A DNA stretch of 64,000 nt from Eledone cirrhosa (taxonomy: Eukaryota), in NCBI GenBank assembly GCA_964016885.1, contig OZ024743.1, positions 56,730,001 to 56,794,000 of the forward strand. The letters run 5' to 3'. Under the pieces are notes generated by a model that did not search any database, was not told the DNA's origin, and saw only the letters and a program-made list of their open reading frames with translations. Of the stretch, positions 1-64,000 are shown piece after piece (position 1 is the first letter of the stretch; every line of letters begins with the position of its first letter). A program made the translations under genes and the position numbers.

Positions 1-2261
1 AAAGACTGAAATGCCATGACAACCTAGTATTGATGCCACAATAAAACGCAGCCAGTACTCTCTGTAAAATAAAGTGGTTGTTGTTAGGAAGAGCACCAGC
101 TAAAGACAACTTGCCCCAAAAAGATATCGCTCGTACTGGTGCAACGATAAAATGTACTGTGCGGAAATGTAAGTTTGCGAAATGCGGGCCCCGACCCGTC
201 TATGAGGTCCGTAGCTCCGATTAAGTACAGATTCGATCTGTTCAACCTTTGCTAGCAGGTAAAACGGACGTTAAGTGGTGATAAAAGTGACAATTTCTCA
301 TTCCCTATAACATTAAAAACTTCTTCGTCTATTTAAAAATGAATAAGCCATTTGTTTTCATCTAAGAATTTTCATCAAATTGCCTGGTTAACAAATGGTT
401 TAGTTTTCGGTATTAACAATTGTGAATTAAGGGGTGTGGTAGGGGAGCCAGGGAGTCCACAATATCTAAAGGCCCCCAAATGATTTAAAAGTTTTTTTTG
501 CTAACATAGATATTACGCAAGTGGCCCAGATGAAGTTTTCTACCTGGGAACCCATGCAAGCTTAATCCGCGCCTCCTGGGTTAATTTATCTTATTCAGAA
601 AAAAAAAGAAGGAAGAAATTACAGTCTGAACAAAAATAAATTAAATAAAAAGATTCTTGTCCGTTACATTTTAAAACTTTAAAAATTATTTTTTGTTATT
701 TGTTTCAAACGAAAATTACGAACAGAAATAATTGTTTTTAATTTAAGCACTAGACCAACAATTTTATTTGGGCTGGGAAATTCGATTAAATTAACCCCAG
801 CATTTGAATAGTATTTTTTTATTTTTTATTCTATTGGCAATTAGGATAAAAAGTGAAGTTGACCTAGGCAGCATAAATAATTGTTTTTACTTTAGGCACA
901 AGGCCAGCATACACCCAGTGCATTACTGGTACTTTATCGACCCCGTAAGGATGAAAGGCAAAGTCAACCTCGGCGGGATTTGAACTCGGCAGCATAAATA
1001 ATGAATTCAAAAGAACAAAATAGGGAAATACTTATTGTGAACCATGTCTTGAATTTTGAAATAATCATTAAATTTTCTTGAATATTATTTCGTATTTCTC
1101 TTATAAAGTTACAGATAAGGGGAGGGTGAATGAGAGAAAAGTTAAGCGAAAGCAAAACAAAAATTAATCGGTCCGTCATTTTTTTTTTTCTTAGGAAAGT
1201 TTTTGTTTCAGACCGTAACGTAAATTCCGGTACACCTTAAACTAAGAATTATTGGCGAACAATGGGATTTGAACTTTGTGGTAAAATAATTATTCTTATG
1301 AGAAATTATATAGAAACTGGAGCTTGGACTGAAATAAATGGACAATTTAAAACTTTCACATCCACTTGTTCTCTACGCATTAAATCTGTCAGTGTCTGTA
1401 TTTCTTTTGACTCTCTGGGCTCAAGGTTCCAATCCTGTTGACGTAAACTCTTTCGTCTTTTCGAGGTTGATTATCAGTTGATGGGACAGTGGGTTGACGG
1501 ATTAATTAAAGAGTCGAAAAGGATCCTTTGCTGTAATCTGATCATGCTCTGCATTCTGAGTTCAAATCCCGCCTCCTTTTGCCAGGTTCCAAACACCAGC
1601 TTAATAATGAGAAAATTAATTATATTATTGAATTTTTTTCAAAATTCTTGATTATTTTCATAATTAATTGAAAATCTTAAGCAGTGCATTTCATTAGAAA
1701 TATGGTAATGAAAGGGGTTAAGGTGTTCATATTTAAATGTTAACCTTCCATCATAATTGTATGTCCAAACACCCCGCTAATGTTATTTTACTAAATCCCT
1801 CCAATTTTTTAAAAATTATTATTAACTCATACGAACATCACAATCAGCGTCTTCCATTAGAAATTGGTAACGAAAGAGTTAACTTCGGTTTTAAATACTA
1901 ACAAAAGTTTTTAAAGTTTATCAACCGTTCACGGCTTTGTGTCAATGAGAAATATATACGTGACATCTCTCTGGTGGCGGTGGATTAACGGGGGATGGGA
2001 GTGATGATTGGGCCCACAACATTTAGAGGGTCGGATTAAACCTGCATGTGACCCTCTAAATGGGTCACATGCAGGTTTAATTCGACCCTGATAGTCTGTC
2101 ACTAATCCTTGCAATGATAAAAAAAAACATCAAATGAACACCGAACACTAATGGTAAAGTATTTGCGTAGATGCTCGTGATAAAAACATGAATTTAGCCG
2201 TCTTTTCTCTTTCCTATAAATATAAAAACAGAATTCATGTAATCATATACTCGTAAATATA

Positions 2262-2515
2262 ACTTACAAAAATATTCAATGAAAACTAAAAAACAACAAC
2301 CCACAAATGCGCCAAACTAAAAAACAACAACAACCCACAAATGCGCCAATCGGTCGCACACACCACAAGGGGCTTCGCAACCATCGTCGAATACTTTTTG
2401 AGGCAAGCCAACACGTTCGCAGCATTACCACGTGTGATGGCGAAGCTCAGGCGCTGAAAGAACCAAGAACTTAGCTGTCAGCGGCCCAGCTCTCGAACGT
2501 CACAGACTGGAGAAA
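2262..2515. promoter_or_regulatory. CpG-rich putative promoter / first-exon region, possibly of a - strand gene running left
   Basis: CpG-rich relative to most of the window. Direct duplication of aaactaaaaaacaacaacccacaaatgcgcc (about 2283-2347), E2F-like GCGCCAAA, CCAAT, E-box CACGTG at 2429, and a - strand GTAAGT donor at 2262-2267. Confidence 0.35.
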
Positions 2516-2796
2516 TAGTTTACCTATAAATATTGATTTCTAATTTAGACACTGCCAGGGATTTGGGAGGGAGGTAAAAGTCGATCAAAACTGGTGGTAC
2601 TTTATTTTGTAGACCTCTGAAAGTTGGGAAGCAAATTTCTTCTATAAGTACTTTTTACAAGCATTTAAAAAAAAGTTACATATGTTTAATATAAGTATGT
2701 TATTTGATCAATGTCATATATATGTTTGATAAGGTGATAAGTGAAAGCTTTGACAGGTATGATTGAAACCATCACCACATTATCCGTCTTGAATGG

Positions 2797-2981
2797 CAAG
2801 CATGTCAAACATGCGGCTCTTTACAAGCACACTTGCGGCCCGCACAAAGGTTTTACAGCGCAAGCATGTTTTATCTTCGTAATAGAAAAATGTTGTAATG
2901 TGCGCAATTAGTTGTCGTGTATGATCTCAGACACATGTGACCCATATGTTCCCCCGGGGGTCCCTCAGTTTGACATGCCTG
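2797..2981. mobile_element. hAT-like MITE remnant
   Basis: Terminal inverted repeats caagcatgtcaaac / gtttgacatgcctg. Confidence 0.5.
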
Positions 2982-3120
2982 TTGGACTGAGTGTTATTTC
3001 GTTTTAAGTAGACATCTATTAACGCGCGCGTGTGTGTATATATATATATATTTATTAAAATAATAGATTAAAGTTTAAGCAAAGAATCGCTGCTTTCACC
3101 CTTAACGGGATCTTTATTAT

Positions 3121-3159
<39 letters not shown>

Positions 3160-3174
3160 GTGTGTGTGAGTGTG

Positions 3175-3777
3175 TGGTATTTTATAGAACACGCTCACCG
3201 AGGTTAACTTTGCCTTTCATCCTTACGAGGTCGATAAAATAAAGTACCAGTAATGCACTGAAGGTAATTGCTGGCCTTGTGGCAAACGTAGAAACAATTA
3301 TTATAGAACACTCCACTCGATTTCAGTGGGGAAAATGTTTATGCATTTCTTTTTATTCGTGTGCTATCAACTAATTTAACCTCGAAGATTCTGGCAATCA
3401 ACTTTTTTCCTGGCGAACAGAGGTGGTGGAGTAGCTCTCCTCTCGAATACCCCCCTCATTTAAATTTTTTTGGGGGGAAGAGGTTATCAACGTATATGAC
3501 TTCGGAAACGACTAGATTTGTAGATGAGGGTAAAAGGTGGCGAAAAGACCATCGGAGTTTCGCGGATCGACACCTTTCGTGATGGGAAATAATTATCTCC
3601 TTGTTTTTTTATGGCCCTCTTAAATGCTTGCAATCGACTTTTTTTCTCAGATTAAGGTTGGTTTGTTTACCGGAAAAAAGTCGATTTCCTGCATCTTGAA
3701 AGTTAGATTAGTTGATATAACATGAAAAAAAAAAATACCCCACTGAAATCGAGATGGGTGTTCTATAAATTTACCAT
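3175..3777. mobile_element. Long-TIR MITE interrupted by a 5'-truncated SINE
   Basis: tggtattttatagaacac...ctcgatttcagtgggg is inverted to ccccactgaaatcgagatgggtgttctataaatttacca. The SINE at about 3198-3300 is flanked by a duplicated ttatagaacac. Confidence 0.7.
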
Positions 3778-4262
3778 CATATTATCTCCTTTTCACGTGT
3801 CTGCAGGAATGTTGGATATTATTGAATGTAAAATGAAATTATTGATCAGAGATTGTTGTTTACTTAAAACGAAAGAAGATATGTTTTTATAACTATTCTA
3901 ATAAATTTCTCAGCAAGCCAAGTTCACAATTCAGATTTTTATTGCTTGTTAATAAGTATTTGAAAGGCATAAATGCAACAACAGCCCACTTTTCTCCTAT
4001 AAATTCATACTAAAAAAAAAGTTGTGTTATTTATGTTCTTCCCAATAGCGAGAATCGAGCTCAATTCTATACAACTGTGAAATAGTGCTTTGTTAAAATA
4101 TTTTGAATTTCGCGCGCAAATTATGTTGTAAAATTTAAATACGAACCCTTTAAAATGGGGAACTACAGGTACATTTGAATGCTGCTAGAGAAAAGTAGAA
4201 ACTTAAAGAATAAATACAACTTTTTGGGGGCATTTAAACATCTTTACCCCCTTCCACTCCTG

Positions 4263-4265
<3 letters not shown>

Positions 4266-4327
<62 letters not shown>
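4266..4327. repeat. (TA)n microsatellite
   Basis: Pure TA run. Confidence 0.95.
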
Positions 4328-4330
<3 letters not shown>

Positions 4331-4937
4331 CCTTTTGCTCCCTATGGAGCTTTGGGTTACGAGAGATCTCCATTCTGAATGGTCACAAAATCAGCCCATG
4401 TTTGCCAGGTTTTCCTCCACAAACTTTACTTCCTAGGCCCATCTTTCAGGCTTCCATTCAAGGGAAGTCTTCACTGGTCTTTGGACGGTTTCGATATTAA
4501 TGAAATCATTTTAATGGTCAGTGAAGTGACAGAACCAGCTAGCTTCGTTTTACTTTCTCAGTTCAATCTGTCAGTGGTCGACTTTGACTTTCGGGTAAAA
4601 TCCCATAAACATCTCTATATTGAAGTGAGCATAAAAGCCGATGAAAATTACGGGCGTATCTAACATGGATTATTGCACTAAATATCTATTTTTATGTTAT
4701 TTCTTCCATAAATAAGTTTTATATTTGCAATAAACTACATATTTTCGCCTCTTCCCTTGTTCCTGGTTCCCCGGATCGGCTGATTTTACATTCACTTCAG
4801 TATAGAATGTTTATAGAACTTTGTTAATTTTCGTCTCTCTGGAAAGTTAATAAAAAGAAGTATATGTAATCTCAATCAAAATTCGTAGTCGGTCAGTGGT
4901 TACTAAACTTCTGTTTTTACTCACATTACTTTGTCGA

Positions 4938-4944
4938 ATGTTAG
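4938..4944 (+). CDS. Candidate start (ATG TTA G) at the end of a putative first exon of the + strand small gene
   Basis: gaATGTTAG|gtattt donor, phase 1, in frame with exon 7149-7184. Confidence 0.3.
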
Positions 4945-6289
4945 GTATTTTATACATTTTAGCATAGCATAAAGTAGAAATTTAGATAATTAAAAAATAC
5001 GGAATTTTAAATTTTTTTATTACGTTCTGGACACAACATATACAGTCAACATCTACTCTCGGGTCCAAAAGAATAAGGGGAGTGGGGTATCGGTAATTTG
5101 TTTAGGTTGTCTCACCCACCCACTGTATATATCTAGCCCAGGTGTGGGCAACCTTTTTTGAACAGGCAATTTTGAAATAAGGCGTGCGTGTCCATGCATG
5201 ACTAATCTAGCCTTTATCCAGTCAACATCTACATCAGCAGCGGTTCGCACACTTGTTTTTTGTTTGTATTTTTACTCACTTGAGAACAAGCAAAAATATT
5301 TTGTCGCCCATTGCACCTAAATTCGAAAAGGTGTTTATAGTTAGCATAGAATTAAGAATTATAGATAAAATTAAAATATCACCTATGTATTTCCTTGTTT
5401 ACTCAATAAATGGACCATATTTATCAATGTATCAATGAGAAAGATACGGTCCTTTTTTTTTTTTTTTGCAGTGTTTTCGTTCTTAATTTGTTTTCCCATT
5501 TAGATAGTTATATATGAACTTAATTGCGAATTTCAATTTGTATTCTTCAAGTTTTGAAATAAACTTGCTCTTTTGCGACACACTTAAAAAATCGCGTTCA
5601 GTTGGGAACTACTGTTTTAGGGAGAGCATCGTAACTGCATACAGCAAGACACACCTCTCAGCTTTTCCAGCTATCAACTAACGGGCCTCAATCGATCAGT
5701 TATAGTATTTGAGCTGTACTGCATAATTTATGTTGTGTTTGAATATTTATATAACCTGTGGTGGCTCCTACCTTCTCGCTAGGCAGAAGTAGTTGAGAGG
5801 CTCCTTTGGTTTTAAAAAAAAAATCGTTTCGATTCGTATGGATGATGATTGGAGACTAAAGTTCTAGGAGCTACCAGTGGAAGAAATATATAGTAGAGGA
5901 AGACCGAGGAAAAACCTGGGCAGAGGCGATTAGAGCTGAACAGGGATGGCAACGGAATGCAAGAAGTGGTAGCAGGTTATGCTAGAAAAGATCTGACCAA
6001 CCCATGCAAGCATGGAAAAACGGATGTAAAATGTTCGTCAACCTTTACATTACAATATTTGGTTTTCAAATAATCAAGAATTTGGAAGACTTTCTCATTA
6101 TTATTAAGCTGGTGTTTGTAACAAAACAAACGTTCTTACATAAATTTATGATGGAAAGTTTTTAGATAAACATAAACATGTTAGACGAAGATAACTGTTG
6201 TATCATAGGACGAAGAATGGTTTCTGGCAGTTTGTTATCGAAAGGGTTAAATAGTGATTTGAAGGAATTTAGTAAAATAAGTAATTTTC

Positions 6290-6965
6290 ATTTGAGTGCT
6301 GCATGACAGGAGTGAAAATTAGTGCTGCAAAAACAGATAATCATCCTCGCAAGGAAGCTTGTGCAGTGCACTCTACATGTAAATGGAGTTTTACTGAAGC
6401 AGGTGTAGAAGTTCAAGTATCTTGGGGCCGTGTTTATGAGTGGTAGAAGACAAGAGGTTGAATTAAGTGCAAGAATTACAGGAACCAGTGCAATAATGCG
6501 CTAGCTTCAGAAAAAAGGAGGTAGGTGTAAAAGCCAAACTCATTATCTTCAATTCGGTATTTGTGCCTATCCTTACCTTTGGTTGTGAATCTTGGATATG
6601 ACCGAAAGAATACGATTGTGAATACAAGACAAAGGGTCGTTGGAGTAATGTTACTCGATAGAGTGCATATTTTGGAGGTCAGTCACTCCAAGTAGAGCTG
6701 CTACTTCTCCGAATTTGAGAGATCACAGCTCCAGTGGTTAGAATGTCTCAGAAAACAATCACTGGACAAATTTGACATGCAAAACCAATTGTCAGGAGAT
6801 GCAAGGAATAATCCTGAGCAAGATAGTTGGATAACATTCTTGAGCTTGGTTGGACTCATTTGGGGATCCATGGATCAGTTGGAGATGATTGTTTCTGATA
6901 TGACCCACTGGAAGGAGTGTTTGAGGATTCTGTCTCCCATAACCCTCTTAGGAATAAGTGGGTAA
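6290..6965 (+). mobile_element. RTE-type LINE 3' fragment, decayed
   Basis: Degenerate ORF2 C-terminal sequence (FKYLG, FVPILTFGCESW) with stops; related fragments occur elsewhere in the window. Confidence 0.75.
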
Positions 6966-7148
6966 AGAAGCTAACTTTTTGATTAGTGTATATATACTAA
7001 GCTAGATAGAATGTTTTTGATTTAGGAAATCCAGCTGTAGAGACCAAGCCAGAATCAGTTGCGTGAGCAAGACATGATCAGCTGATCTGACTTGGAAAAT
7101 GGATGTTAAACAGTGATAATGATGATGAGTATGTACATTTTTAAACAG

Positions 7149-7184
7149 ATGATTTTGTATCATTAGAATCTGGTGCATTTTCAG
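7149..7184 (+). CDS. Candidate 36-nt exon (DDFVSLESGAFS) of the + strand small gene; coding or uORF depending on isoform
   Basis: tttttaaacag| acceptor and CAG|gtatgt donor; symmetric phase 1; open frame. Confidence 0.45.
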
Positions 7185-8528
7185 GTATGTTGGTATTAAA
7201 AGGAGGGTAAATACTGCTGGTCCCACCTCACACTTTAACCCTATTTGTGATCAAATTTCAAACAAGAATGTGTTTTACTTTTCAAAATAATCAAAAATTA
7301 TGAGAGGTTTAGTACAATAAAAATGACTTTCAATTTATAATGGTTTCTACTATAGGCACAAAGCCAGCAATTTTGGAGGAGGGGAAAGTCGACCCTCCCT
7401 CTAGTACGTTACTGGTGCTTTATTCTATCGGCCCCATAAGGATGAAGGGCAAAGCTAACCTCGGTGGGTTTTGAACCCGGAACGTAAAGGGATGTAACTC
7501 TGTACTGCGAAGCATGTCTGATGCTGCCAATACACTGCCCTATCTTTCAACTTAATAATAAGACAAATGTTTTAACTATTAAAAATAGTATCTGTCATGT
7601 AATAATTGTTTCTACTTTTGGCACAAGGCCAGCAATTAACCAGTGCATTACTGGTACTTTATTTTATCAACCCAGTAAGGATGAAAGGCAAATTTAACCT
7701 CGGCGGGATTTGAACTCAGAATGGCAAGGGCCATAACTATGCGTCAAAGCTTGGCGACTCTCTACCGATACTGCCAATCCACCATGTCATGTAATAATGA
7801 GATTTGAACACATTTATAGGGGTGGTTTGGAACTGGTTGGTGTTTAAATGGTTAAATTGGGTGGCTTGACCTGTTTAGTTGCAGACCACGCAACCACTAG
7901 ACAGTGGCAGATTCAGGAAGTGGAATGGTGGTGTATATCGGTCTACACTGAAATGTGGTAGTGTTAAGAACAGAAACCAAGTCAATATACAGATCAGAGA
8001 TGTCGACTCCTGACCTGACTTCTCATAATGTGACAACCCATTGAATGATATATTACAAATGATGATATATTACAAATCATTAAAATATGATGATATATAT
8101 ACATATGTATAAGATAAAGTCACTAGAATTGGTAAGTTAATCTATGTCTCTATGTTGGCATGTCTGGAAATAATGATACAAGGATTGGAATAGATTAAAA
8201 TTCCAGGTGAAGAAATGTTGGTCTGTACATTATCTCATGGCACATGTCTTGGGAATGGCAAGGAAGCATTGACATTTGCCATTTTCTTTTGCCATGAAAC
8301 TAGTTGATAAATGGGCTTTTAAATCAGTCCAGTGACAGTGTGTGCCAAGTTAGTTTAGCAGAGAGGGACTAAAGAGAGAAAGTATGATGAGATGGTTAGG
8401 CAGGATAAATTTATCTACAGTAACTGACTGGTGATTAATGAGCTGATGTTATTTAATTCTTAAATGTCCTCTACCACATATGACCACATTAGCAAGACAA
8501 GGCATTCTTAAAAAGTACAAAACAGCAT

Positions 8529-8730
8529 TTAACCCTTTAGTGTTCAAACCGGCCAGAATTCTCTACCTCTTTCTGTTGAAACTGGCTGTAACCGGCTGCT
8601 CAAACTGAATGTAAGGTATTGTTCTCAAAATAAATACTTTCAAAATCTCATAGATTTGATATTATGTGAGGTAAAGCCTTTATCATGAAAATATAATAGT
8701 ATATATAAAATAATGTGAATGCTAAGGGGT
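8529..8730. mobile_element. piggyBac-like MITE (~200 bp family)
   Basis: ttaaCCCTTTAG...CTAAGGGGtt termini; homologous copies at about 36648-36859, 45820-46026 and 54106-54321 with TTAA ends. Confidence 0.7.
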
Positions 8731-9231
8731 TGTGTGTGTATGTGGATGTATATATATGTGTGTGTGCATGCATGTGTATATATATATATGTATATATATA
8801 TATACAGGATGTCTAAAAAAAAAAATGTATGCATACTTTCATTACCTGTACAAGCAATATTTATTAGAATGTTGTTGAAGTGTGTATACGTTTTTTGGTG
8901 ACCCCCCCCTCTCTCTCTCTCTCCACTGCTCTCTCCACATCTCCCCCCTCTCTCTCCATATATATATAGGGAAATGTTCAAGACCCCGACGGCAGAGCTC
9001 AAACCGTTCCGACGGCTATTTGAGTACTTTGGTGCGTTATGGTCCATCTGGTTCCTTACCACACTTCCTTCATTATATATATACTGGTATCTACCTATGG
9101 AGTTCTAACATTGTTAGAACTCCATGTAGTCTTGAAGTAATAATTCTAACAATATCAAGTGATGAGTTATTGTTTTTGTAGTAGTAGGCTTTCATCATAT
9201 CAGATTCCACTGTGCATTCTAAACGAGATAG

Positions 9232-9521
9232 TCATCATCATCATCATACGTCCGCTTTTCCCTGCTTGCAAGGGTGGGACAGGAACTGATTCTGGCTTGA
9301 TTTCTACAGCTGGATGCCCTTCCTAACACCAACCTCATTTACAGTGAGTGCTGGGTGCTTTTTTTCCGTGGCGCCTACACGCCCACTTTATAGTGTGGGC
9401 TGGGTACTTTTTTTTTTTGCCGTGGCAGCTCCACGACCACTTTGCAGTGGAATGATGGGGACCTCAGTCCTATCATCTCATTTCTACAGCTGAGTAAACT
9501 GGAGCAATGTGAAATAAAGTG
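9232..9521 (-). mobile_element. tRNA-derived SINE, 5'-truncated copy
   Basis: Near-identical reverse complement of the 3' part of the SINE at 10441-10785. Confidence 0.85.
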
Positions 9522-9721
9522 TATAATATCAATATACACACTACACATGCTAGCAGAAAACCACCCGTAGGGTGGTTTTCTGCTAGTAAATGTAATGAAG
9601 ACATAACAAATCACCCTTATTATTATAATTACACTCTGCTTAGTACTACATCTCTATACTTACTAGAAACTATGCATTGAGTGCTCACTATGGTGAACCT
9701 ACAGTAACTGGGCATTACAAT

Positions 9722-9785
<64 letters not shown>

Positions 9786-10206
9786 GAACCTCAGTTCACA
9801 AACTTAATTCGTCACCTGAAATGTTTGTAAACCGAAACTATTGTTCCCATATGAAATATTGAGAAATACAGTGAGAGAGAGACTATGTATGAAAGACGGA
9901 TAGATATCCCCATAGTAACTCATTATACAGCAAGTGACGCTTTCCAACCTGTACTCCAAGCTTGTTGCCAGCTTGCGTGTTCGTTACTCGAGATTTCACT
10001 GTATATATATATTCTCTAAAAATGGCTGACTAAGCACATACTTTCTGTCCATTAGTTCCTTTTCTTACTCTCGCATATTTCTTCTATCTTCTGATGAAGG
10101 ACTAAGATCCCAAACATTCAGACTCTATTCCTACTATATCAAGCATTAAACTAATACATATCACCATTGTATGGTTCGCCTGTGTTCTTTTTACCTTGTG
10201 ACTTAT

Positions 10207-10785
<579 letters not shown>

Positions 10786-11204
10786 ATATATATATAACCC
10801 ATGCTAGCGTGGAAAATGGACGTTAAACGAAGATGATTATGATGAATCCGACTACACCCTTGTAAAGGCTTGCTGAACATAAACCGAAACTGCTTGGCAC
10901 TGCAGTCAGGATTTTACATATCTCTATACCCACCATGCATTGAGTACTCCTATGATTAGTGCCCCCCCCCCCCCCCCCCCCCCCCCCCGTAGATGGAAAA
11001 AGTACCCATCAGATTTTGAGTTGTACGAAGACCAATTTTTTGTAGTGGCTGTTGGCCATTTTGTTTTCCCTCTACAATGTTATTTTACCAAATTTTCTAA
11101 GCTATTATTTATAACAATTGATTATGGTTACTGTTTTATTCTGTGTCTGAGATTTCCACATTTTCTAACACACACACAATGTGCCAGCTTCAGCATTAAG
11201 TAAT

Positions 11205-11630
11205 CAGAAGAAGGAGGTAGGTATAAAAGCCAAACTCGCTATCTTCAATTCAGTATTCATGCCAACCCTTATGGTCATAAATCTTGAGTAATCACTGAAA
11301 GAATACGATTGCAAATACAAACAGCCAAAGTGGGGTTCATCCAAAGGGATAGAATGCGTAGTTCGGAGATCAGAGAGTCCCTCCAGGTACACAAGTTGCT
11401 ACAGCTCTGATATCTTGGGCATGTGGTTAGAATGTATCAGTTAAGAATCGCTGGACAGATTTTATGGGCAAAGCCAACCAGTGGTAGATCACCAGCAAGA
11501 TGGATAACATCCATGATCTCGGCTGGTCTCGCTTGGGGATCCAGCCGGATCAATTGGAGACAGTTGCTTCTGACAGGACCTGCTGAAAGGAGTGTTTGAG
11601 GACTCTGGCCCCATGTCCCTCCCAGGACGA
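11205..11630 (+). mobile_element. RTE-type LINE 3' fragment
   Basis: Homologous to 6520-6960. Confidence 0.7.
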
Positions 11631-14600
11631 AGAATGCCTATGGTTTTAAATTATTTTTGAAAATAAACCTTGAATTTGAAGGGATTTAGTAACAACTTTC
11701 TCATTAAAAGCTGGTGTTTGGAGCATAACTTAACTAATGATCTTACATAAAATTGTGATATAAACACTTTAAAAAGGTCAGCATAGTACCATGGAATCAG
11801 GGGTGGTTTGGTATCAAATAGGTTAAAGAGAAAATATTTAGAAAATGCAATATTTTCCCCAAATTTCCATTTTTTTTTAATTTATAACCATCTCCCCTCT
11901 TTGTTGTTTTTAGATTTTATGCACCCTGTAAGGGAGCTTGTATCTACTAATTTCTTTCTCTCTGTGACTGATAGGTCTCAACATGTCTTCAATATTATTC
12001 TTTCTACTGCTCTATGACTTTCTTGGCTTCCATTGACAGACAACAATTGAATGTCTTGGAAAAAGGTGTAATTTAATATGAAGCATCAGCAAACATTTTA
12101 ATTTTCCCTGTTAAAGGTGTGGGGTTTAATGGTTAGGGTGTTGGACTTATGATCATAATAAATGTGGAAGGAAAGGAAAGACCAACAGAGTGACATGGTT
12201 AATCCTTTTGTTACCAACCTGGCTAAAACCGGCTCTGGTTCTATGAAATAAAATCACTCATTTTAAAAGTTTCCTATTTAAATTAAAAATCTTCCAACAT
12301 GATTTTATATTGAGTTACTATATTAGTAATGAAGGCGTGTGGCTGAGTGGTTAGAGAATTGGGTTCCTAATTGTGAGGTTGTGAGAGTTCAATTTCCGGA
12401 CCGGGTGATGCATTATGTCCTTGGGCAAGACACTTTATTTCACGTTGCTCCTTCTATCTGGAGTTGCAACTGATAGAGAGTATTAGCAATTGGAAAGACC
12501 AATGGAAACATTGTTTCCTCGGTTCGATTTGACGAAAGTCGATTGATTGTTGATTAGTAATGAAATAATTCATAATTTTAGTAAATTCCTCATTTAGTAG
12601 CTTTCTCATTATTAACCTGGCATTTGGAACCTAACTTAATACATATTCTTACATATAATTATGATAGAAGATTTTTAGATAACTATAAGCTGACTACCAA
12701 TGTTATTTTTCCAAAGTTAAGAAAACCTTCAAATATAAGTTTGAAAGCAGAGACAACAGAGGAGGTCCAGCTAGATCTTGTCAACAAAATCTCTATATGA
12801 TTTAAATACACAACAAATCTCTGATTTCTGAATGGCTATAAATGTCAGCAGAAAGGCACTCAGGAGTCATGACCTGGATGCAGCCTGGTCCCCTTAGAGT
12901 GTAAGAAGTTAAGGGCCGAAGCACTTGCTTGAGGGGGTGTTTCTCTGAAGATATTCTGCTGTCAAGCTCTCTTGAGAGTTTCTTACCACTTAAAAAAAAA
13001 AAATTTGCCTCTGAACGAAAAGTGGTTTCAGGTGGTTCGGTGTGAAAAGGGTTAACATGCTTGTTATTTCTACCCTTTTTCATTGGATGAGCTGAGAGAG
13101 AAGCTGGGTTTAAGAATCCGAGGTGGTGTGCAGGAGAGAAGACTGCATTCGTATGGACATGTGATATGCAAGAACAATGACCAATAGGGGAGGAAATCCC
13201 AGTGGAAGGAAACTGCAGTAGTGAATGACCAAGAAAGATCTGGGCAGAGTTTATGAGAGGTGACCTCAAATCACTTAGACTGGCAGAGGAGATGACGAAG
13301 TAACACGGCGGGTGGGGAGATGCCGTGCTGAGAAGGACCCAGTGAACCCATGCAAGCGTGGAAAAATGGACATGATGATGATGATGTATCTTTGATTTCA
13401 CAAAAGATATAGATCTAATAAAGGATATATATATATATATATATATATATATGCTGAATAGTATAGTTAATACTCCCCCCCCCCTCCCATCATTAAATTT
13501 ACTAATTGAATTGTATTTTATCTTCCCATCTCATGTTACCAACAGACTAATACATGCTGTTACTGCTCTCTCTCTTTTCTATGAAATAAAACCAACCATT
13601 TCAACTCTTAACATCCTGTGCTGCATGAAACTACATTAGCAAGACTTGAAAAATATAAAAACAACACATTCAAAATTATATTTACTCTATTTCAATTTTT
13701 TATAATTATCTGTTCACTAGCAAAGGTACTATAAACTTTTGAATTAACAAATCCATTTTTAGAAATTTTCTGTTAAATTATTGTTAAGAATTTAAGTGTT
13801 CCTAGTTAAGAATGAATTATGTTAAGTTACTATCTTTGTAATGAAATAATTTTAGTAAGACTCAAAAAAATTGTTCAATAATTACCTATATACTCGTATA
13901 TAAGCCAAGAAATGTTTGACAAAAACATTGATGTTAAAATGGGGGGACTTATATTCGAGGTCAATATTTTCCTGATTCACCAACTTCAAAATACTACCTA
14001 TATAAGGTGCTGAAATATTTTTGCTTTGGATGTGAATATTACACCAGTTTCACTATGGAGGTGTATATTACACCTGTTTCACTTTCAACATGGAATTTGT
14101 ATTTCCTATGTTTTTTTTATAGGTTTTGAATGATTATATGGCCTTCAAAACGGTTGGAAATTGGTAAAAAAATCATTATTTAATGGAGTTCTGAAACAAA
14201 AACTATACTCTAAACGACATTTTAAATATGAAATTGTTAAAATTTCAAAATTTCAAAACTGCACCATCTAAACTAGTTACACGCTGGGCAAACTGCAAGC
14301 CACATGCAGCCTGTTTGGTGTTTTGAATACAAGCCTAATTTCAAAATTGCATTGAATTTTTTTAGCCCACCTTTTTCATTAGCCATATTCTGTGGCCCAC
14401 TGCTCGAAAAGGTTGCCCATGCCTGATCTAAATATAATGTGTTGATTAGCTGCTTCAGCTTATAAATGGGGTTTGGATTTTTGCCTATTTCTCAAACATA
14501 AAATAAGGGGTCAGCTTTTATTCGAACAGTAATCTAAAAAGTTGTAAAAGTTAGTCTTAATATAGCTAAGTGTAACCCACATAGCTATTGTTTTACATCT

Positions 14601-15155
14601 TTCTCCAGCTGTGTATTTTATCATTACGCTAGCTCTAAATTAAGATAATTATAAGTTAAATGTAGTTATGTACATGCAGTTAATTGGTAGAGTCGTTAGA
14701 ATATTGGATAGAATGCTTTGCAATATTCTTTCTGGCTCTATGCACACTGTGTGGTCAATTTTGCCTTTCATCCTTTGAAGTTCGATAAAATAAGAAAAGC
14801 GCCAGTCTAGTACTGGGGCCTATTCTTTCTCTATATCACTTTCTCACTTTCTCCTTCTCTGGAAGAAATCGACTGTGTTACGACCTGGAAAGGGGACAAG
14901 TTCTGCCAGGTTTAACCTTTTAGTTACCAACCTTGCCAAAACCGGCTCTGGTTCTATGAAATAAAACCATCCATCTCAAAATTCTTCATTAATTAAAACA
15001 GAGCGCATTTTGTTAGAAATGCTGTCATGAAAGTCATGATGTGACCCCTGTGACTTCATAGGGAGTTACAGGTACATACATACATATAATTACGTTTATA
15101 ATTGAACTAAAATTTGTTTACTTACAGTATTCCTCTGCTGGAAATCTGTCTCACA

Positions 15156-15243
15156 ATGTTGACGTGTATTAAAACTGAAGAGCGAGGTTTGGGTATGGAT
15201 ACTCTATCAGAAGACTCTCTCTGTGTTGAAGAAATCATTTCAG
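15156..15243 (+). CDS. First coding exon of an uncharacterised ~169-aa protein (MLTCIKTEERGLGMDTLSEDSLCVEEIIS)
   Basis: Exon 15128-15243 has acceptor ttacttacag| and donor CAG|gtaaag; ATG at 15156; phase 1 joins 24609. Confidence 0.65.
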
Positions 15244-15264
15244 GTAAAGTTATTATTTCAATGT

Positions 15265-15497
15265 CTTATGTTTTTCGTTTCCCAACCATAACACTAACCC
15301 TAACTCTAACCCTTAATTATTTTAAATATTTTGACTTTCGTTTCCCAACCTTAACACTAATCCTAACTCTAACCCTTAATTCTTTTAAATGTTTTGACTT
15401 TCGTTTCCTCAACTTTAACTCTGACTCTTAACTCTTTTAAATATTTTATGACTTTTGTTTTCCAACCCTAACCCTAACCCTAACTCGAACCCTTAAA
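15265..15497. repeat. ~59-bp degenerate tandem repeat containing CCCTAA telomere-like motifs
   Basis: About four copies of ttttcgtttcccaacc...ctaaccctaactctaacccttaa. Confidence 0.75.
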
Positions 15498-18329
15498 TCT
15501 TATCATCCTGTAAAGATTTAGCAGAAAATATCTAAAAATCGATTTGTTAATTCAAATGTTTATAGTATCTTAAAAAGTGGACAGGTCATTGTGAAAATGT
15601 GTAGTATTAGAGTAAACACTTCAATTCTTAATGTGAGGCAGTCATAGAGCTGTTTTGTATTTTACAAGAATGTATGGGTAATAAAGTTTCATCCAGTACA
15701 GGATGTTAAGAGTTTTTTTCTGTCACCCAGTTAAACACAACTACCTACTCTTAGATGCTTTTAGTGGAGTCCACTTTCTTGCAAGGACCCTAGTTTCCAG
15801 TCTAGAGTAGATACACTGTATCCCTGTGTGTCATAAGAGGCAACCAAAAGGTATGTTGCCCCTGGGAGAGCAGCCAGCTGTAAAAAATAGCTTGAAAAAA
15901 AAAGAAAAAAAAAAGACTTCATGAGTACAAACTGTCACGAGACCTCCAAGGCTAACCCCTGCTAATGTCTGCTTTAGCAGGGGTTAGCCTTAACCTTTTG
16001 TTACCATATTTCTGATGACATTCACTGTCTGTTTCAATTAATTTGGAAAATATTAATATAGAAATATAACAAACTTTCTTAGTTTGGAATACAACTTAAC
16101 AAAGGTTCTTATATAAAATTATTATGAAAGGGTTTTAGATAAATATTAATTTTTTTAAAATAAAGTGTTTTGTATCACGGGACCAGGGGCAGTTTGGTGC
16201 CAGAAGGGCTAAAATGCTTATTGTTCTTTCTTTGTTACCATCATTTCCCACATTTAAATTATTTAAGATTTCATAATTAATTATATAAATAATGAAAAAA
16301 AGGTGGGGAAGGAGTAAAGAAGGGCAGATCTGGCTGTATAGGAAAGTAGAAAAAAGGACTATAAATGAAAAGAAAAAGAAGGAAAGAGCAAGGGTTATGA
16401 AATAGAAGAAAGATGGGGGGGGGGGGGGTGACAGGCTCTACATCTAGGTCAGGGCAGTGTTTCGGCTGTGCACCGTGGACAAAAGTGAACCCCACAAGGA
16501 TGAATAATAGCAAAGCTAACCTCGGCAAGATATGAACTTAGAATATAAAGGGCCATAACTCTATGAAACAGAGCTTGGTGTCCAACACTCTAACAATACT
16601 GCCAATCCACAACCATGTTCCAGTGTAATAATTGTTTCTACTCTTTGGCACAAGGCCAGCAATTATCCCAGTGCATCACTGGTACTTTATTTTATCGGGC
16701 CCATAAAGATGAAAGGCAAAAAACTAACCTTGGTAGGATTTGAACTGAGAACATAAAGGGCCATACCTCTATGCTGCAAAGCAGGGTGTCTGACGCTCTA
16801 CTGATTCTACCAATCCAAATGAGAAAGTTATATATTACTAAATCCCTTCATATTCTTGATTATTTAAAAAAACATTTTTTAAAAGTAATCAGTGTCTTTC
16901 CTTAGAAATATGGTAATGAAAATGTCATGGGGGAAGAGTCTTCAGACACTCCTTCCATCGGGTCCTGTCAGAAGCAACTATTTCCAACTGATCCGGACGG
17001 ATCCCCAAGCAGGACCAGCCAAGTTCATGGATGTTATCCAACCATCTTGTTCAGGGTCTACCCTAGGGTTCCATGCCGGTTGATTTTTGCCCATAAAAAA
17101 GAAGCCTACATAGTGCACTCTACATGTGAAGGTGTATATATTTATCTAAAAACCTTTCATCATAATTTTATATTATATGGTTTGTTATGCTCCAAACACC
17201 AGCTTAATAATGAGAAAGTTAGTAATATCACTAAATCCTTCAAGATTCTTGATTATTTGAAAATCATAGGCAATGTGTTTCTTTCAAAATATGCTAATGA
17301 ATGAGTTAATCTGCTAACCACAGGCACTTAGCCTAGCCATCATTGGTGAGGACAGGGAGCTGATATTACAGACTTCTTGTTATCTGTGCTAGGTTTAGAC
17401 CTTTTATCACTGTATTTCTAACAAAATAAAATCAATGTTAATTATTTAATGAAGAATTTTAAAAGATTTACTCAAATTGTTATTTCATTACTAAGAAAGT
17501 AACTTCATGTAAGGTTCTTATAAAAAGTTATGTTGGAAGATTTTAATATAAATTGGAAACCTTTAAAATGGGTGGTTTTATTTCATAGAACCAGAACTGG
17601 TTTTGGCTGGGTTGGTAACTAAAGGCTTAAGAGTAGACTAATTGAAATATGATTCTCAATGTTGTCTGTTGTCTTTATCTTGTAACATCTCTATCTTATC
17701 TTCCACTCTGACACACGATGTACCTCTCTGTGTAGCCTCTTCATCTTCATACAACTGATATCTTCCCTGCTATGCCTCCCCAGAACTTGGCTCTCCTGCT
17801 TTACAAGTATTTACACTAGAACCAATGTCACTGTGCACTGATTGATGCCATGATAAAAACACACCCAGCCTACTTGTAAAGTGGTAGTGCTGGTGCAACA
17901 ATAAAGTGCATCCAGCCCACTCAGTAATGTATTAATGTCACAATGAAATGTACCCAGTAGTAAAATGTTTGGTGTTAGGAAGGGTATCGAGCCATAGAAA
18001 ACATGCCAAACTGGAATGTAGGAGCAGAGCAGGATGGGGTCATCAGACTTGTCTAATCTTTGATGTGACAACCTGTCTGTCTTATGTCAGTGTGAAATAA
18101 TACATAAAATGGGGACAATGATGTTTATTATTCTTTTGTGGGAGGCAGGGTCCTTAATGAAATAAGTCCAGTCCACTCTGTGAAGTGGTTGGTATTAGAA
18201 AGGATATCCAGCTGTAAAAATAATAAAAAGAAACTATAAAGTAGTCTGGTTAATATGAAGCATTGTGAGATATGTAATAAATGACTGATAAGTATTTCAG
18301 AAAGCTGGTACAATGCTGTTTAGGTCATG

Positions 18330-21040
18330 GTCTATCTCTAGCCAGGAGGCTCATCTGGCTGGTGCTTATCCTGGTCTAAGTCTTAAGTCTATCTCTAGCC
18401 AGGAGGCTCATCTGGCTGGTGCTTATCCTGGTCTAAGTCTTAAGTCTGTCTCTAGCCAGGAGGCTCATCTGGCTGGTGCTTATCCTGGTCTCAGTCTTAA
18501 GTCTGTCTCTAGCCAGGAGGCTCATCTGGCTGGTGCTTATCCTGGTCTAAGTCTTAAGTCTGTCTCTAGCCAGGAGGCTCATCTGGCTAGTGCTTATCCT
18601 GGTCTAAGTCTTAAGTCTGTCTCTAGCCAGGAGGCTCATCTGGCTGGTGCTTATCCTGGTCTCAGTCTTAAGTCTGTCTCTAGCCAGGAGGCTCATCTGG
18701 CTGGTGCTTATCCTGGTCTAAGTCTTAAGTCTGTCTTTAGCCAGGAGGCTCATCTGGCTGGTGCTTATCCTGGTCTCAGTCTTAAGTCTGTCTCTAGCCA
18801 GGAGGCTCATCAGGCTGGTGCTTATCCTGGTCTCAGTCTTAAGTCTGTCTCTAGCCAGGAGGCTCATCTGGCTGGTGCTTATCCTGGTCTAAGTCTTAAG
18901 TCTGTCTCTAGCCAGGAGGCTCATCTGGCTAGTGCTTATCCTGGTCTAAGTCTTAAGTCTGTCTCTAGCCAGGAGGCTCATCTGGCTGGTGCTTATCCTG
19001 GTCTAAGTCTTAAGTCTGTCTCTAGCCAGGAGGCTCATCTGGCTGGTGCTTATCCTGGTCTAAGTCTTAAGTCTGTCTCTAGCCAGGAGGCTCATCTGGC
19101 TGGTGCTTATCCTGGTCTAAGTCATAAGTCTATCTCTAGCCAGGAGGCTCATCTGGCTGGTGCTTATCCTGGTCTAAGTCTTAAGTCTGTCTCTAGCCAG
19201 GAGGCTCATCTGGCTGGTGCTTATCCTGGTCTAAGTCTTAAGTCTGTCTCTAGCCAGGAGGCTCATCTGGCTAGTGCTTATCCTGGTCTCAGTCTTAAGT
19301 CTGTCTCTAGCCAGGAGGCTCATCTGGCTGGTGCTTATCCTGGTCTCAGTCTTAAGTCTGTCTCTAGCCAGGAGGCTCATCTGGCTGGTGCTTATCCTGG
19401 TCTCAGTCTTAAGTCTGTCTCTAGCCAGGAGGCTCATCTGGCTGGTGCTTATCCTGGTCTAAGTCTTAAGTCTGTCTCTAGCCAGGAGGCTCATCTGGCT
19501 AGTGCTTATCCTGGTCTAAGTCTTAAGTCTGTCTCTGGCCAGGAGGCTCATCTGGCTGGTGCTTATCCTGGTCTAAGTCTTAAGTCTGTCTCTAGCCAGG
19601 AGGCTCATCTGGCTGGTGCTTATCCTGGTCTAAGTCTTAAGTCTATCTCTAGCCAGGAGGCTCATCTGGCTGGTGCTTATCCTGGTCTAAGTCATAAGTC
19701 TATCTCTAGCCAGGAGGCTCATCTGGCTGGTGCTTATCCTGGTCTCAGTCTTAAGTCTATCTCTAGCCAGGAGGCTCATCTGGCTGGTGCTTATCCTGGT
19801 CTCAGTCTTAAGTCTGTCTCTAGCCAGGAGGCTCATCTGGCTGGTGCTTATCCTGGTCTAAGTCTTAAGTCTATCTCTAGCCAGGAGGCTCATCTGGCTG
19901 GTGCTTATCCTGGTCTCAGTCTTAAGTCTATCTCTAGCCAGGAGGCTCATCTGGCTGGTGCTTATCCTGGTCTCAGTCTTAAGTCTGTCTCTAGCCAGGA
20001 GGCTCATCTGGCTGGTGCTTATCCTGGTCTAAGTCTTAAGTCTGTCTCTAGCCAGGAGGCTCATCTGGCTGGTGCTTATCCTGGTCTAAGTCTTAAGTCT
20101 GTCTCTAGCCAGGAGGCTCATCTGGCTGGTGCTTATCCTGGTCTCAGTCTTAAGTCTGTCTCTAGCCAGGAGGCTCATCTGGCTGGTGCTTATCCTGGTC
20201 TCAGTCTTAAGTCTGTCTCTAGCCAGGAGGCTCATCTGGCTGGTGCTTATCCTGGTCTAAGTCTTAAGTCTATCTCTAGCCAGGAGGCTCATCTGGCTGG
20301 TGCTTATCCTGGTCTCAGTCTTAAGTCTATCTCTAGCCAGGAGGCTCATCTGGCTGGTGCTTATCCTGGTCTCAGTCTTAAGTCTATCTCTAGCCAGGAG
20401 GCTCATCTGGCTGGTGCTTATCCTGGTCTAAGTCTTAAGTCTGTCTCTAGCCAGGAGGCTCACCTGGCTGGTGCTTATCCTGGTCTAAGTCTTAAGTCTG
20501 TCTCTAGCCAGGAGGCTCATCTGGCTGGTGCTTATCCTGGTCTAAGTCTTAAGTCTGTCTCTAGCCAGGAGGCTCATCTGGCTAGTGCTTATCCTGGTCT
20601 AAGTCTTAAGTCTGTCTCTAGCCAGGAGGCTCATCTGGCTGGTGCTTATCCTGGTCTAAGTCTTAAGTCTGTCTCTAGCCAGGAGGCTCATCTGGCTGGT
20701 GCTTATCCTGGTCTAAGTCTTAAGTCTGTCTCTAGCCAGGAGGCTCATCTGGCTGGTGCTTATCCTGGTCTAAGTCATAAGTCTATCTCTAGCCAGGAGG
20801 CTCATCTGGCTGGTGCTTATCCTGGTCTCAGTCTTAAGTCTATCTCTAGCCAGGAGGCTCATCTGGCTGGTGCTTATCCTGGTCTAAGTCATAAGTCTGT
20901 CTCTAGCCAGGAGGCTCATCTGGCTGGTGCTTATCCTGGTCTAAGTCACAAGTCTGTCTCTAGCCAGGAGGCTCATCTGGCTGGTGCTTATCCTGGTCTA
21001 AGTCACAAGTCTGTCTCTAGCCAGGAGGCTCGTCTGGCAA
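18330..21040. repeat. 60-bp tandem satellite, ~45 copies, adjoining a SINE 3' end
   Basis: Unit gtctgtctctagccaggaggctcatctggctggtgcttatcctggtctaagtcttaa with few variants; intronic. Confidence 0.97.
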
Positions 21041-21075
21041 GTACAATGCAGTCTGGGTCTAAAGTATGTCTCTAG

Positions 21076-21302
21076 CTTATCCCGGTTTTGTGGCATGAAG
21101 CAACTGAGGGTACAAGACTTCTCCTGGACCAGATGCCAGTCCATCGCAGGTTTCAACTCTCAGCTATTGCTGGTACTCATTTTCAGCAGAGTATACTGGA
21201 GCAATGTGAAATGATGTCTTTCGATCAAGACCACATCACAACCCAGCCCATGATATTATGATTGTAAGTCCAACACCCTAACCACTAAGCCACACACCCT
21301 CA
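21076..21302 (-). mobile_element. tRNA-derived SINE (Nin-domain-like)
   Basis: Head gtggcttagtggttagggtgttggacttacaatc on the - strand; body gcttatcccgg...ccagtccatcgcagg; inverted relative at 22592-22790. Confidence 0.75.
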
Positions 21303-21638
21303 CACAATACAGTAAAAATATATAAAGGGCAAAGGATGACAAATAAAACAAAACAAAGTAGTTTTTTTATCCAGTATAATTCAACATAATATTTCAGTTA
21401 TACTCTATTTTCAAATGTAAAACAAAAATGGGACAAAACAAAACAAAAAATGAACGAGTGATGTGTTCTTAACTGGTCCAAGTGTCTGGATTATGGATGC
21501 ATGGGAGCAGCCATAGTAGCAATACTGCTCCATCTAGCTTTAATCTATTAATTGTGGCTTTTGTGCGTTGATGATTACAGCCCAAAAAAAATTTGCCTAA
21601 AATGAAATTCATCAGCAAGATATGGTTCTCCTGCACAT

Positions 21639-21932
21639 ATACTCTAGGGTCTCGAACAATGTCTCCCCCATCTCCCCACTCCTATAAAATGTTGCTAATC
21701 TATCTCTGGAGAAATTTTATTTTAAGTGGTAGCATTCCTGAGACAATTTTCTTTTGATATTAAAAAAAACATTACACATGACAAAAAAGAACATTGCTAG
21801 AAATCCCATACGTTATAAAATATTGGGGTCTTAATATGTAAACTAAACGGCTAATTCAGGTTTTAAAAAAAAACAAGGGAGACAACTTAGAAAAATTACC
21901 TCCCCCCCCCCTATTACTTGGGACTTGGTAGT
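21639..21932. mobile_element. ~290-bp TA-flanked MITE (family also at 22040-22312, 24946-25336, 40120-40555, 49327-49610)
   Basis: Termini tactct..ggtc / gacc..agagta and a shared core tgctaatctatctc...ggtagcattcctg. Confidence 0.7.
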
Positions 21933-23019
21933 AGGTGAGTAGTAACACTGAATAAAAACTGATTTTGAACATAACCCAGCTATCCTATGTCTGTATGGAA
22001 AGCAGACATATGATGTATATAAGTATTTACATTTATATAAATTGGTAATTTTTCTAGGTTGTCTTCATTGATATTTTTTTTAAAACCAGAATTAGTTGTT
22101 TAGTTTACATATTGAGACCCCAACCCATCCTATTTATTACATAATGTGTGGGATTTCAAGTAATGTACTTCTTTTGTAATGTGTAATGTTTTTTAATGTC
22201 TAAAGAAAATTAATTGTCGCAGGAATGCCACCAATTAAAATAAAATTTCTCCAGAGATAGAGTAGCAAAATTTAATGGGGAGGGAGGGGGAGGGGATCGA
22301 GACCCAAGAGTACTTACCCATCTCTAATCTTCCACACCCCAAAATCCAGTCACATGTAACCTAATACACAACTTTGCACTGACTCCATAAACGAAGACTT
22401 CAAAAATCCCTCACTGGGGTCAGGCCATCCTGGTCCTCTTCATCTTCAACAACAAAAACCAAACGGTCACTGCTCATGGCCTAGTGGTTAGAGTATTAGA
22501 TCATATGGGTGTGTGTTTGATTCCTAGATCCAGTGGCATATTATGTTCTTGAGCTAGGTGCTTTATTATTTCATGTTAAATTTCATCATAGTGGAGATGT
22601 GGCCTAGTGGTAAGGGTGTTGGACTTACAATCATAATTTTGTGAGTTCGATTCCTGGGCTGGGTTGTGTGTTGTGTTCTTGAGCAAAACACTTCATTTCA
22701 CGTTTCTCTAGTATACTCAGCTGAAAATGAGTACCAGCAATAGCTGGGGCTTTAACCCTGCGATGGACTTAATGCCACAAAACTAGGATTAGGGTCCCTA
22801 TCATTAAAGTATTTGAGAGTCCTATAGCAAAGAATCTCGTATGAGGCCAGCTAAATCTACATAGGTATGAGCTGTGACATCAACATGATAGGATTAGAGC
22901 CCTTATAATTAAAACAGTCAAGAAACATCCTATGAGATAACTCATAGAGGGCCAGCTAAACCTACATAGGTGTGAGGTGTGAATTTCATTTTATTTCAAT
23001 TTTTTGAAAATGTGACATT

Positions 23020-24565
23020 GGTTGTGGGATGGTAGTTGTAATGGTGGTGGTGGTAGTATTGATGGTAGTGGTGGTAGTGGTGGTGGTAGTATTGATGGTA
23101 GTGGTGGTAGTATTGATGGTAGTGGTGATAGTGGTGGTGGGATGGTAGTTGTAATGGTGGTGGTGGTAGTATTGATGGTAGTGATGGTAGTGGTGATAGT
23201 GGTGGTGGGATGGTAGTTGTAATGATGGTGGTGGTGGTAATGGTGGTGGTGGTGGTAGTATTGATGGTAGTGGTGGTGGGATGGTAGTTGTAATGGTGGT
23301 GGTGGTAGTATTGATGGTAGTGGTGACATTGGTGGTAGGATGGTAGTTGTAATGATGGTGGTGGTAGTATTGGTGGTAATGGTGGTGGTGGTAGTATTGA
23401 TGGTAGTGGTGACATTGGTGGTAGGATGGTAGTTGTAATGATGGTGGTGGTAGTATTGGTGGTAATGGTGGTGGTGGTAGTATTGATGGTAGTGGTGACA
23501 TTGGTGGTAGGATGGTAGTTGTAATGGTGGTGGTGGTAGTATTGGTGGTAATGGTGGTGGTGGTAGTATTGATGGTAGTGGTGACATTGGTGGTAGGATG
23601 GTAGTTGTAATGGTGGTGGTGGTAGTATTGGTGGTAATGGTGGTGGTGGTAGTATTGATGGTAGTGGTGACATTGGTGGTAGGATGGTAGTTGTAATGGT
23701 GGTGGTGGTAGTATTGGTGGTAATGGTGGTGGTGGTAGTATTGATGGTAGTGGTGACATTGGTGGTAGGATGGTAGTTGTAATGGTGGTGGTGGTGGTAG
23801 TATTGATGGTAGTGGTGACATTGGTGGTAGGATGGTAGTTGTAATGATGGTGGTGGTGGTAGTATTGATGGTAGTGGTGACATTGGTGGTAGGATGGTAG
23901 TTGTAATGGTGGTGGTGGTGGTAGTATTGATGGTAGTGGTGACATTGGTGGTAGGATGGTAGTTGTAATGGTGGTGGTGGTAGTATTGGTGGTAATGGTG
24001 GTGGTGGTAGTATTGATGGTAGTGGTGACATTGGTGGTAGGATGGTAGTTGTAATGGTGGTGGTGGTAGTATTGGTGGTAATGGTGGTGGTGGTAGTATT
24101 GATGGTAGTGGTGACATTGGTGGTAGGATGGTAGTTGTAATGGTGGTGGTGGTAGTATTGGTGGTAATGGTGGTGGTGGTAGTATTGATGGTAGTGGTGA
24201 CATTGGTGGTAGGATGGTAGTTGTAATGGTGGTGGTGGTAGTATTGGTGGTAATGGTGGTGGTGGTAGGATGGTAGTTGTAATGGTGGTGGTGGTAGTAT
24301 TGGTGGTAATGGTGGTGGTGGTAGTATTGATGGTAGTGGTGACATTGGTGGTAGGATGGTAGTTGTAATGGTGGTGGTGGTGGTAGTATTGATGGTAGTG
24401 GTGACATTGGTGGTAGGATGGTAGTTGTAATGATGGTGGTGGTAGTATTGGTGGTAATGGTGGTGGTGGTAGTATTGATGGTAGTGGTGACATTGGTGGT
24501 AGGATGGTAGTTGTAATGGTGGTGGTGGTGGTAGTATTGATGGTAGTGGTGACATTGGTGGTGGA
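23020..24565. repeat. GGT/AGT/GAT-rich minisatellite (~60-80 bp units)
   Basis: Repeated gtgacattggtggtaggatggtagttgtaatggtggt; open in all three - strand frames. Confidence 0.95.
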
Positions 24566-24608
24566 GAGAAATGTGCTCATTTTACATTTCGCTTTCCAAT
24601 TTTTTCAG

Positions 24609-24761
24609 AAAACTTGATCCATCAAATGAACAACAGCTCCCTGAATGAGACAGGGGTGAAACTTGAGCCCCAGAATGTCTCGTTTGGACAATTTAAATCC
24701 ATGAGGGATACAATGCATGAAGATGCAAAACTGTATTATCAGAGACTTAGAGAACTGGCAG
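24609..24761 (+). CDS. Internal exon of the uncharacterised small protein (ENLIHQMNNSSLNETGVKLEPQNVSFGQFKSMRDTMHEDAKLYYQRLRELA)
   Basis: Acceptor ttttttcag|; 153 nt open, phase 1-1; tandem donors G|gtcgta and C|gtaagt (24764), both in phase. Confidence 0.75.
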
Positions 24762-26319
24762 GTCGTAAGTAGAATCATCATCGTCATTGTTTAACGTACA
24801 TTTTCCATGCTAGCATGGGTTGTGTGTGTGTGTATATATGTATGTGTGTGTGTATGTGTATGTATATATATATATGTGTGTGTGTGTGTGTTTACTGTTT
24901 CTTTGTCACAAAATTTAGCAGTTCAATAACAAGAGATTGATAAAGTACTCTTGGGTCCCAAATAATAGGGTAGGGTGGGGGGTTTGGAATAAGGGGGTGG
25001 AGTGGAAAATCGGTAATTTTTTAAAGTTGTCTCCATGGATTAAAAAAAACAAAACAGAATTAGTTTAGTTTACATATTGAAACCCCCAACCCATCCTATT
25101 TATTGTATAACATATGGGATTTTTAGTAATGTGCTTTTGTGTTATGTCTAATGTTTTTTAATGTATAAAGAAAATTGTCGCAGGAATGCTACCAGTTGAA
25201 ATAAAGTTTTGCAGGGGATAGATTAGCAAAATTTAATAAGCAGGGTGTAGGAGTGGAATAAGAGCAGAGTGGGGGTGAAAAAACCTGAAAATTTGATAAG
25301 TGGGGGTGTGGGGCGATTATTCGACACCTGTGGGTATCAAATGTGAAAAACAAAGTGCTGGGGTCAATATGATCAGCTAAATCCATTCAAGTGGTGCCCC
25401 AGCATGGCCACAATCTAATGACTGAAACCATTAAAAGAATACCATCTTCACCCACTTGACAGGGTCGTGGGGACATAGACCTCAAACACTCTTTCCAACA
25501 GGTCCTGTCAGAAGCAACCTTCTCAAACTGAACCAGTTGGGTCCCCAAGGGAGACCAGTCAAGCTCATTGATGCTATCTAAGTTTCTTATTCTGGGTCTT
25601 CTGCAGGTTGATTTTTAACTGTAAAATCTGTCCAGCAATTCTTTCTTGACTTTCTAACCACACACCCGCAGTATCAGAGCTGTAATCTCTCAATTCGGAG
25701 AAGTAGTGGCACTACCTGAAGTGGCACTCTGATATCTCTGAGCTATGCACTCAATTGAGTAACATTACTCCAAAGACCCTTCCTAAGAACCCCATCTTTA
25801 CCTTTAGGCTCAAATCAACAACAAACATCTTAAGGTCATTTTTGCTGCTAAAGCTTCTTCAGTTTACTCTATTGTCAGCAACTCCTTTGTTTTCATTTCA
25901 ACCAACTTTAGCCATGCCTTTCTTGGTCTTCCCCTTCCCCTACTTTCTTCCACTTTTATTTCCATCACTCCTCTCACCCAGTCACTTTCACTCTTCCTCA
26001 ACACATGACCCAACTATCTCATTCTATTTCTCTTCAAAACATTCATCACTAGCTCTATTCCCTTCTCATAATTCCTCTCACCCAGTCATCTTTCCTCAGC
26101 ACATGGCCCAACCATCTCATTTCATTTCTCTTCACAATATATATCACTGGCTCTATTCTCATCTCTTAAACAATTACTTTCATCTTTCTTTAACACATGA
26201 TTCACTTCAATAACCTATATATAATAATCCATTGGTTTTCTGTTACTCTTTAAGAATGATTCGTTTTATGGACATATTGCAGTTTTTTTGTGTGCAAAAT
26301 TTGCTGGTAGAAGCAAGAT

Positions 26320-26630
26320 CACTATAGGTCTAGGAGCAGGGCTGCTCACATCATAGATCTGAGAGCAAGGCTATCCCCATCGTAGATTTATGCGTGGAGC
26401 TGCTCACATTATAGATTGAAGATTTACACTGCCTTCGTCACAGCATCATAGATCTTGAAGCAGGGCTGCCTTCATTATAGATCTCGTAGCAGGGCTGGCC
26501 CCATCAAAGCAGTATAGATCTAAGAGCTTGGTTACCCTCATTATAAATCTGTAAGACTATCCTGATCATAGCATCATAAATCTAAGAATAAGGCTACTTT
26601 CATCATAGATTTAAGAGCAGTGTTATCTTC
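26320..26630. repeat. Degenerate ~30-40 bp tandem repeat
   Basis: Recurrent catcatagatct..gagcagggctg. Confidence 0.7.
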
Positions 26631-27344
26631 ATCATTGCTTATTCTAAGACAATTTGAGTAGAATTGGGATTTGGCTGCTATTTCAAGCAAGTTGAGTGTT
26701 GTCTTTTATTACTATATTTCTAATATAGTAATAAAGACACTGCCTCTGGTTTTCAATTAAATTTGGAAATAATCAAGAATTTAGTAATATAACTAACTTT
26801 TATAAATGTTTTTTTGAGTTGATGTTTGGAACATAATTAACATAAAATTATAATAGAAAGTTTTTAGGTAAATATAAGCATTTTAAAACAAACAGCTTTA
26901 TATTGTAGAACCCAGTTTTGGTATCAAAAGTGTTAAGGTGTGAAGAGAAATAAATTATTTTTTGTTAAAGTTTTAAAAATTAAAAAAAAAATTTGCTGAC
27001 CTTGTTCCTGTAGTAGAAACCATTATTATTTTTATTTTTCTATTTTGGGGGCAAATTCTTGAGATTTTATTTTAAAATGTAGATAATTTCATGTCTAAAA
27101 AAAAAAAACCTACTCCATTGCCCCCCCCCCCCCCCCCCCCCCCTTCCATTTTAGCATTAATCTAATTAAATTGATTTGATAAAAATAAATTAATTTAACC
27201 TTCTTTGACATCATTTAAATTTCTTTTCCTTCTCCCATCTTCAGTTTTGTGAGTTCTCTTCCTCAATTCCTTTTGTCCCTCCTTTCCTCTTCCACACACT
27301 CCACCTCCATCAACACAGATAATGAGATTTAGTTTGTTAAATCA

Positions 27345-27988
27345 AAGTGTGATGTATGTATGTGTATATATATATATGTGTGTGTGTGTGTGTGCATGTA
27401 TGTGTGTGTGTGTGTAAATATATAGATGTATGTGTTTATATATACATGTATGTGTGTGTGTGTATGTATGTATATGTTTATATATATAGATGTATATGTA
27501 TGTATATGTGTGTATATATATAGATGTATATGTATGTATATATATATGTATATGTATGTATATATATATGTGTATGTATGTATATATATATGTATATGTA
27601 TGTATATATATATGTATGTGTATGTATATATATATGTATGTATATATATATATGTATGTATATATGTATGTATATATATATGTATGTATGTATATATATA
27701 TGTATGTATATGTATATATATGTATATATATATAGATGTATATGTATGTATGTATATAGATGTATGTATGTGTGTATATAAACAGATGTATATGTATGTA
27801 TATGTTTATACATATATATATATATATATTTTGTGTGTGTGTGTATATATATATATATACACACAAAATATATATATATATGTATAAACACATACATACA
27901 TATACATCTGTTTATGTACACACATACATACATACATATACATCTATATATATATACACACATACATAAAATGTGTATGAAAACTTGT

Positions 27989-28027
<39 letters not shown>

Positions 28028-28050
28028 CACATACACATACACATATATAT
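27345..28050. repeat. Complex (TA/TG/CA) microsatellite with a strand-polarity flip
   Basis: TATG-rich left half and CATA-rich right half, palindromic around ~27848. Confidence 0.9.
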
Positions 28051-28629
28051 TTATAGCAGTGTCTGGTGGCAGAGCAAGGGAAATGAGTACAATATAGAGA
28101 GACCAGTAAGAGAGAGACACAACACACACACAGACAGACAAAAAGAGGTTGGCTGGCTGGCTGCTTTGCTTCAGTGGCTGTGTGTCTGTCTGTGTCTCTG
28201 CTGCAGTTCAACTAGAGTCCAAATCATGTGAACTTTTGACACTGTCTTCAATACTACTGAGAAAGAAAGAAAAAAAAAAGGGAAGAAGAAAGGAGAGGGG
28301 AAAAAAGGTTTTAGAATTTTTAGTTGACCTATTGACCTTGTCTGAAAAAAATATACCCCCACCACCACCCTGTCTGTTCCCATACAAACCTTTTTTTTAA
28401 AAACTTATTTTGTCATTTTTGTTTATTCTTTATTTTAAAGAGAAAAATAATTTTTGGTGAACATTTTTCTCTCCTCTCCCCCTCTCTCTCCCCCCCCTTA
28501 CTCTCCCTCCCTCCCCATTCCTCCTCCCTCATTCTCTCTAAGAAGAAGAATAATGAGGGAGAAAGGGATATTCTATTTAATTAGACAGCAAAATTAAGTA
28601 AAATAACCATGATGCTGGTACTGGTACAA

Positions 28630-29338
28630 CCACTACTACCACCACCAACACCACTGTCTTATCTCTCAGTCTCACTAACCATCACTACTACCACCACCAC
28701 TGTCTTATCCCTCAGTCTCACTAACCATCACTAGTACTACCACCACCACTGTCTTATCCCTCAGTCTCACTAACCATCACTAGTACTACCACCACCAACA
28801 CCACTGTCTTATCCCTCAGTCTCACTAACCATCACTACTACCACCACCACTGTCTTATCTCTCAGTCTCACTAACCATCACTACTACCACCACCACTGTC
28901 TTATCCCTCAGTCTCACTAACCATCACTAGTACCACCACTACTACCACCACCAACACCACTGTCTTATCCATCATCTCACTAACCATCACCACCACCACC
29001 ACTGTCTTATCTCTGTCTCACTAACCATCACTACTACTACCACCACCACTGTCTTATACCTCAGTCTCACAAACCATCACTACTACTACCACCACCACCA
29101 CCAGTCTTATACCTCAGTCTCACAAACCATCACTACTACTACCACCACCACCACTGTCTTATACCTCAGTCTCACTAACCATCACTAGTACCACCACTAC
29201 CACCACCACCACCACTGTCTTATCCCTCAGTCTCACTAACCATCACTACTACCACCACCACTGTCTTATCCCCAGTCTCACTAATCATCACTACTACCAC
29301 CACCACCACTGTCTTATCCCTCAGCCTCACTAACCATC

Positions 29339-29373
<35 letters not shown>

Positions 29374-29385
29374 CACCAACACCAC
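28630..29385. repeat. ~42-50 bp minisatellite
   Basis: Unit ccaccactgtcttatccctcagtctcactaaccatcactacta. Confidence 0.9.
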
Positions 29386-29688
29386 CATCATGGCATCTTT
29401 CTCACTAGCCATTACAAACAAAACCACCTCCACCACCACCACCACCACTACTGTTTCATCCCCAGCTTCACTAATCTTTTGTTGGATTAGTTGAGAATTT
29501 AAGCTGTTTATAAACCTGTCTGCTGCTTCCATCTGAATTCCACAAACCCTTTTGTTATGGCCAATGTTAGGACAAGGGTTAACAAGGCTCTTGTAAATAA
29601 AGGACATTTTGTAGTGTGGAGAAAACTAACCCCTCACCCCTCTCTCTCTCAGCAATTTGAACATTTTCCATAAATACCTGTGGCAAAT

Positions 29689-29776
29689 ATGGCAAGACTG
29701 ACTGATGGCCATGGCGTGGGAACTTGTAGTTGTATAGCTTCTCATTGTGGTCTTGTGGACACTGCATGGACAAATG
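29689..29776 (+). CDS. Candidate alternative first coding exon (MARLTDGHGVGTCSCIASHCGLVDTAWTN)
   Basis: ATG preceded by an in-frame stop; donor G|gttaag in phase 1, in frame with 31839. Confidence 0.35.
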
Positions 29777-30317
29777 GTTAAGTAACTTGCTTTACAATCA
29801 TCAGGTTCCAGGTTCGATCCCACTATATGCATACATACCTGTAGTAAATATGTATCACTGGTTCTTTTCGACCCTGTAAAGATGAAAAGCAAAGCCAACT
29901 TTGGTGGGATTGGAACTCAGAGCATAAAGAACCACAAAGCATGTCTGATGCTCTATCGATACTGCCAATGTTTTTTAATGTATAAAGAAAATTTGTCACA
30001 GGAATGCTACCATTTAAAATAAAATTTCACCGGAGATAGATTAACAAAATTGAACGCTTTTTTAGGGGGCTGCGGTGTATGTGGAAAAATATGTGAAAAA
30101 TTAATTTGAAACTCGAGAGTAGTAATTTTTAACTTGAGCATCATAATTAACAAGAGCTAGCTTTTCAAGCCTTAATAATTCTATAGTCTCAAACAGCATT
30201 TTTTAATGATTGTTCCTATAGTTGTGTATATAGATATTTCATAAATATACAAATGGCTGACTAAATACGTTTTTTCTCAAGTTTTTTTTCCTATTAACTC
30301 CTCTTCTCACTTTCTAT

Positions 30318-30635
30318 TTAGTGGTTAGAGCATTGACGTCACAATTGTAAGGTTATGAGTTCAATTACCGGACTGGGTTGTGTGTTGTGTTCTTGAACAA
30401 AGCACTTTACTTCATGTTGCTCCAGTTCACTCAGCTGTAGAAATGAATTGCAACGTCACTTGTGCCAGCTGTATCGCCATTGCCTTTCCCTTGGCTGACA
30501 TCATTGACATGGAGAAGGGAGGCTGGTATGCATGGGCGACTGCTGGTCTTCCACAAACACACCTTGCCCAGGCTTGTGCCTCAGAGAGGAACTTTCTAGG
30601 CGCAAAACCATGGTCATTCACGACAGAAGGGGGTC
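30318..30635 (+). mobile_element. tRNA-derived SINE (second subfamily)
   Basis: Same head as 10441 but a different 3' half; homologous to 33570-33887. Confidence 0.8.
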
Positions 30636-31838
30636 TACATATACATATATATAACTGTCATTTAACATCCATTTTAAGAGTACTAGATACATTTTATCAT
30701 AGCATGCCCTAGAAAAGTTGTCATGTCCTTGATACAACTGAAGAATCTCTTCAATCCTTGTTTCTATGGTTGGATCACCTTCCTAACACCATTCACTTTA
30801 CAGAGTGTACAGGGAGCATTTTCTTGTTACAGCAACACTAAGAGTATTAAATCTTTGATACCCCTCTTGATCCTTTGTTTTGTAATAATTTCTCATTAGT
30901 GACAGGAAAGCTCTTGTTTTAATATCATATTATAGAAGGTCTAGGATCCTCAAGTACAATCAGTTGCTATAGGATGGCCCATAAAATAGGGTAAAGACCC
31001 TTAGAGATGGAAAAAGAAGTTGCCAGCAGCCATTGGAAGGGATTAAACCTCGTATCATCATCATCATCATCATTGCTTTTATGTCTGTTTTCAGCACAGC
31101 ATCTCTCCATGTTCCTTCATCTCTTCTGTGAGTCTCAGCTATATGAGGTCAGCTGTCACCAACTCTGCCTAGGTCTCCCTTAGTCTATCTCTACTACGGC
31201 TTCCTTCCACTGGGATTTCCTGGTACTTCTTCACCCAGTGACCATCATCATCATCACCGTTTTACGTCCGTTCTTCCACGCTAGCATGGGTTAGACGGGT
31301 TGTCCTGTTGTGGGCAGTGTCCGGTCGACTGACTTTGTCATGCTCATACGGGAACTGATTCTGGCTTGATTTCTACAGCTGGATGCCCTTCCTAACACCA
31401 ACCTCATTTACAGTGAGTGCTGGGTGCTTTTTTTCTGTGGCGCCTACACATCCACTTTACAGTGTGGGCTGGGTGCTTTTTTGCCGTGGCACCTCCACGA
31501 CCACTTTGGGAGGGTATGGGGGCATATTGTCTATATGCTTCAGCTTCGGCTTGTACTCGTGGGGGGTTGGGCCTTCTGTATTACTGCGTGACGCCAGAGG
31601 TCACTGTCGTGTGTCATCATCGCCTTTGAGAGGTGTAATTGGATAAGGTCGGCTTTTATCATCTCATCCCAGGTCTTCTTGGGTCTCCCCACTCCGTGGT
31701 TTCCATCGACTTCTACCATAAGCTATTTCATAGTAACTGACTGCACTTAAATTTATTTTCTGCACTTCAGTATCCTACATCTTCTATAAATTTATTCCCT
31801 GAGTGTTTTTAAGTTCCATGTTTGTTTGTTGTTTGCAG

Positions 31839-32035
31839 CTCGTGAAGCAAATGTATGCAAAGCCGACACAGTGTTTCGTTCAATGTTGTTGGAGGAGTCT
31901 TTGTTACCAGAATCTGAAACTAGTAATAACAGCAACAACAACAACAACACCAACAACAACAACAACAATAATAATAATAGTACAGACCACCACAACAACT
32001 ACAAACCATCCACAATACTACGATTAGGACCAGCA
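31839..32035 (+). CDS. Internal exon of the uncharacterised small protein (AREANVCKADTVFRSMLLEESLLPESETS-polyN-STDHHNNYKPSTILRLGPA)
   Basis: Acceptor tgttgtttgcag| and donor GCA|gtaagt; 197 nt, phase 1-0. Confidence 0.75.
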
Positions 32036-33569
32036 GTAAGTATTTCTTCTCCCACCAGGTTTACTCAACTCTTTCATTTCATGGCAGTATTTCTAATGAA
32101 ATGACACTGTATTTGAATTACATCGTCATTGCCATCATCATCATCACCATCACCGCCATCATCATTGCCATCATCCATCTACTTTCTATGTTGTCAAAGT
32201 TGGATAGGTTGTCAACAGCCTAAGACTAGACTGGTCGAGGAACCAGGTGTTGCTTACATACATTCCATACACGGTTTGGTTTTTATAGTTGGATGCCCTT
32301 CCGAATGCCAACCACGTTACTGAGTGTACTAGGTGCATGGTATTAAATTATTTAATTTATCAGAATTATATCAAATTATGTTGGAAGATTTTAATTTAAT
32401 TAGGAACCCTTTAAAATGTGTGATTTTGTTTCATCTGTTTTTGATGGGTTGGTATCGGTAGGGTAAACCTTATAGTAATGTGAGGTAAATATATCAACCT
32501 TGATAATGTTGCCAAAAATGGTACACGGCTTTGATATCATAGCCCTAAAACACTACACCATCACTAGCAAAGCTTGGACAGCTCATCACAGACTAGTCAT
32601 TACTCAAATGGAGCTATTGGGGCCTGCAGCTTGCTTACTTACATTCCCACACTTTATCGATTGCTCTGACTGGCTGGTGTGGGGATGGGGGGACTTGCCT
32701 GTCACTTGCACTCTACTGAGTGCATTTTATCATGTCACCAGCACTAGAGAGATAGTCATGTCTTTTGCTCAGCTGAAGAGTCCTCCCAACCTTTTTATGG
32801 CTGGTTTTCTATGGCTGGATGTCACCATCCTATCACTGATCACTTTACAGAGTGTACTGGGTGCATTTATCTTAGGTTTACTAACTTTCAGTTACTATGG
32901 CTAGATGTCCATGCTGTCACCAACCATTTTATAGAGTTTATTGGGTGCGTTTATTGGGTAGATCACTCACATTACACTACCAATATATCCTAAAAATGTA
33001 ACATTGTTCTTGATAGGTTAGTGACCTCCAAATGAACCTGTGTTATGAATCATATCTTAGGTTTACTAACTTTCTATTAGTTGCAGTGTGTGATGCCATT
33101 GGCAAGTTTGTTTTCACTCTTAAGTGATACTTATTTTTGTTATTTGAGTCATACTGTTTTTCATAATTATCCTATGTGTTTTTTTGCTAAGCTGTCATGA
33201 GTTGGACAGGTAGTCACAGCCTAAGTTAGTACTTAACTGGAGCTACTGTCCTCCCAGATGAACCAAAGAACATATCACACTTACATATGTTCTGGTATGG
33301 TTTCTACAGCTGGATGTCCTTTGTATTGTAACAAGAAACTACAAGGGTTGGCACTAGGAAGTGTATCTAGCTATAAAATATTGCGTCAAGAAAGAAAGGA
33401 CCCCCCCACACACACACACACACACCACCATGATGGGTATAAAGCTTGTCACAGTAGATAGCTTTAAACCTTTTGTAATGTATTTCAGATAAGTGAGGAA
33501 TCATTTTCAGGTATTTACTAAAATTTATTACTCATTTCATTATTTAACATATGGTTCTTTTATAAAATG

Positions 33570-34255
33570 AAGGCACATGGCTTAGTGGTTAGAGCGTCAG
33601 GCTTACAATCCTGAAGTTGTGACTTCAATTCCTGGTCTGAGTGGTGTGTTGTGATCTTGAGCAAGACACTTTATTTCACGTTGTTCCAGTTTACTCAGCT
33701 GTAGAAATGGGTTGCAACGTCACTGGTGATAAGCTGTATTGGCCATAGCCTTTCCCTTGGACATTATTGGTGGCATGGAGAGGGGAAACTGGTATGCATG
33801 GGTGATTACTGGTCTTCCACAAACACCCGTGCCTGGTTTATGCCTCAGAGAACTTTCTAGGTGCAAATCCCATAGTCATTCATGCCTATATGGAGGCACA
33901 TGGCTTAGTGGTTAGAGCATTGGCCTTGCAATCGAAAGGTTGTGAGTTCAATTCTCAGACCAGGTGATGTGTTGTTTCCTTGAGCAAGACACTTTATTTC
34001 ACATTGCTCCAGTTTACTCAGCTGTAGAAATAAGATGATAGGGACTGGGGTCCCTATCATTCCACTGCAAAGTGGTCGTGCAGGTGCCACGGCAAAAAAC
34101 TACCCAGCACTCACTGTAAATGAGGTTGGTGTTAGGAAGGGCATCCAGCTGTAGAAATCAAGCCAAAATCAGTTCCCGTCTCGACTCTTGCAAGCAGGGA
34201 AAAGTGGACGTAAAATGAAATGATGATGATGATGATGATGACTGAAGGGGTCTTT
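33570..34255 (+). mobile_element. Nested SINEs: a young copy (33891-34240) inserted in the 3' end of another SINE
   Basis: Host sequence gtcattcatg...actgaagggg is split by the inserted copy (compare intact 30613-30635). Confidence 0.75.
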
Positions 34256-34892
34256 ACCTTTGTTGAAAGATTTTAATTTAAGTAGGAATACTTTAAAATG
34301 GGTGGTATTATTTCATAGAACCAAATATACTCTATTCAAATTTTGAGGCATTTACTAAAATCCTTATTTAATTGCTAAGATTGTAACTTAACATATGGTT
34401 CTTATATAAAATTATGTTTATTTAAATGGGAACCCTTTAAAATGTATGATTTTGTTTCATAGAACCAGAACTGGTTTTGGTTGGGTCAGTATAAAAAAGG
34501 GCTTAAAATGTTTGTGATATAGAATCATCACCATCACTGTTTAACGTCCATTTTTCCATGCTAGCATAGGTTAGACAAATTGTCCTTTTGTGAGCAATGC
34601 CAGGTCAGGTGACCATGTCTTGCTCATACAGAACTGATTCTGGCCTGGTTTCTACAGCTGGATACCCTTCCTAACCAACCTCATTTACAGTATGTACTGG
34701 GTGCTTTTTGTTGTGAAAATATACGACCACTTTACAGTGTGGGCTGGGTGCTTTTTTGTCGTGACACCTACACGAGACCACTTTACAGTGTGGGCTGGGT
34801 GCTTTTTTTTGTTGTGACACCTACACGACCACTTTACAGTGTGAGCTGGATGCTTTTTGTTAATATTAATATATTTTTTATTTTTATTTCAG

Positions 34893-34964
34893 CCACCTGT
34901 TTATATACGTCCGATACCAAACAAAACCAGTTTGCTGGAAATATATCTGTCTAGTGATTTATAG
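34893..34964 (+). CDS. Last coding exon of the uncharacterised small protein (PPVYIRPIPNKTSLLEIYLSSDL*)
   Basis: Acceptor tttttatttcag|, phase 0, TAG at 34962-34964, followed by AT-rich UTR-like sequence. Confidence 0.7.
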   Translation, partial: PPVYIRPIPNKTSLLEIYLSSDL

Positions 34965-37518
34965 TGACACTGAAATAATGTCACAATTTACAATCAAAAT
35001 CCAACAAATACCATCAAATCTCATTAACTCGATTGATATAAACTCCCCCTCCCACAAAACCCCAAAATCAAACAACATACTCTCTTTATTTGGAATATTT
35101 CCTTCAATCATTTTCATAATGTAACAAAATCAAATTATTTTAATGACTATATTTATTTACAACTGTGAAAAATGTTGTCTAGAATGAATTTTCTTAAGAG
35201 TAATTAGAAAATTAATTTTAGCACTAAAGGAAACAAGTCTCTGTAAATTGTCTTTAGTGTTGCAGTGGCTGGACTTTTGAATCACAGGTACAACTCCTTT
35301 ATTTTTCAGCTGAGTGAACTGGAGCTCAGTGAGTGGACTTTGTCTTGCTGAAAGATACAACATTGCCATAAAGAATTAAACTCATGACCTTATGATCACG
35401 TCTATCTCCCTATATATATATACACACACACACATACACGTACTATGTTAAGGTATCAAGACATATAATATGTATGGTGAAAAAATACTGTTTCTCAAAC
35501 GATATATGGCTCTTTCTCTCTATACACACACACAAAACGGGTTTCTACAGAGTTTCTTCTCTACACCAAATTTCACTCACAAGCCATGCCACACAATGAG
35601 ACTGAACTCGAAATCCACATGGTTGTGAAGCGAACTCCTTAACCATACAGCCATGCTTTTCTTTTTTACTTTTAGTTTTATAAATTGCATTATTTTCATA
35701 TGAAGGTTTCAACAGTGCTGATAGTGTTACATTCTCATCATGATGTAAAAAACTCATTTCGAAAATCGCATTATATCATTCCCTTAATTAATGAAGAATT
35801 TATAAGCTTACCTCACCCCTCATCTCTAAATATTTTTATAGAAAGTAGATTTACATAATCTAAGTTTCTAGAAAATACTTTCAAATTAAACAAGTTAACC
35901 TTTCTGTTAGCGTATTTCAATAGAAATATGTTATCTACAATTTCCAAATAATTTTGAAAATAGTCAAGAATTTGGATGGATTTGATTCTATAGCTGACTT
36001 TCTCATTAACTTGGTGTTTGGATTATGACGGAAGGTTTTTGATAAACAAACATCCTAGAATCATAGAACCAGCAGTGGTTTGTAATTAAAATGGTTATTG
36101 TTGACTACCTTAACTCTTTCATTACCATATCTCTAATGACACTATGATTTTCAAAAAGAATTTCAAGAGATTTAGTAATCTAACAAACTTTTTCATTATC
36201 AAACTAGTGTTTATAGCATGAGAAAGTTTTTAACATAAAATTATGATGAAGGGTTATTTTTCTTCTTTTTTTTTTTAGATAAATATAAACACTTTAAAAT
36301 AAAGTTTTGAATCATAGAACTAGGGGCTGTTTCAGACGGCTTGGTATCAAAAAGGTTAAAAGGTATTTCACATTCTGTTCATGTGTATACAAATACATAC
36401 ACATATATAGCTTCTATTCATAGCTGTTTATATTTTTATACTTTATCACCAAATTGTATATTACAAGACTTAGCTGATTAAATTAGAATTTATTTTTTTA
36501 TAAATGTCTATATATGTAGTGGAATGTTTTGTCACAAATACACATTTCTATGAAGATTTACAAAATATATTATTAACCCTTTTGTATGATGAAATAAATG
36601 ATAAATATAAAGTGGTTTAAGAGTTTTGATGTGGTTTTGGAATAGCTTAACTCTTTAACATTTACATTACTCTATATATACTATTGTATTTTCCTGGTAA
36701 CGGCTTTATCTCACATAATATTGAAGCTATGAGATTTTGATATTTATTTTGAGAACAATACCTTAACATCAGTATGAGTAGCCAGTTACAGCTGGTTTGA
36801 ACAGAAAGAGGTGAGAGAATTCTGGCCAGATATGGCCAGTTTCAATGCTAATGGGTTAAATGACTCTACCACAGTGTAATTGCTTTATTTTCTATACACT
36901 GTATAGATCAAGTCATTTGCTGGACAAACGCAACTAGAAAATTGATAATCAGCTTCTTTATATTTATCATTTATTTGTTGATATTAAAATTTGTGGAACT
37001 GTCATTGACCAGGTCACAAACAGTGTGACAAATTTTGACACGAAAATAAATCAATGTAAAGTGAAGTTAAGTCTTGTGTGTGTGTTTTTGAATGGTTAAA
37101 ATGAATCTTCAATGATGTAATTTCTAATTTTAGATTTTGTTTATTTAAATTAAAGAAACTTTTCCTTCTTTTAATATGTGGTGACTAATGTCTCATTAAA
37201 CAAACAGCTACATATTTAAAGTTCTGTATATTTTTCTCATTGCCAAACATGACTAGATTTTATACTATATCAAATGTAGTAATATATATATATTATCTTT
37301 GTTGTATGACTGAGAATGTTATGAATTTGCCTTCTGGAAATGTTGTGAAAAAGCTTTAAAAATAAATAAGAATTACAAATTTGTTTTTTGTTAATTATTT
37401 GAATTTATTGTATATAAAATATTGAACTCTTTTTACTTGTTAATAGAAAATTGACGTTAAATGATGATGATGGTAATATACACACACACACACACACACA
37501 CACATACGTGTGTGTGTA

Positions 37519-37740
37519 CAGGGTGGGCCAGAATTCATGACTCGCTTGTTAGTTACATTTCTTAACGTTTATTTTATTGTTATTGTATTGTTTTAATTTA
37601 TCATTTTATTTCTTAATATGCTTAGCAGGTTTCTTAATTTATGCCTGTATATAGTATTATATTCCTTGACTTGTTTTATAACATTTTGTGTTAATAGATC
37701 TATAAATAATCAAGGGAGTCATGAATTTTGGCCTACCCTG
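37519..37740. mobile_element. Tc1/mariner-type MITE
   Basis: TIRs cagggtgggccagaattcatgactc / gagtcatgaattttggcctaccctg with TA flanks. Confidence 0.85.
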
Positions 37741-37879
37741 TATATAGAGATATGTATATCCGTGTGAGAATGCTAAATGAGCATCTCCAGATTATTTATG
37801 TACAGAAAGTATATAAGCTACAGCTTATACTTGTCTCAGTGCTGATTCAGTAGCTGTCACTGATGATAGATAAAAATCC

Positions 37880-38230
37880 TTCTTCACCCACTTTTTCCTG
37901 TGTCAAGAACAACCATCTCCAACTGAGCTGGCTGGATCTCCAAGTGAGACCATCCAAGCTCATGGATGTTATCCAACAATCTTGTTCTGGGTCTCCTGCC
38001 AGCTGGTTTTGCTCATAAAATCTGTCCAGCGATTCTTTCCTGAGACATTCTAACCACATGCCCATAGTATTGGAGCTGTAATCTCTCAATTCGGAGAAGT
38101 AGTGGCTTTTCTTCGAGCTCCGTTACTCTATTGAGTAACATTACTCCAAAGACCCTTAGGAGGAACCCCATTTTGGCTGCTTGTATTTGCGATTGTATTC
38201 TTTCAGTCATTACCCAAGATCCCATAACCA
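37880..38230 (-). mobile_element. RTE-type LINE 3' fragment
   Basis: Reverse-complement homology to 6520-6960 (SWVMTERIQSQIQAAKMGFL). Confidence 0.75.
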
Positions 38231-39267
38231 TAGATAAAAATCCTGAAACACTAATACCGAGCATTCTCACACAGCTGATGAGATAGCTGTTACATACATG
38301 ATCACTGATTAATACATTCGTAGTAGAATTTGTTTATGTATAAACATTCTATATGCCTCCATAAACACCTAATGCTAGTACCACTGCTAATGTTGATGGA
38401 AAGAATGGAATGTTTAGTTATAGAAGCAGCAGCAGTAGTGTGTGTGTGTGTGTGATTTTCATCACCATTATTTTTACATCCATTTTTCCATGCTTGCATG
38501 GGTTGGACATGTGTATATATTCATATGTAGTTGACAGAAAAAGGTACTGAACATCGATGAATTTTTCAAATGTTTGGGGCCTCATTTGTTCTAAATCCGG
38601 CACTGCTTTTGTAGTTGTCTCATCAGAAAGGAGGCATCAGTAGTACCCCTTCCTGGCATAAATTCAAACTGCATCTCATCTAACTTGATTCTATCCCTAA
38701 TTAATTGTGCTATATAAATAATCCTTTCAGTAACTTTCATCATCTGGTCCATCAACTTGATGCCTCAATAGTTACTTCTCTCTAGTGTGTCCCCTTTGTT
38801 CATCGGCAAGCCCAGCTTGTGGGACGTATGCTGATAGTATAGTGGTCTAAGGTTTGTCTTAGTGTGTGTGTATATAATGATAAAGTTATATCTGCATAAA
38901 TTTGTGTGTAACCAAGATTGCACCAATGTGTATAAATGTATACACATATCTAATTTGCAGGCATGTTAAACATGCCAAAAAATTAGTGTATATATTTATA
39001 CATGGTGCAGTCTCAATTACACACTCTGTATTTATACAGATATAACTTTATCATACCCTTTGGTTGTGAGTGCACTTCTTACTATATATATATAATGTAC
39101 CCAGTTCACACTGTAAATGTGGTTGGCATTAAGGGCATCCAGCTGTAGAAGAAACAGTTCTGTATGAGCACGACAGTTATGATTTGACTTGTCTCACAAG
39201 ACAACTCATTTAAACCATGCTAGTGTGGAAAATGGATGTTAAACTGATGATGATATATATATATATA

Positions 39268-40087
39268 TAGGGTGTGGACAATATTTGTTCGCAATTTTCA
39301 ACTGCTAATTTTATGCAAATTTTTTTTAACTTCTGTTGTCACTCTTGTCTTCATAAAAACAGTGACTATATTTCCATTATTTATTTTCAGAATAATTGAT
39401 TATTAATAATTTTGAACCTCCAAATTTGTGGAAGAGACATGGAGTTCTTCTTGGAATCCGGGAGGATAAATAAGACCAGAAGATCAACAACAGGTGGCTC
39501 GCTGTCTCATTCAAAGACGTGTCCAGAGTCATGCAGACAAAGTTTCCAGTGACATTGGTCTTAGGTGTCGTCATGCCGCCTCAAGCTGAACACTGATGGC
39601 TACATCCGCGTTCTGAGCAAGGTAGTAAAGCCCTGGATAGACCAGGTAGCTGCAGGTAGGACGTACGTGTGGCAGCAAGACTCAGTCCCCTGCCATACCA
39701 GCTGAAAGACCCAAGCCTGGCTGTCAGAGAACTTCATCGACCACACTTCACCTGACATCTGGCCTCCCAGCTCGCCTGACTGCAACCCCCTCGACTTCTT
39801 TGTGTGGGGTGCAGTGGAACGAGACACCAACAGATCTAGCTGCAATACGAAAGACGATCTGAAGACCAGGATCACAAGTGCCTTTAGGGGCCTAAGTCGG
39901 GGGACAGTGACAAAGGCCTGCAGCCAGTTCTGAGGCTGCCATCAAAGCCAATGGCGGGTTTATCGAGTGAGATCGAAAGAACAAGTGATGAAGACAAATT
40001 GACCCAAGTTTGATAAATATATCTTAAAAAATAAAACTAGTTATCTTTTCCTAGACAGTAATCTTGCGAACAAATATCGTCCGCACC

Positions 40088-40090
<3 letters not shown>
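39268..40090 (+). mobile_element. Internally deleted Tc1/mariner transposon, DD37D (maT-like) transposase relic
   Basis: TIRs agggtgtggacaatatttgttcgcaa / ttgcgaacaaatatcgtccgcaccctg, TA flanks. The + frame reads QQD-37 aa-D including WPPSSPDCNPLDFFVWG, with an internal stop. Confidence 0.9.
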
Positions 40091-40123
<33 letters not shown>

Positions 40124-40947
40124 TCAGGCCTCGAATAATCATACCGCCCCCTGCTTATTAATTTTTCCACCTCCACCACTCTGATTCCAACCCTCTCATT
40201 TATTTTAAATTTTGCTAATCTATCTCCAGCAAAATCTTATTTTAAGTGGTAGCATTCCTGCGACAATTTTCTTTATACATTAAAAAACATGCATGACAAA
40301 AAAAAAGAACTATTAGAAATCCCATATGTTATAAAATAAATAAGATATGGGGGAGTCTCACCCGCCGACGTTAACTTTGCCTTTCATCCTTACAGGGTCG
40401 ATAAAATAAAGTACCAGTAATACACTGAGATAATTGCTGGCCTTGTGCCAAAAGTAGAAACAATATGTAAACTAAAAGATTAATTCTTTTTAAAAACAAA
40501 CCTAGAAAAATTACCGATACCTTATTAACCTCCCTATTATTTCGGACCTGAGAGTATATATACTCTTGCATGTGTGTAAGCAACAGGAATCCAGTCATAA
40601 AATTTCCTCAAAAAGAAACCGCATAAATATGAAGCTTATGAGTTATGCAAAAGTAACCCCTGTTTTGGCAAGACAAACAACCATCAAATGCTTTTTTTTT
40701 TTTTTTTTTGTTAAGTGATAAATTGTTTACAAACCTTCAAAACCCAAGTTTATACATATATCACCATCATCATTTTATGTCTGCTTTTCCCTGGGTTCTC
40801 TTCAGTACAGCATCACTCCATTTGTCACGGTCTTTCGTCATCTCTGAGCTTCAGCGATTGGAGGTCAGCTCTCACCACCGCTGCCTATGTTTTCCATGGT
40901 CTTCCTTCCACTGGGATTACTTGGCATATATATATATATATATATAT

Positions 40948-41118
40948 ACACGAGGGTCAGTTGAAAATTTCATAGGCTGACTATGAAGGAGTGATGCTAG
41001 AGCTGTGAAATCCTGCATTAATTTCAACTCTTATTAATAACTGCCTTACTTCTTTCCAGGGACTATATTGAAAAATAAATAGTTGGTCAGCCTATGAACT
41101 TTTCAGCTGACACTCATA
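40948..41118. mobile_element. Mariner-type MITE
   Basis: TIRs gagggtcagttgaaaatttcataggctga / tcagcctatgaacttttcagctgacactc. Confidence 0.8.
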
Positions 41119-42439
41119 TATATATAAATATAAACAGGGTGTCCACCAAAAATATATACACATATTTATTAGAATGCTGTTGAAGTGTGTATACATGAAT
41201 ACTTAATTCTGTTCCTGCACCAGCCATGAGACACCACATCTACAATGGATTATTTGCATAACCTTGGTAAACGGCTTAACATAAATGGTATATATGTATG
41301 AGATAGAGGTTTGTTGCCTTAAAATAATGAAGCAACAAAGTGGAGAGGATAATTATTGCCATATAGAAGCAACCTCTTTAGTGTTGGTGATATGATAAAT
41401 TGCACCCAATATACTCTGTATTGTCAGCCAGTTTAGACATGGTAAGGTAGAAAGACCCTTTAGTTTTGTTGAGTACTTAAGTCTCTCCAGTGTTTGGGCT
41501 ATGATAAAATTCACCCAGTACACTGTATAGTGGTTGACATGAGGAAGGGCATCTAGTTGCAGAAACCATGCCACACAAAGGGCTGGGACAGATAAAATGC
41601 CACTAGTACACTTTGTAATGTGTTTGGTGATAGAAAAGACACTCCAGCTGTAAAAACTATGCCAAAACCAGAATATATGTAAACAAAATGTGGCCCCCAG
41701 CCTGTCTGGACAGTACTGACTTGGTCTGTAATGACATGTCCAACTCATGCTAGCATGAAAAAAAAATGAATGTAAAAAAAACCAAAAAAAAAACAAGAGT
41801 TTAAGGATAAATATGACTTTTTAATAGCAAACATATCAGCTCTACTATAGTGGAGCCAAATCAGTGATGGCTACTTTAAAAAAAGCCAGGCCCAGTCAAA
41901 TCTAATACATTGTCATGTTCACTCACACATGATGAGGCAAACCACTTTATGGGGTGGGGAGAGAAGGGTCTTTCAAACATCAATAGGACATAAAGGTGGT
42001 AATAGATGGAGTCAACAAGTTCTCATATACAAGCATCTTTGACACATACACATATATATATATTGAGAGAAAGAGTAAAAACCCAACCGTGATTACCAAG
42101 TGGTTTTGGCTTGTATTTAGTTGAATACCCATTCTGCTTCTTCCCATGCATAGAGTACTCCCCTGATTTGTGGTCTCCCTGGTCTCATATATATATATAT
42201 ATATATATATAGAAAGAGAGAGAGAGTTCCACAACAAATTAACAAACTGTACTTGAGAACATGCATTTCATCCGAAGTATTCTTCAACTGATGCATGGTT
42301 ATAACCGTACACGAGTTGAAGAATCCTTCTCGAGTATGTTTTTTTTAAAAATTTCTTGTGGAACTAACTCTATACTGAACAAGTCCTTTGGACTGAGTGC
42401 TTTCCCAACTTTGGATATAACTGTCCGGTTTTTCTCTAC

Positions 42440-42474
<35 letters not shown>

Positions 42475-44075
42475 AATGTCTTTCGTTTGATTAGATCCAC
42501 AAATATAAATAATTTCATCCAACTATTGTCCTGCAGAATATATTTAATCTGTTCCAGTTGATACTTAAGATTAAAAAGTTGTTTTGTTTTTTGTTTGTTT
42601 TTACATAGATTGAAGAGAATTATTATTTTTATGTATTTTTTTTTTTTAAGAATGAAGTTGAAATATTTTAAGACTGGTAAGATGTAAAAACATCAATATA
42701 TTTTCAGCTGAATGTTTTAAAAGCGGGTAAATTAAATGGTAACAGAACACGACTGACATATTTAAAGAGCTTCTCCAAATATAGACAGTTCATTGACTAT
42801 CATTTTTCTGCACATAATAAACAACCAGTAAATAAATAGCTGAATACTTGGTTCTTGGATTCTCACTAATTCAATTCAACATAGGTTTGAGCAATTAAAA
42901 CATTCCTTCCTGTGTTATATATATACTGCATAAATTCCAGGATATTTCAACAGTTTAAACAGTAATGGAAAAAAATCTTCGTTTGTGAGTGTGTGTACAA
43001 AGGATCTGCCATACCATTTTGCCGTAATCACTCACACACATACATATATATATCAATATGCCATGACAGTAAAAGTATTAGTGACATATATCGTATACAG
43101 ATGAATAATGTACAGTTTTCACTGTAATAGGGAGAAGGAGGAAGCAGAGAGAGTTCCGAACAGTTTAGAAAATTTTTTTTAGATAAAGTAAAGGGTAACT
43201 TCTGATGGAGTTTTAAGGGTGCCATCCTGACACATGGCGTGTCTTGGTCATTTTAGACGTGGCGGAACCCAGCCGATTTCTTCCAGAGAAAAGGATAAAA
43301 AAAAAAAGACAAAGGAAGAACCAACCCCAGTAGTGGACTGGTACTTTATTTATCAACCTCGAAAGGATGGAAGGCAAAGTATGTCCTCTGGGATTTGAAT
43401 TCAGAGCACAGTGAGCCATAACAAATACCAAAGACATTCTTTTAATCCAATGCACTAACTGCTCTGCCAATTCGCTGCCTTAAAATGGATAAACAAATAA
43501 ACATAATTTTGGATATTTTCAAGACTTAACAATATTTGTAAATAAAATTGTAAAACAAAAACATTTCAGATCTATAAGTTTTATACATAATCCATGTTCC
43601 AATGTTTGTGTAGTTTCAACTCTTAACATCCTGTAATGATTTAGCAAAAAATATTTAAAAAGAGGTTTGATAATTTAAATGTTTATAGTACCTTTACTAG
43701 TGGAGAGGTTTTTGTGAAAATCTGCAATAAACAACAAAAAAATGTTTTTTTTAAATTTTTAATGTGATGCAGTCCTATTGCTGCTTTGTACTTTTCAAGA
43801 ATGTCTTGCTAATGCAGTTTCATGTGGTACAGGATGTTAAGAGTTAGGGTGTGGGGGGAATGGTTGCAAATATAACAACAGCCCCCATATACAGTCAACC
43901 ACACATACTACTGGCAAATAAAAAGCACATTCACAGAAATGGCATTTGTAGACATTGCTGAATGGAGATTTCTTCAAATAAAGTTTTTTGTGAGTAAAAA
44001 GGACTGAATAAAATCAAATCACAAATATTTAAATATTGGTGTTTTTTTTGTTTTCTTTTCTTTTTTTAAAGAGAT

Positions 44076-44255
<180 letters not shown>

Positions 44256-44329
44256 TCAGTGCAGTAGTAGTATATTCATCAATTGCTACAGGGGAAAATG
44301 TGATACACTAGAAAGAAGCAATTACAAAG

Positions 44330-44760
44330 GCATAAAACTAATGAATCAGGTAATGAAAGTGCCAGAAAGAGTTAGTACAACTAATTAGAGACAGAGTCAA
44401 ATTAGATGAGATGCAGTTTGGTTTTGAGCCAAAGAGAAGTACTATAGATGCCCACTTCCTAGTGAGACAACTGTAAGAGAAGTTTCTAGCTAAGAATAAG
44501 CCTCATTATTTAGCTGTTGTGGGCGGTGGATTGGCAGTATCGGTAGAGGGTCGGACGCCATGCTTTCCAGCTTAGTAACGTCCCTTTACGATCTGAGTTC
44601 AAATCCCGCCGAGGTTGACTTTGCCCTTCATCCTTACGGGGTCGATAAAATAAAGTACCAGTAATTGCTGGCCTTGTGCCTAAAGTAGAAACAATTATTT
44701 AGCTTTTGTTGATCTAGAGTAGGATTTTGATAATGTACCTTGTTCTACAGCTGGGTACCC
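44330..44760 (+). mobile_element. RTE RT relic interrupted by a full-length Meta-domain-like SINE (44516-44693)
   Basis: LDEMQFGF relic; the SINE is flanked by the target-site duplication attatttagct (44505-44515 and 44694-44704). Confidence 0.85.
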
Positions 44761-44959
44761 TTCTTATCACTAACCACTTAATGGAGCATACTGGGAGCAT
44801 TTAATTGTCACCAACATTAGAGAGGTGGTCATGCTCTGTCAAGAGCCTGACCACCTCTCTAAGTCCTCTCATATATCATCATTTTACGTCTGCACTCATC
44901 TCGCACAGAGTTTATGGAAGCTGAGTTGGTTGTGGATGATTTGATAGGCAGAACCATGA

Positions 44960-45160
44960 ATAATCGGCAGAGAACATCAATGATAACTTGCTAAATCTTT
45001 TCATCAGTGGTGGAGGTTAATGGGCGTCCTGCTCCTTTTTTGTGCATAATGTTTGTGTAGTCAGTTTTTAACTTCTCGATCCACTCATACACATTTCTAT
45101 GTGGTAGTGCACTGTTGATGTATTGCATTAAAAGCCTCCAAAATAGAAAGGTAGAGGAAG
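44960..45160 (-). mobile_element. Mariner transposase N-terminal relic
   Basis: VYEWIEKLK...GAGRPLTSTTDEKI resembles the mariner HTH/GRP linker. Confidence 0.55.
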
Positions 45161-45434
45161 GAATGTAAAAATAAAAATCTTTTTGAAAAAAAACAAACAA
45201 AAAAACATTTGCATTCAGTCAACAATTTTGGAGAAAATATACACATACATACATACATATATATACACACATGATAGACTTCGGCAGTTTCTTTCTAACA
45301 AATTCCACTCTCATGGCATTGATCAAACAGAAACCACATGGTTGCAAATCAAACTCTTTAGACAATAGACATGCATGTGCTTCTTTGAGGAAAGATTTAA
45401 AGTTGAGTGGAGAAATATATTTAATGTGAAGTAC

Positions 45435-45595
45435 CATTTTAACTTTATTCTTATTTTGTTTAGGCTGAGAATTTGACTGTGCTTGTTGTTGTACTGATGA
45501 TGCTTGGGGAGAAGGTGGCTGGGTCGTACTAAGCATCGAACTGTTGAAATCTTCGCAGTCAAGTCTACTTAACTCATGATTTATTTTAGAATCAG
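45435..45595 (-). CDS. ICA1: ICA1 homologue internal exon (ADSKINHELSRLDCEDFNSSMLSTTQPPSPQ...KNKVKM)
   Basis: Acceptor ttttcttgcag| and donor ATG|gtactt; 161 nt, phase 1-0, consistent with neighbouring exons. Confidence 0.75.
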
Positions 45596-46572
45596 CTGCA
45601 AGAAAAAAGAGAAAAAGAGAAAAATATATTAAACGAAACCATTAAAGCTATGAAAAATGAAATTAAATTTACATCTCACATTTATGTTGGTTTTAGATGT
45701 GAGATTGCATATCATATGAGGTGTCCTGGGTGTTTTAATGATAGGGGTCCCAGTCCTATTATGTTGCAGTTTTAGCTGGCCTCCTACAAGGATGCATTTC
45801 ATAGGTTTTTTGGCATGCTTTAACCTTTTAGCATTTAAACCAGCTGTATCCGGCCAGAATTCTCTCACCTCTTTCAGTTTAAATTGGTTGTAACTAGCCA
45901 CTGATACTTATGTTCTCAAAATAAATAATATCAAAATCTCATAGATTTGATATTATGTGAGAGATTATGTAAGATAAAATGAAAATACAATAATATATAT
46001 AGAGTAATGTAAATGCTAAAGGGTTAATGATAGGAGCCCTAGTCCTATCATGTTGTCACACATATGAAGGTCTAGCGATCCACCTACAAAGCTGTCTCTC
46101 ATAAGAGGCTTCTTGGGTGTTTCAATGATAGGGGTCTCAATCTTATCATGCTATTGTTGTTACAGCTCATATCTATTATGCAGGTTTAACTGGTTATGAG
46201 GTTATATCTCATATGAGGTTCTTGGGTATTTTAGTGATAGGGACTCCAGTCCTATCATCAAATGAAATGTCAACTTCTTTATCAACCCCAAAAGGATGAA
46301 AGCCAAAGTTGACCACTCAGAGTGCAATGAGTTTGAAAAAAAATACTAAGGTATTTAACTTTATACCATCAGGACTGCCATTTTGCCACCTTTCAAAGTT
46401 GAGGTGAGGTGGAGAAGAAAAAGAAAATGAAGGAAGAAATTGAAAAAAAAAGAAGAAAAGAAAACAAATAAAAAATAAAAATAAAAGGAAAAATAAAAAA
46501 TAAAAATAATAAGAAGAAGCAGAATAATAATAAGGAAAAGAAAAAGAAGAAATGTTTGGGTTAGTAGTTTAC

Positions 46573-46839
46573 CTTCTGTAAGAGTCAGTTTATCAATATC
46601 AGACGACCTGTCAAGGAGACTGGAAGGCATAAAGCCGGCAACATTCTCGGCTTGGTCACTTTCAACAGGTGTACAATTAGATGTTGACGATAACGAGTTG
46701 GGACCAAATACAGCCTGCCACTCACGACTAAACTCATTCTCTTCAGTGGAGGGAGCATTGAGGATTTCATTTAAAAGAGAAATATCATCTTTCTCGGCTT
46801 CATTGTCATCCAGGTTGTCACCAAGCAGATCTTTTTGTC
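46573..46839 (-). CDS. ICA1: ICA1 homologue internal exon (GQKDLLGDN...LLNEILNAPSTEENEFSREWQAVFG...GFMPSSLLD...TE)
   Basis: EFSxEWxAVFG and FxPSxLLD motifs of the ICA69 C-terminal domain; acceptor ttttccag| and donor G|gtaaac; 267 nt, phase 1-1. Confidence 0.9.
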
Positions 46840-47224
46840 CTGGAAAAGATACACAAGTAGTTATAATCAATCCCATTAGTCTCAGGTCTCAAATAATGCC
46901 CCTACCCCAACAATACACTTAATTTTCCAGATTTCTTTTCTACACAGCACTAACACTAACATTCTACAGTGTATTGGGTGCATTATATCATGGCACCAGT
47001 ACTTCCACCTTACAGAATGTACTGGGTGCATTTTATTGTGGCATCAGCACCACCACTTTACACAGTGTACTGGAAGCATTTTATCATGGTACCAGCATTA
47101 CCATCCTACAAAGTGTACTAGGTGTTTTGTATCATAACAGCAGCACTATCACTGTACATAATGTACAGAGTGCATTTTATTGTAGTATTGGAGAACCTCA
47201 GCGAATAAGTAATCAAACAGAGAC

Positions 47225-47353
47225 CTGCTTTCTCTAGTTTCTGAGCATTGATTTTTTCAAGTTCCTTTGATGTTAAATCTTCGATATTCTTTGTCTCATC
47301 CTCATCAAAGTCAATAAAAGGGTTTTCAATGTTGTTTTTCTGACTTTCTTTTT
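47225..47353 (-). CDS. ICA1: ICA1 homologue internal exon (EKESQKNNIENPFIDFDEDETKNIEDL...LEKA)
   Basis: Acceptor ttcttttag|, weak donor G|gtctct; 129 nt, phase 1-1. Confidence 0.7.
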
Positions 47354-47469
47354 CTAAAAGAAACAAATACCAAAACAGTTGTTAAAATTATTATTCAAAA
47401 TTAGTTTAGTTTTCTACACAAATACTGCAACAACAACACCAATATCAATCATCATATATAAGTTTATTT

Positions 47470-48045
47470 CACGTTGGGGAACATCTACACTGACCGGGAG
47501 AGTGTCTACCAAAAAACTGCAAGAACATCTATCAAGGTTGGGAGCACATTCATTTGGGTCGAGAGAGACTATCTATCAAACCTGGGAAAATATCTAGCAA
47601 GCTGAAGACAGGAAAAATACTTACCAAGTCAGAGAGAACATGTACCAAAGCTGGAGGACCATCTCCCAAGACTAGAACATCTACCAAGACTGGAATATCA
47701 TCTGCTAAGACTGGGATATCATCTACCATGACTGAGATAACATCTACCATGACTGGGATATCATCTACCACGACTGGGATATCATCTAAAACTGGGATCA
47801 CATCTACCAAGACAGGAAGAACATCTGCCAAGATTGGGAAGACATTGCCAAGATTGGGAGAACATCTACCATGGTTGGGGGAGCATCTACCAAGACTGGG
47901 AGAACATCTACCAAGACTCAGAGAACATCTATCAAAGCTGGGAGAATGTCTATCAAGATTGAGAGAATATCTAGCACAACTGGGAGAGTATCCTACCAAA
48001 CCTGGAATAGTATCTACCAAAGCTGGGAGAACATCTGCCAAGTGT
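47470..48045. repeat. Degenerate 21-bp minisatellite in an ICA1 intron
   Basis: Unit agaacatctaccaagactggg. Confidence 0.85.
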
Positions 48046-48191
48046 GTAAAATGGACATAAAATGATGATGATGGTTATGATGATTACATGTGCATGTATA
48101 GATATAGTGAAGGTGGTGCCTCATATAATTAAGGGTTTGAGGAAGATTTCAGGTGCAACAGACCAATCTCAGTGCTGTGCATTTAACAAAC

Positions 48192-48302
48192 CTTGAGCAT
48201 CACCAAACATAGTGTTGCGTCGAAAGACAGGGTTTGTCATGTCTCTCCTCATATATGGCACCTTGTACTGATTTCTTCTCCTTGGTAAAATACACACTTC
48301 AT
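48192..48302 (-). CDS. ICA1: Candidate ICA1 cassette exon (DEVCILPRRRNQYKVPYMRRDMTNPVFRRNTMFGDAQ)
   Basis: Acceptor gtatttgcttttag| and donor AAG|gtttgt; 111 nt open, symmetric phase 1. Confidence 0.5.
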
Positions 48303-50524
48303 CTAAAAGCAAATACTTTCATGTAATGGAATATTTTCTACTTAATATTACATAAAACACGCCAACATATTCAGATACACTCTCACACAGAACTGAACTG
48401 TTGGTTTCGATGACAAGTTTTCCAGTTGTTCAACAAGGCTGCCCGCTTGTGAAATTAGCATGCAAGTGGCTGAACATGCCACAGATATGTGCATCCTTAA
48501 CATAATTTTCAAGGATGGGAGCACCCTTCAGTATGTGCCAAAAAACATAACTTCTCTACAATAGGTAAAACGTATGACTGTATGTAAGAAGGATGCAGAC
48601 TCCTCGGCCTGTCTGGGAGGTCAGTAGCCCTGCTTCAGTACTGACTTTGTCTATATAGACCCGTCTAACCCTTGTTATCAGAGAAAGCAGACATTAAATG
48701 ATGATGATGATGCTTCAGAATGACAATATATGACAAGGCTGGCCCTCTGAATTATAATTACAGCCCAACTGACATGTTTCCAAGCAGTTTTTGTCTACCT
48801 AATTTCACTCATAAGGCTTGGGTTGACCCAAAGCTACGGTGAATGATACTTGTCCACGATGCCACACAGTGGGATTGAACCCAGTACCAAATGATTGTTA
48901 AGCGAAACTTTTAATCATTTGTCGATGCTTTATCCATACAACACATATAACCTATATATTCTAGGGAGCAAAATCCTGTCTGGCTGGAATTTTGTGTATT
49001 TATAAATCAAGATCTAATGTGTCTACAATACCATTCATTATAATGGCTTCAACAAAGATATATTTCATCTATCATGCCAAATCTAAATTGTAAAACATAC
49101 ACACATAAGCAAGGTATCTCATTAGATGTATGATACTGAAAGGATTAAAAGAGATGCAGCACATCATCGCAAGCTCTTTCCCTAAAAGCTGTCACCTCAT
49201 TACTCTTATGACAGGCTTTTCTTTTCTTCATTTATTGCTGGAATCAAAACTCAATATACATACAACAGCCACTCTTTACCATCTCGTTAAAGAACAGCTC
49301 ACACTTATGACCGCAAATGTTTTGTGTACTCTCGGGTCTCGAATAATTGTCCCATTCTTATCAAATTTTGCTAATCTATCTCTGGCGAAATTTTATTATA
49401 TGTGGTAGCATTCCTGACACAATTAATTTTCTTTAAACATTAAAAAAATTATTCATGACAAAAAATGTACATTACTAGAAATTCCATACGTTATAAAATA
49501 AATAGAATGAGTCGGGGTCTTGGTATGTAAACTAAATGACTAATTCTGGTTTTAAAAAAAATCAACTGATTTTTCAACCTGCCCCTCCTATTATTTTGGA
49601 CCAGAGAGTACACATACTTATATTAGGTTCTTATTAAATTTAATTTACGTAATTTTTTTTAATGTTTGCTGCAAGAGTTTTACAAAATAAAGCAAATTTA
49701 TAGTTGCTAAGATAGTGTTCCCATTGGACCTTTAAGGACTTCTTTATTCAGATAATTCATTTAATGTAAACCTAACACTTAGTAACATTTCATACTCTTG
49801 TATGCTTGACATTATCTAAAGAATAACTTATCAAAACAATATCTAAAGAAACATATTCGCAACCAATCTCTCAGATTTTTACGAAGCACTGAGTGGATAA
49901 AGTTAATGGCTTAATAGTTCAAAGCATCTGGCCAGTATCTGGGAAATACAGGGTTCGATTCCTTGTAGCAGCCGACGGCAATTTCTTTTTCCATCTTTAA
50001 GGGTTTTTGTCCTATTTTAAAAGATCGCTGCATATGAGCATATCATTCTTTAAATTAACTTTATCCTCTCAGTGCTTTGTAAAAGCCTGAGAGATTAGCT
50101 ACGTATGTGTCTGTTTACATTTAAAAGCTGTGATTCAGCTACCTAATTTAAGATGGTGAGCATTGCCACGGTTCCTTGGTTTAATGGTTCAAAGCATCTA
50201 GCCAATATCTAGGAGATACGGGATTTGATTGCTTGTAGTAGCCAATGGCAACTTCTTTTTCCATCTTTAAAGGGCTTCACTCTATATTATAGCATCTCCA
50301 CACATGAGCACACCACTCTTCATATTAATATCTGAAGATATTCTATGATCAGCTAGGTGGGGAATAGAACATAAATGTTAAGTGAGGAGTTTGTTTACTG
50401 TTCAATTCACTTTATGATCAGGAGATTAAGTGAGAAGTGGTTGTATATGTTATACAATATTATAAACTCTATCTTCTAAACTTGTATATTACTCCTCTCT
50501 GGCCAAACTTTAGACAATTCTTAC

Positions 50525-50625
50525 CTGTATCAGATTTATCATATTCATAGAGATTTTGCAAACTACTATTCTTCTCGGTATCTCTTTTACTCTGGCTTTC
50601 GTCATCATCTTCCAATGATAAAAGT
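50525..50625 (-). CDS. ICA1: ICA1 homologue internal exon (LLSLEDDDESQSKRDTEKNSSLQNLYEYDKSDT)
   Basis: Acceptor ttctcacag| and donor CAG|gtaaga; phase 2-1; LLSLE resembles the LISLE motif that follows the AH domain. Confidence 0.8.
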
Positions 50626-51218
50626 CTGTGAGAAAGAATACAGGAATCTGTTTAAAAATTTTTTCAAAGGAAATCTGAAAATATTTTAACAACAACAGTT
50701 ACATTCAAGTAATTAAAAAATGTCATGTTTATACAATTAAATTTGATTTCATATTTCTTCTATATCTGCATCTACAAACAGCCTGTTTCTGCATCATCGG
50801 TATAGTGACAGAGAGCTGATATCAAGAGAAAAGGCTAGAAAATGGAAAAAGAATTTCCGTGCCTCCGGAATTATTCATTAGAGTTTATATACAGGCTAAA
50901 AAATCTTTTATCTGAAAATCCAAAAGGTGAATGTTTTTCTTGTACTGACATGACTTGCCACAAATGGAAAATTCCACAAAGGATATATGTAGAAGTTGTC
51001 ACATTTTATAGATGCTATATACAATGCATACAAAATACTCTAAAATCTGAAATCCAAAGCACTCCTGGTCCCAAGAATTTTGGATAAAGGATTCTCAACC
51101 TGTATTTAAAATGTGTACTCTAAAGAATTATACATTAACTAACATTGCATGTGTACAAAAGTTCACCAATGAAAATATTGCTGTTTTCAACAATTTAACC
51201 ATTAGCAAAATATATATA

Positions 51219-51380
51219 TATTCATTTATTATGGCTAAGTAGTGAGTTTTGTTACTCTGGAGGTTCACCTGTGCACTCACAGGATCATCAGACAGATAGT
51301 TTTGCCTAATGATCCCTGTGAGTGTGAAGGTGAAAATCCAGAGTAACAAGACTTGCTACTAAGCCATAATAAATGAATAT
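51219..51380. mobile_element. Palindromic (foldback) MITE
   Basis: atattcatttattatggct...ttactctgga is inverted to tccagagtaa...agccataataaatgaatat. Confidence 0.8.
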
Positions 51381-51451
51381 TTAAACTCTACTTCGGTATT
51401 GAGTACTCTTTTCTCTCATCCGTCAACCATGTACATACATACACACATACA

Positions 51452-51815
51452 CTAGAAGACAAAAAGTGTCCCAACTGAGGAATACACCTCCCAACCTAAC
51501 CTAGTACTTAGCGTCTTCAGAGCTAGGACTAGACAGATCCAGAGACAGAGGGCAACTTGGAGGAGAAGGATATGGAAGTTGAAGGAACCCTCAGCTGGGA
51601 ACAAATTTAGGAAAACCTTGCTTGATGCTTTTGACAGTAAGGAAGAAGAAATAGAGATGTGCAATATAGAGAAGCCGTGGAAGTTACTGAGAGAGAATCT
51701 GCTGAAGGCCACAAACGAGATCTGTGGCTGGAGCAGGGCTCCAGGGAGAAGCAGAGTGATCTGGTGGTGGAATGCCAAGGTAGATACTACAATCAATTAA
51801 GGCTATGAGACAAAC
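51452..51815 (+). mobile_element. RTE-type LINE ORF2 fragment (endonuclease-RT linker)
   Basis: RRRIWKLKEP...LLKATNEICGW...WWWNAKVD. Confidence 0.7.
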
Positions 51816-53632
51816 ATGAAAAAACTGGAAGGGCATCCAGCAGTCATAAAAACCCAGCCAAAACATGGTCCCGCTATGAGCAAAGTACGGCGTGACCAAC
51901 TGGCCTGACTTGCCTCATAACAGGACCACCCAGTCCCATGTTGTAAACATGGTTAGTATTAGGAAGTGCATCCAGCAACCACACAAACCCAACCAAAACA
52001 TGGTCCCGCTATGAGCAAGGTACTGCATGCCTAACTGGCCAGACCTCACTAATAATAGGACCACCCAGCTCCAAAAAACAGAACTACCCAGTTCCACACT
52101 GTAAATGTGGTTGAGGCTAGGAAGGGCATAAAGCAGTCATAAAAACTCAGCCTAAAAGCAGTCCCTCTGTGAGAAAGATACGGCATGGCCAACTGGAAAG
52201 TCCCTCCTTATAACAGAACCACACAGTTCCATGCTGTAAACGTGGTTGGTGTTAGGAAGGGCATCCAGTAGTTGTAAAAACTCAGCCAAAACATGGTCCT
52301 ACTAGGAACAAGGTATGGTGTGGCCAATTGGCCAGACTTACCACATGGACGACTCATCCAACCTATCCATGCAAGTATGGAAAAATATGTTAAATGATGA
52401 TGATGACAATAATATTATATATATAAAGTGGTCGTGTAGGAAGGTGGTTGGTGTTAGGAAGGGCATCTAGCTGTAGAAACCAGGCCAAAACCAGTCCTGT
52501 ATGAGCAAGTCATGGTCATCAGACCTGGCTTGTCTCACAACTGGGCAACTCGTCTAACCCATGTTAGCGTGGAAAAGGGGCGTTAAACGGTAATGATGAT
52601 TATATATATATATATAATTCCCATGTATCTCCTTCACCTATACCCCAGCCCACACAGTAAAGTGGTCATGTAGGCATCACAATCAAAATCCTTCAGTCCA
52701 CTCTGTAAATGGAATTGGCATTAGAAAGGACATCCAGCTGTAGAAACCAAGCCAAAATCAGTTCTGCATGAGCAAGACACGGTCATCTGATCTGGCTTGT
52801 CTTATAACAGGACAACTCATCTACCCCATGCTAGCGTGGAAAAATAGATATTAAACGGTGATGATGATGATGATACATATATACACAGTTGCAAAACATA
52901 AATAATAAAAATGTAAATCTTGAAAAAGTACACCTGGAGGTGTCTGTAAAGAATTGAACGACACATCAATTTAGATGCTGGTCAGTGTCTTAACCATTAC
53001 ACTAAGAAGTCCTGGCTGCCGTTTGTCATCTGTTTTAGAAGATTTAAGCCTATGGCTAGAATGTAAACATGTGGTTGGCTTTACAAAGCTTCTTTTTCCT
53101 CTTCTACTTGGTCCACTTATTCCTGAGAGAGTCATGGGGGCAGAGTCTTCAAACACGCCTTTCTTTAGGCACAATGCCAACAATTTTTGGGGGGAGGCGA
53201 AAGTCAATTAAATTGATCACAATGCATTACTGGTACTCTATTTTCTCGACCCTCTAAGGATGAAAGGCAAAGCTAACCGTGGCAGGATTTGAACAAGATC
53301 GTAAAGGGATGTAACCCTATGCTTATAAAGCATGTTGTCTGACGCTCTACCGATATTGCCAATCCACTGCCCTTGTCTTCAGTAATATCAATAGTTAATT
53401 CTAACATATAAAGACAAACTGAATCATCATCATCAAACAGCACCATCATCACTGTTTAATGTCTATTTTCAATGTTTGCATGGAAGAAGATAAACTGTAT
53501 GTTATGATGTATTTACAAATGCTTTTTTCAATGTTGAAAAGTTATAAAACATTATCATTCAAGCAACAAGCAAATTCATGGTTATTTCAAAAATAATCAA
53601 CAATCACAACTTTTAGGACCTTAGGACCCCCC

Positions 53633-53664
<32 letters not shown>

Positions 53665-55054
53665 TAAGGTGAGTTTTTTTTTACTGAAATATGGGTAAAA
53701 GCTGGGAATTGGTATTAATAAACCAAAGGCAGATATTAACATAACACTATTAATTAAGCTAATTAGCATAGAATTTATTGTTAGTAAATTGTCAGTAGAT
53801 GATTATTAAACACAAACTATATGAGGTTAGGTTTGGTGTCAGTAAGGTTGGAGTCTTTTATAAATACAACAGGCATAGATGCATTGTGTTATTATGAGAT
53901 CAGCTGCACAGTATTGGATTTTATTGCTCATCTCATGAGATTAGAGCCGGACCATCACCTAGTGAGACCCTAAGCTATATGAAATTTGAGATCCTTCTCA
54001 AAAAGAAATTCAGCTTAAAAATTTTTTTAAATAATTATATATGATTAATATTTTTTATATTAATGTTAAATAATAAAAACTATATGATAAAATAAGAATA
54101 TATATTTAACCCTTTAGCATTCACATTACTCTATATTTACTATTGTATTTTCACAGTAAAGGTTTTATCTTACATAATATCAAATCTATGAGATTTTGAT
54201 GTTATTTATTTTGAGAACACTACCTTAACATCGCTATGATCGGTTGGTTACAACTGATTTGAACAGAAAGAGGTGAGAGAATTCTGGCCGGATTTGGCCA
54301 GTTTAAATGTTAAAGAGTTAAAAAGTGAGGCTCCCCAGAGTGTGTCCCTAAGCTATAGCTTATTTAGCTGATAGGTAAGTCCAGCATAGCCTGAGATAAA
54401 CACTGATTGTATATACAGAACTTAAACTAACCATGTTAGTGCTGAACCCAGTAATGGCTGATCTCATAACACTGACCCCACAGAGGAGATGACAAAGGAA
54501 GGCCGATCCAATCCATGCAAGAATAATGAAGATAAGGGTAGCAATAATGATGATGATAGTGGTGGGGTTGGTGGTGATGATGATCGATAAAGAGTAATGT
54601 AGTGTGGGGGGGGGGGGGGGGGGGAAAGCAGACATATTATATCCTGTGTTATTTGTTAGTAGAGCAGCAGCACAGAGTGTGTGTGATGTAGGAGTGGGAA
54701 AAGGAGAGGATGAAGTATCTTTTAACTTGAACTATGTGTATCTAACATCATGTGCAAGCATCGACTTGGCTGGTTGGGACACATTACATGACTCCTAAGT
54801 GAAAGACATGCTAATTAGATCCTGTATTGATACCCCCATGGAAAGAGGACATCCAAAAATGAACTGCTGGCAGACAATCAACAGAGACCTGAAACCTGTC
54901 AACAAATGTTGGAACAATGTATTGCTAGATGCAACTGAACATGGCCATTGGAACACTTTGGCTGCCTCATATGTCTCAAGACACAGGAGCTTCTAAGTTT
55001 AACTAAGTATCTTGAACTAGAATCTGTTTTCTAGTACACAAATTAGAAACCATA

Positions 55055-55925
55055 ATAATGATTATTTCTAATTTAGGTACAAGGCTAGCAATTTTTGAGG
55101 GGAGGGGGAAAGTTGATTATATTGACTCCAATATTTGATTAGTACTTTATTTTATTGACCCAAGAAAGCATTTTGTTTGATGGTCTAATAGTTCTGCCAA
55201 TCCACCACACTAATAATACTAATGTTAAGAATGGTTTTTACTTTAAACACAAGGCCAACAATTTGAGGGAGTGGGGAGTCAACTAAATTGACCCCAATGT
55301 GTTACTGGTACTTTATTTTATCGAACATGTAAGGATGGAAGGCTAAGCTAACTTCCGCAGGATTTGAACACAGAACGTAAAGGTTCGTAACTCTTTGCTG
55401 CAAAGCATGGTGTCTGACGCTCAATACTGCCAATAATAATAATAATTGTTTCTAATTTTGGCACAAGGCCAGCAATTACCCCAGTGCATTACTGGTACTT
55501 TATTTTATCAACCCCGTAAGGATGAAAGGCAAAGTTAACTTTGGCGGGATTTGAACTCAGAACGTAAAGAGCCATAACTCTATGCTGCAAAGCATGGCGT
55601 CCAACCCTCTACTGATACTGCCAATAATAATAGCAATAATGATTTCTACTATAGGCACAAGGCCAGCAATTTGGCGAAAAGGTAAAGTCGATTAGATTAA
55701 CCCCAGTACATTACTGGTGCTTTATTTTATCAACTACATAAGGATGAAAGGCTAAGCTAACCTCGACAGGATTTGAACCCAGAATGTAAAGAGTCGTAAC
55801 TCTGCTGCAAAGTATGTTTTCCAATACTGCCAATAATAATAATAATTTAGGAGAAGGACTGTTACTTTATTTATTGATCCAGGAAGGATAGAAAACCAAG
55901 TAGACTTCAATAGGATTTGAAATAG
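55055..55925 (-). mobile_element. Cluster of about five head-to-tail Meta-domain-like SINEs
   Basis: Repeated ggcacaaggccagcaatt...actggtactttattttatc...ggatgaaaggc...gatttgaactcagaacgtaaa units separated by (aat)n. Confidence 0.85.
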
Positions 55926-56390
55926 AACAAATAATAAGTGGACATATGATGATGATGATAGTTGAAGCTAAAGGGAAATTATGTAAGACTATACAAAACT
56001 TGCTGTTTATTTAGTATGATGATGATGATAATAATGGTTATATAACTCATTTTTATTTCAAACGTGAATTATGGTAACCACACTGTTAAAGTTAGAAAAA
56101 AATGAAGGAAAAAAAAAATCCACTTTTTTTTCTTTCTTTTCCTTACAATAACATCACAGGTACTACTGTAGAATGAAATCTAACTGCAATCTGAAGCCAA
56201 ACTGTCGTATGTAATGAAATAAATAATTGTCATGCATATTAATTGATGGCAGACAGCAGACTTTTGAGTGGTTACCTGGGTGCCTCAACGATGCGTTAAA
56301 CAGCCAAGATTTAACCTAGCTCTATGTCATACCTGAAATATGAAATAACATTTAAAGACAAATTTAAATTTAAATAAACATTGTATATAT

Positions 56391-58898
56391 AATAATAATA
56401 TATAAGGGAACAAAGAATCAGTGTTGCATCATATAAATATTTAATTACATATTACATGTGATATTGTCGGGGAGAAGTGTGTCCGTAATGATGATGGTGT
56501 ACTTGCCATCACTAATGCTGATAAGAAGGTAGCTTGGAAGTGTCACTACGAGAGGCTACTAAATGAGAAGAATAAATGGGACAAAGACAGTCTGCTCCAC
56601 ATCGATCCAATAGAGGGACCAGCAGTGCAAGTTGAAGGTAGTATAATAAGTAAGGCAATCAAAGATATGAAGACAGGCAAGGCGGCTGGGCCTTCAGAGA
56701 CAGTTGCTGAAATGCTGAAAGCATCTGGAATGGTGGGACACACTATGGTCACCCGGATAGTAAACCAAGTCATACAGAATGGGGTCATACCAAAAGACTG
56801 GCGTAGCAGCATCATCATTAACTGCTACAAGAGTAAAGGAGATGCCCTAGATAGGGGAAACTATAGAGGCGTTAAATTAATTGACTAGGTCATGAAGGTC
56901 ACAGAAAAAGTTATAGCGCAACTAATCAGAGAGCGAATTGAGCTAGATGAAATGCAGTTTGGGTTTGTGTCAGGTAAAAGTACTACAGATGCTCTTTTCC
57001 TTGTACGACAACTACAAGAGAAGTACCTAGATAAAAGTAAACCCCTATACTTAGCTTTTGTTGACTTGGAAAAAGCATTTGACTGAGTCCCCCGCTCCAT
57101 TATCTGGTGGGCTCTCAGAAAACTAGGTGTTGATGAATGGCTTGTGAGAGCTATACAAGCCATGTATAAAGAAACAGCCAGCAATGAATATAGTGAAGAG
57201 TTTAGCGTAAAAGTTGGTGTTCATCAGGGCTCTGTCCTTAGCCTCCTACTATTTATTATTGCCCTTCAGGCTATAACAGAGGAGTTCAAGACCGGCTGCC
57301 CATGGGAACTTCTATACGCAGATGATCTAACGCTCATAGCTGAATCAATGGCTGAACTAGAGAAGAAATTCCAAACATGGAAGCATGGCCTAGAATCAAA
57401 AGGCCTTAAAATTAACTTGTCTAAGACTAAAGTTCTAGTATGTAGGAAGGAAAATAGGGCACTGGTCCCCTCTGGGAAATGGCCATGCTCAGTGTGTAGG
57501 AAAGGAGTAGGCAGAAACTCCCATTTTATGTCCCAAATGCAAAGTATGGGTGCATAAAATATGTAGTGGGATCACAGGTAAACTAACTAAGAACATAGAT
57601 TTTTATATGTGGCCGGTGCTCAGGTACAATAAGTAGTAGCAAGTGCCCACAGGATACTAGCTCCTTCCATTGCCCAGATGGTTCTATAGAAATAGTGGAC
57701 AGCTTCCGTTACCTGGGTGACAAAATCAGCAGTGGTGGAGGGTGCTCTGAAAGTACAGTAGCTAGAGTAAGAACTGGATGGAAAAAGTTCAGAGAGCTTA
57801 TACCACTATTGGCTGCTAAAGGTTTCTCTCTAAAAATGAAAGGCAGACTGTATGATGCCTGCATACAAACACCAGTGTTACATGGCAGTGAGACATGGGC
57901 ATTGTGTGCAGAGGATCTACGCAGACTGGAGAGGAACGAAGCTTGCATGCTCCGTTCGATGTGTAATAGAATGTGTACAAGAATGGCAAAGCATAAATGA
58001 ACTAAGTGAGAAATTAGGAATAAGAGGGATCAGATGCTGTTTACTCGAGAGAAGACTACGTTGGTATGGTCACGTGATGCGCATGAAAGACGACAGCTGT
58101 ATAAAAAAGTGCAGGCCGATCAAAATAGATGGTAGCTACGGAGTAGGCAGACCCAGAAAAACCTAGGACGATTTGATAAATTCCGACCTTACACACTTAC
58201 ACCTCTCCAAGACAATGTCACTGGACCGAGATCTTTGGCGCTATGCAGTAATACAGAAGACCCGCCTTGCCTAAGTACAAAGCGAAACCTAGTCAGTAGG
58301 CACCTCTTAACCAAAAATACATCCCCATCCCACTACACCTACCCCCTCCCCCATCTACACCACCCCTTTCGCTGTAAAGTTATTTTGGTACCACAACATC
58401 CAGTCCTAAATAAATGAGGTCGTGTAGGTGTCACGACAAAAAAAAAAACAGTCCACATTGTAATGTGGCCGTGTAGATAACACGGTGAAAACCTCCCAGT
58501 CCACACTGTAAACGTGGTTGGTATTAGGAAGGGAATCCAGCCGTAGAAAACCTGCCAGACAGTCCTATATGAGCAAGACAACCAATCTTGCCTCAAGTGG
58601 GACAATTCCCGTCTAAACCCATGCTAGTGTGGAAGATAGACGTTAAACGATGATGAGGATGATGATGATGTTTCACTGTTGATCAGCTCAAGGAATGATT
58701 GATCCTGACTCTGGAATTGGAAGCTCCTCAGATATGTGTTAACATGTAGACTTGCATCTACAGCTTCCGATTCCAGAGTCAGGATTGATCATTAATCGAT
58801 CGTTCCTTGAGCTGATCGACAGTGAAACATATGTAATATGTAATTAAATATGTATATGATCCAACACTGATTCTTTGTTCCCTTATATATTATTATTA
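56391..58898. mobile_element. Palindromic MITE split by a LINE insertion
   Basis: 56391-56460 plus 58671-58726 form the reverse complement of 58761-58898. Confidence 0.85.
56461..58670 (+). mobile_element. 5'-truncated RTE-type LINE; RT pseudogene with stops and frameshifts
   Basis: Motifs GKAAGP, NYRG, QFGF, AFVDLEKAFD, QGSVLS, LLYADDL, FRYLG, GSETW, LRWYGHV; (GAT)n tail. Confidence 0.95.
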
Positions 58899-59944
58899 TC
58901 ATTGATACTCTCCCCACGAGCATCAAGTGTTCATATCGGCATATTGCCTACAGACACAATTAATTTTCACCTTTAATATATATATATATAAAAAGACTCT
59001 GAAAATTATATTTCTTTGTAACATTCATATTAGCTGTGATATAAAGTTCCTACTGTAAAAATAATATCACAACATTAGTATTTATAATGTTAACTCAATG
59101 TTAAGTGCTATAGGAAATCTCATTAGCAAAACATTTTTAGAAAGTATAAAACAGTACCATGACTGCATCACATTAGTTCTTACTATATAACTGTATATTT
59201 TCACAAAAATCTGTCCAGTAGTAAAGATACTATAAACATGAAAGAATATTTGTAAAACACTCTCGAAAATATAAAATACTATGAATGCATCACACTAAAA
59301 ATTGAAATCTTTACCCCAGTGCTACAAATTTTCACAAACTGTCCAGTAGTAAAAAATATAAACATTTGAATTAATAAACCCACTTTCAGATATTTTCTGC
59401 TTAAATCATTATAGGACATTAGAAATTTAAATTCTTACAACTGGCAAACATGCAAAATAAAATCAATCAAAAGTTTTATAAATTCAATCTGGAAATGGAA
59501 AATAGCTGAAAGAAGAAACTTAAGCTGTGCCATATGCTGCTGGATTTATCGTCAATTTCTCTTAGAATTTGATAAAATTGCAAGGAGTTAATGAAACTAA
59601 AGAAAGATATATTAAAATGTTCAGTTACTTCCATCAATATAAAATATAATTTGAACAGAAAAGAGTCAACAATAAAAATATATTAAAAAAAGTGGAAAGT
59701 CTATGAAGTGTGTAGTAAGTTTGTAATTTCAAAATGTTTTGCTACCAAACAAAGTACCACAATACATAACTATCACTGTAGAATAGGCAGAAAAAAGTAG
59801 ATGATTGTTTTTCTGCCTCATAGGATTATATATAAATCTCCAATTTATTCTCAACTATTCTCAACACCAGCATAACCTCTGATGTCTATTGCCAACAACT
59901 TCACAGATTAGTGATGCAAATCACATAGGAGTGCTTACACCATG

Positions 59945-60272
59945 GTCCTGTTCGATTCCATCATGATAATGCTTGGCCACAAACATCAAGGATGACTCGT
60001 GAGAAGCTGCTGGAACTAGATTAGGAGGATCTGTCTATCACCTTTTTCTTTCAATGAAAAATGCAAAGCAAAGACTTTTCCCAATGAAAACCAGTTAAAT
60101 CAGTGGCTGACTGAATTCTTTGCATCATAGCCAGAAGAATTCTACAGCGATGGAATCATGTGCCTTCCTAAACGATGCCAAACAAAAATCACAAATGATA
60201 GCGATTATTTTGACTTGTAAAATTTTCCTAATAAAGATTTTTAAAACAGTGAAAACTTTGTCCAACCTTATA
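59945..60272 (+). mobile_element. Mariner transposase C-terminal relic
   Basis: HDNAWP... and WLTEFFAS*PEEFYSDGIMCLPKR motifs. Confidence 0.7.
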
Positions 60273-61134
60273 CTATCCTATAAAGTATAATATATATAAA
60301 CTATCCTATAACGTATAAGAGGGAGGTAAACATAGAAGTGTTAAATAAAGGGGGAGGGGCAGAAAACCTCAAATAACCTTCCTAAAATAGGTTTCATCAA
60401 GGCTAACTCTCTACAAAACAGAGGTTTTCTCATATATCTAGAACGACTTTTATGTATAAAACCTAATTTTAGTGGTATTAGATGTGAAATGATGAGTCTC
60501 CCTGAGAACAACATTAAGGGTACACATGTCTGTGGAATGCTCAGCCACTTGTATGTTAATTTCATGAACAGGTTGATCCATTTGTCAAACGACTGGAACA
60601 CTCATTGTCTAACCTAACAATGGTCCACACATGTGTGTGTATGCGTGCATGCGAATGTGTGTGCATGCGCGTGTGAGTGTATGCGCATGTGTGTGTGTGC
60701 ACATGAGAAGAGTTGACAGTAGAGAACCAGTTAGAGATGTTCATCAGTAAAGATAGCAAAATACTTAAGGTGTTCAAGGTAAATAGATTGTCTTTTTATG
60801 ATGATGACAGGTAAATCAGCAGGTGTGACTACTATAGGTATGATGGCAGGTCAATAGTCAATAATCCAACAGGTGTGACTAATGTAGCTATGAGAGCAGC
60901 TATACCAACAGGTGTTAATAGTTCAGTGAAAACATCAATACTGAAATCCCTATAAAGTAGGGCACACACAATAGCTGGACCTTTTATCCCAGATAAAGTG
61001 AATTGATGGCAATCCTGTGATACAAGGTGGACTGGGGTCATGGTTAGTACTTCAGTAGAGGAGGGAGAGAGATGAAGAGGTTATCTATTGTTATGTACAT
61101 TCCAGACTAGAAAAACAACTGCTGTTAAAAAGAC

Positions 61135-62830
61135 AGTGGTGGTGTTGGTGGTTGTGGTGGCATGGATGGTAGTGATGATGGTAGTGGTGGTGGTGGTGGT
61201 GATGGTGCTGATGATGGTGGCAGTAGTGTTGTTGGCGGTTGTGGTGGCATGGATGGTAGTGATGATGGTAGTGGTGGTGGTGGTGGTGATGATGCTGATG
61301 ATGATGGTGGCAGTAGTGTTGTTGGCGGTTGTGGTGGCATGGATGGTAGTGATGATGGTAGTGGTGGTGGTGGTGGTGGTGGTGATGGTGCTGATGATGG
61401 TGGCAGTAGTGTTGTTGGCGGTTGTGGTGGCATGGATGGTAGTGATGATGGTAGTGGTGGTGGTGGTGATGGTGCTGATGATGGTGGCAGTAGTGTTGTT
61501 GGCGGTTGTGGTGGCATGGATGGTAGTGATGATGGTAGTGGTGGTGGTGGTGGTGGTGGTGATGGTGCTGATGATGGTGGCAGTAGTGTTGTTGGCAGTT
61601 GTGGTGGCATGGATGGTAGTGATGATGGTAGTGGTGGTGGTGGTGGTGGTGGTGATGGTGCTGATGATGGTGGCAGTAGTGTTGTTGGCAGTTGTGGTGG
61701 CATGGATGGTAGTGATGATGGTAGTGGTGGTGGTGGTGGTGGTGATGGTGCTGATGATGGTGGCAGTAGTGTTGTTGGCAGTTGTGGTGGCATGGATGGT
61801 AGTGATGATGGTAGTGGTGGTGGTGGTGGTGGTGGTGATGGTGCTGATGATGGTGGCAGTAGTGTTGTTGGCAGTTGTGGTGGCATGGATGGTAGTGGTG
61901 GTGGTGGTGGTGGTGATGGTGCTGATGATGGTGGCAGTAGTGTTGTTGGCAGTTGTGGTGGCATGGATGGTAGTGATGATGGTAGTGGTGGTGGTGGTGG
62001 TGATGATGCTGATGATGATGGTGGCAGTAGTGTTGTTGGCGGTTGTGGTGGCATGGATGGTAGTGATGATGGTAGTGGTGGTGGTGGTGGTGGTGGTGAT
62101 GGTGCTGATGATGGTGGCAGTAGTGTTGTTGGCGGTTGTGGTGGCATGGATGGTAGTGGTGGTGGTGGTGGTGGTGATGGTGCTGATGATGGTGGCAGTA
62201 GTGTTGTTGGCAGTTGTGGTGGCATGGATGGTAGTGATGATGGTAGTGGTGGTGGTGGTGGTGGTGATGGTGCTGATGATGGTGGCAGTAGTGTTGTTGG
62301 CAGTTGTGGTGGCATGGATGGTAGTGATGATGGTAGTGGTGGTGGTGGTGGTGGTGATGGTGCTGATGATGGTGGCAGTAGTGTTGTTGGCGGTTGTGGT
62401 GGCATGGATGGTAGTGATGATGGTAGTGGTGGTGATGGTGCTGATGATGGTGGCAGTAGTGTTGTTGGCGGTTGTGGTGGCATGGATGGTAGTGATGATG
62501 GTAGTGGTGGTGGTGGTGGTGGTGATGGTGCTGATGATGGTGGCAGTAGTGTTGTTGGCAGTTGTGGTGGCATGGATGGTAGTGATGATGGTAGTGGTGG
62601 TGGTGGTGGTGGTGATGGCATGGATGGTAGTGATGATGGTGGTTGTGGTGCTGCTGCTGATGGCAGTAGTGGTGCAGCTGATGTTGATGGTATGGATGGT
62701 AGTAGTGATGATAGTAGTTTTGATTCTGATGGTGGTGGTGGTGATGCTGAAGATGTTGATGGCATGATGATGATGATGATGGTAGTGGTGGTGGTGATGA
62801 TGGCATGGATGGTAGTAATGTTGGTGGTGG
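61135..62830. repeat. ~72-78 bp GGT/GAT-rich minisatellite in an ICA1 intron
   Basis: Unit gttgtggtggcatggatggtagtgatgatggtagt(ggt)n gatggtgctgatgatggtggcagtagtgttgttggc. Confidence 0.95.
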
Positions 62831-63039
62831 TGCCGTTACTGCTATTTATGATAATTGTGATAGTGGTGATGCTGACGATAAACGATGAGTGTGAAAGAAT
62901 ACTAAGCTGATGGAAGGGATGGGGGGGGGGGGGGGAAGGTGAGGTAAGCTGTACGAGGAAGAAATGTGCATACTGACTTGCCTAAATGGTGCACACTAAA
63001 GACCTAAATGTTATTAGACTTGTCTTCTTCACACTCACT

Positions 63040-64000
63040 TCACCCTGCTTGCACATGTCTTCTGTAGTAAGGCATATTATCAACTTGATCCTATGTCATC
63101 TCTTTCTTGGTGTGTAGCTGCATGAGGTCAGCCTCCTTCACATCATCCCAAATTTTCCTAGGTCTTCCTCTTTCATAAGTTCCATCAACTTCAAATGCTC
63201 TGCACATCTTCATGCAGTTGTCATTCACAATATGTCCATACCAGCAGTTTCCTCCCCTTCACACAGCATCTAATGCTTTTATGTCTACTTTTTTTCTCAT
63301 CTCATTGATGCTTCAGTGTTCATGTACACTACTAATACACATCCATTGGAGCATACTTACCTTGTTTCTTTCCAATCTTTGTAAGTCCTCGGCACACAAA
63401 ACCCAAGTTTCACATTTATGCAGCCAGCAGTGATAATAACTCCCTGAGCTTTTCCCACTAGGTTCTCATTTTGGCTACTACACTTTCAGAATATCCACAT
63501 CCACTGCTAATTTGGTCACATAGGTAACAGAAGCTGAAACTACTTCTAGGGAAACATTTGAACATTTGATAGTTTGTTTGAAAGGAACTCTTACTGCATT
63601 TGTGCATCAGCCACATACAAAGCCTACATTCTTTGCTAGCGTGCCTGAGATTCTGCTACATTGCCTGTGTACCTATAGTTTACATTTGGTATATAGAACT
63701 GAATTTCTCCCTGCACCTTTACTGCATACTGAACACAGCCATTTCCCTGATGGAAATAAGGTCCTATTTTCTTTTCAACTTACTAGTATGCCAAGTTGAC
63801 TTTAAGGCCTTTCAATTCGAGGTTTTGGTTCCAAACTTGGAATTTCTTTTCTAATTCTGCTGCTAGATTCAGCTATGATGACTACTAGATCATCAGCCCT
63901 CTGTTATGGCCTGGATGTCAATAATAAATAGGTGAGGGCTGATGACTATCCCTGGTGGACTATCACCTGCATGCTGAATTCCTCATTATAAACATTGTTA
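63040..64000 (-). mobile_element. Decayed RTE-type LINE, opposite orientation to the 56461 copy
   Basis: Reverse-complement similarity to 57230-58260 (e.g. tctgaaagtgtagtagccaaaatgagaac; gctgatgatctagtagtcatcatagctgaatct). Confidence 0.7.

What the first reader, a model, noticed from the sequence alone, without database searches (positions are those of the whole stretch)
15156..34964. Unannotated ~169-aa protein with a possible basic-region-less HLH, two SUMO sites and poly-Asn
Four exons with canonical splice sites and matching phases (88+153+197+72 = 510 nt) splice into a protein I do not recognise. It carries IKTE and VKLE SUMO consensus motifs. The segment AKLYYQRLRELA-(GP/A)REAN-VCKADTVFRSMLLEESLL loosely follows helix1-loop-helix2 (LxEL...KAD) without a basic region, as in Id/emc-type inhibitors. 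The C-terminus SLLEIYL resembles a short cofactor-binding helix. It may be a lineage-specific transcriptional modulator; the HLH assignment is inference only.
Basis: partly seen in the sequence, partly recalled or inferred. Interest (0 to 1): 0.75.

Follow-up and report, generated by a model that had tools for sequence, protein, structure and literature searches.

The report
Octopod-only small protein, not an HLH
This is a real four-exon gene whose small protein is already listed as "uncharacterized" in other octopuses and was found only in that group; it fails sequence tests for the proposed helix-loop-helix inhibitor family and likely works as a small intracellular adaptor that docks onto partner proteins.

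Summary
The gene is real. All four exons, phases and GT-AG sites check out. It is the single-copy orthologue of uncharacterized LOC106884462 (O. bimaculoides, 121 of 152 identical), LOC115209773 (O. sinensis/vulgaris) and an Argonauta protein. So it is unnamed, not unannotated. Orthologues match the second exon-2 donor (24764; 170 aa).

The Id/emc-type HLH reading is not supported:
- No Pfam HLH match.
- A helix-2 core position that is I/L/M in 40 of 40 HLHs is Glu/Asp here.
- The genome has a true Id elsewhere.

Poly-Asn is a private AAC/AAT expansion, and only one of the two SUMO motifs (IKTE) is kept in Argonauta. HMMER over 1.84 billion representatives found no credible relative outside octopods. 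Best reading: an octopod-restricted, constrained, partly disordered adaptor with a predicted helical hairpin and a conserved C-terminal tail. Function is untested; modest interest.

The parts
15128..15155 (+). Probable 5' UTR part of coding exon 1 (AG at 15126-15127 implies an upstream exon that was not located)
   Evidence: Sequence. The N-terminal extensions of P0004 and P0005 differ from each other and have no good match in the window. Inference.
15156..15243 (+). Coding exon 1 (aa 1-30), with the IKTE SUMO consensus at 15168-15179, kept in all 4 aligned taxa
24609..24764 (+). Coding exon 2, tandem donors at 24761 and 24764 (orthologues match 24764); VKLE at 24656-24667 (not in Argonauta); first half of the predicted helical core
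31839..32035 (+). Coding exon 3: second predicted helix (31847-31900; aa 82-106 have 22 of 25 positions invariant), poly-Asn linker, start of the conserved tail
31922..31987 (+). AAC/AAT microsatellite encoding the poly-Asn; an 18-aa insertion relative to the O. bimaculoides and O. vulgaris proteins
34893..34964 (+). Coding exon 4 with stop: PPVY (34893-34904) and SLLEIYL (34929-34949, predicted short helix); aa 137-170 have 26 of 34 positions invariant
34965..36300 (+). Probable 3' UTR of about 1.3 kb (AATAAA at 36298)
   Evidence: Run X1 contigs cover 34893-35400 and 35448-36250; poly(A) hexamers. The run's kind is not on record, so this is inference.

Best explanation
This is a single-copy, four-exon gene for a 170-residue acidic protein conserved across octopods, which likely works as a small intracellular adaptor, using a predicted helical hairpin and a conserved C-terminal tail to dock onto partner proteins rather than binding DNA or E-proteins. 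Shown: gene structure, orthology, single copy, uneven conservation, no signal peptide or membrane segment by hydropathy, failure of HLH sequence tests. Predicted: helices at about aa 51-80 and 85-102, a short helix at SLLEIYL, and disorder elsewhere. Inferred: the two most conserved blocks (aa 82-106 and 137-170) are binding surfaces; K6 in IKTE would be SUMOylated, which would point to a nuclear role; poly-Asn is a tolerated linker expansion without function.
For: Orthologues in O. bimaculoides, O. sinensis/vulgaris and Argonauta hians at 121/152, 121/152 and 98/149 identity. One locus in the own genome by protein and DNA search. The other 95 of 96 exon-3 hits are weak (E 0.003 or worse); the four best, the only ones translated, are poly-Asn repeats. 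Invariant positions across 4 taxa: 48 of 59 in aa 82-106 plus 137-170, against 35 of 81 in aa 1-81 (Fisher p 5e-6; blocks chosen after viewing the alignment); the linker has 1 of 30. Highest 19-residue hydropathy 0.52, pI 4.6-5.9. Two AlphaFold2 models agree on helices over the core and at SLLEIYL. One contig of run X1 lies with letters 85-322 from exactly 34893, while X2 and X3 contigs run across that border from 34832. X1's depth of 0.83 in the exon-3 bin equals what that contig's first 84 letters would give on the end of exon 3, so an exon 3-4 splice is inferred.
Against: No partner, localisation or expression data were obtained; 'adaptor' rests on anatomy alone. The models are low-confidence (mean pLDDT 59.9 and 46.4) and disagree on topology: three short helices versus one long helix plus one. 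One psi-K-x-E motif arises in 13-16% of shuffles, and no NLS-like basic cluster was found. PPVY (PPxY) and the terminal S-D-L are both altered in Argonauta. The exon 3-4 joint was not among the 15 joints displayed (1850 not shown), and it rests on one contig of depth under 5 from a run of unrecorded kind.
Confidence: 0.5

Rival explanations
1. A highly diverged or convergent Id/emc-like HLH decoy that sequesters E-proteins.
For: Helix 1 keeps the Tyr, Leu and Leu that align with ID2 Y43, L46 and L49, and a Lys falls at the helix-2 Lys. The Argonauta model shows long helix, loop, helix. There is no basic region.
Against: Threading score -1.0 (280 of 500 shuffles equal or higher) against 5.1-61.3 for 40 true HLHs left out in turn, including 33.3 for the true Id. 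Local HMM -1.1/-1.3 bits against 15.5-83.1. HHalign probability 0.45%. No Pfam HLH match, and none of 64 PF00010 hits in the genome lies in the window. The column of ID2 I72, a dimer-core residue in PMC3484135, is I/L/M in 40 of 40 HLHs but Glu here and Asp in Argonauta; the preceding Tyr column is Leu; helix 2 scores -4.2. The genome has a separate true Id (G000:C13:40394725; E 8e-13 to ID2).
Confidence: 0.07
2. A fast-evolving member of an old family (for example a subunit of a conserved complex or a germline protein) whose relatives outside octopods are beyond detection, rather than a lineage-born gene.
For: Four exons with long introns and strongly constrained blocks suggest age. The profile was built from only 3 sequences (Neff 1.2), so its reach is limited. 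Short, partly disordered proteins commonly escape homology detection (general knowledge).
Against: HMMER over 1.84 billion representatives gave 7 hits at E up to 0.001: five are this gene or pieces of it and two are repeat-summed chance hits. PDB sequence searches gave best E 0.91 and 0.33. Within octopods the core is slow-evolving (22 of 25 invariant), which should help detection.
Confidence: 0.3
3. A domesticated fragment of a retrotransposon Gag or capsid protein.
For: ESM Atlas neighbours include clusters with Retrotrans_gag (12% of members) and Caulimovir_coat_dom (53%) at scores 0.83-0.89.
Against: All scores are under 0.9 with only 50-84 of 256 features shared; a third of shuffled proteins reach 0.8. 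No Pfam hit. The core is split by an intron and the gene is single-copy.
Confidence: 0.05
4. A WW-domain and PDZ-binding scaffold acting through the tail (PPxY at aa 148-151, class I PDZ-type end).
For: PPVY is present in the window and both Octopus sequences and arises in 1-2% of shuffles. Motif definitions are recalled, not from a call.
Against: Argonauta has His for Tyr and two extra terminal residues, while keeping the rest of the tail. The motifs were spotted after the fact.
Confidence: 0.08

Closest known systems
Uncharacterized LOC106884462 (O. bimaculoides XP_014791350.1); LOC115209773 (O. sinensis XP_029634147.1, O. vulgaris CAI9719269.1); Argonauta hians GAB1600328.1
   Same: Orthologue: collinear over all four exons, 121/152, 121/152 and 98/149 identical, same start and, in Octopus, same end.
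   Different: The window protein carries an 18-aa poly-Asn insertion. No function is given for any of them; searches for the two LOC ids found 0 papers each.
Id1-4 / Drosophila extramacrochaetae (HLH proteins without a basic region)
   Same: Small size, no basic region, two predicted helices with a short loop, and a Tyr-x-x-Leu-x-x-Leu run in helix 1.
   Different: Fails Pfam, HMM, threading and profile-profile tests; charged residue at a dimer-core position; the true Id orthologue lies on another chromosome.
Cephalopod taxonomically restricted (orphan) genes
   Same: No homologue detected outside the clade. PMC9023564 (passages seen) counts 48 of 2290 genes in cephalopod microsyntenies as orphans, so the class is known.
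   Different: This one was found only in octopods, not all cephalopods, subject to database coverage; its origin is untested.

Membership tests
Id/emc HLH inhibitors | HLH domain recognised by PF00010 | tested here: not met
   0 families for P0001, P0004 and P0005 and no HLH for the exon pieces; 0 of 64 genome hits in the window; control Id L038 E 1.4e-9
Id/emc HLH inhibitors | Scores above chance on an HLH profile without the basic region | tested here: not met
   -1.0 bit, 280 of 500 shuffles equal or higher; 40 true HLHs 5.1-61.3; HHalign probability 0.45%
Id/emc HLH inhibitors | Hydrophobic dimer core (ID2 M39, L46, L49, M62, I69, I72, L75; PMC3484135, passages seen) | tested here: not met
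   Threaded residues are A69, L76, L79, A90, M97, E100, L103: 4 of 7 large hydrophobic, 2 Ala, 1 charged. The I72 column is I/L/M in 40 of 40 HLHs
Id/emc HLH inhibitors | No basic DNA-binding region | tested here: met
   No basic cluster before helix 1; true of most proteins, so not diagnostic
Id/emc HLH inhibitors | HLH fold (parallel four-helix dimer) | tested here: inconclusive
   Monomer models are low-confidence and disagree; fold searches give only generic helical matches with Z at most 7.0 and 5.4
Id/emc HLH inhibitors | Sequesters E-proteins and blocks E-box binding | not testable with these tools
   Needs co-immunoprecipitation and gel shift
LOC106884462/LOC115209773 orthogroup | Full-length collinear similarity and single copy | tested here: met
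LOC106884462/LOC115209773 orthogroup | Shared intron positions | tested here: met
   Unspliced read-through ORFs P0008, P0002 and P0006 (unnamed contigs) leave the spliced protein at the same borders and still align into the window's intron flanks; P0009 diverges right after exon 1
Taxonomically restricted gene | No detectable homologue outside the clade | tested here: met
   coverage of squid and cuttlefish proteins in these libraries was not checked
Taxonomically restricted gene | De novo origin shown by non-coding syntenic DNA in an outgroup | not testable with these tools
   No other cephalopod genome is held
Domesticated Gag/capsid proteins | Gag profile or capsid fold match | tested here: inconclusive
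   Atlas leads under 0.9; no Pfam hit; low-confidence model
SUMO substrates | Conserved psi-K-x-E motif in a disordered region | tested here: met
   IKTE in 4 of 4 taxa, in a region with pLDDT under 50; VKLE in 3 of 4. Modification itself is untested.

The most novel reading that the evidence does not exclude
Octopods invented a second, unrelated or unrecognisably diverged Id-like decoy: a SUMO-regulated helix-loop-helix mimic that titrates bHLH factors alongside the canonical Id gene, giving a lineage-specific control point in neural or muscle differentiation.
Probability: 0.06. Interest if true: 0.7.

Novelty: new member of a known kind. Interest (0 to 1): 0.25.

Why it matters
As it stands it is one more uncharacterised, clade-restricted cephalopod gene, already in databases. 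Its value is as a clean candidate: single copy, conserved from Octopus to Argonauta, with two sharply constrained blocks that can serve as bait. If it proved to be born in octopods and to have captured a conserved partner, it would be a usable case of a new gene entering an old pathway. If it were an Id mimic it would be surprising, but the sequence tests argue against that.

Tried and rejected
Family and structure searches
- Pfam on exon pieces and orthologues: nothing but two E over 2 hits on the poly-Asn.
- PDB by sequence: best E 0.91 and 0.33.
- Foldseek against PDB and viral libraries: 0 matches at E up to 0.001.
- VIA-align over 48,161 chains: generic TPR-like or hairpin matches, best Z 7.0 (rmsd 2.7, 57 aligned) and 5.4 (rmsd 2.9, 58 aligned); no bHLH entry recognised by title among the 50 rows shown for either model, which does not exclude the fold.
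- Complex prediction of the core (aa 55-106 of P0001) with this genome's E-protein HLH: no answer, score 0.02 against a mark of 0.34, alignments not used, controls not folded; no evidence either way.
- Pairwise alignment to the genome's own Id: 93-941 of 1000 shuffles score as high.
- PF03732 in the own genome rang nowhere, controls included: uninformative.

Chance hits set aside
- P0007 (repeat and STAND-type protein, 8 stretches) and P0010 (FMRFamide-related repeat precursor, 8 stretches) were rejected as repeat-summed hits. A neuropeptide reading was rejected because there is no signal peptide by hydropathy.
- P0009 appears to be a gene model that joins exon 1 to an endonuclease-like ORF.

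RNA evidence
- No RNA holder was listed.
- No contig of X1, X2 or X4 was laid on exon 2, so junctions 1-2 and 2-3 and the donor choice could not be read.
- dN/dS could not be run because no orthologous DNA was available.

Literature and earlier findings
- 0 papers for LOC106884462, for LOC115209773, for octopus + bHLH + extramacrochaetae, and for octopus + ICA69. Supplementary tables are not covered by these searches and may list the gene.
- Earlier findings: none by sequence or nearby; the eight shown by words concern other genes.
Full report
Observation. Exons 15156-15243, 24609-24761, 31839-32035 and 34893-34964 join to 510 nt and 169 aa without an internal stop; a second donor three bases on (24764) gives 170 aa. 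Donors are CAG|GTAAAG, CAG|GTCGTA or GTC|GTAAGT, and GCA|GTAAGT; the three acceptors have 15, 13 and 15 pyrimidines of 18.

Identity. Exon 2 alone found a 152-aa O. bimaculoides protein, XP_014791350.1 (LOC106884462), at E 1e-17. Its cluster holds O. sinensis XP_029634147.1 and O. vulgaris CAI9719269.1, plus a 193-aa O. vulgaris model. A full-length search added Argonauta hians GAB1600328.1; 4 of 19 candidates passed. TBLASTN of these proteins hits the four exons in order. The window protein is 121/152 identical to each Octopus sequence and 98/149 to Argonauta. All match the 170-aa form. Three unnamed read-through ORFs (P0008, P0002, P0006) leave the spliced protein at the same exon borders, so intron positions are shared. 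The gene is single-copy in G000; of the 95 weaker exon-3 hits, the four translated are Asn repeats. Whether the database models rest on RNA was not checked.

Splicing evidence. One 322-letter contig of run X1 lies from exactly 34893 with its letters 85-322, whereas X2 and X3 contigs cross that border from 34832. X1's mean depth in the exon-3 bin (0.83) equals what 49 unmasked bases at that contig's depth of 3.95 give (0.827). I infer an exon 3-4 splice. The joint was not in the rows shown, the run's kind is not on record, and it is one contig from one study.

Anatomy. Invariant positions across the four taxa: aa 1-30, 13 of 30; aa 31-54, 5 of 24; aa 55-81, 17 of 27; aa 82-106, 22 of 25; aa 107-136, 1 of 30; aa 137-170, 26 of 34. 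The poly-Asn is an AAC/AAT microsatellite in the least conserved linker and is missing in all orthologues. IKTE is in 4 of 4 taxa and VKLE in 3 of 4; one such motif arises in 13-16% of shuffles, two in about 1%. There is no hydrophobic segment and the pI is 4.6-5.9. AlphaFold2 gives helices 51-64, 66-80, 85-102 and 143-148 for P0001 (mean pLDDT 59.9), and one long helix, a loop, a second helix and the terminal helix for Argonauta (46.4). Both models are weak and their packing differs. PPVY and the terminal S-D-L resemble WW- and PDZ-binding motifs (definitions recalled), but Argonauta alters both.

HLH test. PF00010 found 64 matches in the genome, none in the window. I took 40 of the 64 for a profile: 29 of the top 30 and 11 of 13 further loci fetched; the three dropped were half-domains cut by introns. 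One of the 40, L038 on C13, is the true Id/emc (E 8e-13 to ID2). With local HMM scoring the window core gets -1.1 and -1.3 bits, and 381 and 360 of 500 shuffles do as well; left-out HLHs get 15.5-83.1. Helix 1 is mildly positive (+3.2) and helix 2 negative (-4.2). Of the seven ID2 core residues named in PMC3484135 (passages seen), the I72 column is I/L/M in 40 of 40 HLHs but Glu here and Asp in Argonauta. HHalign against 27 of these HLHs gives probability 0.45%. The controls were chosen by Pfam and so favour typical HLHs; a wholly convergent mimic is not excluded.

Range. HMMER with the 3-sequence profile over 1.84 billion representatives returned 7 hits at E up to 0.001. Five are this gene or its exons, and two are repeat proteins matched in 8 stretches each. 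A search of longer proteins returned only the exon-1 chimera P0009, 1 of 7994 candidates scored. ESM Atlas gave only leads under 0.9, some towards Gag or capsid clusters. The family therefore looks octopod-restricted, with two caveats: the profile is shallow, and squid and cuttlefish coverage of the libraries was not checked.

Mechanism. The pattern is a disordered acidic N-terminus with one conserved SUMO consensus, a constrained helical core of about 50 residues, a free linker and a constrained 34-residue tail. It fits best a small intracellular adaptor with two binding surfaces (inference, 0.5). Rivals: an old family beyond detection (0.3, partly compatible with the adaptor reading), a WW/PDZ scaffold (0.08), an Id mimic (0.07) and a Gag relic (0.05).

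Context. The downstream neighbour is ICA69 on the - strand, converging about 9 kb from the stop (Pfam E 3e-19 and 2e-16). No link between the genes is implied.

Literature. Searches for each LOC id found 0 papers; supplementary tables are outside these searches and could list the gene. Papers seen: PMC3484135, PMC9023564, PMC12682272 and PMC9635652 (passages only; the last two gave no usable divergence date); the others only as search listings.

Verdict. This is an orthologue of a database-listed uncharacterised octopod gene. Interest 0.25.

Noticed in passing
window 46888-46364 and 44180-44076, - strand: Last exons of an ICA69/ICA1 gene (Pfam ICA69 E 3.2e-19 and 2.4e-16), converging on the gene studied.
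   Followed up: partly
G000:C13:40394725-40394841 (L038): The genome's true Id/extramacrochaetae orthologue (E 8e-13 to ID2).
   Followed up: yes
G000:C2:148896918-148897052 and 148899578-148899712 (L030, L037): Two tandem E-protein-type HLH exons 2.5 kb apart, 65% identical; possibly mutually exclusive exons as in vertebrate E12/E47 (comparison recalled), or a tandem duplication.
   Followed up: no
window 18330-21038: 57-bp minisatellite, 47.5 copies at 97% identity, in intron 1; the unit resembles part of a dispersed repeat found at many loci, and a more diverged related array lies at C4:178.295-178.297 Mb.
   Followed up: partly
window 24761-24764: Tandem donors three bases apart (Ala versus Gly-Pro at the helix-loop junction); a read-through ORF from another contig keeps the same residues after the exon, consistent with both donors being retained.
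   Followed up: partly
window 56445-58163, + strand: Broken LINE-like element with a reverse transcriptase domain (RVT_1 E 2.1e-15), lying antisense to ICA69, probably within an intron.
   Followed up: partly
window 39706-39930, + strand: Short ORF resembling a Tc1/mariner transposase C-terminus (recalled resemblance; no Pfam hit at E 0.01).
   Followed up: no
P0009 (UniRef100_A0A0L8I2S3): An O. bimaculoides model that joins this gene's first exon to an endonuclease-like ORF; probably a gene-prediction chimera.
   Followed up: partly
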